Assembly (NCBI GenBank): GCA_032718475.1
Contig: JAUCBJ010008074.1
Coordinates: forward strand, 19,127-83,126
Source: Nemertoderma westbladi
Lineage: Eukaryota; Animalia; Xenacoelomorpha
Reading direction: 5' to 3'
Length of the DNA stretch: 64,000 nucleotides
Made by a program: the position numbers and the translations under genes. The first letter of the stretch is position 1. Each line of letters begins with the position of its first letter. Below, piece after piece: positions 1 through 64,000 of this stretch. Under the pieces are notes generated by a model. That model was given only the letters and a program-made list of their open reading frames with translations, was not told where the DNA came from and did not search any database.

Positions 1-2194
1 TATGATGAGATAGAGGAAAGGGAGTGTAGGGAGCGTGAAGCGAGAGAGGAAAAGGAACGCGAGGAGCGTGAGGCGAGAATGGAAAAGGAACGCGAGGAGC
101 GTGAGGCGAGAATGGAAAAGGAACGCAAGGAGCGTGAGGCGGAACGCAAGGAGCGTGAGGCGGGAATGGAAAAGGAACGCAAGGAGCGTGAGGCGGGAAA
201 GGAAAAGGAACGCAAGGAGCGTGAGGCGAGAAAGGAAGAGGAACGTAAAGAGCGTGGGGCGAGACGAAGGGAGAGCATTAAGAGTGCCGCAGACTCGGCC
301 ATCAAGGACACCCAGGAGCGTGAGGGGATAGTGGCAAAGGGTGAAAAGGAGCGCAAAGAATTAAAGGAACGGCAGAGTGAGTATGCGAAAGATATAATTA
401 GAGGGACGCACGAGTTGGAATACGTGCGAGTGGGACCGCCGTCTGAAACCAGGGCCGGCTCGAGTATTTTTGAGGAGCCGAGGGCCGTAGACGTATTTGT
501 TAATACTCCACTGACAGGGACCGCGCGACAGACTCAAGACTGGTGCGACCGTACGAGCGGGGGGGGTAATAATAATAATGGTACAGTAGACGTTGTTGAT
601 ATTAATAGTACCGTATGGGATAACGCTAATCAAACCTTTATTACAGGAAATACTTTGCCTGGTGGTAGTAATTTAAATTTAAATCAGAACGATCCTAGTG
701 TTAATGTAGAAAATAATCCTAATATTGATGTAGTTACGCAAAATAATTCAAATAATCAAAATAATAACTCGAATTCGGACCTACAAAATAACTTAAATAA
801 CGCAATTACACAGAATAATTCGAATAATTCAAATAATAATCTTAGCCCGAATTTACAAAATAATTCAGATAACATAGTCGCGCAGAATAATACAAATGAC
901 TTTGTTTCAAATGAGCAAATTACTTCCGTTTCCAATATGGGTGCTATTAGTGTAGACACGTCGGGCCTACGTAACCAGGGAGCAGAGGGCCTGGTAGGCC
1001 GCGTAGTTAGTAGACAGGGAGCAGAGGGCCTGGTAGGCCACGTAGTTGGTAGACAGGGAGCAGAGGGCCTGGAAGGCCACGCAATAGCAGAGGGAGAGGC
1101 GGGGGTGAATAGACCCGACTGTGGTAGGGTTGATGTGTCGACTAGAGAGATATATAGTAGCGGGGCGAGAGGTAGCGAAGTTAGATGTAGCGAGTGGGGG
1201 GGGGCTACGAGCACCCCACAACAGAGAGTTAGCGGCGAGAGGGGGGGGGGGGGGGGCAGAGAGTGTCCCACAGCCGTCAGCGGACAATGCGAGGGCCGAA
1301 CAAGGTAAACCGCAACAACCGGCGACGGAGAGTAATAGGGGGATTGCGAGTATCCCCGGCGACGTGCGATCAAGCAGAGAAAGACAGGTTGACGTCGCGG
1401 GAGGGCAGACGGAACGTCGAGCCCGATCAGAGGAGGAAAGAAGAACAGTGGGGTTTAACCGGGAGGTCGACGAGAGATCTCGTGAGCGGGAATATTCCAC
1501 TGATAGAAGAAGAGAGGAAGAGAGTAGTAGAAGTATCGCCGCAAAAGATAGAAGAGCGAGGACGGATAGCGAGCCGTCGGTAGTCGAGATGAGAACGGAG
1601 AGTCAGTGGGGTCGGACTCCGGGAGATTGCTGTCGCCCCGGAGGGATGCGATCCGGCGAGGCGCATTACGCGCCGAGAGAGGGGTACGCGATGTATCGGT
1701 ACGAAGATGAAAACAGTGGAGAGGGGGGTCGAAGAGAAACTTTCCGACGGAATATACCTACCGATCGAGAATACGGTAGCCGCGGGGAGGATTATTCGAG
1801 AAGAATAAACTTCGATCCCGAACAACACATGCAGACTGTAGGGCACACTGTAGGTCTTACTGCACATACCGTAGGCCATACTGAGAGAGGCGATGTAGGT
1901 GATAGGATAGCGCGGACAACGGGATTAAACCCGGAAGTCGCGGAATACATACCGGCGGGTAGGCCAGAAGCTGATAGGCCTATACCGGTACCAGCACAGC
2001 AGTATGACTACAGCATGCAGGGACATAACATATACCCAGGGGAGGGGGGAATTATTGCGGATAGGTGTATGGGCCCCAACATATTAACATCAACCCCAGT
2101 ACCAGACATACCGGTGGGGGGGGACAGGGTGACATTCCCCCATCACAATATCAACAATATACCCCGACAGGAACAAGAACAACGAGACCCCTAG
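1..2194 (+). CDS. gag: N-terminal Gag region of element 1 (charged coiled-coil repeats, Asn-rich tract), split by frameshifts at poly-G runs ~1240-1256 and ~2116-2123
   Basis: Frame 1 is open from base 1 to 1308, overlaps ORF 1121-2194, which overlaps ORF 2065-7455; each overlap contains a G homopolymer. Confidence 0.65.
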
Positions 2195-5100
2195 ATGAAA
2201 ACAGGTCGTGTGATACAGACATATGGAGGGGGCCGCTACCCCCGATGACATATCCGAGTCAGAGAAGATCAAGAAGTAGGACGGACGAACCGCACCAGAC
2301 AGGGGAAACTATACAGCACCCGTCGAATCCATTAGAAGCGCAGGCAATGGGGATGGCCACGTTGATCGATGCGTTGAAAACGAGGATCGAATTACCACCC
2401 GTGGAACCGTTCAAATTCGATGGGAGCAGGCCGGAAGAATACTTACAGTTCCGGCGAATGTATAGTAACGAAATACTAACAAAAAACTTGACGCAGGCGG
2501 AGTGCCTGAAGTATCTACAAGTGTACACGGGAGGCCCAGCATACGACATCGTGAGGCAATACCAAGGAATAGAGGGCGGCTTCACGACAGCATGGCGGGC
2601 ACTGGATAGGGAATACGGGCACCCGGCCAAGATCATCAGGCAAACGCTGAGAGGCATAACATCGGGTGGCCTACAGGATAATCCCGTTAGCATTAAGACG
2701 TTTGCTAACAAAGTCGAGAAGGCGCTGATCGTGCTGAAGACGTTAGACGCGCCATACGAACTCAACGCGTCCAATAACATCACCACGATAGCGCAGGCAC
2801 TACCGAGCTGGCTGCGCAACAAATGGAGGAAGGTTGCTTTCTCCACCCGAGACAAGAAGGGTGCGGAACCAGGTTTAGAAGAAATGTCAAACTTCTTAAA
2901 TTACGAAGCTGAACTAATAACGGACCCAGTCTATAGTGAAGATAGCCTGGGAAAGGGACCAAAGACAGATCACTACAGGCCCAAACCAGAGCACAATACA
3001 TCGAACGCGCTACCGAGACTCAGGCAATCATTGCCATATGCAGCGACGCAGGGGACTGCAAGTCCACAGACAAGCGAAGATAGGACAACATCAAGGGACG
3101 GACAGGGGAACAATAACAACATGAATAAACATAACCCCAGTACGTCCAGTAGGTCAAACCCAGTCAATAAGAATAGTAGGGACTTTGGTACGAATATAAC
3201 TGCGATACGCAATGCATTGTATAAAGAGGGCTATGACCCAAAGAGCAAATGCCAGTTACACGCAAATGCGCTTCATAAAACCATGAACTGCAGGTACTGG
3301 CAGGCGCTACCGAGGCAAGACCAGATAGATTACGCGTCGAGCAATAAAATCTGCTCGCGATGTGTGAAAAGTGGACACAAGGCCAGGGAATGCCAAGAGA
3401 AACCGGTCAAGTTTGGCCAGAGGAGAGGCCAGACGATGGCAACGAGCACAGTAGGGGCGAAGAAGAGAGGAACAGTGCTACTTGGAGTAGTACCAGTACG
3501 AGTGATCGGGGAAGGCAATCGATCAGTAACAACATTAATGCTGGTTGATAGTGGAGCTGCCTTCACATTAGTTGAGGAATGGGTAGCCGAAGAAATAGGG
3601 TTGAGAACGAGGCCAAGCAGGATGGCGGTGACAACCATCTCTAGCAAAGACGAGATCCTAGAGATGAGGACAGGACGGTGCGCAATTGCAGCAGTGGCAC
3701 CAGGATGCGATTATGGGGCAACCATCGACCCCATCCAAGTAATAGAGTCAATTAACATCAATGCCAGGCGGCCAACCAACATCGAGGTCGAGCAATACAA
3801 ATTCCTGGACAACATTGACTTCTCAATCCCAGACGTGGACGTTAGGAAGGTATCCATCATAGTAGGCATGGACTGCCCAACGGCCCACGAGAGAATGCAG
3901 ACGGTCTTCGGCGAAGACAAGCAGAGCGACCCGGTGGCCATATTAACGCCATTCGGGTGGACGCTGAGTGGTCCAATTAAGAGCAAGATACCATTCAGGA
4001 TGTCGGAGACATCAGGATGCATGTTCGCGGGAACAATGCAGGAAATGGGTGACGAGGGAGCAGAGGAGCAGCTTAAAAGACTGCTCAGACAGGACTTCGA
4101 GGGACTGAAAGAGACCGGGGTCGGGACCTCGGTAGAAGACAAGCAGGCTCTACAAAGCGTGGAGGAAACGATGACGTGTGATGAGGGGCGGTATACAATA
4201 GGAATGGTGTGGAAACTACCGAAGATACCGCTACCCGATAATAGAGGGATGGTGCTCACGAGACTCCGCAAGCTGAAACAAACACTACAACGGAGCCCCG
4301 AGAAGAACGAGTACATTCACAAAACCATTAAGAAGTACGTCGAGAAAGGATGGGCCGTGGAGTTACCGGTCGACGAACCGAACACGGACAGGACATACTA
4401 CCTGCCACTCCACGTAGCTTTAGACCCAAAGAAAGGTAAACTTAGGATGGTAGTCGATGCATCGGCAAAGACCGACGGAAAGTGCTTAAACGATTACCTA
4501 CTAGAGGGCCCAAACATATACAATTCGGGCATAGAAGTACTACTTAGATTTAGGAATGGGAAACACGCCTTCACGTGTGACATAGAAGGCATGTTCAACC
4601 AAGTCCGAGTAACAGAAGAAGATAGTGACAGTCAACGCTTCTTATGGTATAACGGCGAAGAAGAACCGCCGGTAATACCAGCGTATAAGATGGTAGTACA
4701 AAATATGGGGGCCAAGTCGTCCTCGTTTACGACGACTATGGCAGTGAGAGACACGGTAAAGGGCAAGGAAGATAGATATAGCAGTAGGGCCGTCGACATG
4801 ATCAGACGCGGTTTCTACGTAGACGACGGCATGGAGTCTGGAAATACGGTTGAGGAGATACTGGAAACAGGGCGCGAGGTTCGCGACATCCTGAAAGGAT
4901 CCGGCTTCAACCTGACCAAATTCCAATCCAGTTCAGAAGAATTTATCAGGGAAATAGAAGACAAGAAACCAGAATCGACCATGGACAACCCTACAACAGC
5001 CAAAGGACAGGACATGGCGATTAAGAGAACGGAATCCCAGCAGAAGGCGTTGGGAATCGTGTGGGATAGAAAAACAGACGAACTGAAGTATCAGCTGAGC

Positions 5101-7455
5101 CAGGAGGGCGCAGACACCCATACGAAGAGGGGTTACGTATCGTATATAGCAAGGATATACGATCCCCTAGGCCTAGCATCCCCATTACTAGTCACGGGGA
5201 AACAGATACTCAAGAGAGTATATAAGTTGAAGGATGAGTGGGACGTAGAGGTACCAGAAGACATCAAGAAACAGTGGAGCAAATGGACAGGAGACTTGGA
5301 GAGGATGGGAACATACAACATGCCGCGAGTGTATTTCCCGGACGGGAACATGACGAATCTGGACCTACATATGTTCTCCGACGCGTCGTTAGAGGCATAC
5401 GGAGCGGCACTCTATTTAGTACAACGAGAGGGGCCTCACAAGCCCAGACTAGCCTTTAGCAAAGCTAAGTCAACGCCGCCAGATTCAGCATCTGTTCCCA
5501 AGTTAGAATTGACAGCCGCGAGACTAGGAGTTAGAGCCACAGCCTACCTAGTGGATACAATTCCCAACATAGTGGAGACACACTACTGGACGGACTCCAT
5601 GGTAGTGCTTGGTTGGCTACACAACGAAAAGACGAGGTACCCGATATTCGTCGCGAATAGAGTGGACGAAATAAGGGCGAGCACAGAACTGGAAAGGTGG
5701 CACTACTGCCCAACAGACGAGAACCCAGCGGACTTGCTGTCGAGGGGCGTGGAACGCCACACTTTCTTAAAGAAAGAAGCATTGTGGCAACACGGGCCAC
5801 AATTTCTGAGCGATAGGGAGGCCTGGCCGCCGATGAGGAAGGTGGACCCGGGCTCGGAAGTAGTATCAGAAGGAGAAGAGGGAGATTCAGAGGGAGAAGA
5901 GATATACTCCCAGATGGTGAGGGAGATCAGGGACGTGCAACCAGGAAGGGAACTGTGCGATAACCCGACGGATAAACTCCTCAGCTACAGTTCTAGTTGG
6001 TATAAGACCAAGAAACTAGTGGCGTACTGGAGAGCCTTTGGGAATTTCCTTGCGGGAGTCGGCAAGGACAAGAAGACCAGGACAACCATAGATCTGGAAG
6101 GAGCGGCCAAGGCAGTGATCCGCTATGAACAACGCAAGAACTACGGCGACGAGGTGGAACGTGTCGGTAACCAACAACATCTCCGACGGGATAGCGAGCT
6201 GATCACGCTGTCGCCACAACTCAACGAGGATGGGATCCTAGTAATGAATTCTAGGGTGGGATATAACAACAGTATAGTCGTACCACCGAAACCCATCATC
6301 ATTCCCACAGGATCGCCCATAGTCCACCAGATCATATGGGACTCCCACAAATCGATACTGCATGGGGGCACCAACCGAACCCTCACAGAGATAAGGAGGA
6401 CCTATTGGGTCAAACAATTAAGGAAGAAGGTGAAAGCGGTAGTGGGACAGTGTCAGACCTGCCGACGAGCGAAGAAGGAGCGAGCCGTACAGGAGATGGC
6501 GCCACTACCGGCGAGTAGGGTAAAACAGCACGACCCGCCATTTACACATTGCGGTGTGGACATGTTCGGGCCGATAAAGATCAAGGTGATGCGACACACG
6601 GAGAAACGCTACGGTATTATCTTCGTATGCAACAACACGCGGGCGGTAGGGATAGAACTCGCCCAAGATGCAACCGCATCAGCCTTCATTAACGCCTTAG
6701 AAAGGTTTAGGGACCGCAAAGGTGGGACGATCGCAGTGATATACAGCGACAACGGCACCAACTTTGTGGGCGCAGAGAGTGAGATGGCAGAGGCCTTAGA
6801 AATCTTGGAGGGAGAAGAAGTCAGGGCGGCCATGAGAAGACGACAAGTGAAGTGGGAGAGAAGGACGCCGTATGCACCACATACGTTAGGATGCGTCGAG
6901 AGACTCGTGGGCAGTTCAAAACGTCTAATGACGAAGCTGATGAACACCCACATGGTCACTGAAGACGTCTTACGGACAGTACTTGCGAAGTGCGAGGGGA
7001 TAATTAATAGCAGACCGCTATACCCGGAGAATGATGACCCTGAGTCATTAGATGTGCTGACGCCTAGCCATTTCCTCATGGAAAGGCCAGCGACCATAGA
7101 TATGCGGGGTGTAGACCCAGATGATATACACTCCCGCCAAAGTTGGAAAGTAGCTAAAGCAATTAGCGCAGAGTATTGGAGGAGGTGGGTAGAAGAATAC
7201 CTACCCACGCTCCATAAGCGAAGCAAGTGGAGGAAGCCAAATAGGGAGTTGAGAGAGGGAGATCTCGTAATCGTCACGGATGATACTATCATCAACAACC
7301 AATGGCGGTTGGCGAGAGTTGTAGGCACCTACTCCGACAGGGACGGAAGAGTCCGATCGGTAGAAGTGCGGATAGGTGGAAAGATAGGTGCGAAAGACAG
7401 AAAAACCTACAGGAGAGCAGTAGGTAAATGCTGTCTTCTAGAAGGGGCACCTTAA
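2065..7455 (+). CDS. pol: Bel/Pao Gag-Pol polyprotein (Gag core, Zn knuckles, aspartic protease, RT, RNase H, integrase)
   Basis: LPPVEPFKFDG Gag core; CSRCVKSGHKAREC; LVDSGA protease; FYVDDG RT; HMFSDAS RNase H; HGGTNRT..CQTC, GVDMFGP, YSDNGTNF integrase; C-terminal W.LARV...DGRVRSV; 1796 codons without a stop. Confidence 0.96.
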   Translation: MYGPQHININPSTRHTGGGGQGDIPPSQYQQYTPTGTRTTRPLDENRSCDTDIWRGPLPPMTYPSQRRSRSRTDEPHQTGETIQHPSNPLEAQAMGMATLIDALKTRIELPPVEPFKFDGSRPEEYLQFRRMYSNEILTKNLTQAECLKYLQVYTGGPAYDIVRQYQGIEGGFTTAWRALDREYGHPAKIIRQTLRGITSGGLQDNPVSIKTFANKVEKALIVLKTLDAPYELNASNNITTIAQALPSWLRNKWRKVAFSTRDKKGAEPGLEEMSNFLNYEAELITDPVYSEDSLGKGPKTDHYRPKPEHNTSNALPRLRQSLPYAATQGTASPQTSEDRTTSRDGQGNNNNMNKHNPSTSSRSNPVNKNSRDFGTNITAIRNALYKEGYDPKSKCQLHANALHKTMNCRYWQALPRQDQIDYASSNKICSRCVKSGHKARECQEKPVKFGQRRGQTMATSTVGAKKRGTVLLGVVPVRVIGEGNRSVTTLMLVDSGAAFTLVEEWVAEEIGLRTRPSRMAVTTISSKDEILEMRTGRCAIAAVAPGCDYGATIDPIQVIESININARRPTNIEVEQYKFLDNIDFSIPDVDVRKVSIIVGMDCPTAHERMQTVFGEDKQSDPVAILTPFGWTLSGPIKSKIPFRMSETSGCMFAGTMQEMGDEGAEEQLKRLLRQDFEGLKETGVGTSVEDKQALQSVEETMTCDEGRYTIGMVWKLPKIPLPDNRGMVLTRLRKLKQTLQRSPEKNEYIHKTIKKYVEKGWAVELPVDEPNTDRTYYLPLHVALDPKKGKLRMVVDASAKTDGKCLNDYLLEGPNIYNSGIEVLLRFRNGKHAFTCDIEGMFNQVRVTEEDSDSQRFLWYNGEEEPPVIPAYKMVVQNMGAKSSSFTTTMAVRDTVKGKEDRYSSRAVDMIRRGFYVDDGMESGNTVEEILETGREVRDILKGSGFNLTKFQSSSEEFIREIEDKKPESTMDNPTTAKGQDMAIKRTESQQKALGIVWDRKTDELKYQLSQEGADTHTKRGYVSYIARIYDPLGLASPLLVTGKQILKRVYKLKDEWDVEVPEDIKKQWSKWTGDLERMGTYNMPRVYFPDGNMTNLDLHMFSDASLEAYGAALYLVQREGPHKPRLAFSKAKSTPPDSASVPKLELTAARLGVRATAYLVDTIPNIVETHYWTDSMVVLGWLHNEKTRYPIFVANRVDEIRASTELERWHYCPTDENPADLLSRGVERHTFLKKEALWQHGPQFLSDREAWPPMRKVDPGSEVVSEGEEGDSEGEEIYSQMVREIRDVQPGRELCDNPTDKLLSYSSSWYKTKKLVAYWRAFGNFLAGVGKDKKTRTTIDLEGAAKAVIRYEQRKNYGDEVERVGNQQHLRRDSELITLSPQLNEDGILVMNSRVGYNNSIVVPPKPIIIPTGSPIVHQIIWDSHKSILHGGTNRTLTEIRRTYWVKQLRKKVKAVVGQCQTCRRAKKERAVQEMAPLPASRVKQHDPPFTHCGVDMFGPIKIKVMRHTEKRYGIIFVCNNTRAVGIELAQDATASAFINALERFRDRKGGTIAVIYSDNGTNFVGAESEMAEALEILEGEEVRAAMRRRQVKWERRTPYAPHTLGCVERLVGSSKRLMTKLMNTHMVTEDVLRTVLAKCEGIINSRPLYPENDDPESLDVLTPSHFLMERPATIDMRGVDPDDIHSRQSWKVAKAISAEYWRRWVEEYLPTLHKRSKWRKPNRELREGDLVIVTDDTIINNQWRLARVVGTYSDRDGRVRSVEVRIGGKIGAKDRKTYRRAVGKCCLLEGAP

Positions 7456-7567
7456 ATTAGAGTTAGTGTGAAGTTTAGTCGTCCAAGTTTTGGACTGAGG
7501 GGGGTGGGATTGAGGGCGAGACACCCTTCCCACACAAATAAAATAAAATAAAACAAAAATAAATAAA

Positions 7568-8085
7568 AGTTAGTTAGTTAGTAGGTACGTAGTACCTAGA
7601 GTTAGTTAGTTAGTAGGTACGTAGTACCTAGAGTTAGTTAGTTAGTAGGTACGTAGTACCTAGAGTTAGTTAGTTAGTAGGTACGTAGTACCTAGAGTTA
7701 GTTAGTTAGTAGGTACGTAGTACCTAGTTAGAGTTAGAGGGTACGTAGTACCTAGTTAGAGTTAGAGGGTACGTAAAGCCTAGTTAGAGTTAGAGGGTAG
7801 GTAGTACCGATAGTTAGAGAGTTAGTAGGTACGTAGTACCTAGTTAGAGTTAGAGTTAGAGGGTACGTAATGCCTAGTTAGAGTTAGAGTTAGAGGGTAG
7901 GTAGTACCGATAGTTAGAGAGTTAGTAGGTACGTAGTACCTAGTTAGAGTTAGAGTTAGAGGGTACGTAATGCCTAGTTAGAGTTAGAGTTAGAGGGTAG
8001 GTAGTACCGATAGAGTTAGAGTTAGTAGGTACGTGGTACCTAGTTAGAGTTAGAGTTAGAGGGTACGTAGTACCGATAGTTAGAA
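7568..8085 (+). repeat. Tandem repeat (~25-32 bp, GTTAGTAGGTACGTAGTACCTAGA core) in the pol-ORF3 spacer
   Basis: Repeated units directly visible. Confidence 0.9.
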
Positions 8086-8592
8086 AGAGAGAGTAAGAGG
8101 TAAAAGGGGTAAAAAAAAATAGGATATAGATATTAGATAGCAGTAAGTAGAGTTAGTAGCGAGAGGGGGGCATATGAGTGCAGCTGGATAAATCGTGTGG
8201 CCACACGACGCATACGGCTGTACTGCATAGGCCCACTGAGTAGGCCAGAATATGGATCAGAGAGAGAATAGAATAAATCCATAGGCAGTAGTAAGTAGTA
8301 GGACAGTAGAATCAAAGAAAAATAAATAAATAAATAGAATAGGGCTAAAATCGGAAAATAGTGGTAACACAAGGAAAGTCGTTCTAGAACATAATAAAAG
8401 TAACGGACGGAAATTGTAAATTAGGCTGATTTACTAGCTCCGAAATTAATTAGATTAAATTAAGCTTGAAAGGCGCAGTTAAGTAGAAAAGCAGGCCATT
8501 ATCGAACTGTAAGAAACATCTTAGTACATCACTCATCTGTATTGCGCCTTGGTAAGGCACCACCCTACAGGTGAGCGAGTGTAGTGTTCGGA

Positions 8593-11127
8593 ATGGCGAG
8601 TAAGCTGATCAGGAAGAGAAAAGCGGAGTCGGGAGGAAAAGAAATATTGGTGGATTTCACCGAAAGACACCCGGAGGAGAAGACGAGAGGATACTACGAG
8701 AGGTTGGAAAGGGGTCACGCGGCACGAGCGCTGCAGGATCACTTCCGGGAGGCGCACGAACAGCGGTTGGTCGGGACCTACGGGACGCCGTCGCTGGATA
8801 ACGCGATCTTCCAACACTTCCACTACGTGGTGAAAGGAGACGAGGCGAAGTTCGGGATTCCGAAGTATCCGAGGGAATCGCCGAGGAAGGACTGGAAAAG
8901 ATTCATAGAGTCCGTCAACAGAGGAGGATATATGATCCTAGATGACGAGGGAACCGTGGAAGACGAAGCGGGTTCGAGACGAGGAACGGCAGGGTCGGCC
9001 AGGACCATACTCTTGCATTTGGCAGCGCCAAATGGGGACATCTTCTTATTCGACCTAGGGACGTATGGGAAGAAGGACGGGCCGAAATTAGACCGACTGC
9101 CGAAAGCGGTACAGGTCTTAGTAAGAGAGAAGTCGACGACGAAAGTGGGATCGGCGATTCGCGAGGACGCGGAGAGGATCATCGGTCCGGACGCCACCAA
9201 CCTCCTGGATATGCAGAAAGTCTTTATGGCTATGACGGCACCGGATGGATTGGGGGTGGTCGAGAACTCAGGCCAATGCGGGGCGGTGGCGATGGGCCAA
9301 TTATTGGGGCTCGTATGCCACAAACCAATGGATTGGGGGAAGTTTAGGGAAGAATACGGAGCGGAACTAGCGAACTCGCTGAAGTGGGGAGCGAGACCGG
9401 GAAAGCAGGAGGTATATCAGTTTCGCAGAGGAGCGATAAAGGTATATCAGAAGCGATATATCCTGCAGGAGGACTGGATGATGATAAGTTTACTTAACTT
9501 ATTCATGACCGTAGTTATCGAAAGGGAACCAGGGGCATTTCTGTTATCGGGATCACCCCTAAGCTACAGGAGAGCCTTTAAGACGGCCTTTGACGGTCTG
9601 GTAGACCACCCGGGGCTGAAGGGCGAGTCGGTGTACTACAACAGCCGACATCTGGTAGATGGGGAAACGGATACACCGTATCAGAGATGGGAGCAGCTAG
9701 AGATGGATAGACGGGAAGCAAAGCGACTGGAAGAAGTCGCTAGACGGGAGAGGATAGAAGCAGAGGAGAGGGAAGAGGAGGCCAGGACACAGAGTTATGG
9801 CTTCGAGGAACAGGCGGGCCTAGACGAGCTTCATTGGACTTCGTCAGGGAGTTCGGGGGAGTCTCTAGGGCGAGAATTGGGATGGACGGTGGGATCGCCG
9901 AAACAGTCGACGTCGGGGTTGCAAACGATGCCCATACCAGCGGGCGCCGAGGGCGACCAACCGCCAAGGAAGTTAAGGGAGCTAGAGGGATGGAGAGCTA
10001 CGGGCGAAAGCCAAGGCGGAAAGGGACATAGTGGATCCGTCGGGATACCGGGATTGGAGACGCTACCGGAAGAAGAGGACGACGACGACGAATTCGGAGA
10101 GATGCCGCCCATCGAGAGAATAGGCCACTCGGACACGGACTGGGTTGGCGGAAGGGTGGTGACGGCCAGTGGGGCGAGGGCCTTCTGGAACAGATCCGGC
10201 AAGCGGACCTGGGTGCACGAGGGGCCGGCGATGGATTTCGCAGGGAGCACCATCAGGTTGGGCGAGCAACCGGGGACGGCACCACGGATAGTATTCGGGG
10301 AGACGATGCCCGAGAGGGGCGGAGAGATCGACGTAAACAGGGAGAGCAACGTGGAGAAGTTTGCCTACCAGCGACTCCATAGACCGCGGAGATCGCTTGG
10401 GACAAAGGACGAGGTGGGACGCGAGACATTGGTACTCGGCTGCGACTACTGTGGGAGACAGACCCATCAGGAAAGCAGCTGCCTATACCGGTTCCAACGG
10501 GGAACCTTTTGTCTCTATTGTAGAGAACCAAGTCACAGGATGGGGGCGTGTCCACGGTTGCATAACCGATGTCCAAAGTGCCACTTTCGGGGACACTACG
10601 GACGCGAGTGCGACTGGATGAGCGACGAGGAGAAGTTCACAAGGTTCGAGGAGTGGGCCGACGTCGGGGCCATGACGCGCCAGCGCATGAAGGCCCAAGA
10701 GTTCAAGTGGGGTTTCTTCCTCATAAACCAGGAGACCCACATGGAAATCATAAAGCGAAGGTTACCGTTTACCTATCAAGAGGTAGCTACGGCGGCATCG
10801 TTCGCCGGAGTTATGAACACGCAACGGTACCTGGACAGGTGGACACCAGAGAACCGGAGGGAGTTTAGGGATTTCTTGGCGGAACACGTACCAAAGGCAA
10901 TGAAGATGATCCTATGGGACGCCACACGAGGGAAACAACCAGGCCATTCTGAGGGGCCACCGGCGAAGCGGTATCGGGCTTTAATAACACCAGCGCCCAA
11001 GGAGCCGACGACCGGGATCAGCAAGGAAGTGGCAGCGAAGGTCCGGAAGCAGAAAGCGGATGATGCCAGAGGAACAGTGATAACCAAGAAACGGGCCAGG
11101 GAGGAGGACGTGAGGAGGTACAGATGA
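8593..11127 (+). CDS. Element 1 ORF3: DEDDy-like 3'-5' exonuclease domain, acidic linker, three CCHC zinc knuckles
   Basis: First ATG at 8593; ILDDEG, ILLHLA..GDIFLFDL, LPKAVQVLV...KVGSAIRED, LLDMQ, YQKRYILQE; three exact CX2CX4HX4C motifs at 10441-10613; homologs at 31795-33579 and 63107-64000. Confidence 0.8.
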   Translation: MASKLIRKRKAESGGKEILVDFTERHPEEKTRGYYERLERGHAARALQDHFREAHEQRLVGTYGTPSLDNAIFQHFHYVVKGDEAKFGIPKYPRESPRKDWKRFIESVNRGGYMILDDEGTVEDEAGSRRGTAGSARTILLHLAAPNGDIFLFDLGTYGKKDGPKLDRLPKAVQVLVREKSTTKVGSAIREDAERIIGPDATNLLDMQKVFMAMTAPDGLGVVENSGQCGAVAMGQLLGLVCHKPMDWGKFREEYGAELANSLKWGARPGKQEVYQFRRGAIKVYQKRYILQEDWMMISLLNLFMTVVIEREPGAFLLSGSPLSYRRAFKTAFDGLVDHPGLKGESVYYNSRHLVDGETDTPYQRWEQLEMDRREAKRLEEVARRERIEAEEREEEARTQSYGFEEQAGLDELHWTSSGSSGESLGRELGWTVGSPKQSTSGLQTMPIPAGAEGDQPPRKLRELEGWRATGESQGGKGHSGSVGIPGLETLPEEEDDDDEFGEMPPIERIGHSDTDWVGGRVVTASGARAFWNRSGKRTWVHEGPAMDFAGSTIRLGEQPGTAPRIVFGETMPERGGEIDVNRESNVEKFAYQRLHRPRRSLGTKDEVGRETLVLGCDYCGRQTHQESSCLYRFQRGTFCLYCREPSHRMGACPRLHNRCPKCHFRGHYGRECDWMSDEEKFTRFEEWADVGAMTRQRMKAQEFKWGFFLINQETHMEIIKRRLPFTYQEVATAASFAGVMNTQRYLDRWTPENRREFRDFLAEHVPKAMKMILWDATRGKQPGHSEGPPAKRYRALITPAPKEPTTGISKEVAAKVRKQKADDARGTVITKKRAREEDVRRYR

Positions 11128-11835
11128 GTTCCCGGAGGCGAGGGAATGAGACTGAGACTGGGACGTGGTGCGCCTGGAAGGTGCCGCATGTAACGTACGA
11201 ACTATTAAGTATAAATTTAATTAATGCAAATAACTATATAAGTGCAATTTGTATGTACGTACGTAGTGATTAGCAGTAAAATACATACGTTTGGAGTAAG
11301 TACTATAGTCATGCAACCTTTCTCAATTAGCTACTGGGACTGGGGGACAATTGACTATGGCACTATGGACGAGACAACTGACAATTTCACACTTCTTGAG
11401 TGCGGCGGCACGAGAGGGGGGGGAGGTTCGTCAGGAGAGATAAAACAGTCAAAGTGGACTTGGGAACCGGAATAAGAGTGTAAAGTGCGGAGAGAGTGCG
11501 AACGCAATTCTAGTGTGGGGGGGGGGAGAATAAGAGGCTGAGTGAGGGACGAGGAGGTCCGGGGGTATGAGAGAGTTAGGGTGAGAGTAGAGGGGAGATA
11601 GGGCGAAAGTGTTGGGGAAACAAAAGTTGCGTGGGAGGCGAGCGCGACCGGCCCGACATGAGACGCCAGGCACACAGGGTAGCGATATCATACCCATAGG
11701 GGGCGGCCTGGAAAGCCGACCCCGAGAGAAAAGAATTCCACCCCACACCCGATATTAGATCGGGATCCAGCGGGATTGTAGCGCACTTTTTTGGTTGATG
11801 CTATCTTCTTACCGGGAAGATAGCATGGGGGGGAG

Positions 11836-12372
11836 TGTTAGCTTATTCAATCCCGCCAACACCCCATAAAGTTATTAGCCGATAAGCAATATTGGGAGCC
11901 GCGAGATTGGGTAATTAACCAACTCACGCCATCCCAATAAGAATGGGAAGGAAGCACACAATAGAGGGTCAGGGGCCAAACCCCTAACCCAGAGAACAGG
12001 TGGAGTGAACGGGAATACTCCACGGGGCGCCAACAAGGGTATTAACCAATCAGAGGCGGGAATGGCATCGATTGAGTAGCAGTAAGGCCACCGTGCAATA
12101 TAACCAATAACCTATTAATCAGTGATTCAGTTATCTCAAGTGCAGCAGTGCTAGCGTAGGGTACAGCCAATTAGTTTAGTTAGGGGATCACGGGACTTTA
12201 GTTACCGTATCCCGCCTTGTACACATTCACAATATATCTATATCTTATAACCTCCTATTATACACCGAACTTCAGAACTCAGTCACTTTATTTCATCCTT
12301 ATACACGGCGGGGACGCGTGGACTAAATTACCACAACCGGATAAATCGGGATCCCCCTTGGATCCCGTCACA
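11836..12372 (+). repeat. 3' LTR of element 1 (~537 bp)
   Basis: Starts TGTTA right after the PPT and ends TCACA abruptly at the satellite; partner LTR not in window. Confidence 0.75.
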
Positions 12373-13793
12373 GAGGGGTCCCTGTCTGGTGGAGGGAGGG
12401 AGTCCCTGACTGGTGGAGGGAGGGAGGGAGGAAGGGGTCCCTGTCTGGTGGAGGGAGGGAGGGAGGGAGGGGTCCCTGTCTGGTGGTGGAGGGAGGGGTC
12501 CCTGTCTGGTGGAGGGAGGGAGGGGTCCCTGTCTGGTGGAGGGAGGGAGGGGTCCCTGTCTGGCGGAGGGAGGGAGGGGTCGCTGTCTGGTGGAGGGAGG
12601 GAGTCCCTGTCTGGTGGAGGGAGGGAGTCCCTGTCTGGTGGAGGGAGGGGTCCCTGTCTGGTGGTGGAGGGAGGGGTCCCTGTCTGGTGCTGGAGGGAGG
12701 GGTCCCTGTCTGGTGGAGGGAGGGAGTCCCTGTCTGGTGGAGGGAGGGAGTCCCTGACTGGTGGAGGGAGGGAGGGGTCCCTGTCTGGTGGTGGAGGGAG
12801 GGAGGGAGGGAGGGGTCCCTGTCTGGTGGTGGAGGGAGGGGTCCCTGTCTGGTGGTGGAGGGAGGGGTCCCTGTCTGGTGGAGGGAGGGAGTCCCTGTCT
12901 GGTGGAGGGAGGGAGGGGTCCCTGTCTGGTGGTGGAGGGAGGGAGGGAGGGGTCCCTGTCTGGTGGTGGAGGGTGGGGTCCCTGTCTGGTGGAGGGAGGG
13001 AGTCCCTGTCTGGTGGAGGGAGGGATTGGTCCCTCTCTGGTGGTGGAGGGAGGGAGGGAGGGGTCCCTGTCTGGTGGAGGGAGGGAGTCCCTGTCTGGTG
13101 GAGGTGAAGGAGGGAGGAAGGGGTCCCTGTCTGGTGGAGGGAGGGAGGGAGGGAGGGAGGGAGGGGTCCCTGTCTGGTGGTGGAGGGAGGGGTCCCTGTC
13201 TGGTGGAGGGAGGGAGGGGTCCCTGTCTGGTGGTGGGAGGGAGGGGTCCCTGTCTGGCGGAGGGAGGGAGGGGTCCCTGTCTGGTGGAGGGAGGGAGTCC
13301 CTGTCTGGTGGAGGGAGGGAGTCCCTGTCTGGTGGAGGGAGGGGTCCCTGTCTGGTGGTGGAGGGAGGGGTCCCTGTCTGGTGCTGGAGGGAGGGGTCCC
13401 TGTCTGGTGGAGGGAGGGAGTCCCTGTCTGGTGGAGGGAGGGAGTCCCTGACTGGTGGAGGGAGGGAGGGGTCCCTGTCTGGTGGTGGAGGGAGGGAGAG
13501 AGGGGTCCCTGTCTGGTGGAGGGAGGGAGGAAGGGGTACCTGTCTGGTGGTGGAGGGAGGGGTCCCTGTCTGGTGGAGGGAGGGAGTCCCTCTCTGGTGG
13601 AGGGAGGGAGGGGTCCCTGTCTGGTGGTGGAGGGTGGGGTCCCTGTCTGGTGGAGGGAGGGAGTCCCTGTCTGGTGGAGGGAGGGATTGGTCCCTCTCTG
13701 GTGGTGGAGGGAGGGAGGGAGGGGTCCCTGTCTGGTGGAGGGAGGGAGTCCCTGTCTGGTGGAGGGAAGGAGGGGTCCCTGTCTGGTGGTGGT
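12373..13793. repeat. G-rich minisatellite (GGAGGGAGGGGTCCCTGTCTGGT units)
   Basis: Directly visible tandem array. Confidence 0.95.
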
Positions 13794-14007
13794 GTGAGTT
13801 TCTTTTTTCGAGGGGCTTCAAAGAAATCAGGAATATAAATAGTAAATTTTATTTAGAAAATAACCAATCAATGTATAATTGAAACTGGACTTTCGATCTA
13901 TGTAACAACTCTTTAAGTAATCGAAACTTTAAAATTAATTCGCCATCGGTGAGGATTGAATCCGCGTCTACCAATAATTATACAAACAATAAATTATCTC
14001 TCCCCAG

Positions 14008-14320
14008 TGTTACCGCGGCTATCTTATAGTGATCGCCCGAGACACAAAGACTCTCCCGAGTATACGACCCGGGGTCTACAAGGAGATGTTTATCGTTTCG
14101 ATCTACGACATACAACACAAATTCGTCGCCTACTCCGCACCCATGTCCGGTGTGTCCGAGGTCCTCTGTGAATGGGGCTCGCTGTATATACTAACATCGG
14201 ACAACCATCTGGTACAACTGGTAGAGAAGGATACCCAGAGTAAACTAGAGTTGTTGTTTAAGAAGAATCTATACGATGTTGCTATTCAACTCGCTAAGTC
14301 TCAGCAGTTTAATCATAATG
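14008..14320 (+). CDS. VPS11: VPS11 internal exon (HOPS/CORVET subunit)
   Basis: ccccAG acceptor; CYRGYLIV...EWGSLYILT...EKDTQSKLELLFKKNLYDVAIQLAKSQ; GTAAG donor at 14321. Confidence 0.92.
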
Positions 14321-14404
14321 GTAAGCAGAAGCACCATGGGAATTTACTGAATAAAATTTTTATGAGATTTTACCGTGCGGAGGGGTAAGAACAATCTTTT
14401 CGAG

Positions 14405-14682
14405 GCCCATGTGAAGAATACCACCAGACTTTCTGCCGTTATATTTCACTTTGCAGTTACCCCAATGTGAAGAATACCAGGTTTTCACCAAAACCACAGG
14501 TTACAGAAGGGCTGAATCTATCCAAAACAATAAACGAATTAGTATATGTACAGGTTATAAGACAGAAATAAGCGCTATAAAACACTTAATAAAGATAAAT
14601 TAAAAAAAAAAAAAATCTTCATATATAAAATTCCAATAAAAAATCGACCGAAAAGTGAAATCCTGGTATTCTTCACATGGGC
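14405..14682. mobile_element. MITE-like element with 19-bp inverted repeats in VPS11 intron
   Basis: GCCCATGTGAAGAATACCA / TGGTATTCTTCACATGGGC; partial third copy near 14466; no clear TSD. Confidence 0.6.
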
Positions 14683-14985
14683 GCTTTGCGATTTTTGTAT
14701 AACGGGAGAAATAACGGAGAATGTCAAAACAATAAAATGTAATAAATATGTTTTATTAGTTATTTACTTTTATTGTTTTGGTTGTAATTTTCTAAAAATC
14801 ATTGTCTTTCGTTTGGCGCATTTTACCCTTTTTTTAACTATTTATCCTTTGGTTGATACTGTCTGCTATTTTACTACCAATTTTACCGACATTGTCTACA
14901 CCATATTATTAAGCATTATTGGTTCCAAAGGTGTTTACGACGATAATTATGTCCAAAACAAAAAGTGTACATAAATATAAATGAA

Positions 14986-15050
14986 TCAGAATGGTTAGAG
15001 CGTCAGACGTCCAACTCGGTGGTCACCAGTTCGATCCCACCTGGACGTCA
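14986..15050 (+). other. Degenerate tRNA-like head (possible SINE fragment)
   Basis: A-box-like TCAGAATGGTTAGAGC and B-box-like GTTCGATCC; no complete cloverleaf. Confidence 0.35.
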
Positions 15051-15220
15051 TTGTCGACATTGCAAAAGCTGTACCCAACAATAAGTTATAATAAAATATA
15101 AAGGGAAATTAGGGAAATTGTTTTGGTTAGATTCAAGCACTATTGTAATCTCCTCTACTAAAATGGATGTAAAATCACACTAGGCTATAATAAACATTTT
15201 CTAAACTATCTTTTGCGCAG

Positions 15221-15531
15221 CTCTGGTTGACATTTACCGCCAATACGGCGACCATCTCTACTCCAAGGGCGATTACGACGCCTCCATAACCCAATACGTA
15301 AAGACAATAGGCCGACTCGAGGCCTCCTATGTTATACGTAAATTCCTGGACTCCCAGCGGATACACAACCTAACTATGTACTTACAGCACCTACATAGGG
15401 ACGGCTGTGCCACAGAGGACCACACCACCCTGTTACTCAACTGCTACACGAAACTCAAAGACAACATCAAACTCGATTCGTTTATAATGACAGACAGAGA
15501 GGCGGACTTCGATGTTGAGACGGGAATTAAG
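15221..15531 (+). CDS. VPS11: VPS11 internal exon (clathrin-repeat-like region)
   Basis: ttttgcgcAG acceptor, phase matches previous exon; QYGDHLYSKGDYD...YVIRKFLDSQRIHNLT...DHTTLLLNCYTKLKD...FDVETGIK; GTAAAT donor. Confidence 0.95.
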
Positions 15532-15789
15532 GTAAATACCGAACAAATATTTACTCTCTGGCTCTGCTCTTTATCATTTCTAACTGAGTTAAATCACCGT
15601 ATTTCACGCACGGGAGTCGGGAGTATTTGCAAGAAAATCATTTCCAGCGTATTACTTATAATATAACCCCATTATATGGCATGTCTGACGCATTTGCCTG
15701 TTCCACAACCGGTTAATAGTAACACAGGTTCCTACTAATAACTCAGAATACATGGACTAGGATTCTAGTATTTATACTACTACGACTTC

Positions 15790-17185
15790 GATACTAGGTC
15801 TAGGACTAGAATACTAGAACTATGATACTAGTACTAGGATACTAGGACTAGGATACTAGGACTAGGATACTAGGACTAGGATACTAGGACTAGAATACTA
15901 GAACTAGAATACAGAACTAGGATACTAGGACTAGGATACTAGGACTAGGATACTAGGACTAGAATACTAGAACTAGGATACTAGAACTAACTAGGACTAG
16001 AATACTAGAACTAGGATACTAGAACTAACTAGGACTAGGATACTAGGACTAGAATACTAGAAAGGATACTAGGACTAGAATACTAGAAAGGATACTAGGA
16101 CTAGAATACTAGAACTAGGCTACTAGGACTAGGATACTAGGACTAGAATACTAGAACTAGGATACTAGAACTAACTAGGACTAGAATACTAGAACTAGGA
16201 TACTAGAACTAACTAGGACTAGAATACTAGAACTAGGATACTAGAACTAACCAGGACTAGGATACTAGGACTAGAATACTAGAAAGGATACTAGGACTAG
16301 AATTATAGAACTAGGACTAGGATACTAGGACTAGGATACTAGGACTAGAATACTAGAACTAGGATACTAGAACTAACTAGGACTAGAATACTAGAACTAG
16401 GATACTAGAACTAACTAGGACTAGAATACTAGAACTAGGATACTAGAAAGGATACTAGGACTAGGATACTAGGACTAGGATACTAGGACTAGAATACTAG
16501 AACTAGGATACTAGAACTAACTAGGACTAGAATACTAGAACTAGGATACTAGAACTAACTAGGACTAGAATACTAGAACTAGGATACTAGAACTAACTAG
16601 GACTAGAATACTAGAACTAGGATACTAGAACTAACTAGGACTAGAATACTAGAACTAGGATACTAGAACTAACTAGGACTAGGATACTAGGACTAGAATA
16701 CTAGAAAGGATACTAGGACTAGAATACTAGAACTAGAATACTAGAACTAACTAGGACTAGAATACTAGAACTAGGATACTAGAACTAACTAGTTCTAGGA
16801 TACTAGGACTAGAATACTAGAAAGGATACTAGGACTAGAATACTAGAACTAGAATACTAGGACTAGGATACTAGGACTAGAATACTAGAACTAGGATACT
16901 AGAACTAACTAGGACTAGGATACTAGGACTAGAATACTAGGACTAGGATACTAGGACTAGGATACTAGGACTAGGATACTAGGACTAGAACTAGGATACT
17001 AGAACTAACTGGGACTAGGATATTAGAACTAACTGGGACTAGGATACTAGGACTAGGAGACTAGGACTAGAATTCTAGAACTAGGATACTAGGACTAGGA
17101 TACTAGAACTAGGATACTAGAACTAACTAGGACTAGGATACTAGAACTATGATACTAGAACTAGAATACTAGGACTAGGATACTA
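15790..17185. repeat. CTAG-rich simple/minisatellite (ACTAGGAT/ACTAGA) in VPS11 intron
   Basis: Directly visible. Confidence 0.95.
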
Positions 17186-17351
17186 TGTTGGTTACCTTCA
17201 TTTATATTACGGTAAATATTTAAATTTATTTGAAGTATGAAGTGCGAATAACCCTTTAAGTTGGACAGTAATAAATGATCTGAAATTATTTGATTATTAT
17301 TTGTTCCTACGTTTTTTCTTTAATTTATTTTAATATGGTATCCAATTCTAG

Positions 17352-19766
17352 GTCTGCAGACAAGCTGGTTACTACAAGCACGCGCTGTATCTGGCGGAGA
17401 AAAATCGCAAACACCATTGGTATCTAAAGATTCAACTGGAAGACCTGGGGGAGCACAGTAAAGCCTTGGAGTACATCGGCACATTGGGGTTCTACGAAGC
17501 CGAGGATAACCTAAAGAAATACGGCAAGTTGTTAATGGGGAGTCGTCCCATGGAGACCACGAGGTTCCTCATGGCATTGTGCACCGCCTACCGGCCCTCC
17601 GGGGTATCCATGCTCGATATCGGGGGTGTCGACCAATCAGAATCCTCGGACTTACTCGACAAATCGCGACAGAAGTTAGAGGCCGCAGACCCCGCCCATT
17701 TCATTCACATATTTATAAACAATCAGACTAGGTTGATCGAGTTTCTAGAACATATGATAGCCAATCAGACGTGTTCTAAAGTCGTCTACAACACCCTCGT
17801 CGAGCTCTACCTCCAGGAGATTGGTAGAAGTGAGTCCAAAGAAATTCTTGATAAACTTATGGATGTACTTAGGAATCACGGAGATAAATACGACGTGGAT
17901 CATTGCCTGATTCTTTGTCAACTTAACGATTGTCGCACCGCTATACTGTTTCTCTATGAGAAAGCCGCCCTGTTTACCCAGATTCTCAACTATCATATCC
18001 AGCACTCTGATTTCGATAGCATCATAGATGTCTGCAAGAAGTACGGCACTAAAGAGCCGTCGCTGTGGTTACAGGCGCTCAATTACTTGGGTAGTAGAGA
18101 GGGCGGTTGTAAGTCCAAAATACAGGAAGTCCTCGGTCACATCGAGAAGCGGAACATCATCGCTCCGCTCGTTGTCGTACAGACGTTGGCTCGAACTACG
18201 GCGTCGTTGGCCTGCGTCAAGGAGTACCTGATTAAACAGCTGAGAGCCGACCAAGAGACAATCCGCGAGCAGGAGGGAACGATAGCGGCGAACCGGGCGG
18301 ACACAGCCGTACTAACGGCTCGCAGCGGAGAGCTGGCCGGCCGAGCTACCGTATTCCAGGCCTCCAAGTGCGGCGTCTGCCAACACGTTCTAGAACTGCC
18401 CGCTGTGCACTTCCTCTGCCTTCACTCCTACCACAAGCATTGTTTCGAGGGTTACGCCGAACGCGAGTCCGAGTGCCCAGTCTGCGCGCCCGGGCACCGG
18501 GGCGTGGCGGAGGCGTTGGCCCAACTGGAGGACACCGCAGGGGTGGCCAATCAGTTCCTCAGCCGACTGAGGGTCTCCAAGGACGGCTTCGGCACCGTGG
18601 CTGAGTATTTCGGTAAGGGCTTGTTGGAGAAAGGTCTGTCTAGTAGTGGGGGTAGGGGGGTGCACACGGGTAGCAGTGGGGTGCACTCGGGTAGCAGTGG
18701 GGTGCACACGGGTAGCAGTGGGGTGCACTCGGGTAGCAGTGGGGTGCACTCAGGTAGCAGTGGGGTGCGTCCAAGGGGTACTGCTAGTGGTGTACCATCT
18801 GGTGGTTCTGGTACTAGCGTACCGGCGGGCGGTAGTCATGGCAGCGTCGCCCGGAGACCAACACCAACAACAGGTGACACCATCGCATCCGCCATTAGTA
18901 AACCCGTAACCAAGCAACCCGCCAATAAACACAGAGTCGCGGATGTTAAAACCAACATGGCCAAGATAGACGTAGACGCGCATTCTGTACAACGGACCGG
19001 GCCGGGAACGCTTTCCGGTCGTTTAGAGGACAACATTACCGATGGTCGGCCGGTTGGGGCTGCCAACGAGCCAAAGGGAACTCCCCCAGGGCAGTCCTCT
19101 ACATACCAAGGGCCACCGCAAGGCGCCATGAGGTCTATTGGATCCAAATATGCACCCAGTTCTGAGCCAACCTCAAACAGGGCCAAACAAGGTTCCAGTA
19201 ATGCTAACAAGGCCCCACTGGGCTCCAGTAATGCTAACAAGGCCCCACAGGGCTCCAGTAATGCTAACAAGGCACCACAGGGCTCCAGTAATGCTAACAA
19301 GGCCCCACAGGGCCCCAGTAATGCTAACAAGGCCCCACAGGGCTCCAGTAATGCTAACAAGGCCCCACAGGGCTCCAGTAATGCTAACAAGGCACCACAG
19401 GGCTCCAGTAATGCTAACAAGGCCCCACAGGGCTCCAGTAATGCTAACAAGGCACCACAGGGCTCCAGTAATGCTAACAAGGCCCCACAGGGCTCCAGTA
19501 ATGCTAACAAGGCCCCACAGGGCTCCGGTAACCCCTTCGATGGCCCACGAAGTTCTACTAACCCGTTCGATACCCCACAAGGTCCCGCCAACCCCACCAC
19601 AGCGCCTATGCCTGGTCCGTACAGGCCACAGACAGGCTCTCATACCGCTAACACTATGGTCTCTGAGGGTTACAATCCTTTCCTTTCTCCAGATGAAGAC
19701 AAAAACAATCCATTTCTGGAGAAAGACGACAATACTGATTCTACAAACCCATTTAATAATGATTAA
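17352..19766 (+). CDS. VPS11: VPS11 terminal exon (RING-H2, Vps11_C, repeat/NPF extension)
   Basis: ttctAG acceptor; VCRQAGYYKHALYLA..WYLKIQLED; RING CGVC..LELPAVHFLCLHSYHKHC..CPVC; FGTVAEYFGKG; stop TAA at 19766. Confidence 0.95.
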   Translation, partial: VCRQAGYYKHALYLAEKNRKHHWYLKIQLEDLGEHSKALEYIGTLGFYEAEDNLKKYGKLLMGSRPMETTRFLMALCTAYRPSGVSMLDIGGVDQSESSDLLDKSRQKLEAADPAHFIHIFINNQTRLIEFLEHMIANQTCSKVVYNTLVELYLQEIGRSESKEILDKLMDVLRNHGDKYDVDHCLILCQLNDCRTAILFLYEKAALFTQILNYHIQHSDFDSIIDVCKKYGTKEPSLWLQALNYLGSREGGCKSKIQEVLGHIEKRNIIAPLVVVQTLARTTASLACVKEYLIKQLRADQETIREQEGTIAANRADTAVLTARSGELAGRATVFQASKCGVCQHVLELPAVHFLCLHSYHKHCFEGYAERESECPVCAPGHRGVAEALAQLEDTAGVANQFLSRLRVSKDGFGTVAEYFGKGLLEKGLSSSGGRGVHTGSSGVHSGSSGVHTGSSGVHSGSSGVHSGSSGVRPRGTASGVPSGGSGTSVPAGGSHGSVARRPTPTTGDTIASAISKPVTKQPANKHRVADVKTNMAKIDVDAHSVQRTGPGTLSGRLEDNITDGRPVGAANEPKGTPPGQSSTYQGPPQGAMRSIGSKYAPSSEPTSNRAKQGSSNANKAPLGSSNANKAPQGSSNANKAPQGSSNANKAPQGPSNANKAPQGSSNANKAPQGSSNANKAPQGSSNANKAPQGSSNANKAPQGSSNANKAPQGSSNANKAPQGSGNPFDGPRSSTNPFDTPQGPANPTTAPMPGPYRPQTGSHTANTMVSEGYNPFLSPDEDKNNPFLEKDDNTDSTNPFNND
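19184..19530 (+). repeat. Coding 30-bp tandem repeat (APQGSSNANK, ~11 copies) in VPS11 tail
   Basis: GGCTCCAGTAATGCTAACAAGGCCCCACAG units, in frame. Confidence 0.95.
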
Positions 19767-19795
19767 TATTATGTTTTGCAGTTATTAATATAATA

Positions 19796-20262
19796 GGGGG
19801 CGTTCATAAAGTATGTCACGCACTACGGGGGGGGGGGGGGGGGGGGTCAAGCTTGCGTGACATTTTGTGATAGGGTGGGGGGGGGGGGGGGGGTGTTGAC
19901 TTTTGTGACGGTCACGGCGATGTTCTATGGTATGCTTTAATGTTAACTTGACATGGCTAACACTTGTAGATGAGTGGGAAACTTTAAGGAAAAAACAATA
20001 AACTCAATAACATTGAATTTAATCCCTAACATTAACCGGACACCCCTGTCTAGTCTGCCTTGTACATGTACAGTACAGTAGTTTGAAGCTGCTAAAGTAT
20101 ATATAGGCTTTTAGTAAGAACTACTTCAGTCAAAATGTTTCACTTTCTATTGTGCTTTCTAACTGTTATTCGTCTAGGGGGGGGGGGGGGGGGGGGTTAT
20201 AAATTTATGAAAAAAAACTGGAAAACTGGAAAATTTGCGTGACATACTTTATGAACGCCCCC
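19796..20262. mobile_element. PIF/Harbinger-like MITE
   Basis: 27-bp TIRs GGGGGCGTTCATAAAGTATGTCACGCA; 3-bp flanking duplication ATA. Confidence 0.85.
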
Positions 20263-21061
20263 ATATCATAATGCATTACTAGTAGTAATGATGAATTTGT
20301 TTTACATAATTAATTTAATTGTACAAGGCGAATTATTTATTTATTGTGTCAAATTAAATATTAAATAGACTTACTAGACTGCTAAATATTATTAAATTGT
20401 CTTCACAAACCATCACGTTTCCTCTTAACAACCGGATGCGAAAAATCAAGATCATACGTACATATTAATCTGTTCTAGCAAAGCAGTTGTGGCCGCTAAT
20501 ATTACCGACCCGGTCTGTAGGGTGGTTCTTATTTGTCGTAAACGCCCTGGACTGCTGCCTGCAATAACATTACCTAGTTAACCGTTATGTTAGGGGTTAA
20601 GGGCCGTTTACCTCACTGCCCAAACATAACAGGTAACTAATATGATTACACCACGATCTACGTTGTTCACATTTTTACAATTCCCACGAATATCATTTAC
20701 TGTCAGTATTATTTAGCCTTTGTGGCATTTACAAACATCAAATGGGCAGATTGGATACTACCGTGACCTATAACAGTTACATGGTAATGTATACACTTTT
20801 ATCGTAAGTCAAGATACTACCCGTTCTAGAACTCAAGAACTGCAGAACCTGCCTGTTTTGTTTCTGTTGCTACTGTGTGTCGTTACAGGTACCGGTCGAA
20901 ACAGGGTAAGCCTTTGTTGTTACAATGTTATTTGCTGTAATCGATTTTTTTACATTAAGCTACAAAAAATATTAAATTAAAACTCAAGAACAATTTCTCA
21001 CGCCTCAACGCCATTCTTTGCTTTCAAGGATTAATTAAAAAACGTGCAAAATAAATATTGC

Positions 21062-21143
21062 CGCAGTGTGTAGGATTCGAACCTACGCGGGAAGATCCCA
21101 TTGGATTTCTAGTCCAACGCCTTAACCACTCGGCCAACACTGC
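21062..21143 (-). tRNA. tRNA-Ser(AGA)
   Basis: 82 nt: GCAGTGT acceptor stem, TGGCCGAGTGG A box, CT-AGA-AA anticodon loop, long variable arm, GGTTCGAATCC B box; downstream T runs. Confidence 0.95.
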
Positions 21144-21436
21144 TCGAGGTAAGAGATCAGTAAATATCCATGTCATCGATCGTGGATAAACAAACAACCC
21201 ATGCAGATGACTGATTGACTTCAGTGTGCCTATCTGAATGAATGTGACAGATTGGCGATTACTGTGCTTCGCTAATTTTCTATAAGCTACCAAAGCAGTT
21301 TATTAATAATGATGCACTGGGTTGGAGGCCATTCCTGCCAGTACATCATTGAGTATGTGTTCCATAATTGTTCGGTTTACCATAGAAAACCAAACTGGCA
21401 GGGATACCACCGATATACGGTCACTTAAAAAAGATA

Positions 21437-22080
21437 ACAGGCTGAGATAACTACCCACCAAATATGACTCCCCAGTCTTCTCAGCCTAGGCTGAGAACAC
21501 TCCCCTTAGGCTGAGATAACTCCCCTAGTTGCAAAAAATTGTTTTGTTGTTTCTGACTTTTCTGTATACATAGGATCTAAGTTCGTTTAATCATATATAC
21601 AAATATAGGCAGCTACTGTATAATACTTTTTTGGCAGTGATTTTTATGTCCGTTCATTTGACTTTTTTGTCCGCAATTTTTTATGAATTTACGGTCTTTT
21701 CTAACCAAAACAATAAAAAATAACATTACCAATTGAGGGAAAGGAGCAGGTTACAGAGGCGGGATTTTCTAACCAAAACAATAAATAGTTACAATAAAAA
21801 ATAAGAAAAAAGAGCAGGTAACAGAGACGGGCTTTTCTAACTATTTAATAAAATTATTTAACATTGAGAAAGGCAGCATCAGGATTTAACTTAGAGCACA
21901 CAAAAAAATGTAATAATTAATAATTATTTGTAGGAGTTTTCGCAATTAGGGGAGTCTTCTCAGACTCATCCTAAGGTGGAGTCATCTGAACCTAAAGGGA
22001 GTGTTCTCAGCCTAGGTTGAGACGACTAGGGAGTGTTATCAGCCTAGGTTGAGTCGACTGGGGAGTCATCTCAGCCTTGT
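21437..22080. mobile_element. Foldback/MITE-like element with subterminal repeats
   Basis: AGGCTGAGA..ACTCCC repeats at left mirrored by GGGAGT..TCTCAGCCT repeats at right. Confidence 0.6.
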
Positions 22081-23367
22081 ACACCCCCTCCTCTGCGGTG
22101 GACACAGACACAACTACTAAGCAGTCTAGAACATGCAGCATCCAACATTTGATTGCTACAAATACAAAAATTGCAAAATTCTGGCTGTATATTTATATTA
22201 CCCAGCAGGTCATTCATTACCTGTCAGTGCCGGTACAAACTTACGCCGCTCGCGTTTTAGAAACGCGATTTACGCAAACAGCTGCTTCGCAGTGGTAGAG
22301 GAAGACATCTTCCTTTAGTTTCTATGTATTGCGTTTAGATAAATTAACAGGAATAAAGAAATTAAAAAATATTACTAAGTACTTAAAATAAAAAACTTAA
22401 AAGTACTAAAAATAGTTGGTGTTTCTAAAAAATTGTTCTAAAATGGCCATTGTAAATAATCGCCAGGTCGTCGCAAACTTTACTACAGTAAATAGAAACA
22501 ACTATTTCGCTATTTCATAAAATAGTGCATTACTGGCCGTAACCTACGCAAATTCCACTGTAATGTAGGCCTACTACTGTATCAGACTATACACAAAATC
22601 AGCCCTTCTACGAAATTTTCCTATTACTGTACCGGTACATGCTGCGATATCCAAACTCAAAAATGGAAAACCGAGTGGAGATTCTATAAAATCCCAACAA
22701 ACGTAATCAAATAGCTAGCCGTATATATTTAGCCATATCGTCACCTTCAAGGCAGAACCCCCTAAGTCGATTTTTGTAGTTCTGAGATAATCGATAAAAA
22801 CTGTTTATTTTTTAGAGAGATGCCTCAGTTTACTTGTTATTGTGTTTTTTGATAACTAAATATATATAGAATTCATATAATTAAACTTTCAATTTGATTT
22901 AGAATTACCTTTGAAATATATTGCGGTTTTTTTGTAAAAATTACCAAAACTTGTTTTTCCTAAAAACTATTGTTTTGCCAAAACAAGGGGGAACACCATT
23001 TTCTGGTATTATCCCGTAACTATACGATAGTTGCGGGGTATTGCCTGAAAACAAGGCATCCTCAATTTGGCAAAACACCATAAGTCCGAATTTTTACAAA
23101 AAAAAAACGCAAAATATATCAAATAATAGCCAAGGCGTATCGTACGTCCTTAATAATTTAGTGCGTAGCGCGCACGTAATACATGTGCGCATTTGTTATT
23201 AGCTAATAAGTGCTATCTACCATGTTAACTAGCACATGATCAGGTGTTAGTATTACCTGTAAACGCAATAATAACAAATAATCATAATATACAATATAGC
23301 TAACACACTTGCGCACATGTTGGAAATTTTTGAATTCAAAATTCTAAAGGGCTCCATAAGTTTTTGA

Positions 23368-24176
23368 TACTACTACTAGGTCGAGCGAACTCGGACAGTG
23401 GAAATGAGATCCTTCCAGACTTCCCGATTCTCCATAGTTGTTGCAATTTCGTTTCTCCCAAGTTCAGTATCCCTTTCAAGTTGATCTATATATGTTATGG
23501 CAGGTCGTCCACGACTACGCTTTCCATGAGTTGGTTGCCATAGAAGTAGATCTGGTATGACCTCGTCTTTACTTCGCCAGCAGTGCCCACTGAATCTTAA
23601 TCTGCGTTCACGGAAGGTGGTTGATACAGGTGGTATTGTACCATAAAGCTCGGCGTTTGTCATGTGTTGTCTCCAGCTGATGTTTAGGGCTGCCCTTAGT
23701 AGTCTTGTGTAGCAACCATCAATTCGTTGTTCAAGTGATTTAGTCAGTGTCCAGGTCTCACCCCCGTATAAAAATACACTTTCCACTGTGGCTCGGAAGA
23801 AGTTAGTCTTCAGGTGCCTGGAGAGATCTGATTTCCAGATGGTATCCATTTTTGATAGAGCTACCCAAGCCTTTGCTTTCCTAACTTCTATGTCCTTTTT
23901 GCTACTCTCTATCCATGATCCAAGGTACTGGAAGTCATCGACCTTCCTTAGTTGATTATTATCAATGGTTGTCAAGTTTCCATCAACATTAAAGGTCATG
24001 AATTCGGTCTTGGTAGCATTTATAAGCAATCCAACCTCCTTAGCAGCCCTCTCCACTTTATTTAGTAGAAGCTGTGCATCTGCTAGCGTATTAGAGAGCA
24101 GGGCGATGTCATCCGCAAAGTCGGTGTCTGTGACTGTAGTTGCCGGATATCTACTACTTCTGCGTTCTTGAAGTGT
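23368..24176 (-). mobile_element. 5'-truncated RTE LINE, same family as 55121-58041
   Basis: DFADDIALL RT motif; near-identical to the 3' ~800 bp of the later copy; (TAG)n tail. Confidence 0.92.
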
Positions 24177-25022
24177 ATGTATCTTCTTGTATGTTCTTGT
24201 ATGTATCAATACAAATTGAACAAAATGTAACCAAATGCAGAACTATAAGAACAAAATTTAGATTCAAGAAAGCGGAACTCTAAGTACAAAATATAGCCAT
24301 GGGTGGTACTCTACAGTAAGAACAAAGTCTAGCTACAGGGTTACAGCTACGTTAAAGTAAAGTTCACTTACAGTACGTCATGACGAATAATTAAAGACCT
24401 GTTTTTTCTACAGTACGTGGCAACATTTTGAGCAACTCTATCAGCAACTTAGTAAGCATTAGTAGTAATGGTTTACCCTACTTCTGCGACAGTTTGGTCC
24501 CACTTCACACCTTGGGTGTTAAGTAGGTCATTAATTAATTAATCAATTAATTAATTGGTCGATTAAACAATTAATTAATTGTTTAATCAATCGATTTGTA
24601 TCAAATAATGTTGCCAAAGGCAATTTAATTTGATACAAATCAATCAGATAGGGACGCGCGATGAATAAATTGTACTACAGTAGGTACAGTAGATAAAATA
24701 TACAATACAATAGGAACCGTAGTACAGTACAATACAATATACAATACATTTGTATTATTTTTGCCATACAATAGGTAAAGGTAGAATTAAATAAAAAGAC
24801 ACAATCGAAACCCAAAACATAAATTACCCTCACACAAAAATAAAGTGGCCCCAGTTTGACTAATCCCTTTGAATCCATAGCTTCGTTATTACATCAATTC
24901 ATCCAAGAAATTAGAATAATCATCTACTCTTGCAATAGTTTGTATTCTTTTGCGTTATACTTTATGAAGCAGTCCACGCGCATATTAACTCAAAGACAAA
25001 CCCCTACCCAAACACCATGTGA

Positions 25023-25325
25023 TCAATAATCCCACACCTCTTCTCCCCACGCCATTGAACATTCTCCCTTCTTCTCTTCTTTCTCTTCTTTTTTCTCTTC
25101 TTTTTTCTGTTCTTTTAATATATGAAAAATTGAGTTCCTGGACCTATATTCGCAAAACCGCAAATGGTGATCCTTTTCAGCTTCTCTAAAGCTGTGTGCG
25201 GGTTGAAAAGGACACTGAACCATTTTTTGATTCGAAAAGTTCTTACGACATTTTCTTAAATGCGTAACATATTTTTCTGAATGAATTCTGTGTGTGGCAT
25301 CATAAGGACATATGAAATATTCCAT
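25023..25325 (-). CDS. GTSF1/Asterix-like tandem CHHC zinc-finger protein (100 aa), left-arm copy
   Basis: CPYDATH-X9-HLRKC-RKN and CPFQPAH-X9-HLRFC (C-X5-H-X9-H-X3-C twice); C-terminal AWGEEVWDY; ATG at 25325. Confidence 0.8.
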   Translation of the reverse strand: MEYFICPYDATHRIHSEKYVTHLRKCRKNFSNQKMVQCPFQPAHSFREAEKDHHLRFCEYRSRNSIFHILKEQKKEEKKEEKEEKKGECSMAWGEEVWDY

Positions 25326-26037
25326 AGTAACAAAAGACAAAAACAAAATTTATTGAGATATACTTTTTAAAAAACTTTTAAAAACCTCACTTAATATTTT
25401 TAGAGATAATGATCTAACTTTACATGGTTTTATTTATATAGAAAGGTCCACCTTAACATTTCAAACAGAACCATAGTTTTTGGTATGGCATGCGTGAAGG
25501 ATTAAGCATCCCATGGAACCCCTTGTTGAGTTATACTCTACAATGAAATATAAAGACGCAATCGAGGCCCAAAACATAAATTACCCTCACACAAAAATAA
25601 AGTGGCCCCAGTTTGGCCCCGAGTCATCCCTCAATAATCTGCGGTCGTTAGGCTCTTATTAACTGTAGCATGACTAACCCAAACATCAATGCGTGAATGG
25701 GGCCTGCGTGAATGGGACCTGCCATAGAGTTTAAATTATTCAAACCTATAGCTTCGTTATTACATCAATTCATCCAAGAAATTAGAATAAACATCTGCTC
25801 TTGCAATAGTTTGCATTCTTTCATATTGTACTTTATGAAGCGGTTTACGCATGCATTAGCTCAACAACAAAGCCCTACCCAAAACACCACATGTCAAGTC
25901 CATGTGAGGGTTGAACCCATGACATGCGGGAGATGTGAATTCAAAGCAACCACTACACCAAGGTGGAACAGCAACGTTTGAATTTGTTCGTTAACGTTCG
26001 AATTTGTAAGACTCTGATTTAAGACCTGAGGCACTCC

Positions 26038-26432
26038 CCACAACCACAGCCACATCCACAACCACAGCCACAGCCACAGCCACAACCACAGCCACAGCCA
26101 CAGCCACAGCCACAGCCACAGCCACAGCCACAGCCACAGCCACACCACAGCCACAGCCACAGCCACAGCCACAGCCACAGCCACAGCCACAACCACAGCC
26201 ACAGCCACAGCCACAGCCACAGCCACAGCCACAACCACAGCCACAGCCACAACCACAGCCACAGCCACAACCACAGCCACAGCCACAGCCACAGCCACAA
26301 CCACAGCCACAACCACAGCCACAACCACAGCCACAGCCACAGCCACAGCCACAGCCACAGCCACAACCACAACCACAGCCACAACCACAGCCACAGCCAC
26401 AACCACAGCCACAACCACAGCCACAACCACAG
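26038..26432. repeat. (CCACAG/CCACAA)n hexamer microsatellite, left TIR
   Basis: Directly visible. Confidence 0.95.
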
Positions 26433-26845
26433 CCTCACCTTCACCCACTTTATTGTTAAATACGCCTGAGAAAAATTCAAGAAACATCTGGTTTACAATA
26501 GATTATTCTTTTTTCACAACTCCATTCTAGCCTCCCTCTATAAAAGCCCCCATTCACCGCAACTGGTCATGTAAATGTTTACTGTTACTGTTTACTGTCT
26601 AAATGTTAAATGTAACTGTTTAACTGTTTTGATGTTCTTTGTTTAACCCCTATATTATTTATCCAAAGTTGAAAAAGAAAAATGAAATATAGTCGACTAT
26701 TTTCATATTTTTAATATAGCAACATTGAAATATATATTTATAACATAACACATATACATATACATATAGCAGAGTAACATTTAAGATATAACACATTGTA
26801 ACACATAAGTTATAACACATTGTAACATTTCATTCAATTGTCTAA

Positions 26846-27601
26846 TTATCTTCTGCACTGTCTCACATTAACTGTACGACTGTTACTGTTCATAATCCTA
26901 GGATATACAACAGTTGCTGGAGATATAACTTTTCCATTCCCTACTCTGATTTTCTGTCCATTTTCATTGTCATTCTCCTCTGATGCTTCCTCACTGTCAT
27001 CGCTACTCTCCTCTGATTCTTCCTCACTGTCATCGCTACTCTCCTCCGATTCATCCCCATCACTCTCATTTCCATCATTATCACTCTCCTTATGCGAATG
27101 TTTCTGCATTTCATTCAATTGTCTAATTATCTTCTGCAATTTATTTTTATTTCCTAATACATGTCTTAATATCTCCTCATTATCTGAGTCATTATCCTCA
27201 CCACTTTCATGTTCCTCGACTTCTTTCTCGCTCTCATTTTCTTCACCACCACTCTCATTTTCTTCTTTCTCTATCTCACTCTCCGTTTCATCATTCTCAC
27301 TTTCCTCTGATTTATTCTCTTCCTCACTCTCATCGTCCTTTTCACTATGTGGCTGTTTCTGTATATTCTTCAAAATATTCATGATTTTCTCGAATTTATG
27401 TTTCATCATTTGTTTAATCTCTAGAAAATCACTCTCAACTCTCTTTTTGTTTTCTTCTTCACTAAAAATATCATCATTATTTTTTAATTTCTTTGGTAAT
27501 GGTTCCATTACACCTTCCTTTCTATGTATACTCATATGACGGGATATACTGTCTCGTCTCATTTCTTTATTACAAACCAAACATCTTTCATAGCTAGGCA
27601 T
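26846..27601 (-). CDS. C2H2 zinc-finger plus acidic low-complexity protein (251 aa) in the element core
   Basis: CLVCNKEMRRDSISRHMSIH; basic PLPKKLK; duplicated helix+acidic module; TATA and Inr-like motifs upstream. Confidence 0.65.
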   Translation of the reverse strand: MPSYERCLVCNKEMRRDSISRHMSIHRKEGVMEPLPKKLKNNDDIFSEEENKKRVESDFLEIKQMMKHKFEKIMNILKNIQKQPHSEKDDESEEENKSEESENDETESEIEKEENESGGEENESEKEVEEHESGEDNDSDNEEILRHVLGNKNKLQKIIRQLNEMQKHSHKESDNDGNESDGDESEESSDDSEEESEESSDDSEEASEENDNENGQKIRVGNGKVISPATVVYPRIMNSNSRTVNVRQCRR

Positions 27602-27716
27602 TATATAGCAATGTCAATTGATATTATGAATTTTCGCTGAATGATTTTACAAAATTTTAAATAAATAAAACTTTTATGAAAATAAATAAAACTTTTAAAA
27701 ATAAAAATTAGAGAAT

Positions 27717-27748
27717 GAATGAGAATGCGGTGAATGGGGGCTTTTATA
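27717..27748 (-). promoter_or_regulatory. Putative TATA + initiator for the core ORF
   Basis: TATAAAAG followed ~28 nt later by TCATTC on the minus strand. Confidence 0.45.
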
Positions 27749-27852
27749 GAGGGAGGCTAGAATGGAGTTGTGAAAAAAGAATAATCTATTGTAAACCAGA
27801 TGTTTCTTGAATTTTTCTCAGGCGTATTTAACAATAAAGTGGGTGAAGGTGA

Positions 27853-28292
27853 GGCTGTGGTTGTGGCTGTGGTTGTGGCTGTGGTTGTGGCTGTGGCTGT
27901 GGTTGTGGCTGTTGCTGTGGTTGTGGTTGTGGCTGTGGCTGTGGCTGTGGCTGTGGCTGTGGCTGTGGCTGTGGTTGTGGCTGTGGTTGTGGCTGTGGTT
28001 GTGGCTGTGGTGTGGCTGTGGCTGTGGCTGTGGTTGTGGCTGTGGCTGTGGTTGTGGCTGTGGCTGTGGTTGTGGCTGTGGCTGTGGTTGTGGCTGTGGC
28101 TGTGGCTGTGGCTGTGGTTGTGGCTGTGGTTGTGGCTGTGGCTTGTGGCTGTGGCTGTGGCTGTGGCTGTGGTTGTGGCTGTGGCTGTGGCTGTGGCTGT
28201 GGCTGTGGTCTGTGGCTGTGGCTGTGGCTGTGGCTGTGGCTGTGGTTGTGGCTGTGGCTGTGGCTGTGGTTGTGGATGTGGCTGTGGTTGTG
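27853..28292. repeat. (CTGTGG/TTGTGG)n hexamer microsatellite, right TIR
   Basis: Directly visible; longer than the left copy. Confidence 0.95.
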
Positions 28293-28890
28293 GGGAGTGC
28301 CTCAGGTCTTAAATCAGAGTCTTACAAATTCGAACGTTAACGAACAAATTCAAACGTTGCTGTTCCACCTTGGTGTAGTGGTTGCTTTGAATTCACATCT
28401 CCCGCATGTCATGGGTTCAACCCTCACATGGACTTGACATGTGGTGTTTTGGGTAGGGCTTTGTTGTTGAGCTAATGCATGCGTAAACCGCTTCATAAAG
28501 TACAATATGAAAGAATGCAAACTATTGCAAGAGCAGATGTTTATTCTAATTTCTTGGATGAATTGATGTAATAACGAAGCTATAGGTTTGAATAATTTAA
28601 ACTCTATGGCAGGTCCCATTCACGCAGGCCCCATTCACGCATTGATGTTTGGGTTAGTCATGCTACAGTTAATAAGAGCCTAACGACCGCAGATTATTGA
28701 GGGATGACTCGGGGCCAAACTGGGGCCACTTTATTTTTGTGTGAGGGTAATTTATGTTTTGGGCCTCGATTGCGTCTTTATATTTCATTGTAGAGTATAA
28801 CTCAACAAGGGGTTCCATGGGATGCTTAATCCTTCACGCATGCCATACCAAAAACTATGGTTCTGTTTGAAATGTTAAGGTGGACCTTTC

Positions 28891-28924
28891 TATATAAATA
28901 AAACCATGTAAAGTTAGATCATTA
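28891..28924 (+). promoter_or_regulatory. Putative TATA + initiator for the GTSF1-like ORF (mirrored in left arm)
   Basis: TATATAAA at 28891, TCATTA ~30 nt downstream, ATG ~85 nt further. Confidence 0.45.
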
Positions 28925-29005
28925 TCTCTAAAAATATTAAGTGAGGTTTTTAAAAGTTTTTTAAAAAGTATATCTCAATAAATTTTGTTTTTGTCTTTTG
29001 TTACT

Positions 29006-29308
29006 ATGGAATATTTCATATGTCCTTATGATGCCACACACAGAATTCATTCAGAAAAATATGTTACGCATTTAAGAAAATGTCGTAAGAACTTTTCGAA
29101 TCAAAAAATGGTTCAGTGTCCTTTTCAACCCGCACACAGCTTTAGAGAAGCTGAAAAGGATCACCATTTGCGGTTTTGCGAATATAGGTCCAGGAACTCA
29201 ATTTTTCATATATTAAAAGAACAGAAAAAAGAAGAGAAAAAAGAAGAGAAAGAAGAGAAGAAGGGAGAATGTTCAATGGCGTGGGGAGAAGAGGTGTGGG
29301 ATTATTGA
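29006..29308 (+). CDS. GTSF1/Asterix-like tandem CHHC zinc-finger protein (100 aa), right-arm copy
   Basis: Identical translation to left copy; ACTATGG start context. Confidence 0.8.
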   Translation: MEYFICPYDATHRIHSEKYVTHLRKCRKNFSNQKMVQCPFQPAHSFREAEKDHHLRFCEYRSRNSIFHILKEQKKEEKKEEKEEKKGECSMAWGEEVWDY

Positions 29309-29870
29309 TCACATGGTGTTTGGGTAGGGGTTTGTCTTTGAGTTAATATGCGCGTGGACTGCTTCATAAAGTATAACGCAAAAGAATACAAACTATTGCA
29401 AGAGTAGATGATTATTCTAATTTCTTGGATGAATTGATGTAATAACGAAGCTATGGATTCAAAGGGATTAGTCAAACTGGGGCCACTTTATTTTTGTGTG
29501 AGGGTAATTTATGTTTTGGGTTTCGATTGTGTCTTTTTATTTAATTCTACCTTTACCTATTGTATGGCAAAAATAATACAAATGTATTGTATATTGTATT
29601 GTACTGTACTACGGTTCCTATTGTATTGTATATTTTATCTACTGTACCTACTGTAGTACAATTTATTCATCGCGCGTCCCTATCTGATTGATTTGTATCA
29701 AATTAAATTGCCTTTGGCAACATTATTTGATACAAATCGATTGATTAAACAATTAATTAATTGTTTAATCGACCAATTAATTAATTGATTGATTAATTAA
29801 TGACCTACTTAACACCCAAGGTGTGAAGTGGGACCAAACTGTCGCAGAAGTAGGGTAAACCATTACTACT

Positions 29871-30313
29871 CTTACTGTAATTTCCCACTTACTTACTGTA
29901 ACTTCCCACTTACTTACTGTAACTTCCCACTTACTTACTGTAACTTCCCCCTTACTTACTGTAACTTCCCACTTACTTACTGTAACTTCCCACTTACTTA
30001 CTGTAACTTTCCACTTACATACTGTGTAACTTCCCCTATTACTTACTGTAACTTCCCCCTTACTTACCGTAACTTCCCCCTTACTTACTGTAATTTCCCA
30101 CTTACTTACTGTAACTTCCCACTTACTTACTGTAACTTCCCACTTACTTACTGTAACTTCCCACTTACTTACTGTAACTTCCCACATACTTACTGTAATT
30201 TCCCACTTACTTACTGCAAGTTCCCCCTTACTTACTGTAACTTCCCACTTACTTACTGTAACTTCCCACTTACTTACTGTAACTTCCCACTTACATACTG
30301 TGTAACTTCCCCT
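29871..30313. repeat. 21-bp satellite (TACTGTAACTTCCCACTTACT), left part
   Basis: Directly visible; resumes after element 2. Confidence 0.95.
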
Positions 30314-31617
30314 TGTTGCCGTTATTCCCGACACCATGGGGGAAAACGCCGATGCTGGAGGCGGAATTTTCAGACCACGGGATTCCGGCCAGTCACCGGA
30401 TATTGGGAGTGGAGAAGGAGTCCTTTCTGAGATGCAAGATTGCAATTGAGAAAACGTTGCATTGGTTGGATATAATCTTTTAATGTAACTTTCCTACAGT
30501 TGAATCTTGATTGAGAGTAAGTTGGGCTTCCCCACACCAATATACACCAAATATTCACAATAATATACGAACATATAAATTCCTACAGTACATTAATTAA
30601 TTACCCACTGTTCGCTTTAGATTTTAACCTAACTAATGATCCCCATTTTCCCTCGGTCCTAGTCCCGGTACCGTAGTGTCGGTGTCGGTCGACCCTGTTG
30701 CGTGTCCGTCCCACCCTTCCCGAACCCCAAAGGGATCGGTCATCAGGAAAGCGGTAAGGCTTGGCTAGGGGTCTGTCGGTTCATCGCAGGGTCCCAACCA
30801 CCTAAGCTTTCCGAGTCCCTTTCAGGCTCGTAGTCGCTTCGGTAGCCGAGAAGCTGCTCCGAATAGTCGGTAGGCCAGTAGAGTCCGGTCCTTTGTCTTT
30901 CGACCCCGTTGAGTGTCCGTCCCACCCTTCCCTAACCCCGAAGGGATCGGTCATCAGGAAAGCGGTACGGCTTGGCAAGGGGTCTGTCAGCCTGTTGTGA
31001 GTCCCAACTGTCGGTTGCTTTCTGAGTCCTTATTCAGGCTCGTACTAACGCCAGTCGTGGAACCCACTCCAGGAAGGCAGTCCTCGTCGAACCCTTCCTC
31101 CGTTTAGTCGGTCGATCCGTTGCAAGTCACCGGTGCAGTCGGCAAGCTTTCCGAGTCCTTATTCAGGCTCGTAATAACTGCCGGTGACCAGGGACCGCTA
31201 AGGATCTGTCTGTCGGTTTCCGTCGCAAATCCCTGACACAATCAGCAGACTTTCCGAGTCCTTATTCAGGCTCGTAATAACTGCTGTTGGCCAGGAACCG
31301 CTAAGGGCAGTCCTTGTCCCTAGGCCTAGCGAGTTACCAAATCCACCTCTACAGGCAGCAGGAAGTTGGCTAGGCCTAATAGTATCAGGTAAACCTGAGT
31401 ACTGCTTGATTTTGCCTCCCACCCTTGGCCCTTAAATATCTGATATGAGTCCCGTGCCCCGTAAGTCGCCCCAATATTCGCCCGTGAATCGCACCCAGTC
31501 CATTGAATATACCCAAATTCCATGTTCCCGCACCCAGTACTGATATTGGAATATTCATTATAAATAAATCCAAAAAATATTCAACTCGCGTTATGAAAAG
31601 TTGAAATACCGCGAACA
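30314..31617 (-). repeat. 3' LTR of element 2 (~1.3 kb)
   Basis: TGTTGCCGTTATTCCCG...TACCGCGAACA shared with 43877-45368. Confidence 0.9.
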
Positions 31618-31794
31618 GTCCCCCCCAATGACCTTCGTGAGGTCTATCGGTAGATCGAGTTTGCGTAGGTCATTTCCCATATAAAAAACCCAAATTTTAA
31701 TATTGCATAGTCATGATTAATTTTTCCTAGAGTTAGTTTATGTAGATATAAAAATAAATGTTCGATATAAATGTCCATAGAATATCCTGGTCCT

Positions 31795-33579
31795 CTATTT
31801 CTTACTCTGATACGCTTTCCTTCTCTTCGCCCGTCTACTCTCGTCGATCGCCAGTGCAGGTAGGGGAGCGTCAACGTCCATCGCGAGCATCGCTGCAGCT
31901 TGTCTCCTGGCGGCCCTTCCTTTGGATGGTAGCGGGATCATGTCCGTCCGTCTCTCCAACTCGGTAGTGCGTGCCTCTAGAAACCACTTTCCATCACCGA
32001 ATTCTTCTTTGTAGGAGTATAAGCGCCTGAGGATCTCGAAGGGACCGAATAATCCAGCGCTCAATAGTAGATCCACATAATGGAATGGTAGTGTCGATGC
32101 CGTATGGAGGCGTTCTGGGAACGAGAAGTATCCGCACGCCATCTCTTGCGCGACATTTCGAGCGCTTCTCCACACTTTGGTCTTTACGTGGTTATTGGCG
32201 TAGGTTTCAAACATAACCATATTTCCCATAGCTGTTACGTCTTTAGTAGGACACTTTATGTTACAACGGGGACTCGCGGAATGTCCACGGAAACCGCATT
32301 TTGTGCAGAGGTTGTAAAGGGTAGGACAAACCGAAACATCGTGGCCCGATATCGCGCAATAGGGACAGTAAAGTATCCCAAGGAGCTGGAGGCACAAATC
32401 GGTAACCCGATTTCTCCTTCCGCGTGGACACTGTTCCGAACTGCAGTTTCCGCACACCTCCAGTTGCATCTCCCGGCCGAAGAATATCGGGATCGGTACG
32501 CCGGCGTAATACTCCAGCCATCGGTCACTTTTGGGGATACTCGCAGTTGCCGGTAGCCCGCGGAATGCTGGGCTTTGGTGGAATATGTTCTCGCTACGAT
32601 AACCTTCCTTATAGCCCGCCGGTCGCATCCCGGGAGCCTGTTTCTGGCGGTGGATCCACTCGGTTTGTTCGGCATACCATCGGGTAAGTCGCATAGGGTC
32701 TTGTGGAATGGAGGGGGCCATCGCCACAGCCGGTCGGCGAAGGGGTACTGGCGATTTCGTCAGTCTCACTTCCCGGAATCCACGCATGAATTCTGTGGAT
32801 CGCAACCAGGCTAACAGGGTTTGGGTGTCGACGAAGTGACTAATGGTGCTGAGGTCTTCTTGTCGGTTTCTTCCGAAGGGAGCATTGGCGTAGTCATTCC
32901 GGATATCCGCTTTTATATCTGACCCAATCGTAATAACATCGAAATCGAATAGGATCTGTTGGATCTCCGGTGGTAATAACCAGATCGCTCCGGATGTCCG
33001 CACCTCCTGTTTGGGTGTCGAGAAGATCCGACATATTAACACTAGACCGTCTAGGGTTCCGAGGACGACGACTAATGATCGACCGTATTCCTTTGTCCCA
33101 TACTTCTCCTGGTAGTCATCGCGGTTCTGGATGACCGATATACGCTCCTCTCGTAGCGACGTTGTACATTCCGCTAGGTTTCCCCAGTGGGTGAGGTATG
33201 TACTCTTGTCGTCGACGAAACTTTGGCATCGCACCAACGTAATCGCTTTCGAAGTGGGCGTCGCGTTTCCCTCGTTGTCATATATCAAACATCGGGATTT
33301 GTAGACGCTTCGACGGAACGTTTCCCAGAACGTCAACTCCGCTCCTCTGGTTGCCTTTGCGTTCCGAGTTCTTTTCAGGCTCGTACTAGCATCGGACAAC
33401 CAGAGCTCTCGTAGATTACGGGAATCCGGTTCCTCTCGCCCAGAGAATTTAATGATTCGCACATTCTCTGTTATCAGGGCGTTCCATTTCGTATCAAAGT
33501 TAGGAGATCTAGGCTGTGGATATTCCAGTAAATCGAGAGTGTTACGTAATTCGCCGAGAATTTGGCGATTTGAGTCCAT
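31795..33579 (-). CDS. Element 2 ORF3: DEDDy-like exonuclease N-part plus CCHC cluster (probably internally deleted)
   Basis: IYDNEG, LVVVLGTLDGLVLI, LPPEIQQIL...IGSDIKAD, FVDTQ; CPYCAISGHDVSVCPTLYNLCTKCGFRGH; FETYAN, CGYF, LPFHY match element 1 ORF3. Confidence 0.78.
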   Translation of the reverse strand: MDSNRQILGELRNTLDLLEYPQPRSPNFDTKWNALITENVRIIKFSGREEPDSRNLRELWLSDASTSLKRTRNAKATRGAELTFWETFRRSVYKSRCLIYDNEGNATPTSKAITLVRCQSFVDDKSTYLTHWGNLAECTTSLREERISVIQNRDDYQEKYGTKEYGRSLVVVLGTLDGLVLICRIFSTPKQEVRTSGAIWLLPPEIQQILFDFDVITIGSDIKADIRNDYANAPFGRNRQEDLSTISHFVDTQTLLAWLRSTEFMRGFREVRLTKSPVPLRRPAVAMAPSIPQDPMRLTRWYAEQTEWIHRQKQAPGMRPAGYKEGYRSENIFHQSPAFRGLPATASIPKSDRWLEYYAGVPIPIFFGREMQLEVCGNCSSEQCPRGRRNRVTDLCLQLLGILYCPYCAISGHDVSVCPTLYNLCTKCGFRGHSASPRCNIKCPTKDVTAMGNMVMFETYANNHVKTKVWRSARNVAQEMACGYFSFPERLHTASTLPFHYVDLLLSAGLFGPFEILRRLYSYKEEFGDGKWFLEARTTELERRTDMIPLPSKGRAARRQAAAMLAMDVDAPLPALAIDESRRAKRRKAYQSKK

Positions 33580-34776
33580 ATTTTAAATTATGTCCGTTGC
33601 AAATGTACATCAGTTAATTATAAATCCAGAAAGTCTGATTCTATAGTGACTGCAGAATAATTCAGTTTATTATTATTCAGTTTATTATTGCTATATAGGC
33701 ATCTACCATCTTATTGCTACTACATTCAGTATTTACAGTTACTATAGCTATACATTAATATCCAACCAGTTTTTTACTTTTTATGTCCTATTCTTTTTCC
33801 AATTCTTTTCTTTTCTACATTTTATACATTTTTTTGTCTTTTTTCATTTATCATTTATTATTCATTTCACATTTCATTATTTCTTTCCACATTTCATCAT
33901 TTATTTCCACATTTCATCATTTATTTCCACATTTCATCATTTATTTCACATTTATTACACATTTCATTTATTTCCATTTCATCATTGGGGTTATAGCCCC
34001 CCGACTATCATCATTTTGTTATAAGCGCAGCACCAGGGTGCGCATCATTACATTTTCATCATCATATGCGTCATCATTCAGTTTATAGTAGGGTTGTCTG
34101 TTTCTTTTCATCATTTCCAAACTACATTCAACCATCTTCTTTGGGAAATTTTCGTTGTGGAAGGGGTGTTACGCGGCAATCTGGGATCTACAGCTGGGCT
34201 AGTTACACCGCCTATGCCCCAAACTGCACACGTAACGGACAATGAAGACGCTGGAAGTGAAGTCACGTGGAATGCACCAGGGACCCACCAGAATAACACT
34301 CCCAGCAACATAAAGTTCAGCCGACGAAGTCATGTGGGATGGGGTTACGCAACATTCTGGGATCTACAGCTGGACTAGTTACACCGCCTATGCCCCAAAA
34401 TCCACGCAACGGTCCCACCAGAATAACGCGACTGAGAAACATAAAACCTCTATCGACGAAGTCATGTGGATGCACCATGGACCCACCAGAATAACGGGAT
34501 AGAGGGGGTGTTGCGCGGCAATCCAGGATCTACAGCTGGACTAGTTACACCGCCTACCAATAATCCAATGTCGTTGGTCCCGATGACCAAAATCAGGGTA
34601 AACAATACATAAACGACCCTGCGTCAGTCGAAACATCTGCAGGGTGACGCTGGACTCCACATAACACACGAGGAAACACAAATACCATTGCGTGGTTGCA
34701 GTTGGTTTAAGGGGGTTCCATTACTCATTGTCAGTAAATCACGTTTTAAAGAGTTTGTCAACAGGATGAGAAGGGT

Positions 34777-37700
34777 TTAAACGGGTTTAGCATTGTCACC
34801 AATGTCTGCAGCAGGATCCGTAGTAGGGAACTTATCACCTCTCGTGGAGTCACCACTGCCATTGCCTTCGAGAAGGCACAGCTTCTGGATAGGGCGTTGG
34901 TAGTGGCCCTTTGCCGTTCGTATCGTCACAGTCCTCGCAAGTCCCTCTTTGCTCGCTTGTATTGCCACGACTCGCGCCACAGGCCAGTGGACGCGGTCTT
35001 TAAGGTCTTCCTTAACTAGCACCATGTCGCCAACTGCGACATTCCTGTAGGTGTTATTCCACTTCCTCCTGGTCCGGAGGGTTATGAGGTACTCCTGGGC
35101 ACAGATTCTCCACCAATGCGCTGCCAACACTTGGGCCTTCTTCCAGTTTGTATGTCTCGCGATATCGTTGGGATCCGGAAACATTGTCTCTGGGAGAACA
35201 TGAGTTTTAGGTCTCCCCAGTAGGTGGTTAGGAGTAAGGGGCTCCAGGTCTGTGGGGTCGTCGCGGATAGGGACAATGGGTCGGTTGTTCAGGGTAGCCG
35301 TGATCTCACAGAATGTTGTGCGGAGGGTGTCATGGTTTACCCGGGTGTCTCCTAGAGCGACGCGCATGGATCGTTTCACTAGGTCGATCAGTTTCTCCCA
35401 TACCCCGCTCGTATGGGGTGCTAAGGGGGTCTGGAAGTGCCACTGTATCTGGTGTTCCTTCCAGACTTGGGATGCGGTGTTATCGGTAAACCATCCCTCG
35501 ATCGCCTCTCTGCTCGCTGGGTATTTGACTTTGTATTCAACCGGGGCATTTGCCATCCGGGTATTCAGTCGAATCAGTCCGTCCTCTCCCATCATTGGTC
35601 TCAGTTGGTAGACTGGGCTGTCCGGTTTCAAGATCTTGCCCGCACTGAGTTGTTCCCACTCATCGGGGAAACTTTCTCTCTGGACATATCCAACGATACA
35701 CTTCTCCGCGATAATGAGTTCTTGTATGCTCCGTTTAACTATCGGCTTGTTGTCTTTCCACCGTAGGAAATTGCGAAGGGTTATAATGTGGTGGACGAGC
35801 CGTCTCATTGATGAAGTTCGCTCGATCAACAGATGTAAGGACGCCGCTGGTTGAGTGATCGTCGCGACGTTATAGTGCCTGCCCGAGTCCTTTGCAGGCT
35901 CGGTCAGACAACTATAAATTTCCACTGCGTTGCTTCTATGGACTTTACGGATCTCTTTGTCGTCCTCGGAGTATTTTCTGCTATCGAGTTCGGGATCGAA
36001 TCGGGTACTCCATGTTAATTGTGGTTGTTGTAGGAATTCCGGGCCTGTAAGCCAGAGTTTACTCTTACCGAGTTGTTTTGGGGTGGCGCCTCGGCTTGAT
36101 AAGTCCGCTGGATTTTCTTTCCCGTTCACGTGGTGCCACTGTTCTCGGCCGGTACACTGTTTTATCTCCGTGGCTCGGTTCGCTACAAACGTGGTGTGAC
36201 GCCGTGATGGAGAGTGGAGATAGTAGAGGACGATACTCGAATCGACCCAGAAGTGTTGAGATTCGATGGGGATTCGTAGGTTCCGCATGACCATGCGGTT
36301 CTGTCTCACTGCCCAAACCGCAGCCTGTAGCTCAAGTCTTGGAATCGTTGCTACGAATTCCCCGGATACTGTCTTAGCTTTAGAAAATAAGAAGCTCGTA
36401 TCGCCATTTCCATCATTGCTTAGTCTTCTTAAGAAGGTGACTACGCCGATTCCGGTATTCAAAGCATCCGAGAAGGTATGGAGCTGGAAGATATCGGTGG
36501 GTAGTTTATCGAGGAAGAACGGTCGAGGGATCGCATAAGATGTAGGTGTTCGAGCTGTTCCGTCCATTTTCTCCATTTGACACTGAGGTGTGGGGGGAGT
36601 TCTTCATCCCATCCTAGTCCTTCTATCCACATTTCTTTAATCAGATTCATTCCGGCCAAGGTTACCGGAGATATGAAATTTAGTGGGTCGAATATTGCAC
36701 TTTTTATCGACAAACATCCCCTTTTCGTCATAGGCTTGGGTAGGGGGTTATATTTGAAAATGAATTCGTCTGATTCTATATCCCATTCGATACCGAGTAC
36801 ATGGTGTTCCACATCCTCGGAATACATTTTGTTGTTGTCCAGTCGGATGTCCTCCGGAAACTTTTCCATAAGTTTCTTGTCGTGGGATCTGAACTTCACG
36901 AGCGGAAAACCTCCTTTCTTTAAACATTCTACCATCCCCATTGCTAGCTGAAATGCCTCGTCGACATTATCTGCGCCGGCGCATCCGTCGTCCACGTAGA
37001 AGCATCGTCGGATGGTTTCTATGACGGTTGGAGGGAACTCGTTTTCGCACATAGTTGCCGTTTTCTTCAGCATGTCACTACATGCTACCGGCGAGTCCTT
37101 AGCACCGAAGATCCTGACGATCATGCGCATTACGTCTATATCCTTCATTGTAAGTTGACTAATCTCCTGTTGAGTTAATGTTTTATCCGTCCATAGTATA
37201 CGTAGACAGTCTGAGTCTCTGGGTAGCGTACGGACCTGGTGAAACATGGCTTTAATGTCGCAGGTGAATGCTATCTGGTTTTCCCTGAACCTGATCAACA
37301 CGCCAATGAGTGTACTGTATATGTTGGGCCCCGTGTAAAGCTGGCTGTTCAGGGATTCGCCTTGATACATAGCGGCGGCATCATTGACTACTCGGATTTT
37401 ACCACCCTTCCGGGCTTCTACCACATAGTGGGTTGGAAGATAATATGTTCTGTTACCCCCTTGCAGTTCATTCCGGGGTACCATTTCTGCTAATCCATCC
37501 TCGAGATATCCTTTGATTACAGTATTATATTTCTCCTTTATCTCGGGTTGGTCATTCAGCCGGCGTAAGATCCCCTTAAGTCGCCTAAGGGCCATGTTGG
37601 CGTTATTTGCCATTGGTTTATTTGGGTCCTTCCATAACATGGGTGAACTCCAGTGTCCGTCTTTGAACGTGGCCTGGTCTAGGACGTCCATACAATATTG

Positions 37701-38425
37701 ATCCTCTTCGGACGGGTTTTCGTCCTTTTCAGCGAACTCTTGGGTCTCTAGATTAAAGTATTTAGTCATCTCTTGCTGGGTTTTCTCTGTCTCGAGAAAC
37801 AAATCCTCGTCAATGTCTGTAGCTGAACAATAACCCACGGATGTTGCATTCTCTTTAATCTGACATTTAGGAAGGTATGTATAGGTGTCAGTAGTCTCTT
37901 TCTTGATGCCGCAGAGTGTCCATCCCATTATTGTTCGTTCGGCGTAAAAGCCGTCATCCTGCTTTATAGATCGGGCGACGTCTCCGGTGTGTATGTGTAA
38001 TTCCGGTGTATCAAGTCCGATCAGTAGGGTGATGCGGTTTACATCCAACGGCGGGCACCTTAGGTCTACATCGTCTCGGTCCAACTGTATGAGGGGGGCG
38101 TACTCGGCTGATTGTCGGAACCACACTCGTAGGTTGGTGTGTACCAAGGCGTTCTCGATGGTCAGCTTAACTGTCTCGTAGCCCTTCATTACTACTTCCA
38201 TCTGGAGCTGCACCTCCCCGGATTCTACCTCTCTATGGTCGGTGATAGTTTGTATGGGCCGTTTGCAAGGTTCATAGTCTAGGCCGAGTTGCTCAAGGAA
38301 ATCCCAGTCGATGATGGTTCCGTCCGATCCGTTATCAAGGAACGCGAGCGTCGTCAAGGATTTGCCGACCCCTTGAATTCTTACTGGGATTACTTTGGCA
38401 AAGACCATGTAACGGCGATTTATAA
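34777..38425 (-). pseudogene. pol: Element 2 pol (PR, RT, RNase H, partial IN); frameshift ~36545; integrase Zn finger and part of core deleted near 35517
   Basis: FLDNGS, FYVDDG, HTFSDA, NPADLSSRG; KVKYP joins directly to ASREAIEG..WHFQTPLAPH. Confidence 0.9.
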
Positions 38426-40953
38426 CTACTACTACTAGGATCGGCATGCTGCATTGCAGCTGCATTTTCAAGAATGCTGTGCCGGCCTGTCAACAAAATC
38501 GCACCGCCACAACTCCCTATCACCCATGACATTTGCTAGATCATCCGCATCTTTAAGGCCAGTGTCCTTTAAGATGCGTCTCAAGAAAGTCATGGGCTGT
38601 CCACCATGCTTATTCACTCCATGAGGCTGCCAAAGTACAAGATTATGCACTGGCTGGTCCTCACGGCGAAAGCAATGTCCTGCAAAGCGGAGGCGATTTT
38701 GTTCTAGTGTCAAGCTTGGGGGAACCAATGAGACACCTCCAATGTTATATAGTGTCTGGTTGGAGATGTGTGCATTGTACTTGACACAATGAACCCGGCG
38801 TAGCATTCTTGTGAATGTGCCATCCAGAGATTTGGTGTCCTCAGCAGTTAGAGCCCAGCATGGACTCCCGTAGAAGAGTACTGGAACTACTGCTGCTCTA
38901 AATAATCGGACCTTAAGTTTCCGATTAATTCTCGGTGATTTCCAAATCCTGGAAAGCCTATTCAAAGCTGTCCATGCCTTTCCCTTACGTATTCGAAGGT
39001 CCTCACCTGACTTCCGGATCCATGATCCCAGGTAACAGAAGTCGTCCACATGCTCAAGCATACCATCCTTTGAGCTTATGCTCATCCGACCAGAGACTTG
39101 CTGAGGACTTTCAAAGTTAACAGTCAGAATTTTGGTCTTTCTGGAGTTAATAAAAAGACCAACACTAGAAGCAGCATGTTCTAATGAGCTGAGGAGCCGT
39201 TGGGCTCCCTCTAATGATTCTGAGAGTACTCCTAAATCATCAGCAAAGTCTAGATCAGTTAGGTACTTGGCAGGATTTCCTCGACTTCTGGAGCCAGTAT
39301 GTGGAGTTATCATCACCCCATCATCATTATGATGATCTAAGGACATGCGTAGAACATAGTCAACCACAATAATGAACAAGAATGGTGCAAGTGTGTCTCC
39401 TTGGAGGACGCCCCATAACACTTCAAATGGTTCTGTGTCACCGTCAACAGTAGACACAAATGTTGTCGAACCATCGTATACTGATCTGATTGCTGCAATA
39501 ATTTCATCAGGAATCCCATATAATGAAAGTATGCTGAACATACGTGAGCGAGAGACTGAATCAAAGGCCTTGAAGAAGTCAACAAAGATAACAGCCAGAT
39601 GCCTGTCTTTCTTTTTTGATAATTCTTCAATTATCCTTCTAAGTGCCAAAATGGGCTCCATGGTCCCACGACCTTTACGGAACCCATTCTGATTTCCACG
39701 GAGCAGTCTCTCAATGGGATCCCTGATGCGATTTAATAGAATCCTATTGTATAGCTTTGCAGCAATCGAGATCAATGAGATTCCCCGAAAAGAACCATAG
39801 AGTGTTAGGTTGCCCTTCTTGGGAACTGGCACCAACTTATTTGTTTTCATTTCTTGTGGGACTCTTGCTGTTCGGTACATGTCTACTATGATGGGATAGA
39901 TGAGCTTTAAACATTCAGGTATTTTAAAGACCTCAGGGGGAACACCATCTACTCCACTGGCACGATTGGTCTTAATGCTCTTTGCAGCAGCCTTCACTTC
40001 TGCAAAGGAGATATCGCCAATGGGAATATCTGGGAGTACAGACTCAGACACTTTTACTTCTATAAAGTTATCAGGCAATACCCTGTCATTATTGAGGAGC
40101 TTTTCAAAGTGGGCTTTCCAACCATTGAGGCGATCGGCTGGTGATTCAGCCTTAACCTTGGTGGTTGGTTGGCTTTTCCGCCCAGTAAGCAGATTGATTG
40201 ATTTCCATGCCTGGGATGATTGCCTGCTGTCGTCAGCATCATTGATGGCATCAACCTGTTGGTTTATTAGCTCCTGTAGATTAACAGAGTACTGCCTGTT
40301 CAGGGACCTAGATGCAGCCTTAACTGCATTCTTGGCCGCTGTAGTCTGTTTGAGTCGGGACTCTTTCTGCGCCTTATGAAGGTCATTTCGGCACTTCTGA
40401 ATTTTGTTGTCAGTCCAGGGGGCCCTTTTCCTGTTTCGAGGGTATACAGGAACTGTTTCTGCAGCTGCTAACTTAACTGCTTCTGTAAAGGCAGTATAGC
40501 CCTCACAGTGATCTGCCGCCTCAGAGGCAAGAGCCTCATACCTGTTGCTCAGCTGTAGTGTGAAGCTGGATCTCACACTTGGCTGTTGCAACAGAGAGGA
40601 CCAGTCATGCCGCGGCAAGGCAGATTTCGTTGTTCTGCTAGCACGCAGACTAAGTCTTACCTTGGCCACAATAAGGCGGTGATCACTGGAGAAGGGTCAA
40701 AGTGTAAATGCATTACAGTCTTGTATAGAGCTCCTGTATTTCCTACGAAACAGAATATGGTCTATCTGGGACTTGTGACCACTGGGTCCACTATGAGTCC
40801 ATAGCTTTCCAGTTCGCTTCTTGAACTGGGTTCCAGCCGAAAACAATCCATTTCCAGAGATAAAATCCTGAAGATGGACGGAATTTCGGTTAACACTATT
40901 GCTATAGACCCAGGGCGATGTAGGTGATTGATGCAGACTTGCATTAAGCGATT
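38426..40953 (-). mobile_element. 5'-truncated RTE LINE nested in element 2
   Basis: End of EN domain (QIDHIL, SDHR) plus RT (GVLQGDTLAP, DFADDL); (TAG)n tail; 11-bp TSD GCGATTTATAA at 38415-38425 and 40954-40964. Confidence 0.95.
38468..40669 (-). CDS. RTE ORF, reverse transcriptase portion
   Basis: VPVPKKG, QNGFRKGR, VDFFKAFDSV, DFADD, FCYLGSWI. Confidence 0.9.
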   Translation of the reverse strand: MAKVRLSLRASRTTKSALPRHDWSSLLQQPSVRSSFTLQLSNRYEALASEAADHCEGYTAFTEAVKLAAAETVPVYPRNRKRAPWTDNKIQKCRNDLHKAQKESRLKQTTAAKNAVKAASRSLNRQYSVNLQELINQQVDAINDADDSRQSSQAWKSINLLTGRKSQPTTKVKAESPADRLNGWKAHFEKLLNNDRVLPDNFIEVKVSESVLPDIPIGDISFAEVKAAAKSIKTNRASGVDGVPPEVFKIPECLKLIYPIIVDMYRTARVPQEMKTNKLVPVPKKGNLTLYGSFRGISLISIAAKLYNRILLNRIRDPIERLLRGNQNGFRKGRGTMEPILALRRIIEELSKKKDRHLAVIFVDFFKAFDSVSRSRMFSILSLYGIPDEIIAAIRSVYDGSTTFVSTVDGDTEPFEVLWGVLQGDTLAPFLFIIVVDYVLRMSLDHHNDDGVMITPHTGSRSRGNPAKYLTDLDFADDLGVLSESLEGAQRLLSSLEHAASSVGLFINSRKTKILTVNFESPQQVSGRMSISSKDGMLEHVDDFCYLGSWIRKSGEDLRIRKGKAWTALNRLSRIWKSPRINRKLKVRLFRAAVVPVLFYGSPCWALTAEDTKSLDGTFTRMLRRVHCVKYNAHISNQTLYNIGGVSLVPPSLTLEQNRLRFAGHCFRREDQPVHNLVLWQPHGVNKHGGQPMTFLRRILKDTGLKDADDLANVMGDRELWRCDFVDRPAQHS

Positions 40954-40964
40954 GCGATTTATAA

Positions 40965-43480
40965 GGTTGATTGTGGCTGAGATATTTGTCACTTGTGATG
41001 CATCAGTTTTAAACGGGTTGGTTTCTCTCCGTTGGGTTGTCTGGGTTCCTTTAGAAACATGGTTCGTTTCTCCTCTTTGCTTGGCTTCAATCCGAAAGGG
41101 GAGGGTGGTGAAGTCAAAGTTCGCGGGGATGTGGAGGGGTGTGTGATGACGTAGGTCGTTACAGACCGCACAGCACGATCTTTGGTCACAATCCCGAACG
41201 TAGTGACCTGTTCCAAGACACCGGAAGCATCCTCGGTGTTTCATTATCGCCTCGAAGCGTGGGACGAGTTCGGCGAACTGGAACTTCCTGCAGAATTCCA
41301 CTTTATGTTTCTCTCCACAGAAGAGACAGAGAAGGGAGTTTGTGATGCCTTCCCTCTCGGGTGCCCAATTCGCAAGGTAACACGCCCATTCCTCGGCTGA
41401 TGTCGGTTCTTCGTAGTCTTCGTCATCGGAATCCTCGGCCATGGTGATGGCCATCGTACTCACCGGAGGGGGACGGAATCTCGGTTTCTGAGTGGGCGTC
41501 TTACTCCTGGAGTTGCTTTCTATTCCGTCTAACTTGGCCGATATCGTCCAGGAATGCTGACATTTCGAGGAAGCTGGGATCTCGATCTGGGTGTCTGCGC
41601 CGGAGATCTACGCATTTATATGCCCACTTACTTTGTAGCCATCCGGGGAACTTCCGGGCGATCTGTCGGAGGTTTAGAATGTTGTTTACTTGTTCCTCCT
41701 TATTTAATGGTTTTAGAGTGTAGTAGGCATCCTTCATCGAATCTGAGAATTCTTGGATATTCTGTGGGTCCCCTAGGGATCCCGCTTCCTGTATCAGTTT
41801 CTCGAGAGTTTTATTAATTATAGTCCCGATATTTCCGTATCTTTTATCTAGAGTTTTCCATGCGTCATAGTATGCCTCATGAGCTCCTCCCTCGAAGCAT
41901 GCGATAATCCGGCGTGGTTTGTCGCCCAGGTATTGGGATAAATATACTAACGTTTTTGTGCATCGGCTATGTCCGTTGATCCAATCTGCGCGAAAAACCG
42001 TTTCTTGAATCTGAGGTAATTGACGGGATCTCCTTCGAAGGTGCGGATCTCCATCTTGGGCATGGCCAGTCGGTTCTCTAATGCCCGGATAATGCCAACG
42101 TCGTCTGAACCGGAATGACTAGGAGGGTTATAATTATCGGCACTCTCTCCCATACACGATGGATCGATGATAGGTGGAGTTTTAATGATGACGCGGCTAC
42201 GGATTTGTGGTGTGGATGTAAACGGGTTGTTGGATCGGGGAGTAGCGATCCGTTCCGAGTCCTTTTCAGGCTCATACTTGGGGACGCTCGGGATTAGCTG
42301 GGATATAAGGTTCCTCATTCTTCAGCGTAACCAGTGGGGGATGGAATACCGGTGCTTGTGCCGATAACGTAGACTGTATGATAGGCGGGAGCTCGGGTTT
42401 TGGGGGTTTCACCGTCGGTGTCGTTAATGACTTCTCTAATTCTGGTATCGGTATTGGTTCATAGTTCTGATCTATATCCCTTTCCCAGTCCTCGTATAGT
42501 TGAATATCTCGTTCTATAAGTGCGGCTTCGTATTCCGCGAGTTTCGCAATATCCGCATTCTTTTTGTGTATGAGGATCGCTTGGGCCTCGGCGTGTTGTT
42601 TACGCATTTCTGCTTCTCATTTATGTTGTTCGATCTCTTGTTGGGCCTCTCGTCCACGTTGTTCAGCTTCCTGTTCACGTTGTTCGGCCTGCCGTTGGGC
42701 TTCCTGTTCACGTTGTTCGGCCTGCCGTTTGGCTTCCTGTTCACGTTGTTCGGCCTGCCGTTTGGCCTCTCGGCTATGTTGTTCAGCTTCCTGTTCACGT
42801 TGTTCGGCCTGCCGTTTGGCCGCTTGCTCGGCCTCTTGTTTTTGCATTTCGGCGGCTAATACATCTTGCTCGGTTCGCAGTTGAACATACTCATCTTCCA
42901 TCCGAGCTTTGAGGGCTAATGCCTTCTGTTCTCGTAGCTGATCTCGGAGTGGCTGACCCCCTTGAGAACTGCGCGCTGAGCCGGATATCTCGGTCCTAGC
43001 GCTGGAGTGCTGGTGTCTTGAGGACCCCGTTCTCTTTCGATGAATTGTGGTCCTGGTGTTGGAGGTTCGCACTGATTCTGCGTCTGTTCTTTCAGCTCTC
43101 TTGTAGTACTGTTCCTCGTAGCCTCTCACGAGGCTGAGGGTCCTCCGGTGTTGTTTGCGGAATTCGTCTAGGCGTGCAACGTGTTCTTCCAATTTGGGGT
43201 AGTTTACCTGGTCGGTGGCGGGGATGAGTTCTCGGTACGCCTGTATCATTCTCTCATATCGTTGTAAGATACTTCGGATATTCTGAAGCTGAGTTTGTAT
43301 CTCGTTGAGGGGGGTTTCGACTCCCTTGAGTTGTTTCTCTATACGTTGATACACTCGAGTGACTCCGCCTTTGAGAGCACCTAGTCGACGGGCCATGTTA
43401 TTGACGTTCGGTACCTCGTCGGCTTCCGAGTCTGTGTGGTGATCCATCTCATCGGTATCGGATACGTTATTCGTCGTCAT
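40965..43480 (-). pseudogene. gag: Element 2 gag, broken by several frameshifts/stops
   Basis: ORF pieces 42617-43480, 42272-42607, 41947-42318 (MPKMEIRTFEGDP), 41501-41737 and 40965-41463 with three Zn knuckles (CLFC..H..C, CFRCLGTGHYVRDC, CAVC..HH). Confidence 0.88.
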
Positions 43481-43668
43481 TGTAGCGCCTTGTCGATAGC
43501 TAGATGTGCGATGTCGTAAAATAGTTCCTCGTAGGTATTGTACTCAGCCTGGACCACCCGAACGGTAATCCTGAATCGTCCGACGTTCGTTCCTTGTACT
43601 TCAACCTCGACATGCCAGATTCCTGGCTCAACTTGGATTATATCAATGGGTGTGATCGATACTTCCAT
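43477..43668 (-). CDS. Small upstream ORF (63 aa) whose stop overlaps the gag ATG
   Basis: ATGA overlap at 43477-43480; non-repetitive sequence. Confidence 0.35.
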   Translation of the reverse strand: MEVSITPIDIIQVEPGIWHVEVEVQGTNVGRFRITVRVVQAEYNTYEELFYDIAHLAIDKALQ

Positions 43669-43876
43669 TCCCTGTTAACAACTCTCCAAATATGTGATCT
43701 GCCGACTACGAGTTGGTTAGATCGAGTTTGTTGATTAATTAAACCACGACTTTGTCTTAACTCAAATACCAGAGTTTCCTCTTAGTGGGTGCTGGTAAGC
43801 ACGGAGAGAGTTTGAAGAGTATTGTAGGATTCCCAACTTCCACCAGTTGAAGTTGGCCGCGTTTTATTCTCAATTT

Positions 43877-45368
43877 TGTTGCCGTTATTCCCGACACCAT
43901 GGGGGAAAAACGCCGATGCTGGAGGCGGAACTTTACAGACCACGGAATCCCGGCCAGTCACCGGATATTGATTGTGGAGAAGGAATAATTTCTTAGATGC
44001 AAGATTGCGGTTGAGAAAAAGCTGCATTGGTTGGATATATTCTTTAATGTAGTTAATCTCACTGAACCCTGATTGAGAATAAATTGGGCTTCCCCAAACC
44101 AATATACACCAAATTATTCACAATAATAATACACGACAATATAAATCCCTACAGTAAATTATTTAATTACCCACTGTTCGCTCAGATTTTAGCCTAACTA
44201 ATGTTCCCCAGATTTTCCCTTGGTCCTAGTCTTGGTGCCGTAGTGTCGGTGTCGGTCGACCCTGTCGCGTGTCCATCCCACCCCTCACGAACCCCGAAGG
44301 GAACGATCATCGAGAACCAGTATGGCTTGGCTAAGGGTTGGTCCAGTCGGTAGACTCTGTCGCGTATCCGTACCACCCCTCTCGAGCCCCGAAGGGATCG
44401 GTCATCGAGAACCAGTACGGCTTGGCTAGGAGTCTGTCGTGTCGGTGGACCCGTTCGCGTGTCCGTCCCACCCCTCACGAGCCCCGAAGGGAACGATCAT
44501 TGAGAACCAGTACGGCTTGGCTAGGGGTCCGTCGGTTCATCGCAGAGACCCAACCACCTAGGCTTTCCGAGTCCTTATTCAGGCTCGTAGTCGCTTCGGC
44601 GGCCGAGAAACTGCTCCGAACAGTCGGTAGGCCAGTAGAGTCCAGTCCTCTGTCTTTTGACCCCGTCGCGTGTCCGTCCCACCCCTCACGAACCCCGAAG
44701 GGAACGATCATCGAGAACCAGTACGGCTTGGCTAAGGGGTCTGTCATCGGTTCCCGTCGCAAATCCCTGGCACAAGCAGCAGACTTTCTGATGTCCTTTT
44801 CAGGCTCGTAATAACTGCTGTTGACCAGAGACTGCTAAGGGCAGTCCTCGTCAAACCCTTCCTCTGTTAGTCGGCCGCCCTTTCGCGTGTCCGTCCCACC
44901 CCTCGCGAACCCCGAAGGGATCGGTCATCGAGAACCAGTACGGCTTGGCTAAGGGGGCTGTCGTTTCCCGTCGCAAATCCCTGACACAAGCAGCAGACTT
45001 TCCGATGTCCTTTTCAGGCTCGTAATAACTGCTGTTGGCCAGGGACCGCTAAGGGCAGTCCTTGTCCTTTAGACCTAGCGAGTTACCAAATCCACCTCTA
45101 CAGGCAGCAGGAAGTTGGCTAGGCCTAATAGTAGTCAGGTAAACCTGAATACTGCTTAACTTTGCCTCCCACCCCTGGCCCTTATAAATATGAAATGAGT
45201 CCCGTACCCTGTAAGTCGCCCCAATATTCGCCCAAAAATCGCCCCCAGTTCATAGAGTGTGCCCAAAACCCGTGGTCCCGCACCCAGTAGTGATATCGGA
45301 ATAATCATTTTAAATAAATACAAAAAAATATTCAACTCGCGTTATGAAAAGTTGAAGTACCGCGAACA
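43877..45368 (-). repeat. 5' LTR of element 2 (~1.5 kb) with expanded internal ~70-95 bp repeats
   Basis: Homologous to 30314-31617; about five copies of the CCCACCCCTC..CCCCGAAGGGA unit versus two. Confidence 0.9.
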
Positions 45369-48300
45369 TTCCCATTTACTTACTGTAACTTCCCACTTAT
45401 TTACTGTAACTTCCCACTCAATTACCGTAACTTCCAACTTACTTACTGTAACTTCCCACTTACTTACTGTAACTTCCCACTTACTTACTGTAACTTCCCA
45501 CTTACTTACTGTAACTTCCCACTTACTTACTGTAACTTCCCACTTAATTACCGTAACTTCCCACTTCCTTACTGTAACTTCCCACTTACTTACTGTAACT
45601 TCCCACTTACTTACTGTAACTTCCCACTTACTTACTGTAACTTCCCACTTACTTACTGTAACTTCCCACTTACTTACTGTAACTTCCCACTTACTTACTG
45701 TAACTTCCCACTTACTTACTGTAACTTCCCACTTACTTACTGTAACTTCCCACTTACTTACTGTAACTTCCCACTTACTTACTGTAACTTCCCACTTACT
45801 TACTGTAACTTCCCACTTAATTACCGTAACTTCCCACTTCCTTACTGTAACTTCCCACTTACTTACTGTAACTTCCCACTTACTTACTGTAACTTCCCAC
45901 TTACTTACTGTAACTTCCCACTTACTTACTGTAACTTCCCACTTAATTACCGTAACTTCCCACTCAATTACCGTAACTTCCCCCTTCCTTACTGTAACTT
46001 CCAACTTACTTACTGTAACTTCCCACTTACTTACTGTAACTTCCCACTTACTTACTGTAACTTCCCACTTACTTACTGTAACTTCCCCCTTACTTACTGT
46101 AACTTCCCACTTCCTTACTGTAACTTCCCCCTTCCTTACTGTAACTTCCCACTTACTTAATGTAACTTCCCACTTACTTACTGTAACTTCCCACTTACTT
46201 ACTGTAACTTCCCACGTAATTACCGTAACTTCCCACTTTCTTACTGTAACTTCCCACTTTCTTACTGTAACTTCCCACTTACTTAATGTAACTTCCCACT
46301 TACTTACTGTAACTTCCCACTTACTTACTGTAACTTCCCACTTACATACTGTGTAACTTCACCTATTACTTACTGTAACTTCCCACTTACTTACTGTAAC
46401 TTCCCACTTACTTACTGTAACTTCCCACTTACTTACTGTAACTTCCCACTTACTTACTGTAACTTCCCACTTACTTACTGTAACTTCCCACTTAATTACC
46501 GTAACTTCCCACTTCCTTACTGTAACTTCCCACTTCCTTACTGTAACTTCCCCCTTCCTTACTGTAACTTCCCACTTACTTAATGTAACTTCCCACTTAC
46601 TTACTGTAACTTCCCACTTACTTACTGTAACTTCCCACGTAATTACCGTAACTTCCCACTTTCTTACTGTAACTTCCCACTTACTTACTGTAACTTCCCA
46701 CTTAATTACCGTAACTTCCCACTTCCTTACTGTAACTTCCCACTTCCTTACTGTAACTTCCCCCTTCCTTACTGTAACTTCCCACTTACTTAATGTAACT
46801 TCCCACTTACTTACTGTAACTTCCCACTTACTTACTGTAACTTCCCACGTAATTACCGTAACTTCCCACTTTCTTACTGTAACTTCCCACTTACTTAATG
46901 TAACTTCCCACTTACTTACTGTAACTTCCCACTTACTTACTGTAACTTCCCACTTACTTACTGTAACTTCCCACTTAATTACCGTAACTTCCCACTTCCT
47001 TACTGTAACTTCCCACTTCCTTACTGTAACTTCCCCCTTCCTTACTGTAACTTCCCACTTTACTTAATGTAACTTCCCACTTACTTACTGTAACTTCCCA
47101 CTTACTTACTGTAACTTCCCACGTAATTACCGTAACTTCCCACTTTCTTACTGTAACTTCCCACTTACTTAATGTAACTTCCCACTTACTTACTGTAACT
47201 TCCCACTTACTTACTGTAACTTCCCACTTACTTACTGTAACTTCCCACTTACTTACTGTAACTTCCCACTTAATTACCGTAACTTCCCACTTCCTTACTG
47301 TAACTTCCCACTTCCTTACTGTAACTTCCCCCTTCCTTACTGTAACTTCCCACTTACTTACTGTAACTTCCCACTTACTTACTGTAACTTCCCACGTAAT
47401 TACCGTAACTTCCCACTTTCTTACTGTAACTTCCCACTTACTTAATGTAACTTCCCACTTACTTACTGTAACTTCCCACTTACTTACTGTAACTTCCCAC
47501 GTAATTACCGTAACTTCCCACTTTCTTACTGTAACTTCCACCTTCCTTACTGTAACTTCCCACTTACTTACTGTAACTTCCCACTTACTTACTGTAACTT
47601 CCCACTTACTTACTGTAACTTCCCACTTACTTACTGTAACTTCCCACTTACTTACTGTAACTTCCCTCTTACATACTGTATAACTTCCCACTTACTTACT
47701 GTAACTTCCCAATTACTTACTTTAACTTCCCCCTTACTTACTGTATAACTTCCCCACTTACTTACTGTAACTTCCCACTTACTTACTGTAACTTCCCAAT
47801 TACTTACTGTAACTTCCCACTTACATGCTGTATAACTTCCCACGTACTTACTGTAATTTCCCACTTACATACTGTATAACTTCCCACTTACTTACTGTAA
47901 CTTCCCACTTACTTACTGTAACTTCCCAATTACTTACTTTAACTTCCCCCTTACTTACTGTATAACTTCCCACTTACTTACTGTAACTTCCCACTTACTT
48001 ACTGTAACTTCCCACTTAATTACCGTAACTTCCCACTTACTTACTGTAACTTCCCACCTACTTACTGTAACTTCCCACTTACTTACTGTAACTTCCCAAT
48101 TACTTACTTTAACTCCCCCATTACTTACTGTATAACTTCCCACTTACTTACTGTAACTTCCCACTTACTTACTGTAACTTCCCACTTAATTACCGTAACT
48201 TCCCACTTACTTAATGTAACTTCCCACTTACGTACTGTAACTTCCCACTTACTTACTGTAACTTCCCACTTACTTAATGTAACTTCCCACTTACTTACTG

Positions 48301-48557
48301 TAACTTCCCACTTACTTACTGTAACTTCCCACTTACTTAATGTAACTTCCACCTTCCTTACTGTAACTTCCCACTTACTTACTGTAACTTCCCACTTACT
48401 TACTGTAACTTCCCACTTAATTACCGTAACTTCCCACTTCCTTACTGTAACTTCCCACTTCCTTACTGTAACTTCCCCCTTCCTTACTGTAACTTCCCAC
48501 TCACTTAATGTAACTTCCCACTTACTTACTGTAACTTCCCACTTACTTACTGCAACT
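45369..48557. repeat. 21-bp satellite, main array
   Basis: Directly visible. Confidence 0.97.
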
Positions 48558-49752
48558 TCAGTTTGCATTTCTCCAGTCTGCTGCTACTATGGATGGCGAA
48601 ATGTCTGAAAGAGAAAACCTTCCGCCGTTACCTTGATTTTAATCCAGCTGAAACTTGGCATATATGTAGGCCTACTAGAAAACTGGCTGCTTCTTTGTGA
48701 GACGGTACTCCATCTACACTTCTACAGTTTGCCGCTAGAGCTCGATATGACTGAAAGAGAAAACCATATCTGATCTTTGTTATCCGTTCAAACTGAACCT
48801 TAGCAGATATACATGCTAGACCATAGAACATTATTTCGAGTTGACACTTAACATGTGAAAGTTTATGTGACGTGCTGCGCGAAGATCTTATTTCGTGTAT
48901 TTGATGCATCTTCTTTTGAACCTGTGACATTCATTCACATTAGTTTATTGTTTTGGTTAGATTGGTGCCAGTGTAAATTGTTCCCTTCCCTTTAACGATA
49001 ATTAACAATATTAATTCGCCGAGACGAAAATACACGCTTATTATGCTTTCATACCAAATTTCAAAAACCTTTTACAGCCATTGATTATGTGATAATGACG
49101 TTGAATTGAGTCCCATGGTCAGAGCAATAATTATAACAAGTTTCAGAAAATAAGCCTACTTGTTGGAAAGTAAAGTTTTGAATAATTTTTTAGTATTAAG
49201 TTTCAGGTATTAACTGTTTTATTTATAAAATAAACCCACCCCCGACATAGAAAACTTAATACAGAAAAGTAAACTTTTTTGTAACTTAATAATGATTTAG
49301 CTGCATAAAGTAATATCTCAGTAAATCTTTTAGTTTTATACTTGAACATCATAAGTTATCCCATCTTATTTTATGAATTTGATTGGTTACTGTGTTGTAA
49401 TTCAAACTTCCTCTACACACACATCGCATTCGAGTGGGCGCCGGATTAGTATTTGCTATGGCGTAGATGTGAGACCAACATATTAGGATAGCCGCCTACA
49501 CTGTAATTGGTTTATATGTTTGTGTATTTGTGTGCCTAAATAACTGTCGTGGTTGTATAGTATAACGTCTAAATTTGGTAGTAAAGTTCCATTAAAAAAT
49601 TAAAAGTTGAAATGAACTAACTGTATGTTCTTCGATAAGAAAAATGTATCGTAAAGAATATCCCTTTGTCACTAATTTTAATTAACTGAAATTTAATTAC
49701 TACGTACGAGTTAAGTTTTGCATAAGTTGGCTAAGTCTAACGCATAAATAAA

Positions 49753-49903
49753 GATTATATTATCACACATAGACACATAATGTAAGAAGTCTAACACGTA
49801 AGATTATATCATCACACATAGACACATAATGTAAGTCTAACACGTAAGATTATATCATCACACATAGACACATAATGTAAGAAGTCTAACACGTAAGATT
49901 ATA
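49753..49903. repeat. ~46-49-bp satellite, left part
   Basis: GATTATATCATCACACATAGACACATAATGTAAG(AAG)TCTAACACGTAA units. Confidence 0.9.
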
Positions 49904-51370
49904 TATATATTATTTATTAAGCCAACATTATGGCACCAGTAAAATAAGAAAATAACGATCATATAAATTAAAGCACGATTAATTGTTAAAAATATACTAA
50001 GGGTAGAGATACTTATACCTAGATATTATAATGAAATATTATAAAATATTGAGAGCGCTTAAAATATTTATTTGGCCCAATCGTTAAGAGATTTATTGTT
50101 ATTTCGGCAACTAGTAAGGTGATATATATCGGCTGTATCCCCGCAAAGCTGGCAACTGCAATTTTCATCAGGTTCGTGGAAATCTTTTCTGGAACAGATC
50201 GCAAAGTGAAAGCCATGGACAGAGAAACGCGTTAATACGTGGCGATTTCGTTTATTTGAATCTGTCCAAGTTCGGTTTGTCAATGCAGGAGAACTCCAAA
50301 ATTCAGTGTGTATATCAGCGCATTTTAAATCAATATCTTGTAAATATTTGCGATACGCGTCTGTTTCCGGTAATTCTAAAGACGTGATAATTTGAACAAT
50401 AAGCGGCTTTTCTTGGCATAAGGCGAGCGTAAGTCGGTTCTTAGCCGTTTTATGCAGGCAAGCAACCCTTTTGAGGTAGGTTGACTTAATCTTGTCAAGG
50501 GAATGAAAGTTGGTAGTTGACAGCAATGGCCAAAGTTCTACGAAACCGTATGTTATGATAGGATAGATCTTCAATTGGAAAAGAGCAACAGCTGTACGAA
50601 GGGACAAGAGCTGAGGGGACTTGATACTATGACTAGCCATTAAGGATTTGCAAACAATTTCAGTTACATGTTTGGTTAAAACCAGCGACGGATGAAATAG
50701 AACTCCTAGGTATTTATATGAATTTGTGATATTAACTGGCTTTCCTCTGAAAGTAAAAGAGTCATTGGCACATAATTTTCCGCCTTGGCGGAATTTCATT
50801 ATTTGTGTTTTCTTCAAATTTATTTCTAAACAGTTTTTGTAACACCATTCATTTAGAGCATCAAGAGTAGCTTGGATAGCCATTTTCGAATCTGAATATA
50901 TCAGCAGGTCGTCGGCAAATAGCATTATGACAATTTCGCCAATTAGAAGAGTTGCGTTTTTTATGAAGTCGACTAAATCCAGTATAAATAATAGAAATAG
51001 GAATGGGCTGAGGGAATCTCCCTGAAGAACTCCTTTAAGCTGTTCTATCGTCCGGCTTTTCCTTAGACCATCGTAAACCCGAATGTAATTTGCACCCAGT
51101 ATTGCTTTTATAATTCTAAGAAGTTTTCCGCGGATACCGAATGACGATTCTAATTTAGACAATAGGATAGATCGGGGCACAGAATCGAAAGCTTTTCGAA
51201 AATCGACGAAAAGAGCATAAAGTGGCTTCTTTGGGGTTGATAAATTCGATCTTATTCTAGAAATAAATTTTGCTAAAGGGATTTTGGTTGATTTCCCGGG
51301 CATAAATCCGAATTGCTCGGAAGGAATCAGAAAAGACAGTAGATTTCGCAGTCTCCTCTCCACGAGATGT
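49904..51370 (-). mobile_element. 5'-truncated LINE (RTE-X-like; RT plus C-terminal Zn finger)
   Basis: QFGFMPGKST, FVDFRKAFDSV, GVLQGDSLSP, LFADDL, YKYLG; CQLC..H..C; AATAAA and (TA)n tail; the N-terminus of the listed ORF is satellite-derived; clade call tentative. Confidence 0.85.
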
Positions 51371-53738
51371 GTAAGATTATGTAAGATTTGTAAGATTATA
51401 TCATCACACATAGACACATAATGTAAGAAGTCTATCACGTAAGATTATATCATCACACATAGACACATAATGCAAGTCTAACACGTAAGATTATATCATC
51501 ACACATAGACACATAATGTAAGAAGTCTAACACGTAAGATTATATCATCACACATAGACACATAATGTAAGAAGTCTAACACGTAAGATTATAATCACAC
51601 ATAGACACATAATGTAAGAAGTCTATCACGTAAGATTATATCATCACACATAGACACATAATGTAAGTCTAACACGTAAGATTATATCATCACACATAGA
51701 CACATAATGTAAGTCTATCACGTAAGATTATATAATCACACATAGACACATAATGTAAGAAATCTAACACGTAAGATTATAATCACACATAGACACATAA
51801 TGTAAGAAGTCTAACACGTAAGATTATATCATCACACATAGACACATAATGTAAGTCTAACACGTAAGATTATAATCACACATGGACACATAATGTAAGA
51901 AGTCTATCACGTAAGATTATATCATCACACATAGACACATAATGTAAGAAGTCTAACACGTAAGATTATAATCACACATAGACACATACTGTAAGAAGTC
52001 TAACACGTAAGATTATATCATCACACATAGACACATAATGTAAGAAGTCTAACACGTAAGATTATATCATCACACTTAGACACATAATGTAAGAAGTCTA
52101 ACACGTAAGATTATATCATCACACATAGACACATAATGTAAGAAGTCTAACACGTAAGATTATATCATCACACATAGACACATAATGTAAGAAGTCTAAC
52201 ACGTAAGATTATATCATCACACATAGACACATAATGTAAGAAGTCTAACACGTAAGATAATATAATCACACATAGACACATAATGTAAGTCTAACACGTA
52301 AGATTATATCATCACACATAGACACATAATGTAAGAAGTCTAACACGTAAGATTATATCATCACACATAGACACATAATGTAAGAAGTCTAACACGTAAG
52401 ATTATATCATCACACATAGACACATAATGTAAGTCTAACACGTAAGATTATATCATCACACATAGACACATAATGTAAGTATATCATCACACATAGACAC
52501 ATAATGTAAGAAGTCTAACACGTAAGATTATATCATCACACATAGACACATAATGTAAGTCTAACACGTAAGATTATAATCACACATAGACACATAATGT
52601 AAGTCTATCACGTAAGATTATATCATCACACATAGACACATACTGTAAGTCTAACACGTAAGATTATATCATCACACATAGACACATAATGTAAGTATAT
52701 AATCACACATAGACACATAATGTAAGAAGTCTAACACGTAAGATTATATCATCACACATAGACACATAATGTAAGTCTATCACGTAAGATTATATAATCA
52801 CACATAGACACATAATGTAAGTCTAACACGTAAGATTATATCATCACACATAGACACATAATGTAAGAAGTCTAACACGTAAGATTATATCATCACACAT
52901 AGACACATAATGTAAGAAATCTAACACGTAAGATTACATCATCACACATAGACACATAATGTAAGTCTAACACGTAAGATTATATCATCACACATAGACA
53001 CATAATGTAAGTATATCATCACACATAGACACATAATGTAAGAAGTCTAACACGTAAGATTATATCATCACACATAGACACATAATGTAAGAAGTCTAAC
53101 ACGTAAGATTATATCATCACACATAGACACATAATGTAAGAAGTCTAACACGTAAGATAATATAATCACACATAGACACATAATGTAAGTCTAACACGTA
53201 AGATTATATCATCACACATAGACACATAATGTAAGAAGTCTAACACGTAAGATTATATCATCACACATAGACACATAATGTAAGTCTAACACGTAAGATT
53301 ATATCATCACACATAGACACATAATGTAAGAAGTCTAACACGTAAGATTATATCATCACACATAGACACATAATGTAAGTCTAACACGTAAGATTATATC
53401 ATCACACATAGACACATAATGTAAGAAGTCTAACACGTAAGATTATATCATCACACATAGACACATAATGTAAGAAGTCTAACACGTAAGATTATATCAT
53501 CACACATAGACACATAATGTAAGAAGTCTAACACGTAAGATTATATCATCACACATAGACACATAATGTAAGTCTAACACGTAAGATTATAATCACACAT
53601 AGACACATAATGTAAGTCTATCACGTAAGATTATATCATCACACATGGACACATAATGTAAGTCTAACACGTAAGATTATATCATCACACATGGACACAT
53701 AATGTAAAGAACACGTAAGATTATATAATCACACATAG
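51371..53738. repeat. ~46-49-bp satellite, main array
   Basis: Directly visible. Confidence 0.97.
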
Positions 53739-54614
53739 AAGGATGGGCATTACTATGTAACGCCAACCGGAATTCGAGTTGTAGAGTGGGGTTTGGGCAA
53801 CTAAAAGCCCGCATCAGGCTGCCAAGACACCGAAGGAACGCCTGAGTAGAGATAGGGAGGCTCCGAAATAACCATTTTTGGTGGTGATGAGAACTGCACA
53901 CAGATAATTGCATTAATTTATCTAGAGTATACATAAATGGGTTTTAATACGAGCAGTACGGTACCGGAATTTGATGAGTCAAAGTGAGATTTATCCTCAA
54001 TGGTTAGAACAAAAGGCACTATCGCATGCAAATTAGATGAATGTCAGAGGTAAGGCCACCCATGGGATGCAATGATGAAAGCTAATCTACATGAATATGG
54101 GGTAACATTTATATAGAATAACAACAGAGAATATTATCTACATGAGCAGTTAGCGATGTAGGCCAACTGACTGACTGATGACATGATTACTAGAACAAAG
54201 AGTCCCACTGAATTCATAAAACTTTGGAAAGCCCAGGGGTGTAATAAATCGACAGGTACAGTATAAACAACATACTATTACGTCAACGATAGAAGCCGTA
54301 TATATCGGTTATTATCCAAGACGCTTATTATAAATTATAGGCAATAATTACAAAGTTATGTGGGCGTAATAAATGAGGCATTACACATTCAACTCATTAT
54401 ACAGTAGATACAGAAATAGTCGGTATATTATCAGTCCGAGGAAGGTTGTACAATTCAGCAAATACTCGCCCCTGTTGATAGCTACTGGGAAAGGAGGCTG
54501 ATGTCCTGGTCCAGGACATCCCGAAAACATTTATTTTAAATATTACAACGCGTTGTTCACATGTTCAGTCAGACTCGTCAGGAGTAAATATTTCAGAACC
54601 ACAGTTAATATTAA

Positions 54615-55120
54615 CAATGTAGGCCTACATATAGTCCAAATGTATAATAATGTAGGCCTACATATAGTCCAAATGTATAATAATGTAGGCCTACATATAG
54701 TCCAAATGTATAATAATGTAGGCCTACATATAGTCCAAATGTATAATAATGTAGGCCTACATATAGTCCAAATGTATAATAATGTAGGCCTACATATAGT
54801 CCAAATGTATAATAATGTAGGCCTACATATAGTCCAAATGTATAATAATGTAGGCCTACATATAGTCCAAATGTATAATAATGTACATGTAGTCTAAATG
54901 TAGTCTACATGTGTCTACATGTAGTCCAAATGTATAATAATGTAGGCCTACATATAGTCCAAATGTATAATAATGTAGGCCTACATATAGTCCAAATGTA
55001 TAATAATGTACATGTAGTCTAAATGTAGTCTACATGTGTCTACATGTAGTCCAAATGTATAATAATGTAGGCCTACATATAGTCCAAATGTATAATAATG
55101 TAGGCCTACATATAGTCCAA
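54615..55120. repeat. 33-bp satellite (AATGTAGGCCTACATATAGTCCAAATGTATAAT), left part
   Basis: Directly visible. Confidence 0.95.
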
Positions 55121-58041
55121 GAAAGAAGAACCAACCTGTTGAAATGTAAAAAGACACTAAAGATTGCTGCAATGAAAGCACGCACGCTGAAATCACAGAG
55201 CAAACAGGGTCACATGGTCGCTCTGGCAATGGAATATAACATCGACATCATCTGCATCCAAGAACATCGGATTTGTCATGAAGACACTGCCATGAAGTAC
55301 AATGACATTGGAAATGGATGGACGTTAGTAACAAGCTCAGCAGTAAGAAACTCGGCCAATGCATCAATTGGTGGAGTAGTAATTCTGCTAAGCCCATTTG
55401 CACTTAAGACCCTAAACAACATCGAATCTATAAATTCCAGGGTTATGATCGCAACATTTGATGGGAATCCCAAGACAACAGTTATATGTTGCTACAGTCC
55501 AACCAATGCATCAGAGCCAGAACAAGCAGTCAAGTTTTATGAAGAACTGACTGGACTTATTAAGGACATCCCGAAACACAATGTTAAAGTCATTGCTGGT
55601 GACCTGAATGCGCAAATTGGCCCAAAAGACATCAAAGGTTACACCTATAACACCAGTTCTAACAGAAATGGGTACTTACTTTTAGACCTAATGGAAGAAT
55701 GTGAATTGATATCAACAAACAACACATTCGAAAAGAGTAAGGGGAAGCTATGGACCTTTCAATACCCTAATGGAACCAAAGCACAACTGGATTACATCCT
55801 TATAAACAAAAAGTGGAGAAATAGCATGATCAACTGCGAGGCATACAGCTCGTTCAACCTAATTGGTTCGGACCACAGAATTGTGACTGCAGAGATCAGA
55901 CTCAGTTTGAGAGCCAGCAAACCCAGGACAAGCAAGCAAATCAACTATGACTGGGAGAAACTCAGAACTGACAATGCTGTAAAGGATGCTTATACAGTAG
56001 AAGTTCAAAACCGTTTGAAGCACTTCAGTCAATGGATGAAGACCAATCCACCGATTCAATATACCAGAATATAATAACAGCCCACAAGGAATCAGCTAAG
56101 AGGCATATCCTCCAGAAACCTAAACGAAAACAGTATGTGCCATGGCAAAACTCTGAGGTTACTTGTAAGAGAGAAGATCTTAAGATAGCCTACAAAGTTA
56201 AAACCGAACAACCAACAACCGAAAACATTAACAAGGTTGAGAAAGCTAAGGACGATCTTAAATTGGCCTACAACATCAGCCAGGAAAAGTACATACAGGA
56301 TAAAACTGAAGCAATTACAACTGCTCACATACAGCAACAATCAAGACTTACCTGGCAAATTGTAAATGAGGTATCTGGTCGGAAAAGTTGTGCAAAGGGG
56401 CGCCTCAAAGCCGATAGTCCTGAAGAACGTGTTGGGAAGTGGAGAAATCACTTCAGCAACTTGCATGGGCAGCCACCAAACATCGAGGTCAGCCCTACAA
56501 GGAAAATATATGACAAGACACTACCTATAGAAACAGGGGACTTCACACCAGCCGAACTCCAAAGAAGCATTAAAAGCATGTCCAATAATAAAGCGAGTGG
56601 ATTAGATGAAATCCCAGCGGAGGTATGGAAAACCGGAGTGCTAAATAGACCATTATTGAATGTTTGCAACCGGATGTTAAAAGGGGAAAAGCCACCACCA
56701 ATTTGGACTAAAGGTCAACTAAAGCCTCTCCCCAAGAAAGGAGACCTCGGCATACCAACAAACTATCGTGGAATCTGTCTGCTTGTGGTAGCTGCCAAAA
56801 TATACAATAAAATGATTCTATATAGGATTAGGCCTCACATAGAGAAACTACTGCGTAAGAGCCAAAACGGATTTCGACCAAGTAGATCAACAATAGCTCA
56901 GATACTTGCACTACGGAGACTGATTGAAGGAATTAAGTCAAAGAATCTCCCCGCAGTCATGACTTTTGTGGACTTCAAGAAGGCATTCGACTCCATCCAT
57001 AGAGGTAAAATGCTTGAAATCCTAAGAGCTTATGGAATACCAGAAGTAATTGTAGCTGGCATTGGATTGTTATATTGTGACACAGAAGCGCAGGTACTCT
57101 CACCAGATGGTGAAACTGAGTTTTTCTCAATCCTGGCTGGCGTACTGCAAGGTGACACATTAGCACCATTACTATTTGTAATTGTGCTGGATTACGCAAT
57201 GAGGACGGCCACAAAGGGTGAAGATCTGGGATTCACACTTCAAGAACGCAGAAGTAGTAGATATCCGGCAACTACAGTCACAGACACCGACTTTGCGGAT
57301 GACATCGCCCTGCTCTCTAATACGCTAGCAGATGCACAGCTTCTACTAAATAAAGTGGAGAGAGCTGCTAAGGAGGTTGGATTGCATATAAATGCTACCA
57401 AGACCGAATTCATGACCTTTAATGTTAATGGAAACTTGACAACCATTGATAATAATCAACTAAGGAAGGTCGATGACTTCCAGTACCTTGGATCATGGAT
57501 AGAGATGAGCAAAAAGGACATAGAAGTTAGGAAAGCAAAGGCTTGGGTAGCTCTATCAAAAATGGATACCATCTGGAAATCAGATCTCTCCAGGCACCTG
57601 AAGACTAAGTTCTTTCGAGCCACAGTGGAAAGTGTATTTTTATATGGGGGTGAGACCTGGACAATGACTAAATCACTTGAACAACGAATTGATGGTTGCT
57701 ACACAAGACTACTAAGGGCAGCCCTAAACATCAGCTGGAGACAACACATGACAAACGCCGAGCTTTATGGTACAATACCACCTGTATCAACCACCCTCCG
57801 TGAACGCAGATTAAGTTTCAGTGGGCACTGCTGGCGAAGTAAAGACGAGGTCATACCAGATCTACTTCTCTGGCAACCAACTCATGGAAAGCGTAGTCGT
57901 GGACGACCTGCCATAACATATATAGATCAACTTGAAAGGGATACTGAACTTGGGAGAAACGAAATTGCGACAACTATGGAGAATCGGGAAGCCTGGAAGG
58001 ATCTCATTTCCACTGTCCGAGTTCGCTCAACCTAGTAGTAG
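55121..58041 (+). mobile_element. RTE LINE with near-complete EN-RT ORF (one frameshift ~56015)
   Basis: DIICIQEHR, GDLNA, LDYIL, SDHR endonuclease motifs; RT motifs in ORF 56032-58035; TAGTAGTAG tail; 14-bp duplication TACATATAGTCCAA inferred from satellite phase. Confidence 0.95.
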
Positions 58042-61000
58042 TACATATAGTCCAAATGTATAATAATGTTGGCCTACATATAGTCCAAATGTATAATAAT
58101 GTAGGCCTACATATAGTCCAAATGTATAATAATGTTGGCCTACATATAGTCCAAATGTATAATAATGTAGGCCTACATATAGTCCAAATGTATAATAATG
58201 TAGGCCTACATATAGTCCAAATGTATAATAATGTAGCCTACATATAGTCCAAATGTATAATATGTAGGCCTACATATAGTCCAAATGTATAACAATGTAG
58301 CCTACATATAGTCCAAATGTATATTAATGTAGGCCTACATATAGTCCAAATGTATAATAATGTAGGCCTACATATAGTCCAAATGTATAATAATGTAGGC
58401 CTACATATAGTCCAAATGTATAATAATGTAGGCCTACATATAGTCCAAATGTATAATAATGTAGGCCTACATATAGTCCAAATGTATAACAATGTAGCCT
58501 ACATATAGTCCAAATGTATAACAATGTAGCCTACATATAGTCCAAATGTATAATAATGTAGGCCTACATATAGTCCAAATGTACAATAATGTAGGCCTAC
58601 ATATAGTCCAAATGTATAACAATGTAGCCTACATATAGTCCAAATGTATAACAATGTAGCCTACATATAATCCAAATGTATATTAATGTAGGCCTACATA
58701 TAGTCCAAATGTATAATAATGTAGGCCTACATATAGTCCAAATGTATAACAATGTAGCCTACATATAGTCCAAATGTATATTAATGTAGGCCTACATATA
58801 GTCCAAATGTATAATAATGTAGGCCTACATATAGTCCAAATGTATAATAATGTAGGCCTACATATCGTCCAAATGTATAACAATGTAGGCCTACATATAG
58901 TCCAAATGTATAACAATGTAGCCTACATGTAGTCCAAATGTATATTAATGTAGGCCTACATATAGTCCAAATGTATAATAATGTAGGCCTACATATAGTC
59001 CAAATGTATAACAATGTAGCCTACATATAGTCCAAATGTATAACAATGTAGCCTACATATAGTCCAAATGTATAACAATGTAGCCTACATATAGTCCAAA
59101 TGTATAACAATGTAGCCTACATATAGTCCAAATGTATAACAATGTAGCCTACATATAGTCCAAATGTATATTAATGTAGGCCTACATATAGTCCAAATGT
59201 ATAACAATGAATGCCTACATATAGTCCAAATGTATAATAATGTAGGCCTACATATAGTCCAAATGTATAATAATGTAGGCCTACATATAGTCCAAATGTA
59301 TAACAATGTAGCCTACATATAGTCCAAATGTATAACAATGTAGCCTACATATAGTCCAAATGTATATTAATGTAGGCCTACATATATAGTCCAAATGTAT
59401 AACAATGTAGCCTACATATAGTCCAAATGTATAATAATGTAGGCCTACATATAGTCCAAATGTATAACAATGTAGCCTACATATAGTCCAAATGTATAAT
59501 AATGTAGGCCTACATATAGTCCAAATGTATAACAATGTAGCCTACATATAGTCCAAATGTATAATAATGTAGGCCTACATATAGTCCAAATGTATAATAA
59601 TGTAGGCCTACATATAGTCCAAATGTATAATAATGTAGGCCTACATATAGTCCAAATGTATAACAATGTAGCCTACATATAGTCCAAATGTATATTAATG
59701 TAGGCCTACATATATAGTCCAAATGTATAACAATGTAGCCTACATATAGTCCAAATGTATAATAATGTAGGCCTACATATAGTCCAAATGTATAATAATG
59801 TAGGCCCACATATAGTCCAAATGTATAATAATGTAGGCCTACATATAGTCCAAATGTATAATAATGTAGGCCTACATATAGTCCAAATGCATAATAATGT
59901 AGGCCTACATATAGTCCAAATGTATAGCAATGTAGGCCTACATATAGTCCAAATGTATAATAATGTAGGCCTACATATAGTCCAAATGTATAATAATGTA
60001 GGCCTACATATAGTCCAAATGTATAATAATGTAGGCCTACATATAGTCCAAATGTATAATAATGTAGGCCTGCATATAGTCCAAATGTATAATAATGTAG
60101 GCCTACATATAGTCCAAATGTATAATAATGTAGGCCTACATATAGTCCAAATGTATAATAATGTAGGCCTACATATAGTCCAAATGTATAATAATGTAGG
60201 CCTACATATAGTCCAAATGTATAACAATGTAGCCTACATATAGTCCAAATGTATAATAATGTAGGCCTACATATAGTCCAAATGTATAATAATGTAGGCC
60301 TACATATAGTCCAAATGTATAGCAATGTAGGCCTACATATAGTCCAAATGTATAATAATGTAGGCCTACATATAGTCCAAATGTATAATAATGTAGGCCT
60401 ACATATAGTCCAAATGTATAATAATGTAGGCCTACATATAGTCCAAATGTATAATAATGTAGGCCTACATATAGTCCAAATGTATAATAATGTAGGCCTA
60501 CATATAGTCCAAATGTATAATAATGTAGGCCTACATATAGTCCAAATGTATAATAATGTAGGCCTACATATAGTCCAAATGTATAATAATGTAGGCCTAC
60601 ATATAGTCCAAATGTATAACAATGTAGCCTACATATAGTCCAAATGTATAATAATGTAGGCCTACATATAGTCCAAATGTATAATAATGTAGGCCTACAT
60701 AAAGTCCAAATGTATAATAATGTAGGCCTACATATAGTCCAAATGTATAATAATGTAGGCCTACATATAGTCCAAATGTATAATAATGTAGGCCTACATA
60801 TAGTCCAAATGTATAGCAATGTAGGCCTACATATAGTCCAAATGTATAGCAATGTAGGCCTACATATAGTCCAAATGTATAATAATGTAGGCCTACATAT
60901 AGTCCAAATGTATAATAATGTAGGCCTACATATAGTCCAAATGTATAACAATGTAGCCTACATATAGTCCAAATGTATAATAATGTAGGCCTACATATAG

Positions 61001-62852
61001 TCCAAATGTATAATAATGTAGGCCTACATATAGTCCAAATGTATAATAATGTAGGCCTACATATAGTCCAAGTGTATAATAATGTAGGCCTACATGTAGT
61101 CCAAATGTATAATAATAAAGGCCTACATATAGTCTAAATATATAACAATGTAGCCTACATATAGTCCAAATGTATAACAATGTAGCCTACATATAGTCCA
61201 AATGTATATTAATGTAGGCCTACATATATAGTCCAAATGTATAACAATGAAGGCCTGCATATAGTCCAAATGTATAATAATGTAGCCTACATATAGTCCA
61301 AATGTATAATAATGTAGGCCTACATATAGTCCAAATGTATAATAATGTAGGCCTACATATAGTCCAAATGTATAATAATGTAGGCCTACATATAGTCCAA
61401 ATGTATAATAATGTAGGCCTACATATAGTCCAAATGTATAATAATGTAGGCCTACATATAGTCCAAATGTATAATAATGTAGGCCTACATATAGTCCAAA
61501 TGTATAATAATGTAGGCCTACATATAGTCCAAATGTATAATAATGTAGGCCTACATATAGTCCAAATGTATAATAATGTAGGCCCACATATAGTCCAAAT
61601 GTATAATAATGTAGGCCTACATATAGTCCAAATGTATAATAATGTAGGCCTACATATAGTCCAAATGTATAACAATGTAGCCTACATATAGTCCAAATGT
61701 ATAACAATGTAGCCTACATATAGTCCAAATGTATAACAATGTAGCCTACATATAGTCCAAATGTATAACAATGTAGCCTACATATAGTCCAAATGTATAA
61801 CAATGTAGCCTACATATAGTCCAAATGTATAACAATGTAGCCTACATATAGTCCAAATGTATAATAATGTAGGCCTACATATATTCCAAATGTATAATAA
61901 TGTAGGCCTACATATAGTCCAAATGTATAACAATGTAGCCTACATATAGTCCAAATGTATAACAATGTAGCCTACATATAGTCCAAATGTATAACAATGT
62001 AGCCTACATATAGTCCAAATGTATAACAATGTAGCCTACATATAGTCCAAATGTATAACAATGTAGCCTACATATAGTCCAAATGTATAATAATGTAGGC
62101 CTACATATAGTCCAAATGTATAATAATGTAGGCCTACATATAGTCCAAATGTATAATAATGTAGCCTACATATAGTCCAAATGTATAACAATGTAGCCTA
62201 CATATAGTCCAAATGTATAATAATGTAGGCCTACATATAGTCCAAATGTATAATAATGTAGGCCTACATATAGTCCAAATGTATAACAATGTAGCCTACA
62301 TATAGTCCAAATGTATAACAATGTAGCCTACATATAGTCCAAATGTATATTAATATAGGCCTACATATATAGTCCAAATGTATAACAATGAAGGCCTACA
62401 TATAGTCCAAATGTATAATAATGTAGGCCTACATATAGTCCAAATGTATAATAATGTAGGCCTACATATAGTCCAAATGTATAGCAATGTAGGCCTACAT
62501 ATAGTCCAAATGTATAATAATGTTGGCCTACATATAGTCCAAATGTATAATAATGTAGGCCTACATATAGTCCAAATGTATAATAATGTAGGCCTACATA
62601 TAGTCCAAATGTATAATAATGTAGGCCTACATATAGTCCAAATGTATAATAATGTTGGCCTACATATAGTCCAAATGTATAATAATGTAGGCCTACATAT
62701 AGTCCAAATGTATATTAATGTAGGCCTACATATAGTCCAAATGTATAACAATGTAGCTTACATATAGTCCAAATGTATAATAATGTTGGCCTACATATAG
62801 TCCAAATGTATAATAATGTAGGCCTACATATAGTCCAAATGTATAATAATGT
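58042..62852. repeat. 32/33-bp satellite, main array
   Basis: Directly visible; unit contains palindrome ATGTAGGCCTACAT. Confidence 0.97.
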
Positions 62853-63106
62853 AATTAATTTATATCGTTCCGGTTGTGTTGCTAGATTTGGTGGCATGAG
62901 ACGATAAACTCTCCATGGGATTGGAACATGAATAGCGAGGTGAGATTGAGGCGAGGTCCTGCATAGATTTTATTCTGTAAAAACCAAATTAATTAGCCAA
63001 GCAAGTCCCAAGCTCCTCGATTCCGCTGTTCAACTCGCAATTTGTCGAATTCCCCGGCGGTAATCTTGTTCACCACAGTTTGAAAGTTCCAAGTATTCTT
63101 ACAAGA

Positions 63107-64000
63107 TCACCTTATAAGATCTCCGATGGGGCGAGCGCTACCGTCCACGTGATAATTCTCATCATCCGGGTCAGTCGGTATGTTCGTCTCCGTGGGTTGT
63201 ACACAAACCATGGCATCGCTTTCCTCCAACTCGCGTATCTCAGTTTGCGTCTTCCTTGGAAGATTCTCCTCTATTTCTATGAGTTGCCGCAACGGTTCGT
63301 CTATTAGCGCCAACTCGGTCGGATCCACATCGTCGTGATGGGCGGTAGGATCCTTCCGGGCGTTCGAATTCCGCGTGGCATTCCCCGTCATAGGGTACTA
63401 ACGTTAAAATCGACGGTCTGTCGACTAGGCTTCCCGTGTGAATGAGATAGACGTCCCTGAAAACGCTAAGTCCCGCTCGCGTGAAAACTTTGCAGTGCGC
63501 ATCGGTGTTATAAAAAGGTTGGAGAAATCGTCGGAATACATCAGTATGCGTCCTTCCTCCATCGTAAAAGGTATGTCCTTCACCGAGACATAATGGATGT
63601 CGCTTTAAAGTCCTAGACACAACATCGGCGATAAAGCAGATGTTGACCGAAGATTCTATCGCCAAGTAGTATTGTAAGATTATTCGCGGAGGTGAAGTAA
63701 TCGCCCAGTACACGCAACCTCGCCACTTTAGCTGTGACTCGAACTCGTTTACATCGGGAGTGTCTCCCTCTCCGTATACGTCCGTGTATTTGCTCCTCTT
63801 ACTCTCCTTATAATCCCAACTGAACATTAGATATGAGATATAACCCATCCCAGTTTTTAGCGTGTTATACTCCCTAAAGTATCCTTGCTCGATAGCCCAA
63901 AGCAACAATGGTCTAGTATCCACGTACGGCGTAGGCAATCGGTCCTCTTCCGTGGGCATCCCTGCAAAGTCGCTAATAAGGTCATCCCGTACACCGGATC
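63107..64000 (-). pseudogene. Third ORF3-family exonuclease-like fragment (runs off window; frameshift ~63390)
   Basis: Frame open to window end: SGVRDDLISDFA..PYVDTRPLLLW..YFRE..LKTGMG..QYYLAIE, aligning by eye with GSDIKADIRNDYA..FVDTQTLLAW..GFRE..LTK. Confidence 0.6.

Follow-up and report, generated by a model that had tools for sequence, protein, structure and literature searches.

The window, a 64,000-nucleotide stretch of a Nemertoderma westbladi contig, opens within a Bel/Pao (Belpaoviridae) retrotransposon, element 1, which is read on the + strand. Its 5′ part (1..2194, +) consists of two overlapping low-complexity ORFs without a Pfam match (1–1308, open at the window edge, and 1109–2194), whose frame changes sit in overlaps with long G runs; they probably encode an extended N-terminal part of gag. 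The gag-pol ORF (2065..7455, +) shows the Pfam order DUF1759, Asp_protease, RVT_1, Peptidase_A17 (E=5.7e-40), Integrase_H2C2, rve and DUF5641, together with nucleocapsid knuckles, the protease DSG, the RT YVDD, RNase H and integrase. The PR-RT-RNase H-IN order and the Pao-specific domains place the element in Bel/Pao. A non-coding spacer of 1,137 bp (7456..8592, +), containing an imperfect tandem array at 7568–8100, separates pol from a further gene, ORF3 (8593..11127, +). Candidate splice acceptors ahead of ORF3 all lack a good pyrimidine tract (the best had 8/14), and the sequence lends no support to env-style splicing. A G-rich polypurine tract (11827..11835, +) and a candidate 3′ LTR of 537 bp (11836..12372, +) follow, the latter recognised by its TGT...ACA termini and by contigs of run X6 that end abruptly at 11836, where the LTR starts. 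Both fit the Belpaoviridae pattern of a tract of about 10 nt and an LTR of 0.2–1.2 kb (PMC8742986). The LTR carries TATAA at 12099 and TCAGTT at 12127, and a host minisatellite abuts its 3′ end directly; contig depth summed over the LTR exceeds that over ORF3, though such sums do not give copy numbers. Run X5, whose RNA origin is a guess, yielded 15 short contigs that speak neither for nor against expression. The 5′ LTR falls beyond the window edge, the LTR being known from the 3′ copy only, and the element is more than 12.3 kb long. Its host neighbour is a VPS11 exon, which reaches no more than 49% identity with that of any named animal.

ORF3 of element 1, whose protein we call P0001, is an unbroken frame of 844 aa starting at ATG. 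The initial annotation had described it as intact and lying inside a Bel/Pao element before the tract and LTR, which agrees with what we find. The chance-ORF reading was dropped, as the odds of a frame of this length arising from base composition are ~1e-16. The protein begins with a predicted exonuclease domain (aa about 60–345; 8770..9627, +), followed by a long charged helix (aa 362–403) and a disordered, acidic, low-confidence linker (aa 406–610; with the helix 9676..10422, +), which show no conservation in the family. Then come three zinc knuckles (aa 617–673; 10441..10611, +) and, 3′ of them, a helical cap defined by alignment and predicted structure (10624..10926, +). The motif scan bears out the three CX2CX4HX4C knuckles originally reported: they are exact, beginning at aa 617, 640 and 660, and only 1 in 10,000 shuffled sequences had even one. 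The first part of the cap, with an FExxAxxGxxT...WGFF-like motif, is kept across the family, and in the predicted model knuckles and cap form one confident folded unit, the second conserved module of the protein. The full-length AlphaFold2 model (pTM 0.47) leaves the mutual placement of the exonuclease and knuckle domains unfixed.

Position alone would suggest an envelope gene, as ORF3 shares with the env-like ORF3 of Belpaoviridae (PMC8742986) the slot between pol and the polypurine tract. It differs in its fold, that of an intracellular nuclease, and shows neither signal peptide nor TM anchor nor any likeness to a glycoprotein. The absence of signal peptide and anchor, claimed at the outset, holds: no transmembrane segment was detected in P0001, whose highest 19-residue hydropathy is 1.3 (aa 290–308, the ExoIII helix), and whose basic N-terminus contains nothing resembling a signal. 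A retroviral-type env reading is not supported on these grounds. Basic clusters lie at both ends of P0001 and may be regarded as NLS-like.

Two further family members lie in the same window, both on the − strand and both overlooked in the initial annotation. Element 2 has a 5′ LTR of 1,492 bp (43877..45368, −), a gag-like ORF (42620..43543), a pol that is split over two frames and interrupted by a gap within its integrase region (34780..38489, −), an ORF3 (31795..33582, −) and, after a G-rich tract, a 3′ LTR of 1,304 bp (30314..31617, −). A LINE sits between pol and the gag-like ORF, and pol is 30–37% identical to that of element 1. The LTR pair agrees in 1,126 of 1,260 aligned columns (89%), and its members (1.3–1.5 kb) slightly exceed the family range. 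No clear PBS or TSD was seen for element 2; its insertion site is a 21-bp satellite. Its ORF3, flanked by both LTRs, is a 595-aa open frame (P0098; family profile E=1.6e-34) that has the ExoI D-x-E, the ExoII D and the knuckle-cap module and lacks the ExoIII half of the nuclease. The third member, P0099 (63240..63998, −; E=5.6e-10), is a fragment covering the second half of the exonuclease domain, and it runs to the window edge, giving no element context.

Homologs of ORF3 came only from an exhaustive HMMER search (75 matches, of which P0043, a 14-repeat protein, was dropped as false); word-based searches with P0001 and alignment A1 returned none. About 30 remote full-length homologs were found, all without annotation, and the family is 15–23% identical to P0001. 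At all three informative loci (element 1, element 2 and the metagenome contig L002) a Bel/Pao pol lies upstream of ORF3, while three more family loci carry no usable context. Scans of viral contigs (A2, A5, A6, A7, A8), metagenome contigs (P0001) and genome contigs (A6) added no ORF3 loci. The expectation that the ORF would recur in other copies, linked to Bel/Pao pol, is borne out: it recurs in numerous related copies as well as in further Bel/Pao lineages. Three unrelated elements have ORF3 in the slot between pol and the 3′ LTR, with one conserved two-domain architecture. Since the ICTV profile lists only gag, pol and env among Belpaoviridae genes (PMC8742986), and ORF3 of elements 1 and 2 is a separate gene that begins 1.1–1.2 kb beyond the stop codon of pol, its role is more readily seen as accessory than as core. 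In a four-taxon RT tree elements 1 and 2 join at 81/86; this join is unstarred and does not establish a clade of ORF3-bearing elements. The exonuclease tree is a quick tree with P0002, P0019, P0023 and P0031 left out.

Such a gene could be a recent host capture, or a neutral passenger that does nothing for the element. In keeping with this, just one of the three family copies in the window is complete, and L004, a Bel/Pao element found through its pol, has no ORF3, although it is internally deleted. Against it, ORF3 occupies the same position in elements whose pol proteins are only about 30% identical, and none of the 30 homologs looked up is a named host gene. In codon usage each ORF3 is closest to the pol of its own element (r 0.75, 0.59 and 0.89 at the three loci), and for element 1 the figure of 0.75 with pol compares with 0.20 for the host exon. 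Among the variants listed in related copies, 35 of 40 in the exonuclease core and 27 of 32 across the ORF are silent, against 33% expected, and those of the core include no indels. This pattern points to strong purifying selection, in line with the non-neutral evolution first anticipated. We regard the passenger explanation as largely refuted and very improbable, and ORF3 as almost certainly a functional gene borne by the element.

The family profile and predicted fold identify the N-terminal domain as a DEDDy-type exonuclease. P0001 by itself has no Pfam match, and PF01612 is reached at E<1e-3 in 2 of 42 homologs; the family profile A1, in contrast, matches EXD2 (E=1.7e-10), the Trypanosoma brucei RNase D TbRND (2.8e-8), Egalitarian (1.6e-4) and WRN (1.3e-3). 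In structural alignment by VIA-align the P0001 model scores Z 14.7 with Nibbler (rmsd 3.3, 204 aligned), 14.0 with WRN, 13.8 with TbRND and 13.1 with Rrp6, and Z values of 13–14.7 across about 180–207 residues (VIA-align/Foldseek) indicate the RNase H-like DnaQ fold. The top Foldseek match is TbRND, with Egalitarian-RNA complexes among the top rows, and the AlphaFold2 pLDDT of the core is mostly 75–94. The DEDD fold that had been expected is thus predicted by AlphaFold2, Foldseek, VIA-align and profile alike. The donor subfamily cannot be narrowed to the proposed WRN/EXD/mut-7 group, since RNase D, NrnC and Rrp6 score comparably in structure, Z lying within 1 across Nibbler, NrnC, WRN and TbRND. 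The animal proteins EXD2, Nibbler (mut-7), WRN-exo, Egalitarian and EXD1 share the fold, with the best profile match to EXD2 and the best Z to Nibbler, but are 11–16% identical and none appears here with a knuckle-cap module. An Rrp6-HRDC reading is not supported: P0001 and the 42 homologs have no HRDC Pfam domain, the family profile search gave no Rrp6 row at E<=1, and the region after the exonuclease domain is, in the predicted model, a single helix and a disordered linker.

The proposed DnaQ/DEDDy motif order stands in that the motifs map to the ExoI, ExoII and ExoIII columns of a 34-row family alignment, which hold D117-x-E119, D192, D206, Y289 and E293 of P0001; it needs correcting at the last acid, which is Glu (YxxxE) in place of Asp. 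The predicted catalytic codons (all +) are D117 (8941–8943), E119 (8947–8949), D192 (9166–9168), Y289 (9457–9459) and E293 (9469–9471). Of the 34 rows, 14 show Asp and 12 show Glu in the ExoIII acid column. In TbRND the counterpart of E293, Asp230, is a direct metal ligand whose loss leaves trace activity only, so the activity of P0001 is not certain. The ExoIII acid is present in 20/20 rows with the ExoI D-x-E and in 4/11 without it, the rows not being phylogenetically independent. That the acids stay together in 20 of the 31 rows without gaps suggests that catalysis is under selection in most lineages, that of P0001 among them; we consider the copy in element 1 somewhat more likely than not to be active. 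The full D-E-D-Y-[D/E] set is kept in only 16 of the 34 rows. To judge from these residues, catalysis has been lost repeatedly among the homologs, including two whole clades (P0014/P0038/P0032/P0068 and P0040/P0062/P0064/P0067).

These losses bear on the possibility that ORF3 is mainly a non-catalytic RNA adaptor similar to Egalitarian or EXD1, binding element RNA through the exonuclease fold and knuckles for export, protection or transport, with nuclease activity secondary. Five changes of ExoI state on the knuckle tree, and an ORF3 of element 2 that stays open despite the missing ExoIII half, suggest that catalysis may be dispensable. In the two clades without catalytic residues both domains persist, and the Egalitarian-RNA complexes in the Foldseek results and the NLS-like ends would also suit an adaptor. 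The joint retention of the acids speaks against it as the general role, which we consider unlikely, though a real contender. Under either reading, ORF3 is very probably an RNA-binding protein of DEDDy fold.

A close parallel in design is TbRND (PDB 7C42–7C4C; PMC7797062), in which a DEDDy exonuclease is followed by tandem CCHC knuckles that strengthen both the binding and the cleavage of RNA; each of its two domains is matched by the family profile. TbRND, a host enzyme of the mitochondrion that trims guide-RNA U tails, carries four knuckles and its linker is short. In ORF3 there are three knuckles, followed by a helical cap, and the linker runs to about 270 aa; identity is 13–17%. We infer that the shared architecture is likely convergent, a likeness of design and not orthology.

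The bdelloid rotifer elements Juno and Vesta are gypsy-type LTR elements, unlike the Bel/Pao hosts of ORF3 here. They carry a DEDDy ORF3, as do Terminons (PMC5408684, PMC6431247), and the mention of such ORFs in the initial annotation was correct (PMC5408684). These accounts describe a separate non-env ORF downstream of pol with an RNase D-like domain, no TM segment or signal, and a presence in only some lineages, much as in our family. No triple-knuckle module is mentioned in the text consulted; the comparison with P0001 is by description only. The rotifer motif change is DEED, at the third acid, whereas P0001 keeps D192 and has Glu as fourth acid; E occupies the D192 column in 1 of 34 rows. 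Exonuclease ORF3s in rotifer LTR elements were known already; our literature searches found no Bel/Pao exonuclease ORF3 and no such exonuclease-knuckle fusion. With a nuclease ORF3 in three distant Bel/Pao lineages and some 30 unannotated homologs, nuclease cargo extends beyond rotifers to a second LTR family.

For the rotifer DEDDy ORF3, the role proposed is to process the element's own replication intermediates (PMC5408684). Applied here, the nuclease would act within the virus-like particle or close to it, for instance by trimming the tRNA primer or the genomic-RNA 3′ end, or by clearing RNA fragments. Nucleocapsid-type knuckles bind genomic RNA (PDB matches to Gag NC), and the codon usage indicates long residence with pol. 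Yet such a gene is absent from descriptions of most Bel/Pao elements, dead versions persist, and an ORF3 unfused to Gag or Pol would have no obvious way into the particle. We rate this role slightly below that of an adaptor.

More remote is a DNA 3′-5′ exonuclease that would serve as a proofreader during reverse transcription, or would trim the ends of the cDNA ahead of integration, permitting larger genomes. Element 1 does exceed the 4.2–10 kb family range (PMC8742986), WRN and Pol I-type exonucleases tie structurally, and the DEDDy domains of Dada DNA transposons have been proposed to process 3′ ends (PMC3706591). Dada is a further case of a transposon-borne DEDDy exonuclease; its domain is embedded in the DDE transposase of a DNA transposon, while ORF3 is a free retroelement ORF. 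Against this reading, CCHC knuckles suggest RNA, family members diverge strongly and are often inactive, and the gene is separate from RT; we rate it improbable.

Nibbler, EXD1 and Egalitarian, structural neighbours of ORF3, are RNA-pathway proteins. We tentatively see ORF3 as a long-resident accessory gene of several Bel/Pao lineages, a predicted DEDDy 3′-5′ exonuclease most likely engaged in counter-silencing. The predicted two-metal nuclease would work with a zinc-knuckle module that, by analogy with TbRND, likely grips single-stranded RNA; the knuckles would choose the RNA and pass its 3′ end on to the D117/E119/D192/Y289/E293 site (PMC7797062). This coupling is not assured, since the linker of about 270 aa is far longer than that between Exo and ZF1 in TbRND (aa 268–295). 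In the least certain step, host silencing RNAs or their precursors would be bound and trimmed as a counter-defence. The structural tie with WRN and Pol I-type DNA exonucleases weighs against this, as does the 3′ 2′-O-methyl of mature piRNAs, which blocks such exonucleases. In the rotifer paper, too, copy number was not clearly tied to the presence of a DEDDy ORF3 (PMC5408684). As the main role, counter-silencing is the candidate we favour by analogy, with a probability somewhat short of even. The boldest version, in which a widespread and so far unannotated Bel/Pao group in invertebrates encodes a small-RNA-destroying DEDDy exoribonuclease that is aimed by its knuckle/helical-cap domain, has converged with the guide-RNA trimmer of trypanosomes and has more than once become a dead RNA trap, is unlikely to hold in full. 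As a single soluble protein with a mapped predicted active site, zinc ligands and natural dead variants, ORF3 offers a system for testing whether animal retrotransposons encode active anti-silencing measures.

The knuckle-cap module had no Foldseek match at E<=0.001, and its best VIA-align Z was 3.7, for the helical part only. On these models it may have no known structural relative, which does not in itself demonstrate a new fold. Its best ESM Atlas score is 0.86, to DUF8363/zf-CCHC clusters, and the module is a worthwhile structure target.

The 844-codon frame in the env position of the first Bel/Pao element (ORF3; 8593–11127, + strand) is a real, conserved accessory gene of the retroelement DEDDy exonuclease ORF3 type. 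It is uninterrupted (composition-based chance ~1e-16) and starts 1,137 bp past the stop of a 1,796-codon gag-pol ORF carrying the Pfam domains DUF1759, protease, RT, Peptidase_A17 (E=5.7e-40), integrase and DUF5641. Downstream, 708 bp separate its end from a G-rich tract, which is followed by a candidate 3' LTR (11836–12372, + strand; 537 bp, bounded by TGT...ACA); the contigs of sequencing run X6 terminate at 11836, where this LTR candidate starts. It contains a TATAA at 12099 and a TCAGTT at 12127, in keeping with the core-promoter consensus. The 5' end of the element lies beyond the window, and the element is described here from the part inside it. Across its whole 844-aa sequence the protein has no signal peptide and no TM segment; it carries three exact CX2CX4HX4C knuckles (aa 617, 640 and 660), and as a single sequence it has no match in Pfam.

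The initial annotation had anticipated a DEDD fold, and this is what is predicted. The profile of our 34-row family alignment matches the solved structures of EXD2 (E=1.7e-10), Egalitarian (1.6e-4) and WRN (1.3e-3), and matches trypanosome RNase D over both domains (2.8e-8). In the AlphaFold2 model (mean pLDDT 64.6, pTM 0.47), a disordered linker connects two domains predicted with confidence, and Foldseek ranks Trypanosoma brucei RNase D (TbRND), Egalitarian, Nibbler, EXD2, Rrp6 and EXD1 at the top; a viral library and the ESM Atlas concur on a 3'-5' exonuclease. The VIA-align Z scores for Nibbler (14.7; rmsd 3.3, 204 residues), NrnC (14.2), WRN (14.0), TbRND (13.8) and Rrp6 (13.1) tie, and thus pick out no single donor subfamily. 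Together with the helices that follow, the knuckles form one confident predicted unit (188 aa, pLDDT 85.7, pTM 0.79), which we call the knuckle-cap.

By alignment, the putative catalytic set is D117, E119, D192, Y289 and E293. The whole set is retained in 16/34 rows; at its last position, 14 of these 34 rows have D and 12 have E. The ExoIII acid is kept in all 20 rows that have the ExoI D-x-E versus 4/11 rows that lack it (Fisher p=1.3e-4, on 31 gap-free rows that are not independent of one another), and the ExoI state changes five times on the knuckle tree. Judged from these residues, most lineages, including ORF3 of the first element, look catalytic, and putatively dead versions have arisen several times. 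In the available text of PMC7797062, TbRND Asp230, the equivalent of E293, is an A-site metal ligand whose removal leaves trace activity; the Glu at this position therefore casts some doubt on catalysis by ORF3. That ORF3 acts as a non-catalytic RNA adaptor is a reading we regard as somewhat unlikely.

HMMER searches of 1.84 billion representatives returned 75 matches to ORF3 (E<=0.001), nearly all via the knuckle region; the family alignment comprises the query and 33 of the longer ones. Nine zinc-ligand Cys/His positions are invariant in it. The N-terminal domain, bearing the ExoI, ExoII and ExoIII motifs, is alignable in about 30 rows as well; overall identity is 15–23%. None of the 30 homologs looked up (from ENA, JGI, NCBI and Logan contigs of 2.6–31 kb) has a name beyond "hypothetical protein". 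Quick trees of the exonuclease and knuckle domains (30 rows each, four omitted) recover identical small groups of homologs (P0014, P0038, P0032 and P0068; P0040, P0062, P0064 and P0067; P0024 and P0074; P0005 and P0009; P0072 and P0073), indicating that the two domains travelled together. One homolog, P0002, has the knuckle module twice (aa 302–322 and 497–517) and a degenerate exonuclease region.

The gene also occurs in other Bel/Pao elements, the linkage that the initial annotation had proposed to look for. Scanning the window with the family profile revealed two further members. One is a 595-codon open frame (33582–31795, − strand; E=1.6e-34) lying between the LTRs (45368–43877 and 31617–30314) of a second Bel/Pao element (30314–45368, − strand); it keeps ExoI, ExoII and the knuckle-cap, with the ExoIII-bearing half of the exonuclease missing. 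The LTRs of this element, 1.3–1.5 kb in size, are identical in 1,126/1,260 aligned columns; its pol is split over two frames, a LINE (about 38471–41607; RVT_1 and zf-CCHC) is nested between gag and pol, and its insertion site is a 21-bp satellite. The second new member, at 63240–63998 (− strand), is fragmentary and lies on the edge of the window. Among metagenome contigs, three loci were found: L002 (7,104 bp), in which a complete ORF3 comes after a Bel/Pao pol of 1,136 codons; L001, which is taken up by a member of 1,161 codons and gives no context; and L003, a fragment without context. Bel/Pao pol linkage is thus seen in 3/3 informative loci, the other three of the six being uninformative, and the three linked pols share 28–37% identity. 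The codon usage of each ORF3 is closest to that of its own pol (r=0.75, 0.59 and 0.89; other pols 0.08–0.37), a match to which strand composition contributes, as an off-frame control reaches 0.47. The gene is optional among the family and separate from Gag-Pol; L004, a further locus found via pol, holds a Bel/Pao element that is bounded by LTRs, has an internal deletion and is without ORF3 (L004 positions 5615–11123; LTRs 98.7% alike). Its contig is filed as a bacterial MAG, probably through contamination, as it holds an animal Bel/Pao element.

Contigs covering ORF3 numbered 8,873 (X2), 5,031 (X3) and 122 (X6) in DNA runs of three studies; variants between them may reflect several copies within a genome, or more than one individual or species. 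Among the 40 best-supported of 607 differences, 32 fall inside ORF3 and 27 of these are silent, versus 33% expected (p=3e-9), and the 12 indels listed of 75 are all outside it (p=1.5e-5). For the exonuclease core, 35 of the 40 differences listed (of 96) are silent (crude pN/pS 0.07), none of those listed affects a catalytic codon, and the list includes no indel; nine sites are common to the two lists. Variation is thus non-neutral, in favour of the initial annotation, and that ORF3 is a neutral passenger appears very improbable. ORF3 is quick to diverge between lineages and conserved inside one, and dead, putatively RNA-binding versions persist.

Among solved structures, TbRND comes nearest in design: it is an RNase D with CCHC fingers at its C-terminus, comparable to the predicted exonuclease and knuckles of ORF3. 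The accessible text of PMC7797062 describes two-metal catalysis, and a sharp drop in RNA binding and cleavage without the fingers. By analogy, the knuckle-cap would grip single-stranded RNA for 3' trimming, and the RNA trimmed may be host silencing RNAs or their precursors, a putative target that we tentatively favour. A role in processing RNA or primer of the element itself is unlikely in our estimation, and DNA proofreading distinctly more so.

The rotifer precedent for DEDDy extra ORFs named in the initial annotation is correct: in the parts of the paper available, Rodriguez et al. 2017 (PMC5408684) report that rotifer Juno and Vesta elements and Terminons carry ORF3s of the DEDDy type, with a DEED motif and putative activity, as is restated in the available text of reviews PMC6431247, PMC5718144 and PMC6338049. 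A DEDDy domain is likewise described in Dada DNA transposons (PMC3706591, in part). The ICTV profile of Belpaoviridae (PMC8742986) gives gag, pol and env only, the word exonuclease is absent from the available main text of a Bel/Pao survey (PMC3118150) and of PMC2774666, and uncharacterised marine BEL clades are noted in the available part of PMC5029228. We found no Bel/Pao exonuclease ORF3 in the accessible full-text literature; annotation in a subscription paper, Repbase, GyDB or a supplement is possible. By these sources, new for retroelement DEDDy ORF3s are the Bel/Pao host, the fused knuckle-cap module and the breadth.

Several other features were observed. In L002, an in-frame 156-nt GT...AG stretch of ORF3 immediately ahead of ExoI (4131–4286; GC 44% versus 63–65% in the flanks, 3' end pyrimidine-rich) looks like a spliceosomal intron within a retrotransposon gene. 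In the first element, which exceeds 12.3 kb, the spacer between pol and ORF3 (7456–8592) contains seven AATAAA, three of them <=110 bp from the pol stop; directly ahead of the ORF3 ATG, at 8551 and 8569, it has GT motifs that resemble splice donors. Two overlapping low-complexity ORFs lie 5' of gag-pol (1–2194); as the overlaps contain G9, G16 and G8 runs, slippage or an assembly error may account for the changes of frame. A minisatellite spans 12373 to about 13850, and exons of the host gene VPS11 (13993–19766; best identity 49% to named animals), with a long, repetitive C-terminal extension, share the strand of the element; element and minisatellite probably lie within an upstream intron of VPS11. 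At 24461–29870, perfect inverted-repeat arms of 1,661 bp flank a 2.1-kb core in which short tandem repeats occur alongside a 255-codon ORF (26849–27613, − strand); the whole may be a DNA transposon of the foldback or large-TIR type. LINE-type reverse transcriptase pieces occur at 23368–24176, 57235–58043, 50071–51444 and 55972–58032, two of which, inverted relative to each other, are 98% alike, and a tRNA-Ser(AGA) is called at 21062–21143 (− strand).

Follow-up and report, generated by a model that had tools for sequence, protein, structure and literature searches.

The window analysed here is a 64,000-nt stretch of a Nemertoderma westbladi contig (JAUCBJ010008074.1, positions 19,127 to 83,126). 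It contains a 5410-bp element composed of two long inverted arms and a short centre. Each arm carries an ORF for the same protein, here designated P0001, of the GTSF1 family, whose members assist PIWI proteins in silencing transposons. The centre carries another ORF, designated P0002. The main features are as follows.

24461..29870, no strand: whole element, 5410 bp, with Maverick-type ends and without any core gene
24461..26561, minus strand: left inverted arm, about 2.1 kb, starting with AGTAGT
27726..29870, plus strand: right inverted arm, finishing with ACTACT
29006..29308, plus strand: GTSF1-family ORF (P0001, 100 aa) in the right arm, pointing outward
25023..25325, minus strand: second copy of the GTSF1-family ORF, encoding the same protein, in the left arm
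26846..27601, minus strand: central ORF (P0002, 251 aa) with an N-terminal C2H2-like finger followed by an acidic low-complexity tract
27853..28293, no strand: 6-base microsatellite of the right arm (26038-26434 in the left arm, with another length)
29687..29801, no strand: AT-rich palindromic subterminal stretch, mirrored at 24530-24644

In self-comparison, with the microsatellite set aside, one of 1704 bases differs between the arms, which are separated by a centre of 1164 bases. The two P0001 ORFs in the window are base-identical and both intact. The first-pass annotation had described an intronless 100-aa ORF in each terminal inverted repeat, and this is borne out: the protein is identical and the ORF is intronless at the DNA level. 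Besides both copies of the GTSF1 ORF and P0002, the interval 24461-29870 has ORFs of at least 90 aa only in two frames of the microsatellite. In translation, the microsatellite gives long runs of Pro-Gln, Thr-Ala or His-Ser with a frame slip in each arm, and it may be the remnant of a coding repeat.

The element ends are (AGT)2//(ACT)2, and both arms stop exactly at AGTAGT. Among vertebrate Mavericks, this end motif is the most frequent one (PMC8097293). Either of the two motifs that were accepted as Maverick ends, (AGT)2//(ACT)2 or (AG)3//(CT)3, is expected at a given edge by chance with a probability of about 6e-4. An 18-base end pattern was also seen inside three viral contigs; there was no likeness beyond the pattern, and these were rejected as chance matches. 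The element shares with Maverick/Polinton transposons the end motif, long terminal inverted repeats and intronless ORFs, but it is 5.4 kb long while Mavericks are 13-25 kb, and it has 2.1-kb arms with a gene inside (PMC8097293; bioRxiv 2023.08.22.554363). Such arms exceed the published ranges of Maverick terminal inverted repeats, 46-1447 bp and 100-1500 bp. With the gene content of Polintons (PMC5718144) as the reference, none of the core genes (pPolB, integrase, ATPase, protease, capsids) was found within 24461-29870. No target-site duplication of 4-9 bases, allowing a 3-base slip, was found at the edges (6 bp, or 5-8 bp, for Mavericks). The element is therefore at best a non-autonomous derivative, and because the core genes are missing it is classified as Maverick-type and not as an intact Maverick. 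The proposal of a mobile element with terminal inverted repeats is thus strengthened by the end motif and by the multi-copy variants described below, and weakened by the lack of a target-site duplication.

The two flanks of the element are unrelated to each other. The right end adjoins a 21-base satellite and the left end does not. These unlike flanks could mean that the ends belong to two insertions which recombination or the assembly has joined, or that a deletion occurred next to the element. In the same satellite (29871-30311 and 45369-48559) sits a BEL/Pao-like LTR element at 30313-45369, whose repeats (30313-31618 and 43877-45369) have the ends TGT...ACA. Its coding region is broken, with a LINE-like ORF inside (38468-39880). 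On the other side, 284 bases left of the element, a LINE fragment at 23368-24176 is 98% alike, in inverted orientation, to 57235-58043, which is the 3' end of a longer LINE copy at 55034-58035.

The arms are themselves composite. Besides the features above, the following can be recognized.

27741-27749, minus strand: TATA-like box at the inner arm end, facing inward, mirrored at 26538-26546
27688-27701, minus strand: 14-base leader motif before the central ORF P0002
28300..28361, no strand: short repeat stretch with very high summed contig depth in sequencing runs X1 and X2
28362..28789, plus strand: SINE-like piece 1, a degenerate tRNA-like head and body without tail
28891-28898, plus strand: TATA-like box TATATAAA, 115 bases before the GTSF1 ATG, a consensus match only
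28947-28960, plus strand: 14-base leader motif common to the GTSF1 ORF and the central ORF, noticed post hoc
29309..29575, plus strand: SINE-like piece 2, without head, with a 132-base internal deletion and with the tail kept (3' limit approximate)

From the inside outward, the order in each arm is the inward TATA-like box, the microsatellite, the high-depth repeat 28300-28361, SINE-like piece 1, a leader of about 210 bases with the ORF, SINE-like piece 2, and the AT-rich terminal 300 bases. SINE-like piece 2 directly follows the GTSF1 stop codon and is 86-92% alike to piece 1. The position of the GTSF1 cassette between two SINE-like repeat pieces is new here and had been missed in the first-pass annotation. 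The flanking pieces are called SINE-like based on the tRNA-like head, the contig depth and a poly-A loose end seen in contigs behind 28789. The head was recognized by ARAGORN at a relaxed threshold only; Rfam did not find it and returned just one sub-threshold AT-rich match. A cassette between a head-body piece and a body-tail piece is the trace that recombination between SINE copies would leave; it also fits a resident gene that was flanked by two independent SINE insertions.

The TATA-like spacing upstream of the ORF that had been proposed corresponds to the box at 28891, as a consensus match. The 14-base motif stands 48-56 bases past the TATA-like boxes of both the GTSF1 and the P0002 leaders, and elsewhere in the window it occurs only in the mirror arm. 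A shared leader motif of at least 14 bases appeared in 5 of 2000 resamplings, in a post hoc test with a T/A-rich motif. The motif shared with the central ORF hints that the GTSF1 ORF is an element-type gene rather than a recent cargo. An intron in the GTSF1 leader was considered and dropped, as no fitting acceptor precedes the ATG.

No homologue of P0002 was found in the homologue searches, and Pfam and PHROG gave low-complexity matches only. Its atlas leads all scored below 0.9: the top one was archaeal, and viral C2H2 clusters stood weakly at 0.85-0.86. ORFs built like P0002 are common in Mavericks.

Part of the stretch is present in five sequencing runs of four studies, and no RNA run is listed among them. 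The contig comparison covered 28300-29227 in 4 of the 7 listed runs; the last 26 codons of the ORF and the element ends lie outside this interval. Runs X1 and X2, from two studies of one organism, cover the GTSF1 ORF with several distinct variants, and the assembly may have been made from X1. In X1 the summed depth, which does not equal copy number, is 367,000 at the tRNA-like head, 3,000-25,000 in the SINE body and 320-1230 in the GTSF1 ORF. At the short repeat 28300-28361 it is 60,000-69,000 in X1, about 7,000-8,000 in X2 and 60-70 in X4. In its other copies, this repeat has a short palindrome on the inward side in place of the microsatellite. The contigs of X5 cover only the tRNA-like head. 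Those of X4 leave the GTSF1 ORF uncovered, and such a gap in contigs proves nothing.

Among the pieces listed for X2, the ORF is found in the exact form (depth 192) and with 7 differences in 162 bases (depth 47), 11 in 136 (75), 23 in 160 (38) and 19 in 95 (33). Among those listed for X1, it is found in the exact form (334-355) and with 6 differences in 107 bases (99), 12 in 86 (40), 12 in 93 (82) and 15 in 137 (64). The variants thus diverge by 0-20%, and all 11 of the in-ORF pieces are free of gaps, among the 26 pieces listed (there are 1878 more). The junction between SINE and cassette is exact in X2 and 9% diverged in X1, and the deletion that marks SINE-like piece 2 has a depth of 352 in X1 and 140 in X2, similar to that of the exact ORF. 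Several ungapped ORF variants indicate a small, diverged multi-copy family and not a lone locus. Decayed other copies, which had been named as evidence against the original proposal, are not what was seen: among the pieces listed, the related copies are many, look intact and have no gaps. The variants are either element copies or host paralogues; the contigs are compatible with both. One 298-base contig of X2, low in depth and only 80% alike over 95 bases at 29073-29167, may come from the parent gene in the host.

Among the 40 of 100 rows listed, 6 of 13 changes in the ORF are synonymous, against an expectation of 18% (p=0.017) that rises to 26% when transition bias is considered (p=0.088). 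None of these 13 differences changes a zinc ligand. The synonymous lean hints at purifying selection, in a small test that is non-significant under transition bias. It also bears on an explanation at the RNA level, by which the arms would yield hairpin or piRNA precursors against the host GTSF1 mRNA and the protein would be incidental. Near-perfect inverted arms 1164 bases apart could serve this purpose, and TART-A with its nxf2 sequence is a precedent (PMC7785250). However, the whole ORF and a promoter-like leader are kept, and synonymous-leaning changes erode RNA matching yet preserve the protein. This explanation is considered quite improbable.

The structure might also be no mobile element at all, but an intronless host paralogue of GTSF1 from a repeat-rich region, caught in a local inverted duplication or an assembly mis-join, with the variants being host paralogues. 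Neither a target-site duplication nor a transposition gene was found, the arms consist largely of assorted host repeats, the right end adjoins a satellite array, and none of the listed contigs spans 28300-29227. Against this, both arms end exactly at AGTAGT, which chance would rarely produce, and the microsatellite differs in length between the arms. The depth of the exact ORF compared with the weakest variants, a rough measure only, is 192 vs 33-47 in X2 and 334-355 vs 40-99 in X1. The weak atlas leads of the central ORF include the viral C2H2 clusters. We regard a purely host origin as unlikely; taken together, the readings that involve a mobile element are probable.

The motifs of P0001, given for the right-arm copy, are as follows.

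29021..29083, plus strand: CHHC finger 1, C6-H12-H22-C26, in which H15, K18, K25 and K28 are at the positions of mouse R26, R29, K36 and K39
29117..29179, plus strand: CHHC finger 2, C38-H44-H54-C58
29297..29302, plus strand: W98-D99 motif, 39 residues past finger 2 (homologue median 41)

The ORF is a genuine GTSF1/Asterix-family gene sequence. Both fingers have exactly the spacing C-x5-H-x9-H-x3-C that had been read from the sequence. The HMMER search that had been suggested for zf-U11-48K found PF05253 in two stretches, with a score of 40 bits (cut-off 21.1, E=3.3e-10). Among PDB sequences, mouse GTSF1 (6x46) is the top match (E=2.6e-11) and the GTSF1 chain of 9nhb follows with E=2.9e-8; U11-48K is far weaker (E=0.063). 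P0001 is nearer to GTSF1 than to U11-48K or TRM13. The AlphaFold2 model has a mean pLDDT of 85.5, and its top two fold matches are 6x46 (E=3.6e-4) and the SIWI-GTSF1-Maelstrom complex 9nhc (E=1.9e-3). In the atlas search, 29 of 30 matches belong to the PF05253 set. The homology to GTSF1/Asterix proposed earlier is thus supported alike by Pfam, PDB sequences, the atlas and the fold.

Close relatives were not found. The word-index search gave no relative among 76 candidates, and none of the 434 matches of the full HMMER search is close across both fingers. No relative was seen in viral contigs, phage records or JGI metagenome contigs, and the model had no match to viral folds at E<=0.001. In a quick tree of the 93 of 151 rows with two fingers and the W motif, P0001 is on an end branch of 1.4 and is not placed in any named paralogue group. 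Compared with mouse GTSF1 (6x46) and silkworm Gtsf1 (9nhb/9nhc), its best sequence and fold matches, P0001 largely keeps the basic residues of finger 1. It differs from them in having no extension past W-D, a K/E linker predicted to be helical, and two Trp (W93 and W98) instead of three. In the AlphaFold2 model this K/E-rich linker is predicted as a 26-residue helix.

It had been claimed earlier that the gene was trimmed to fingers plus a PIWI-binding motif, the shape of a minimal decoy. PIWI activation requires the basic, RNA-binding ridge of finger 1 and Trp residues (bioRxiv 2021.05.04.442675; PMC9539491). In P0001 the ridge is H, K, K, K, basic at three of four positions. The first ridge position is non-basic in 99 of the 150 homologues taken from the full HMMER search, and all four positions are basic in only 30 of 150. 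The Trp in an acidic stretch after the fingers, also described earlier, corresponds to W98-D99. W98 is invariant in an alignment (A1) of 23 homologues, picked mostly for having the motif. Among the 150 homologues, 140 are two-fingered, and 92 of these 140 have W-D/E 25-60 residues after finger 2. Four of the 92 stop within 5 residues past the motif and 88 run on beyond; some of the short entries may be gene-call artefacts. Five unnamed GTSF1-like proteins of 105-126 aa from metagenome contigs (P0023, P0025, P0030, P0111 and P0155) also end at the W motif.

The closest known counterpart in plan is Gtsf1L of Bombyx mori, which has two fingers and a 39-aa tail with W99-D100-D101 at its end (PMC10711660). 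According to the same source, W99 strengthens the binding to Ago3 and is needed for the interaction with Vreteno, a Tudor protein, and Gtsf1L gives a modest boost to Ago3 slicing. P0001 and Gtsf1L both have two CHHC fingers and a tail of about 40 aa (39 in Gtsf1L and 42 in P0001). W98-D99 and W99-D100 both stand in the last few residues, likened here by description. Gtsf1L, however, is a host protein, while the P0001 gene is multi-copy and inside inverted arms. P0001 retains both activation modules, the ridge and W-D, and therefore bears no sequence mark of a dominant-negative protein. Three of four ridge basics, a W-D motif and an active natural protein of the same plan predict the build of a working cofactor. 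The claim of a minimal decoy is not supported in this form, as silkworm Gtsf1L naturally has the same plan and is active, and both modules are kept. Some trimming may still have occurred, since 88 of 92 homologues are longer past the motif and a SINE-like piece directly follows the stop codon. The host animal is taken to have PIWI proteins. GTSF paralogues are selective for PIWI paralogues, and mouse GTSF2 does not boost MILI (bioRxiv 2021.05.04.442675), so that a decoy role is conceivable for a protein with both modules.

It can be speculated that P0001 serves counter-defence. It would be the product of a long-standing Maverick accessory gene, which would occupy PIWI or the Tudor pocket by means of its W-D tail, give no proper stimulus to slicing, compete with host GTSF1 and dampen piRNA silencing. 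The location of the gene in the terminal repeat gives a double dose. Intact ORF variants are up to 20% apart among the pieces listed, and the leader motif is common to the GTSF1 ORF and the central ORF. The PIWI selectivity of GTSF paralogues means that a decoy need not look broken, and the predicted helical K/E-rich linker and the longer tails of most W-motif homologues also speak for this reading. A virus-like element might also be less constrained than a purely germline one, as can be reasoned from PMC6719617. On the other hand, no module is lost, silkworm has a natural, active protein built in this way, the SINE-flanked cassette resembles captured host DNA, and a trans-acting product of a non-autonomous element would be weakly selected. 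Counter-defence is a possible but rather doubtful function.

We tentatively prefer another explanation, in which a non-autonomous Maverick-type element captured a complete, short host GTSF1 and spreads it as cargo, and the protein would likely be an ordinary PIWI cofactor like Gtsf1L. The promoter and ORF would have been captured as DNA, plausibly through recombination between SINE copies, and the cassette would have been copied into both arms when the terminal repeats became identical. The polymerase and integrase needed for mobilisation could be supplied in trans from an autonomous Maverick at another genomic locus. Transcription would start from the TATA-like box. Finger 1 would bind RNA, the W-D tail would dock on PIWI and/or a Tudor protein, and the docked protein would stimulate slicing by whichever PIWI paralogue fits.

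Capture as cargo is favoured by the two retained activation modules and the active natural protein with the same plan. The Maverick end motif, the unrelated flanks and the several ungapped ORF variants argue for it too, as do the exact and 9%-diverged SINE-cassette junctions and the synonymous lean. In addition, it has been argued that germline elements would bear a cost if the piRNA pathway were broadly blocked (PMC6719617), which also favours a cofactor. The explanation is weakened by the missing target-site duplication and core genes and by the overlong arms. The variants, which may lie in element copies or at host loci alike, weaken it as well, and there is no obvious gain to an element from an activator of its own silencing.

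A few known systems are comparable. TART-A is also a transposon with the sequence of a host piRNA-pathway gene (nxf2). It is a retroelement whose nxf2 fragment acts via piRNAs, whereas the present element is DNA and has a whole ORF with a promoter-like leader (PMC7785250). The anti-silencing protein VANC of VANDAL transposons would be similar to P0001 if counter-defence holds, both then being accessory proteins of DNA transposons with a bearing on silencing; VANC differs in being from a plant, sequence-specific, directed to DNA methylation and not derived from a PIWI cofactor (PMC6719617). According to PMC6719617, antisilencing factors encoded by TEs and directed against the piRNA pathway had not been described by 2019. 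The later case of TART-A and nxf2, at the RNA level, is the nearest precedent (PMC7785250). The first-pass annotation knew of no TE-borne GTSF1, and none was found in the literature searched, which lacks most subscription papers.

Judged from sequence, the locus presents a real and unusual feature, a putative gene capture by a Maverick-type element, and a decoy function is an attractive possibility. The arms-race model of piRNAs predicts counter-measures encoded by transposons, and if counter-defence is true, P0001 would be a protein antagonist of the piRNA pathway encoded by an animal transposon. If P0001 activates PIWI, this would be a case of a host defence gene multiplied by a mobile element, less striking but likewise undescribed in the literature searched. 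A 100-aa PIWI cofactor on a mobile element, together with the existing in vitro slicing assay, makes the question directly testable.

Other parts of the window contain further genes. An intact BEL/Pao gag-pol ORF of 1736 aa is located at 2245-7455 on the plus strand. Two ORFs, 8593-11127 (plus strand, 844 aa) and 31795-33579 (minus strand, 594 aa), have Cys/His-rich ends and no Pfam match; each is beside a BEL/Pao gag-pol, and they are possibly a common accessory gene. The host gene VPS11 (14086-19766, plus strand) has a very long last exon that extends the C terminus by about 380 aa, a region with repeats of 7 and 10 residues. The best matches of the VPS11 exon are animal, with at most 46% identity to any, and in a quick 29-row tree VPS11 is on a long branch without placement. 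The low identity and the long branch indicate that the host is a fast-evolving non-model animal.
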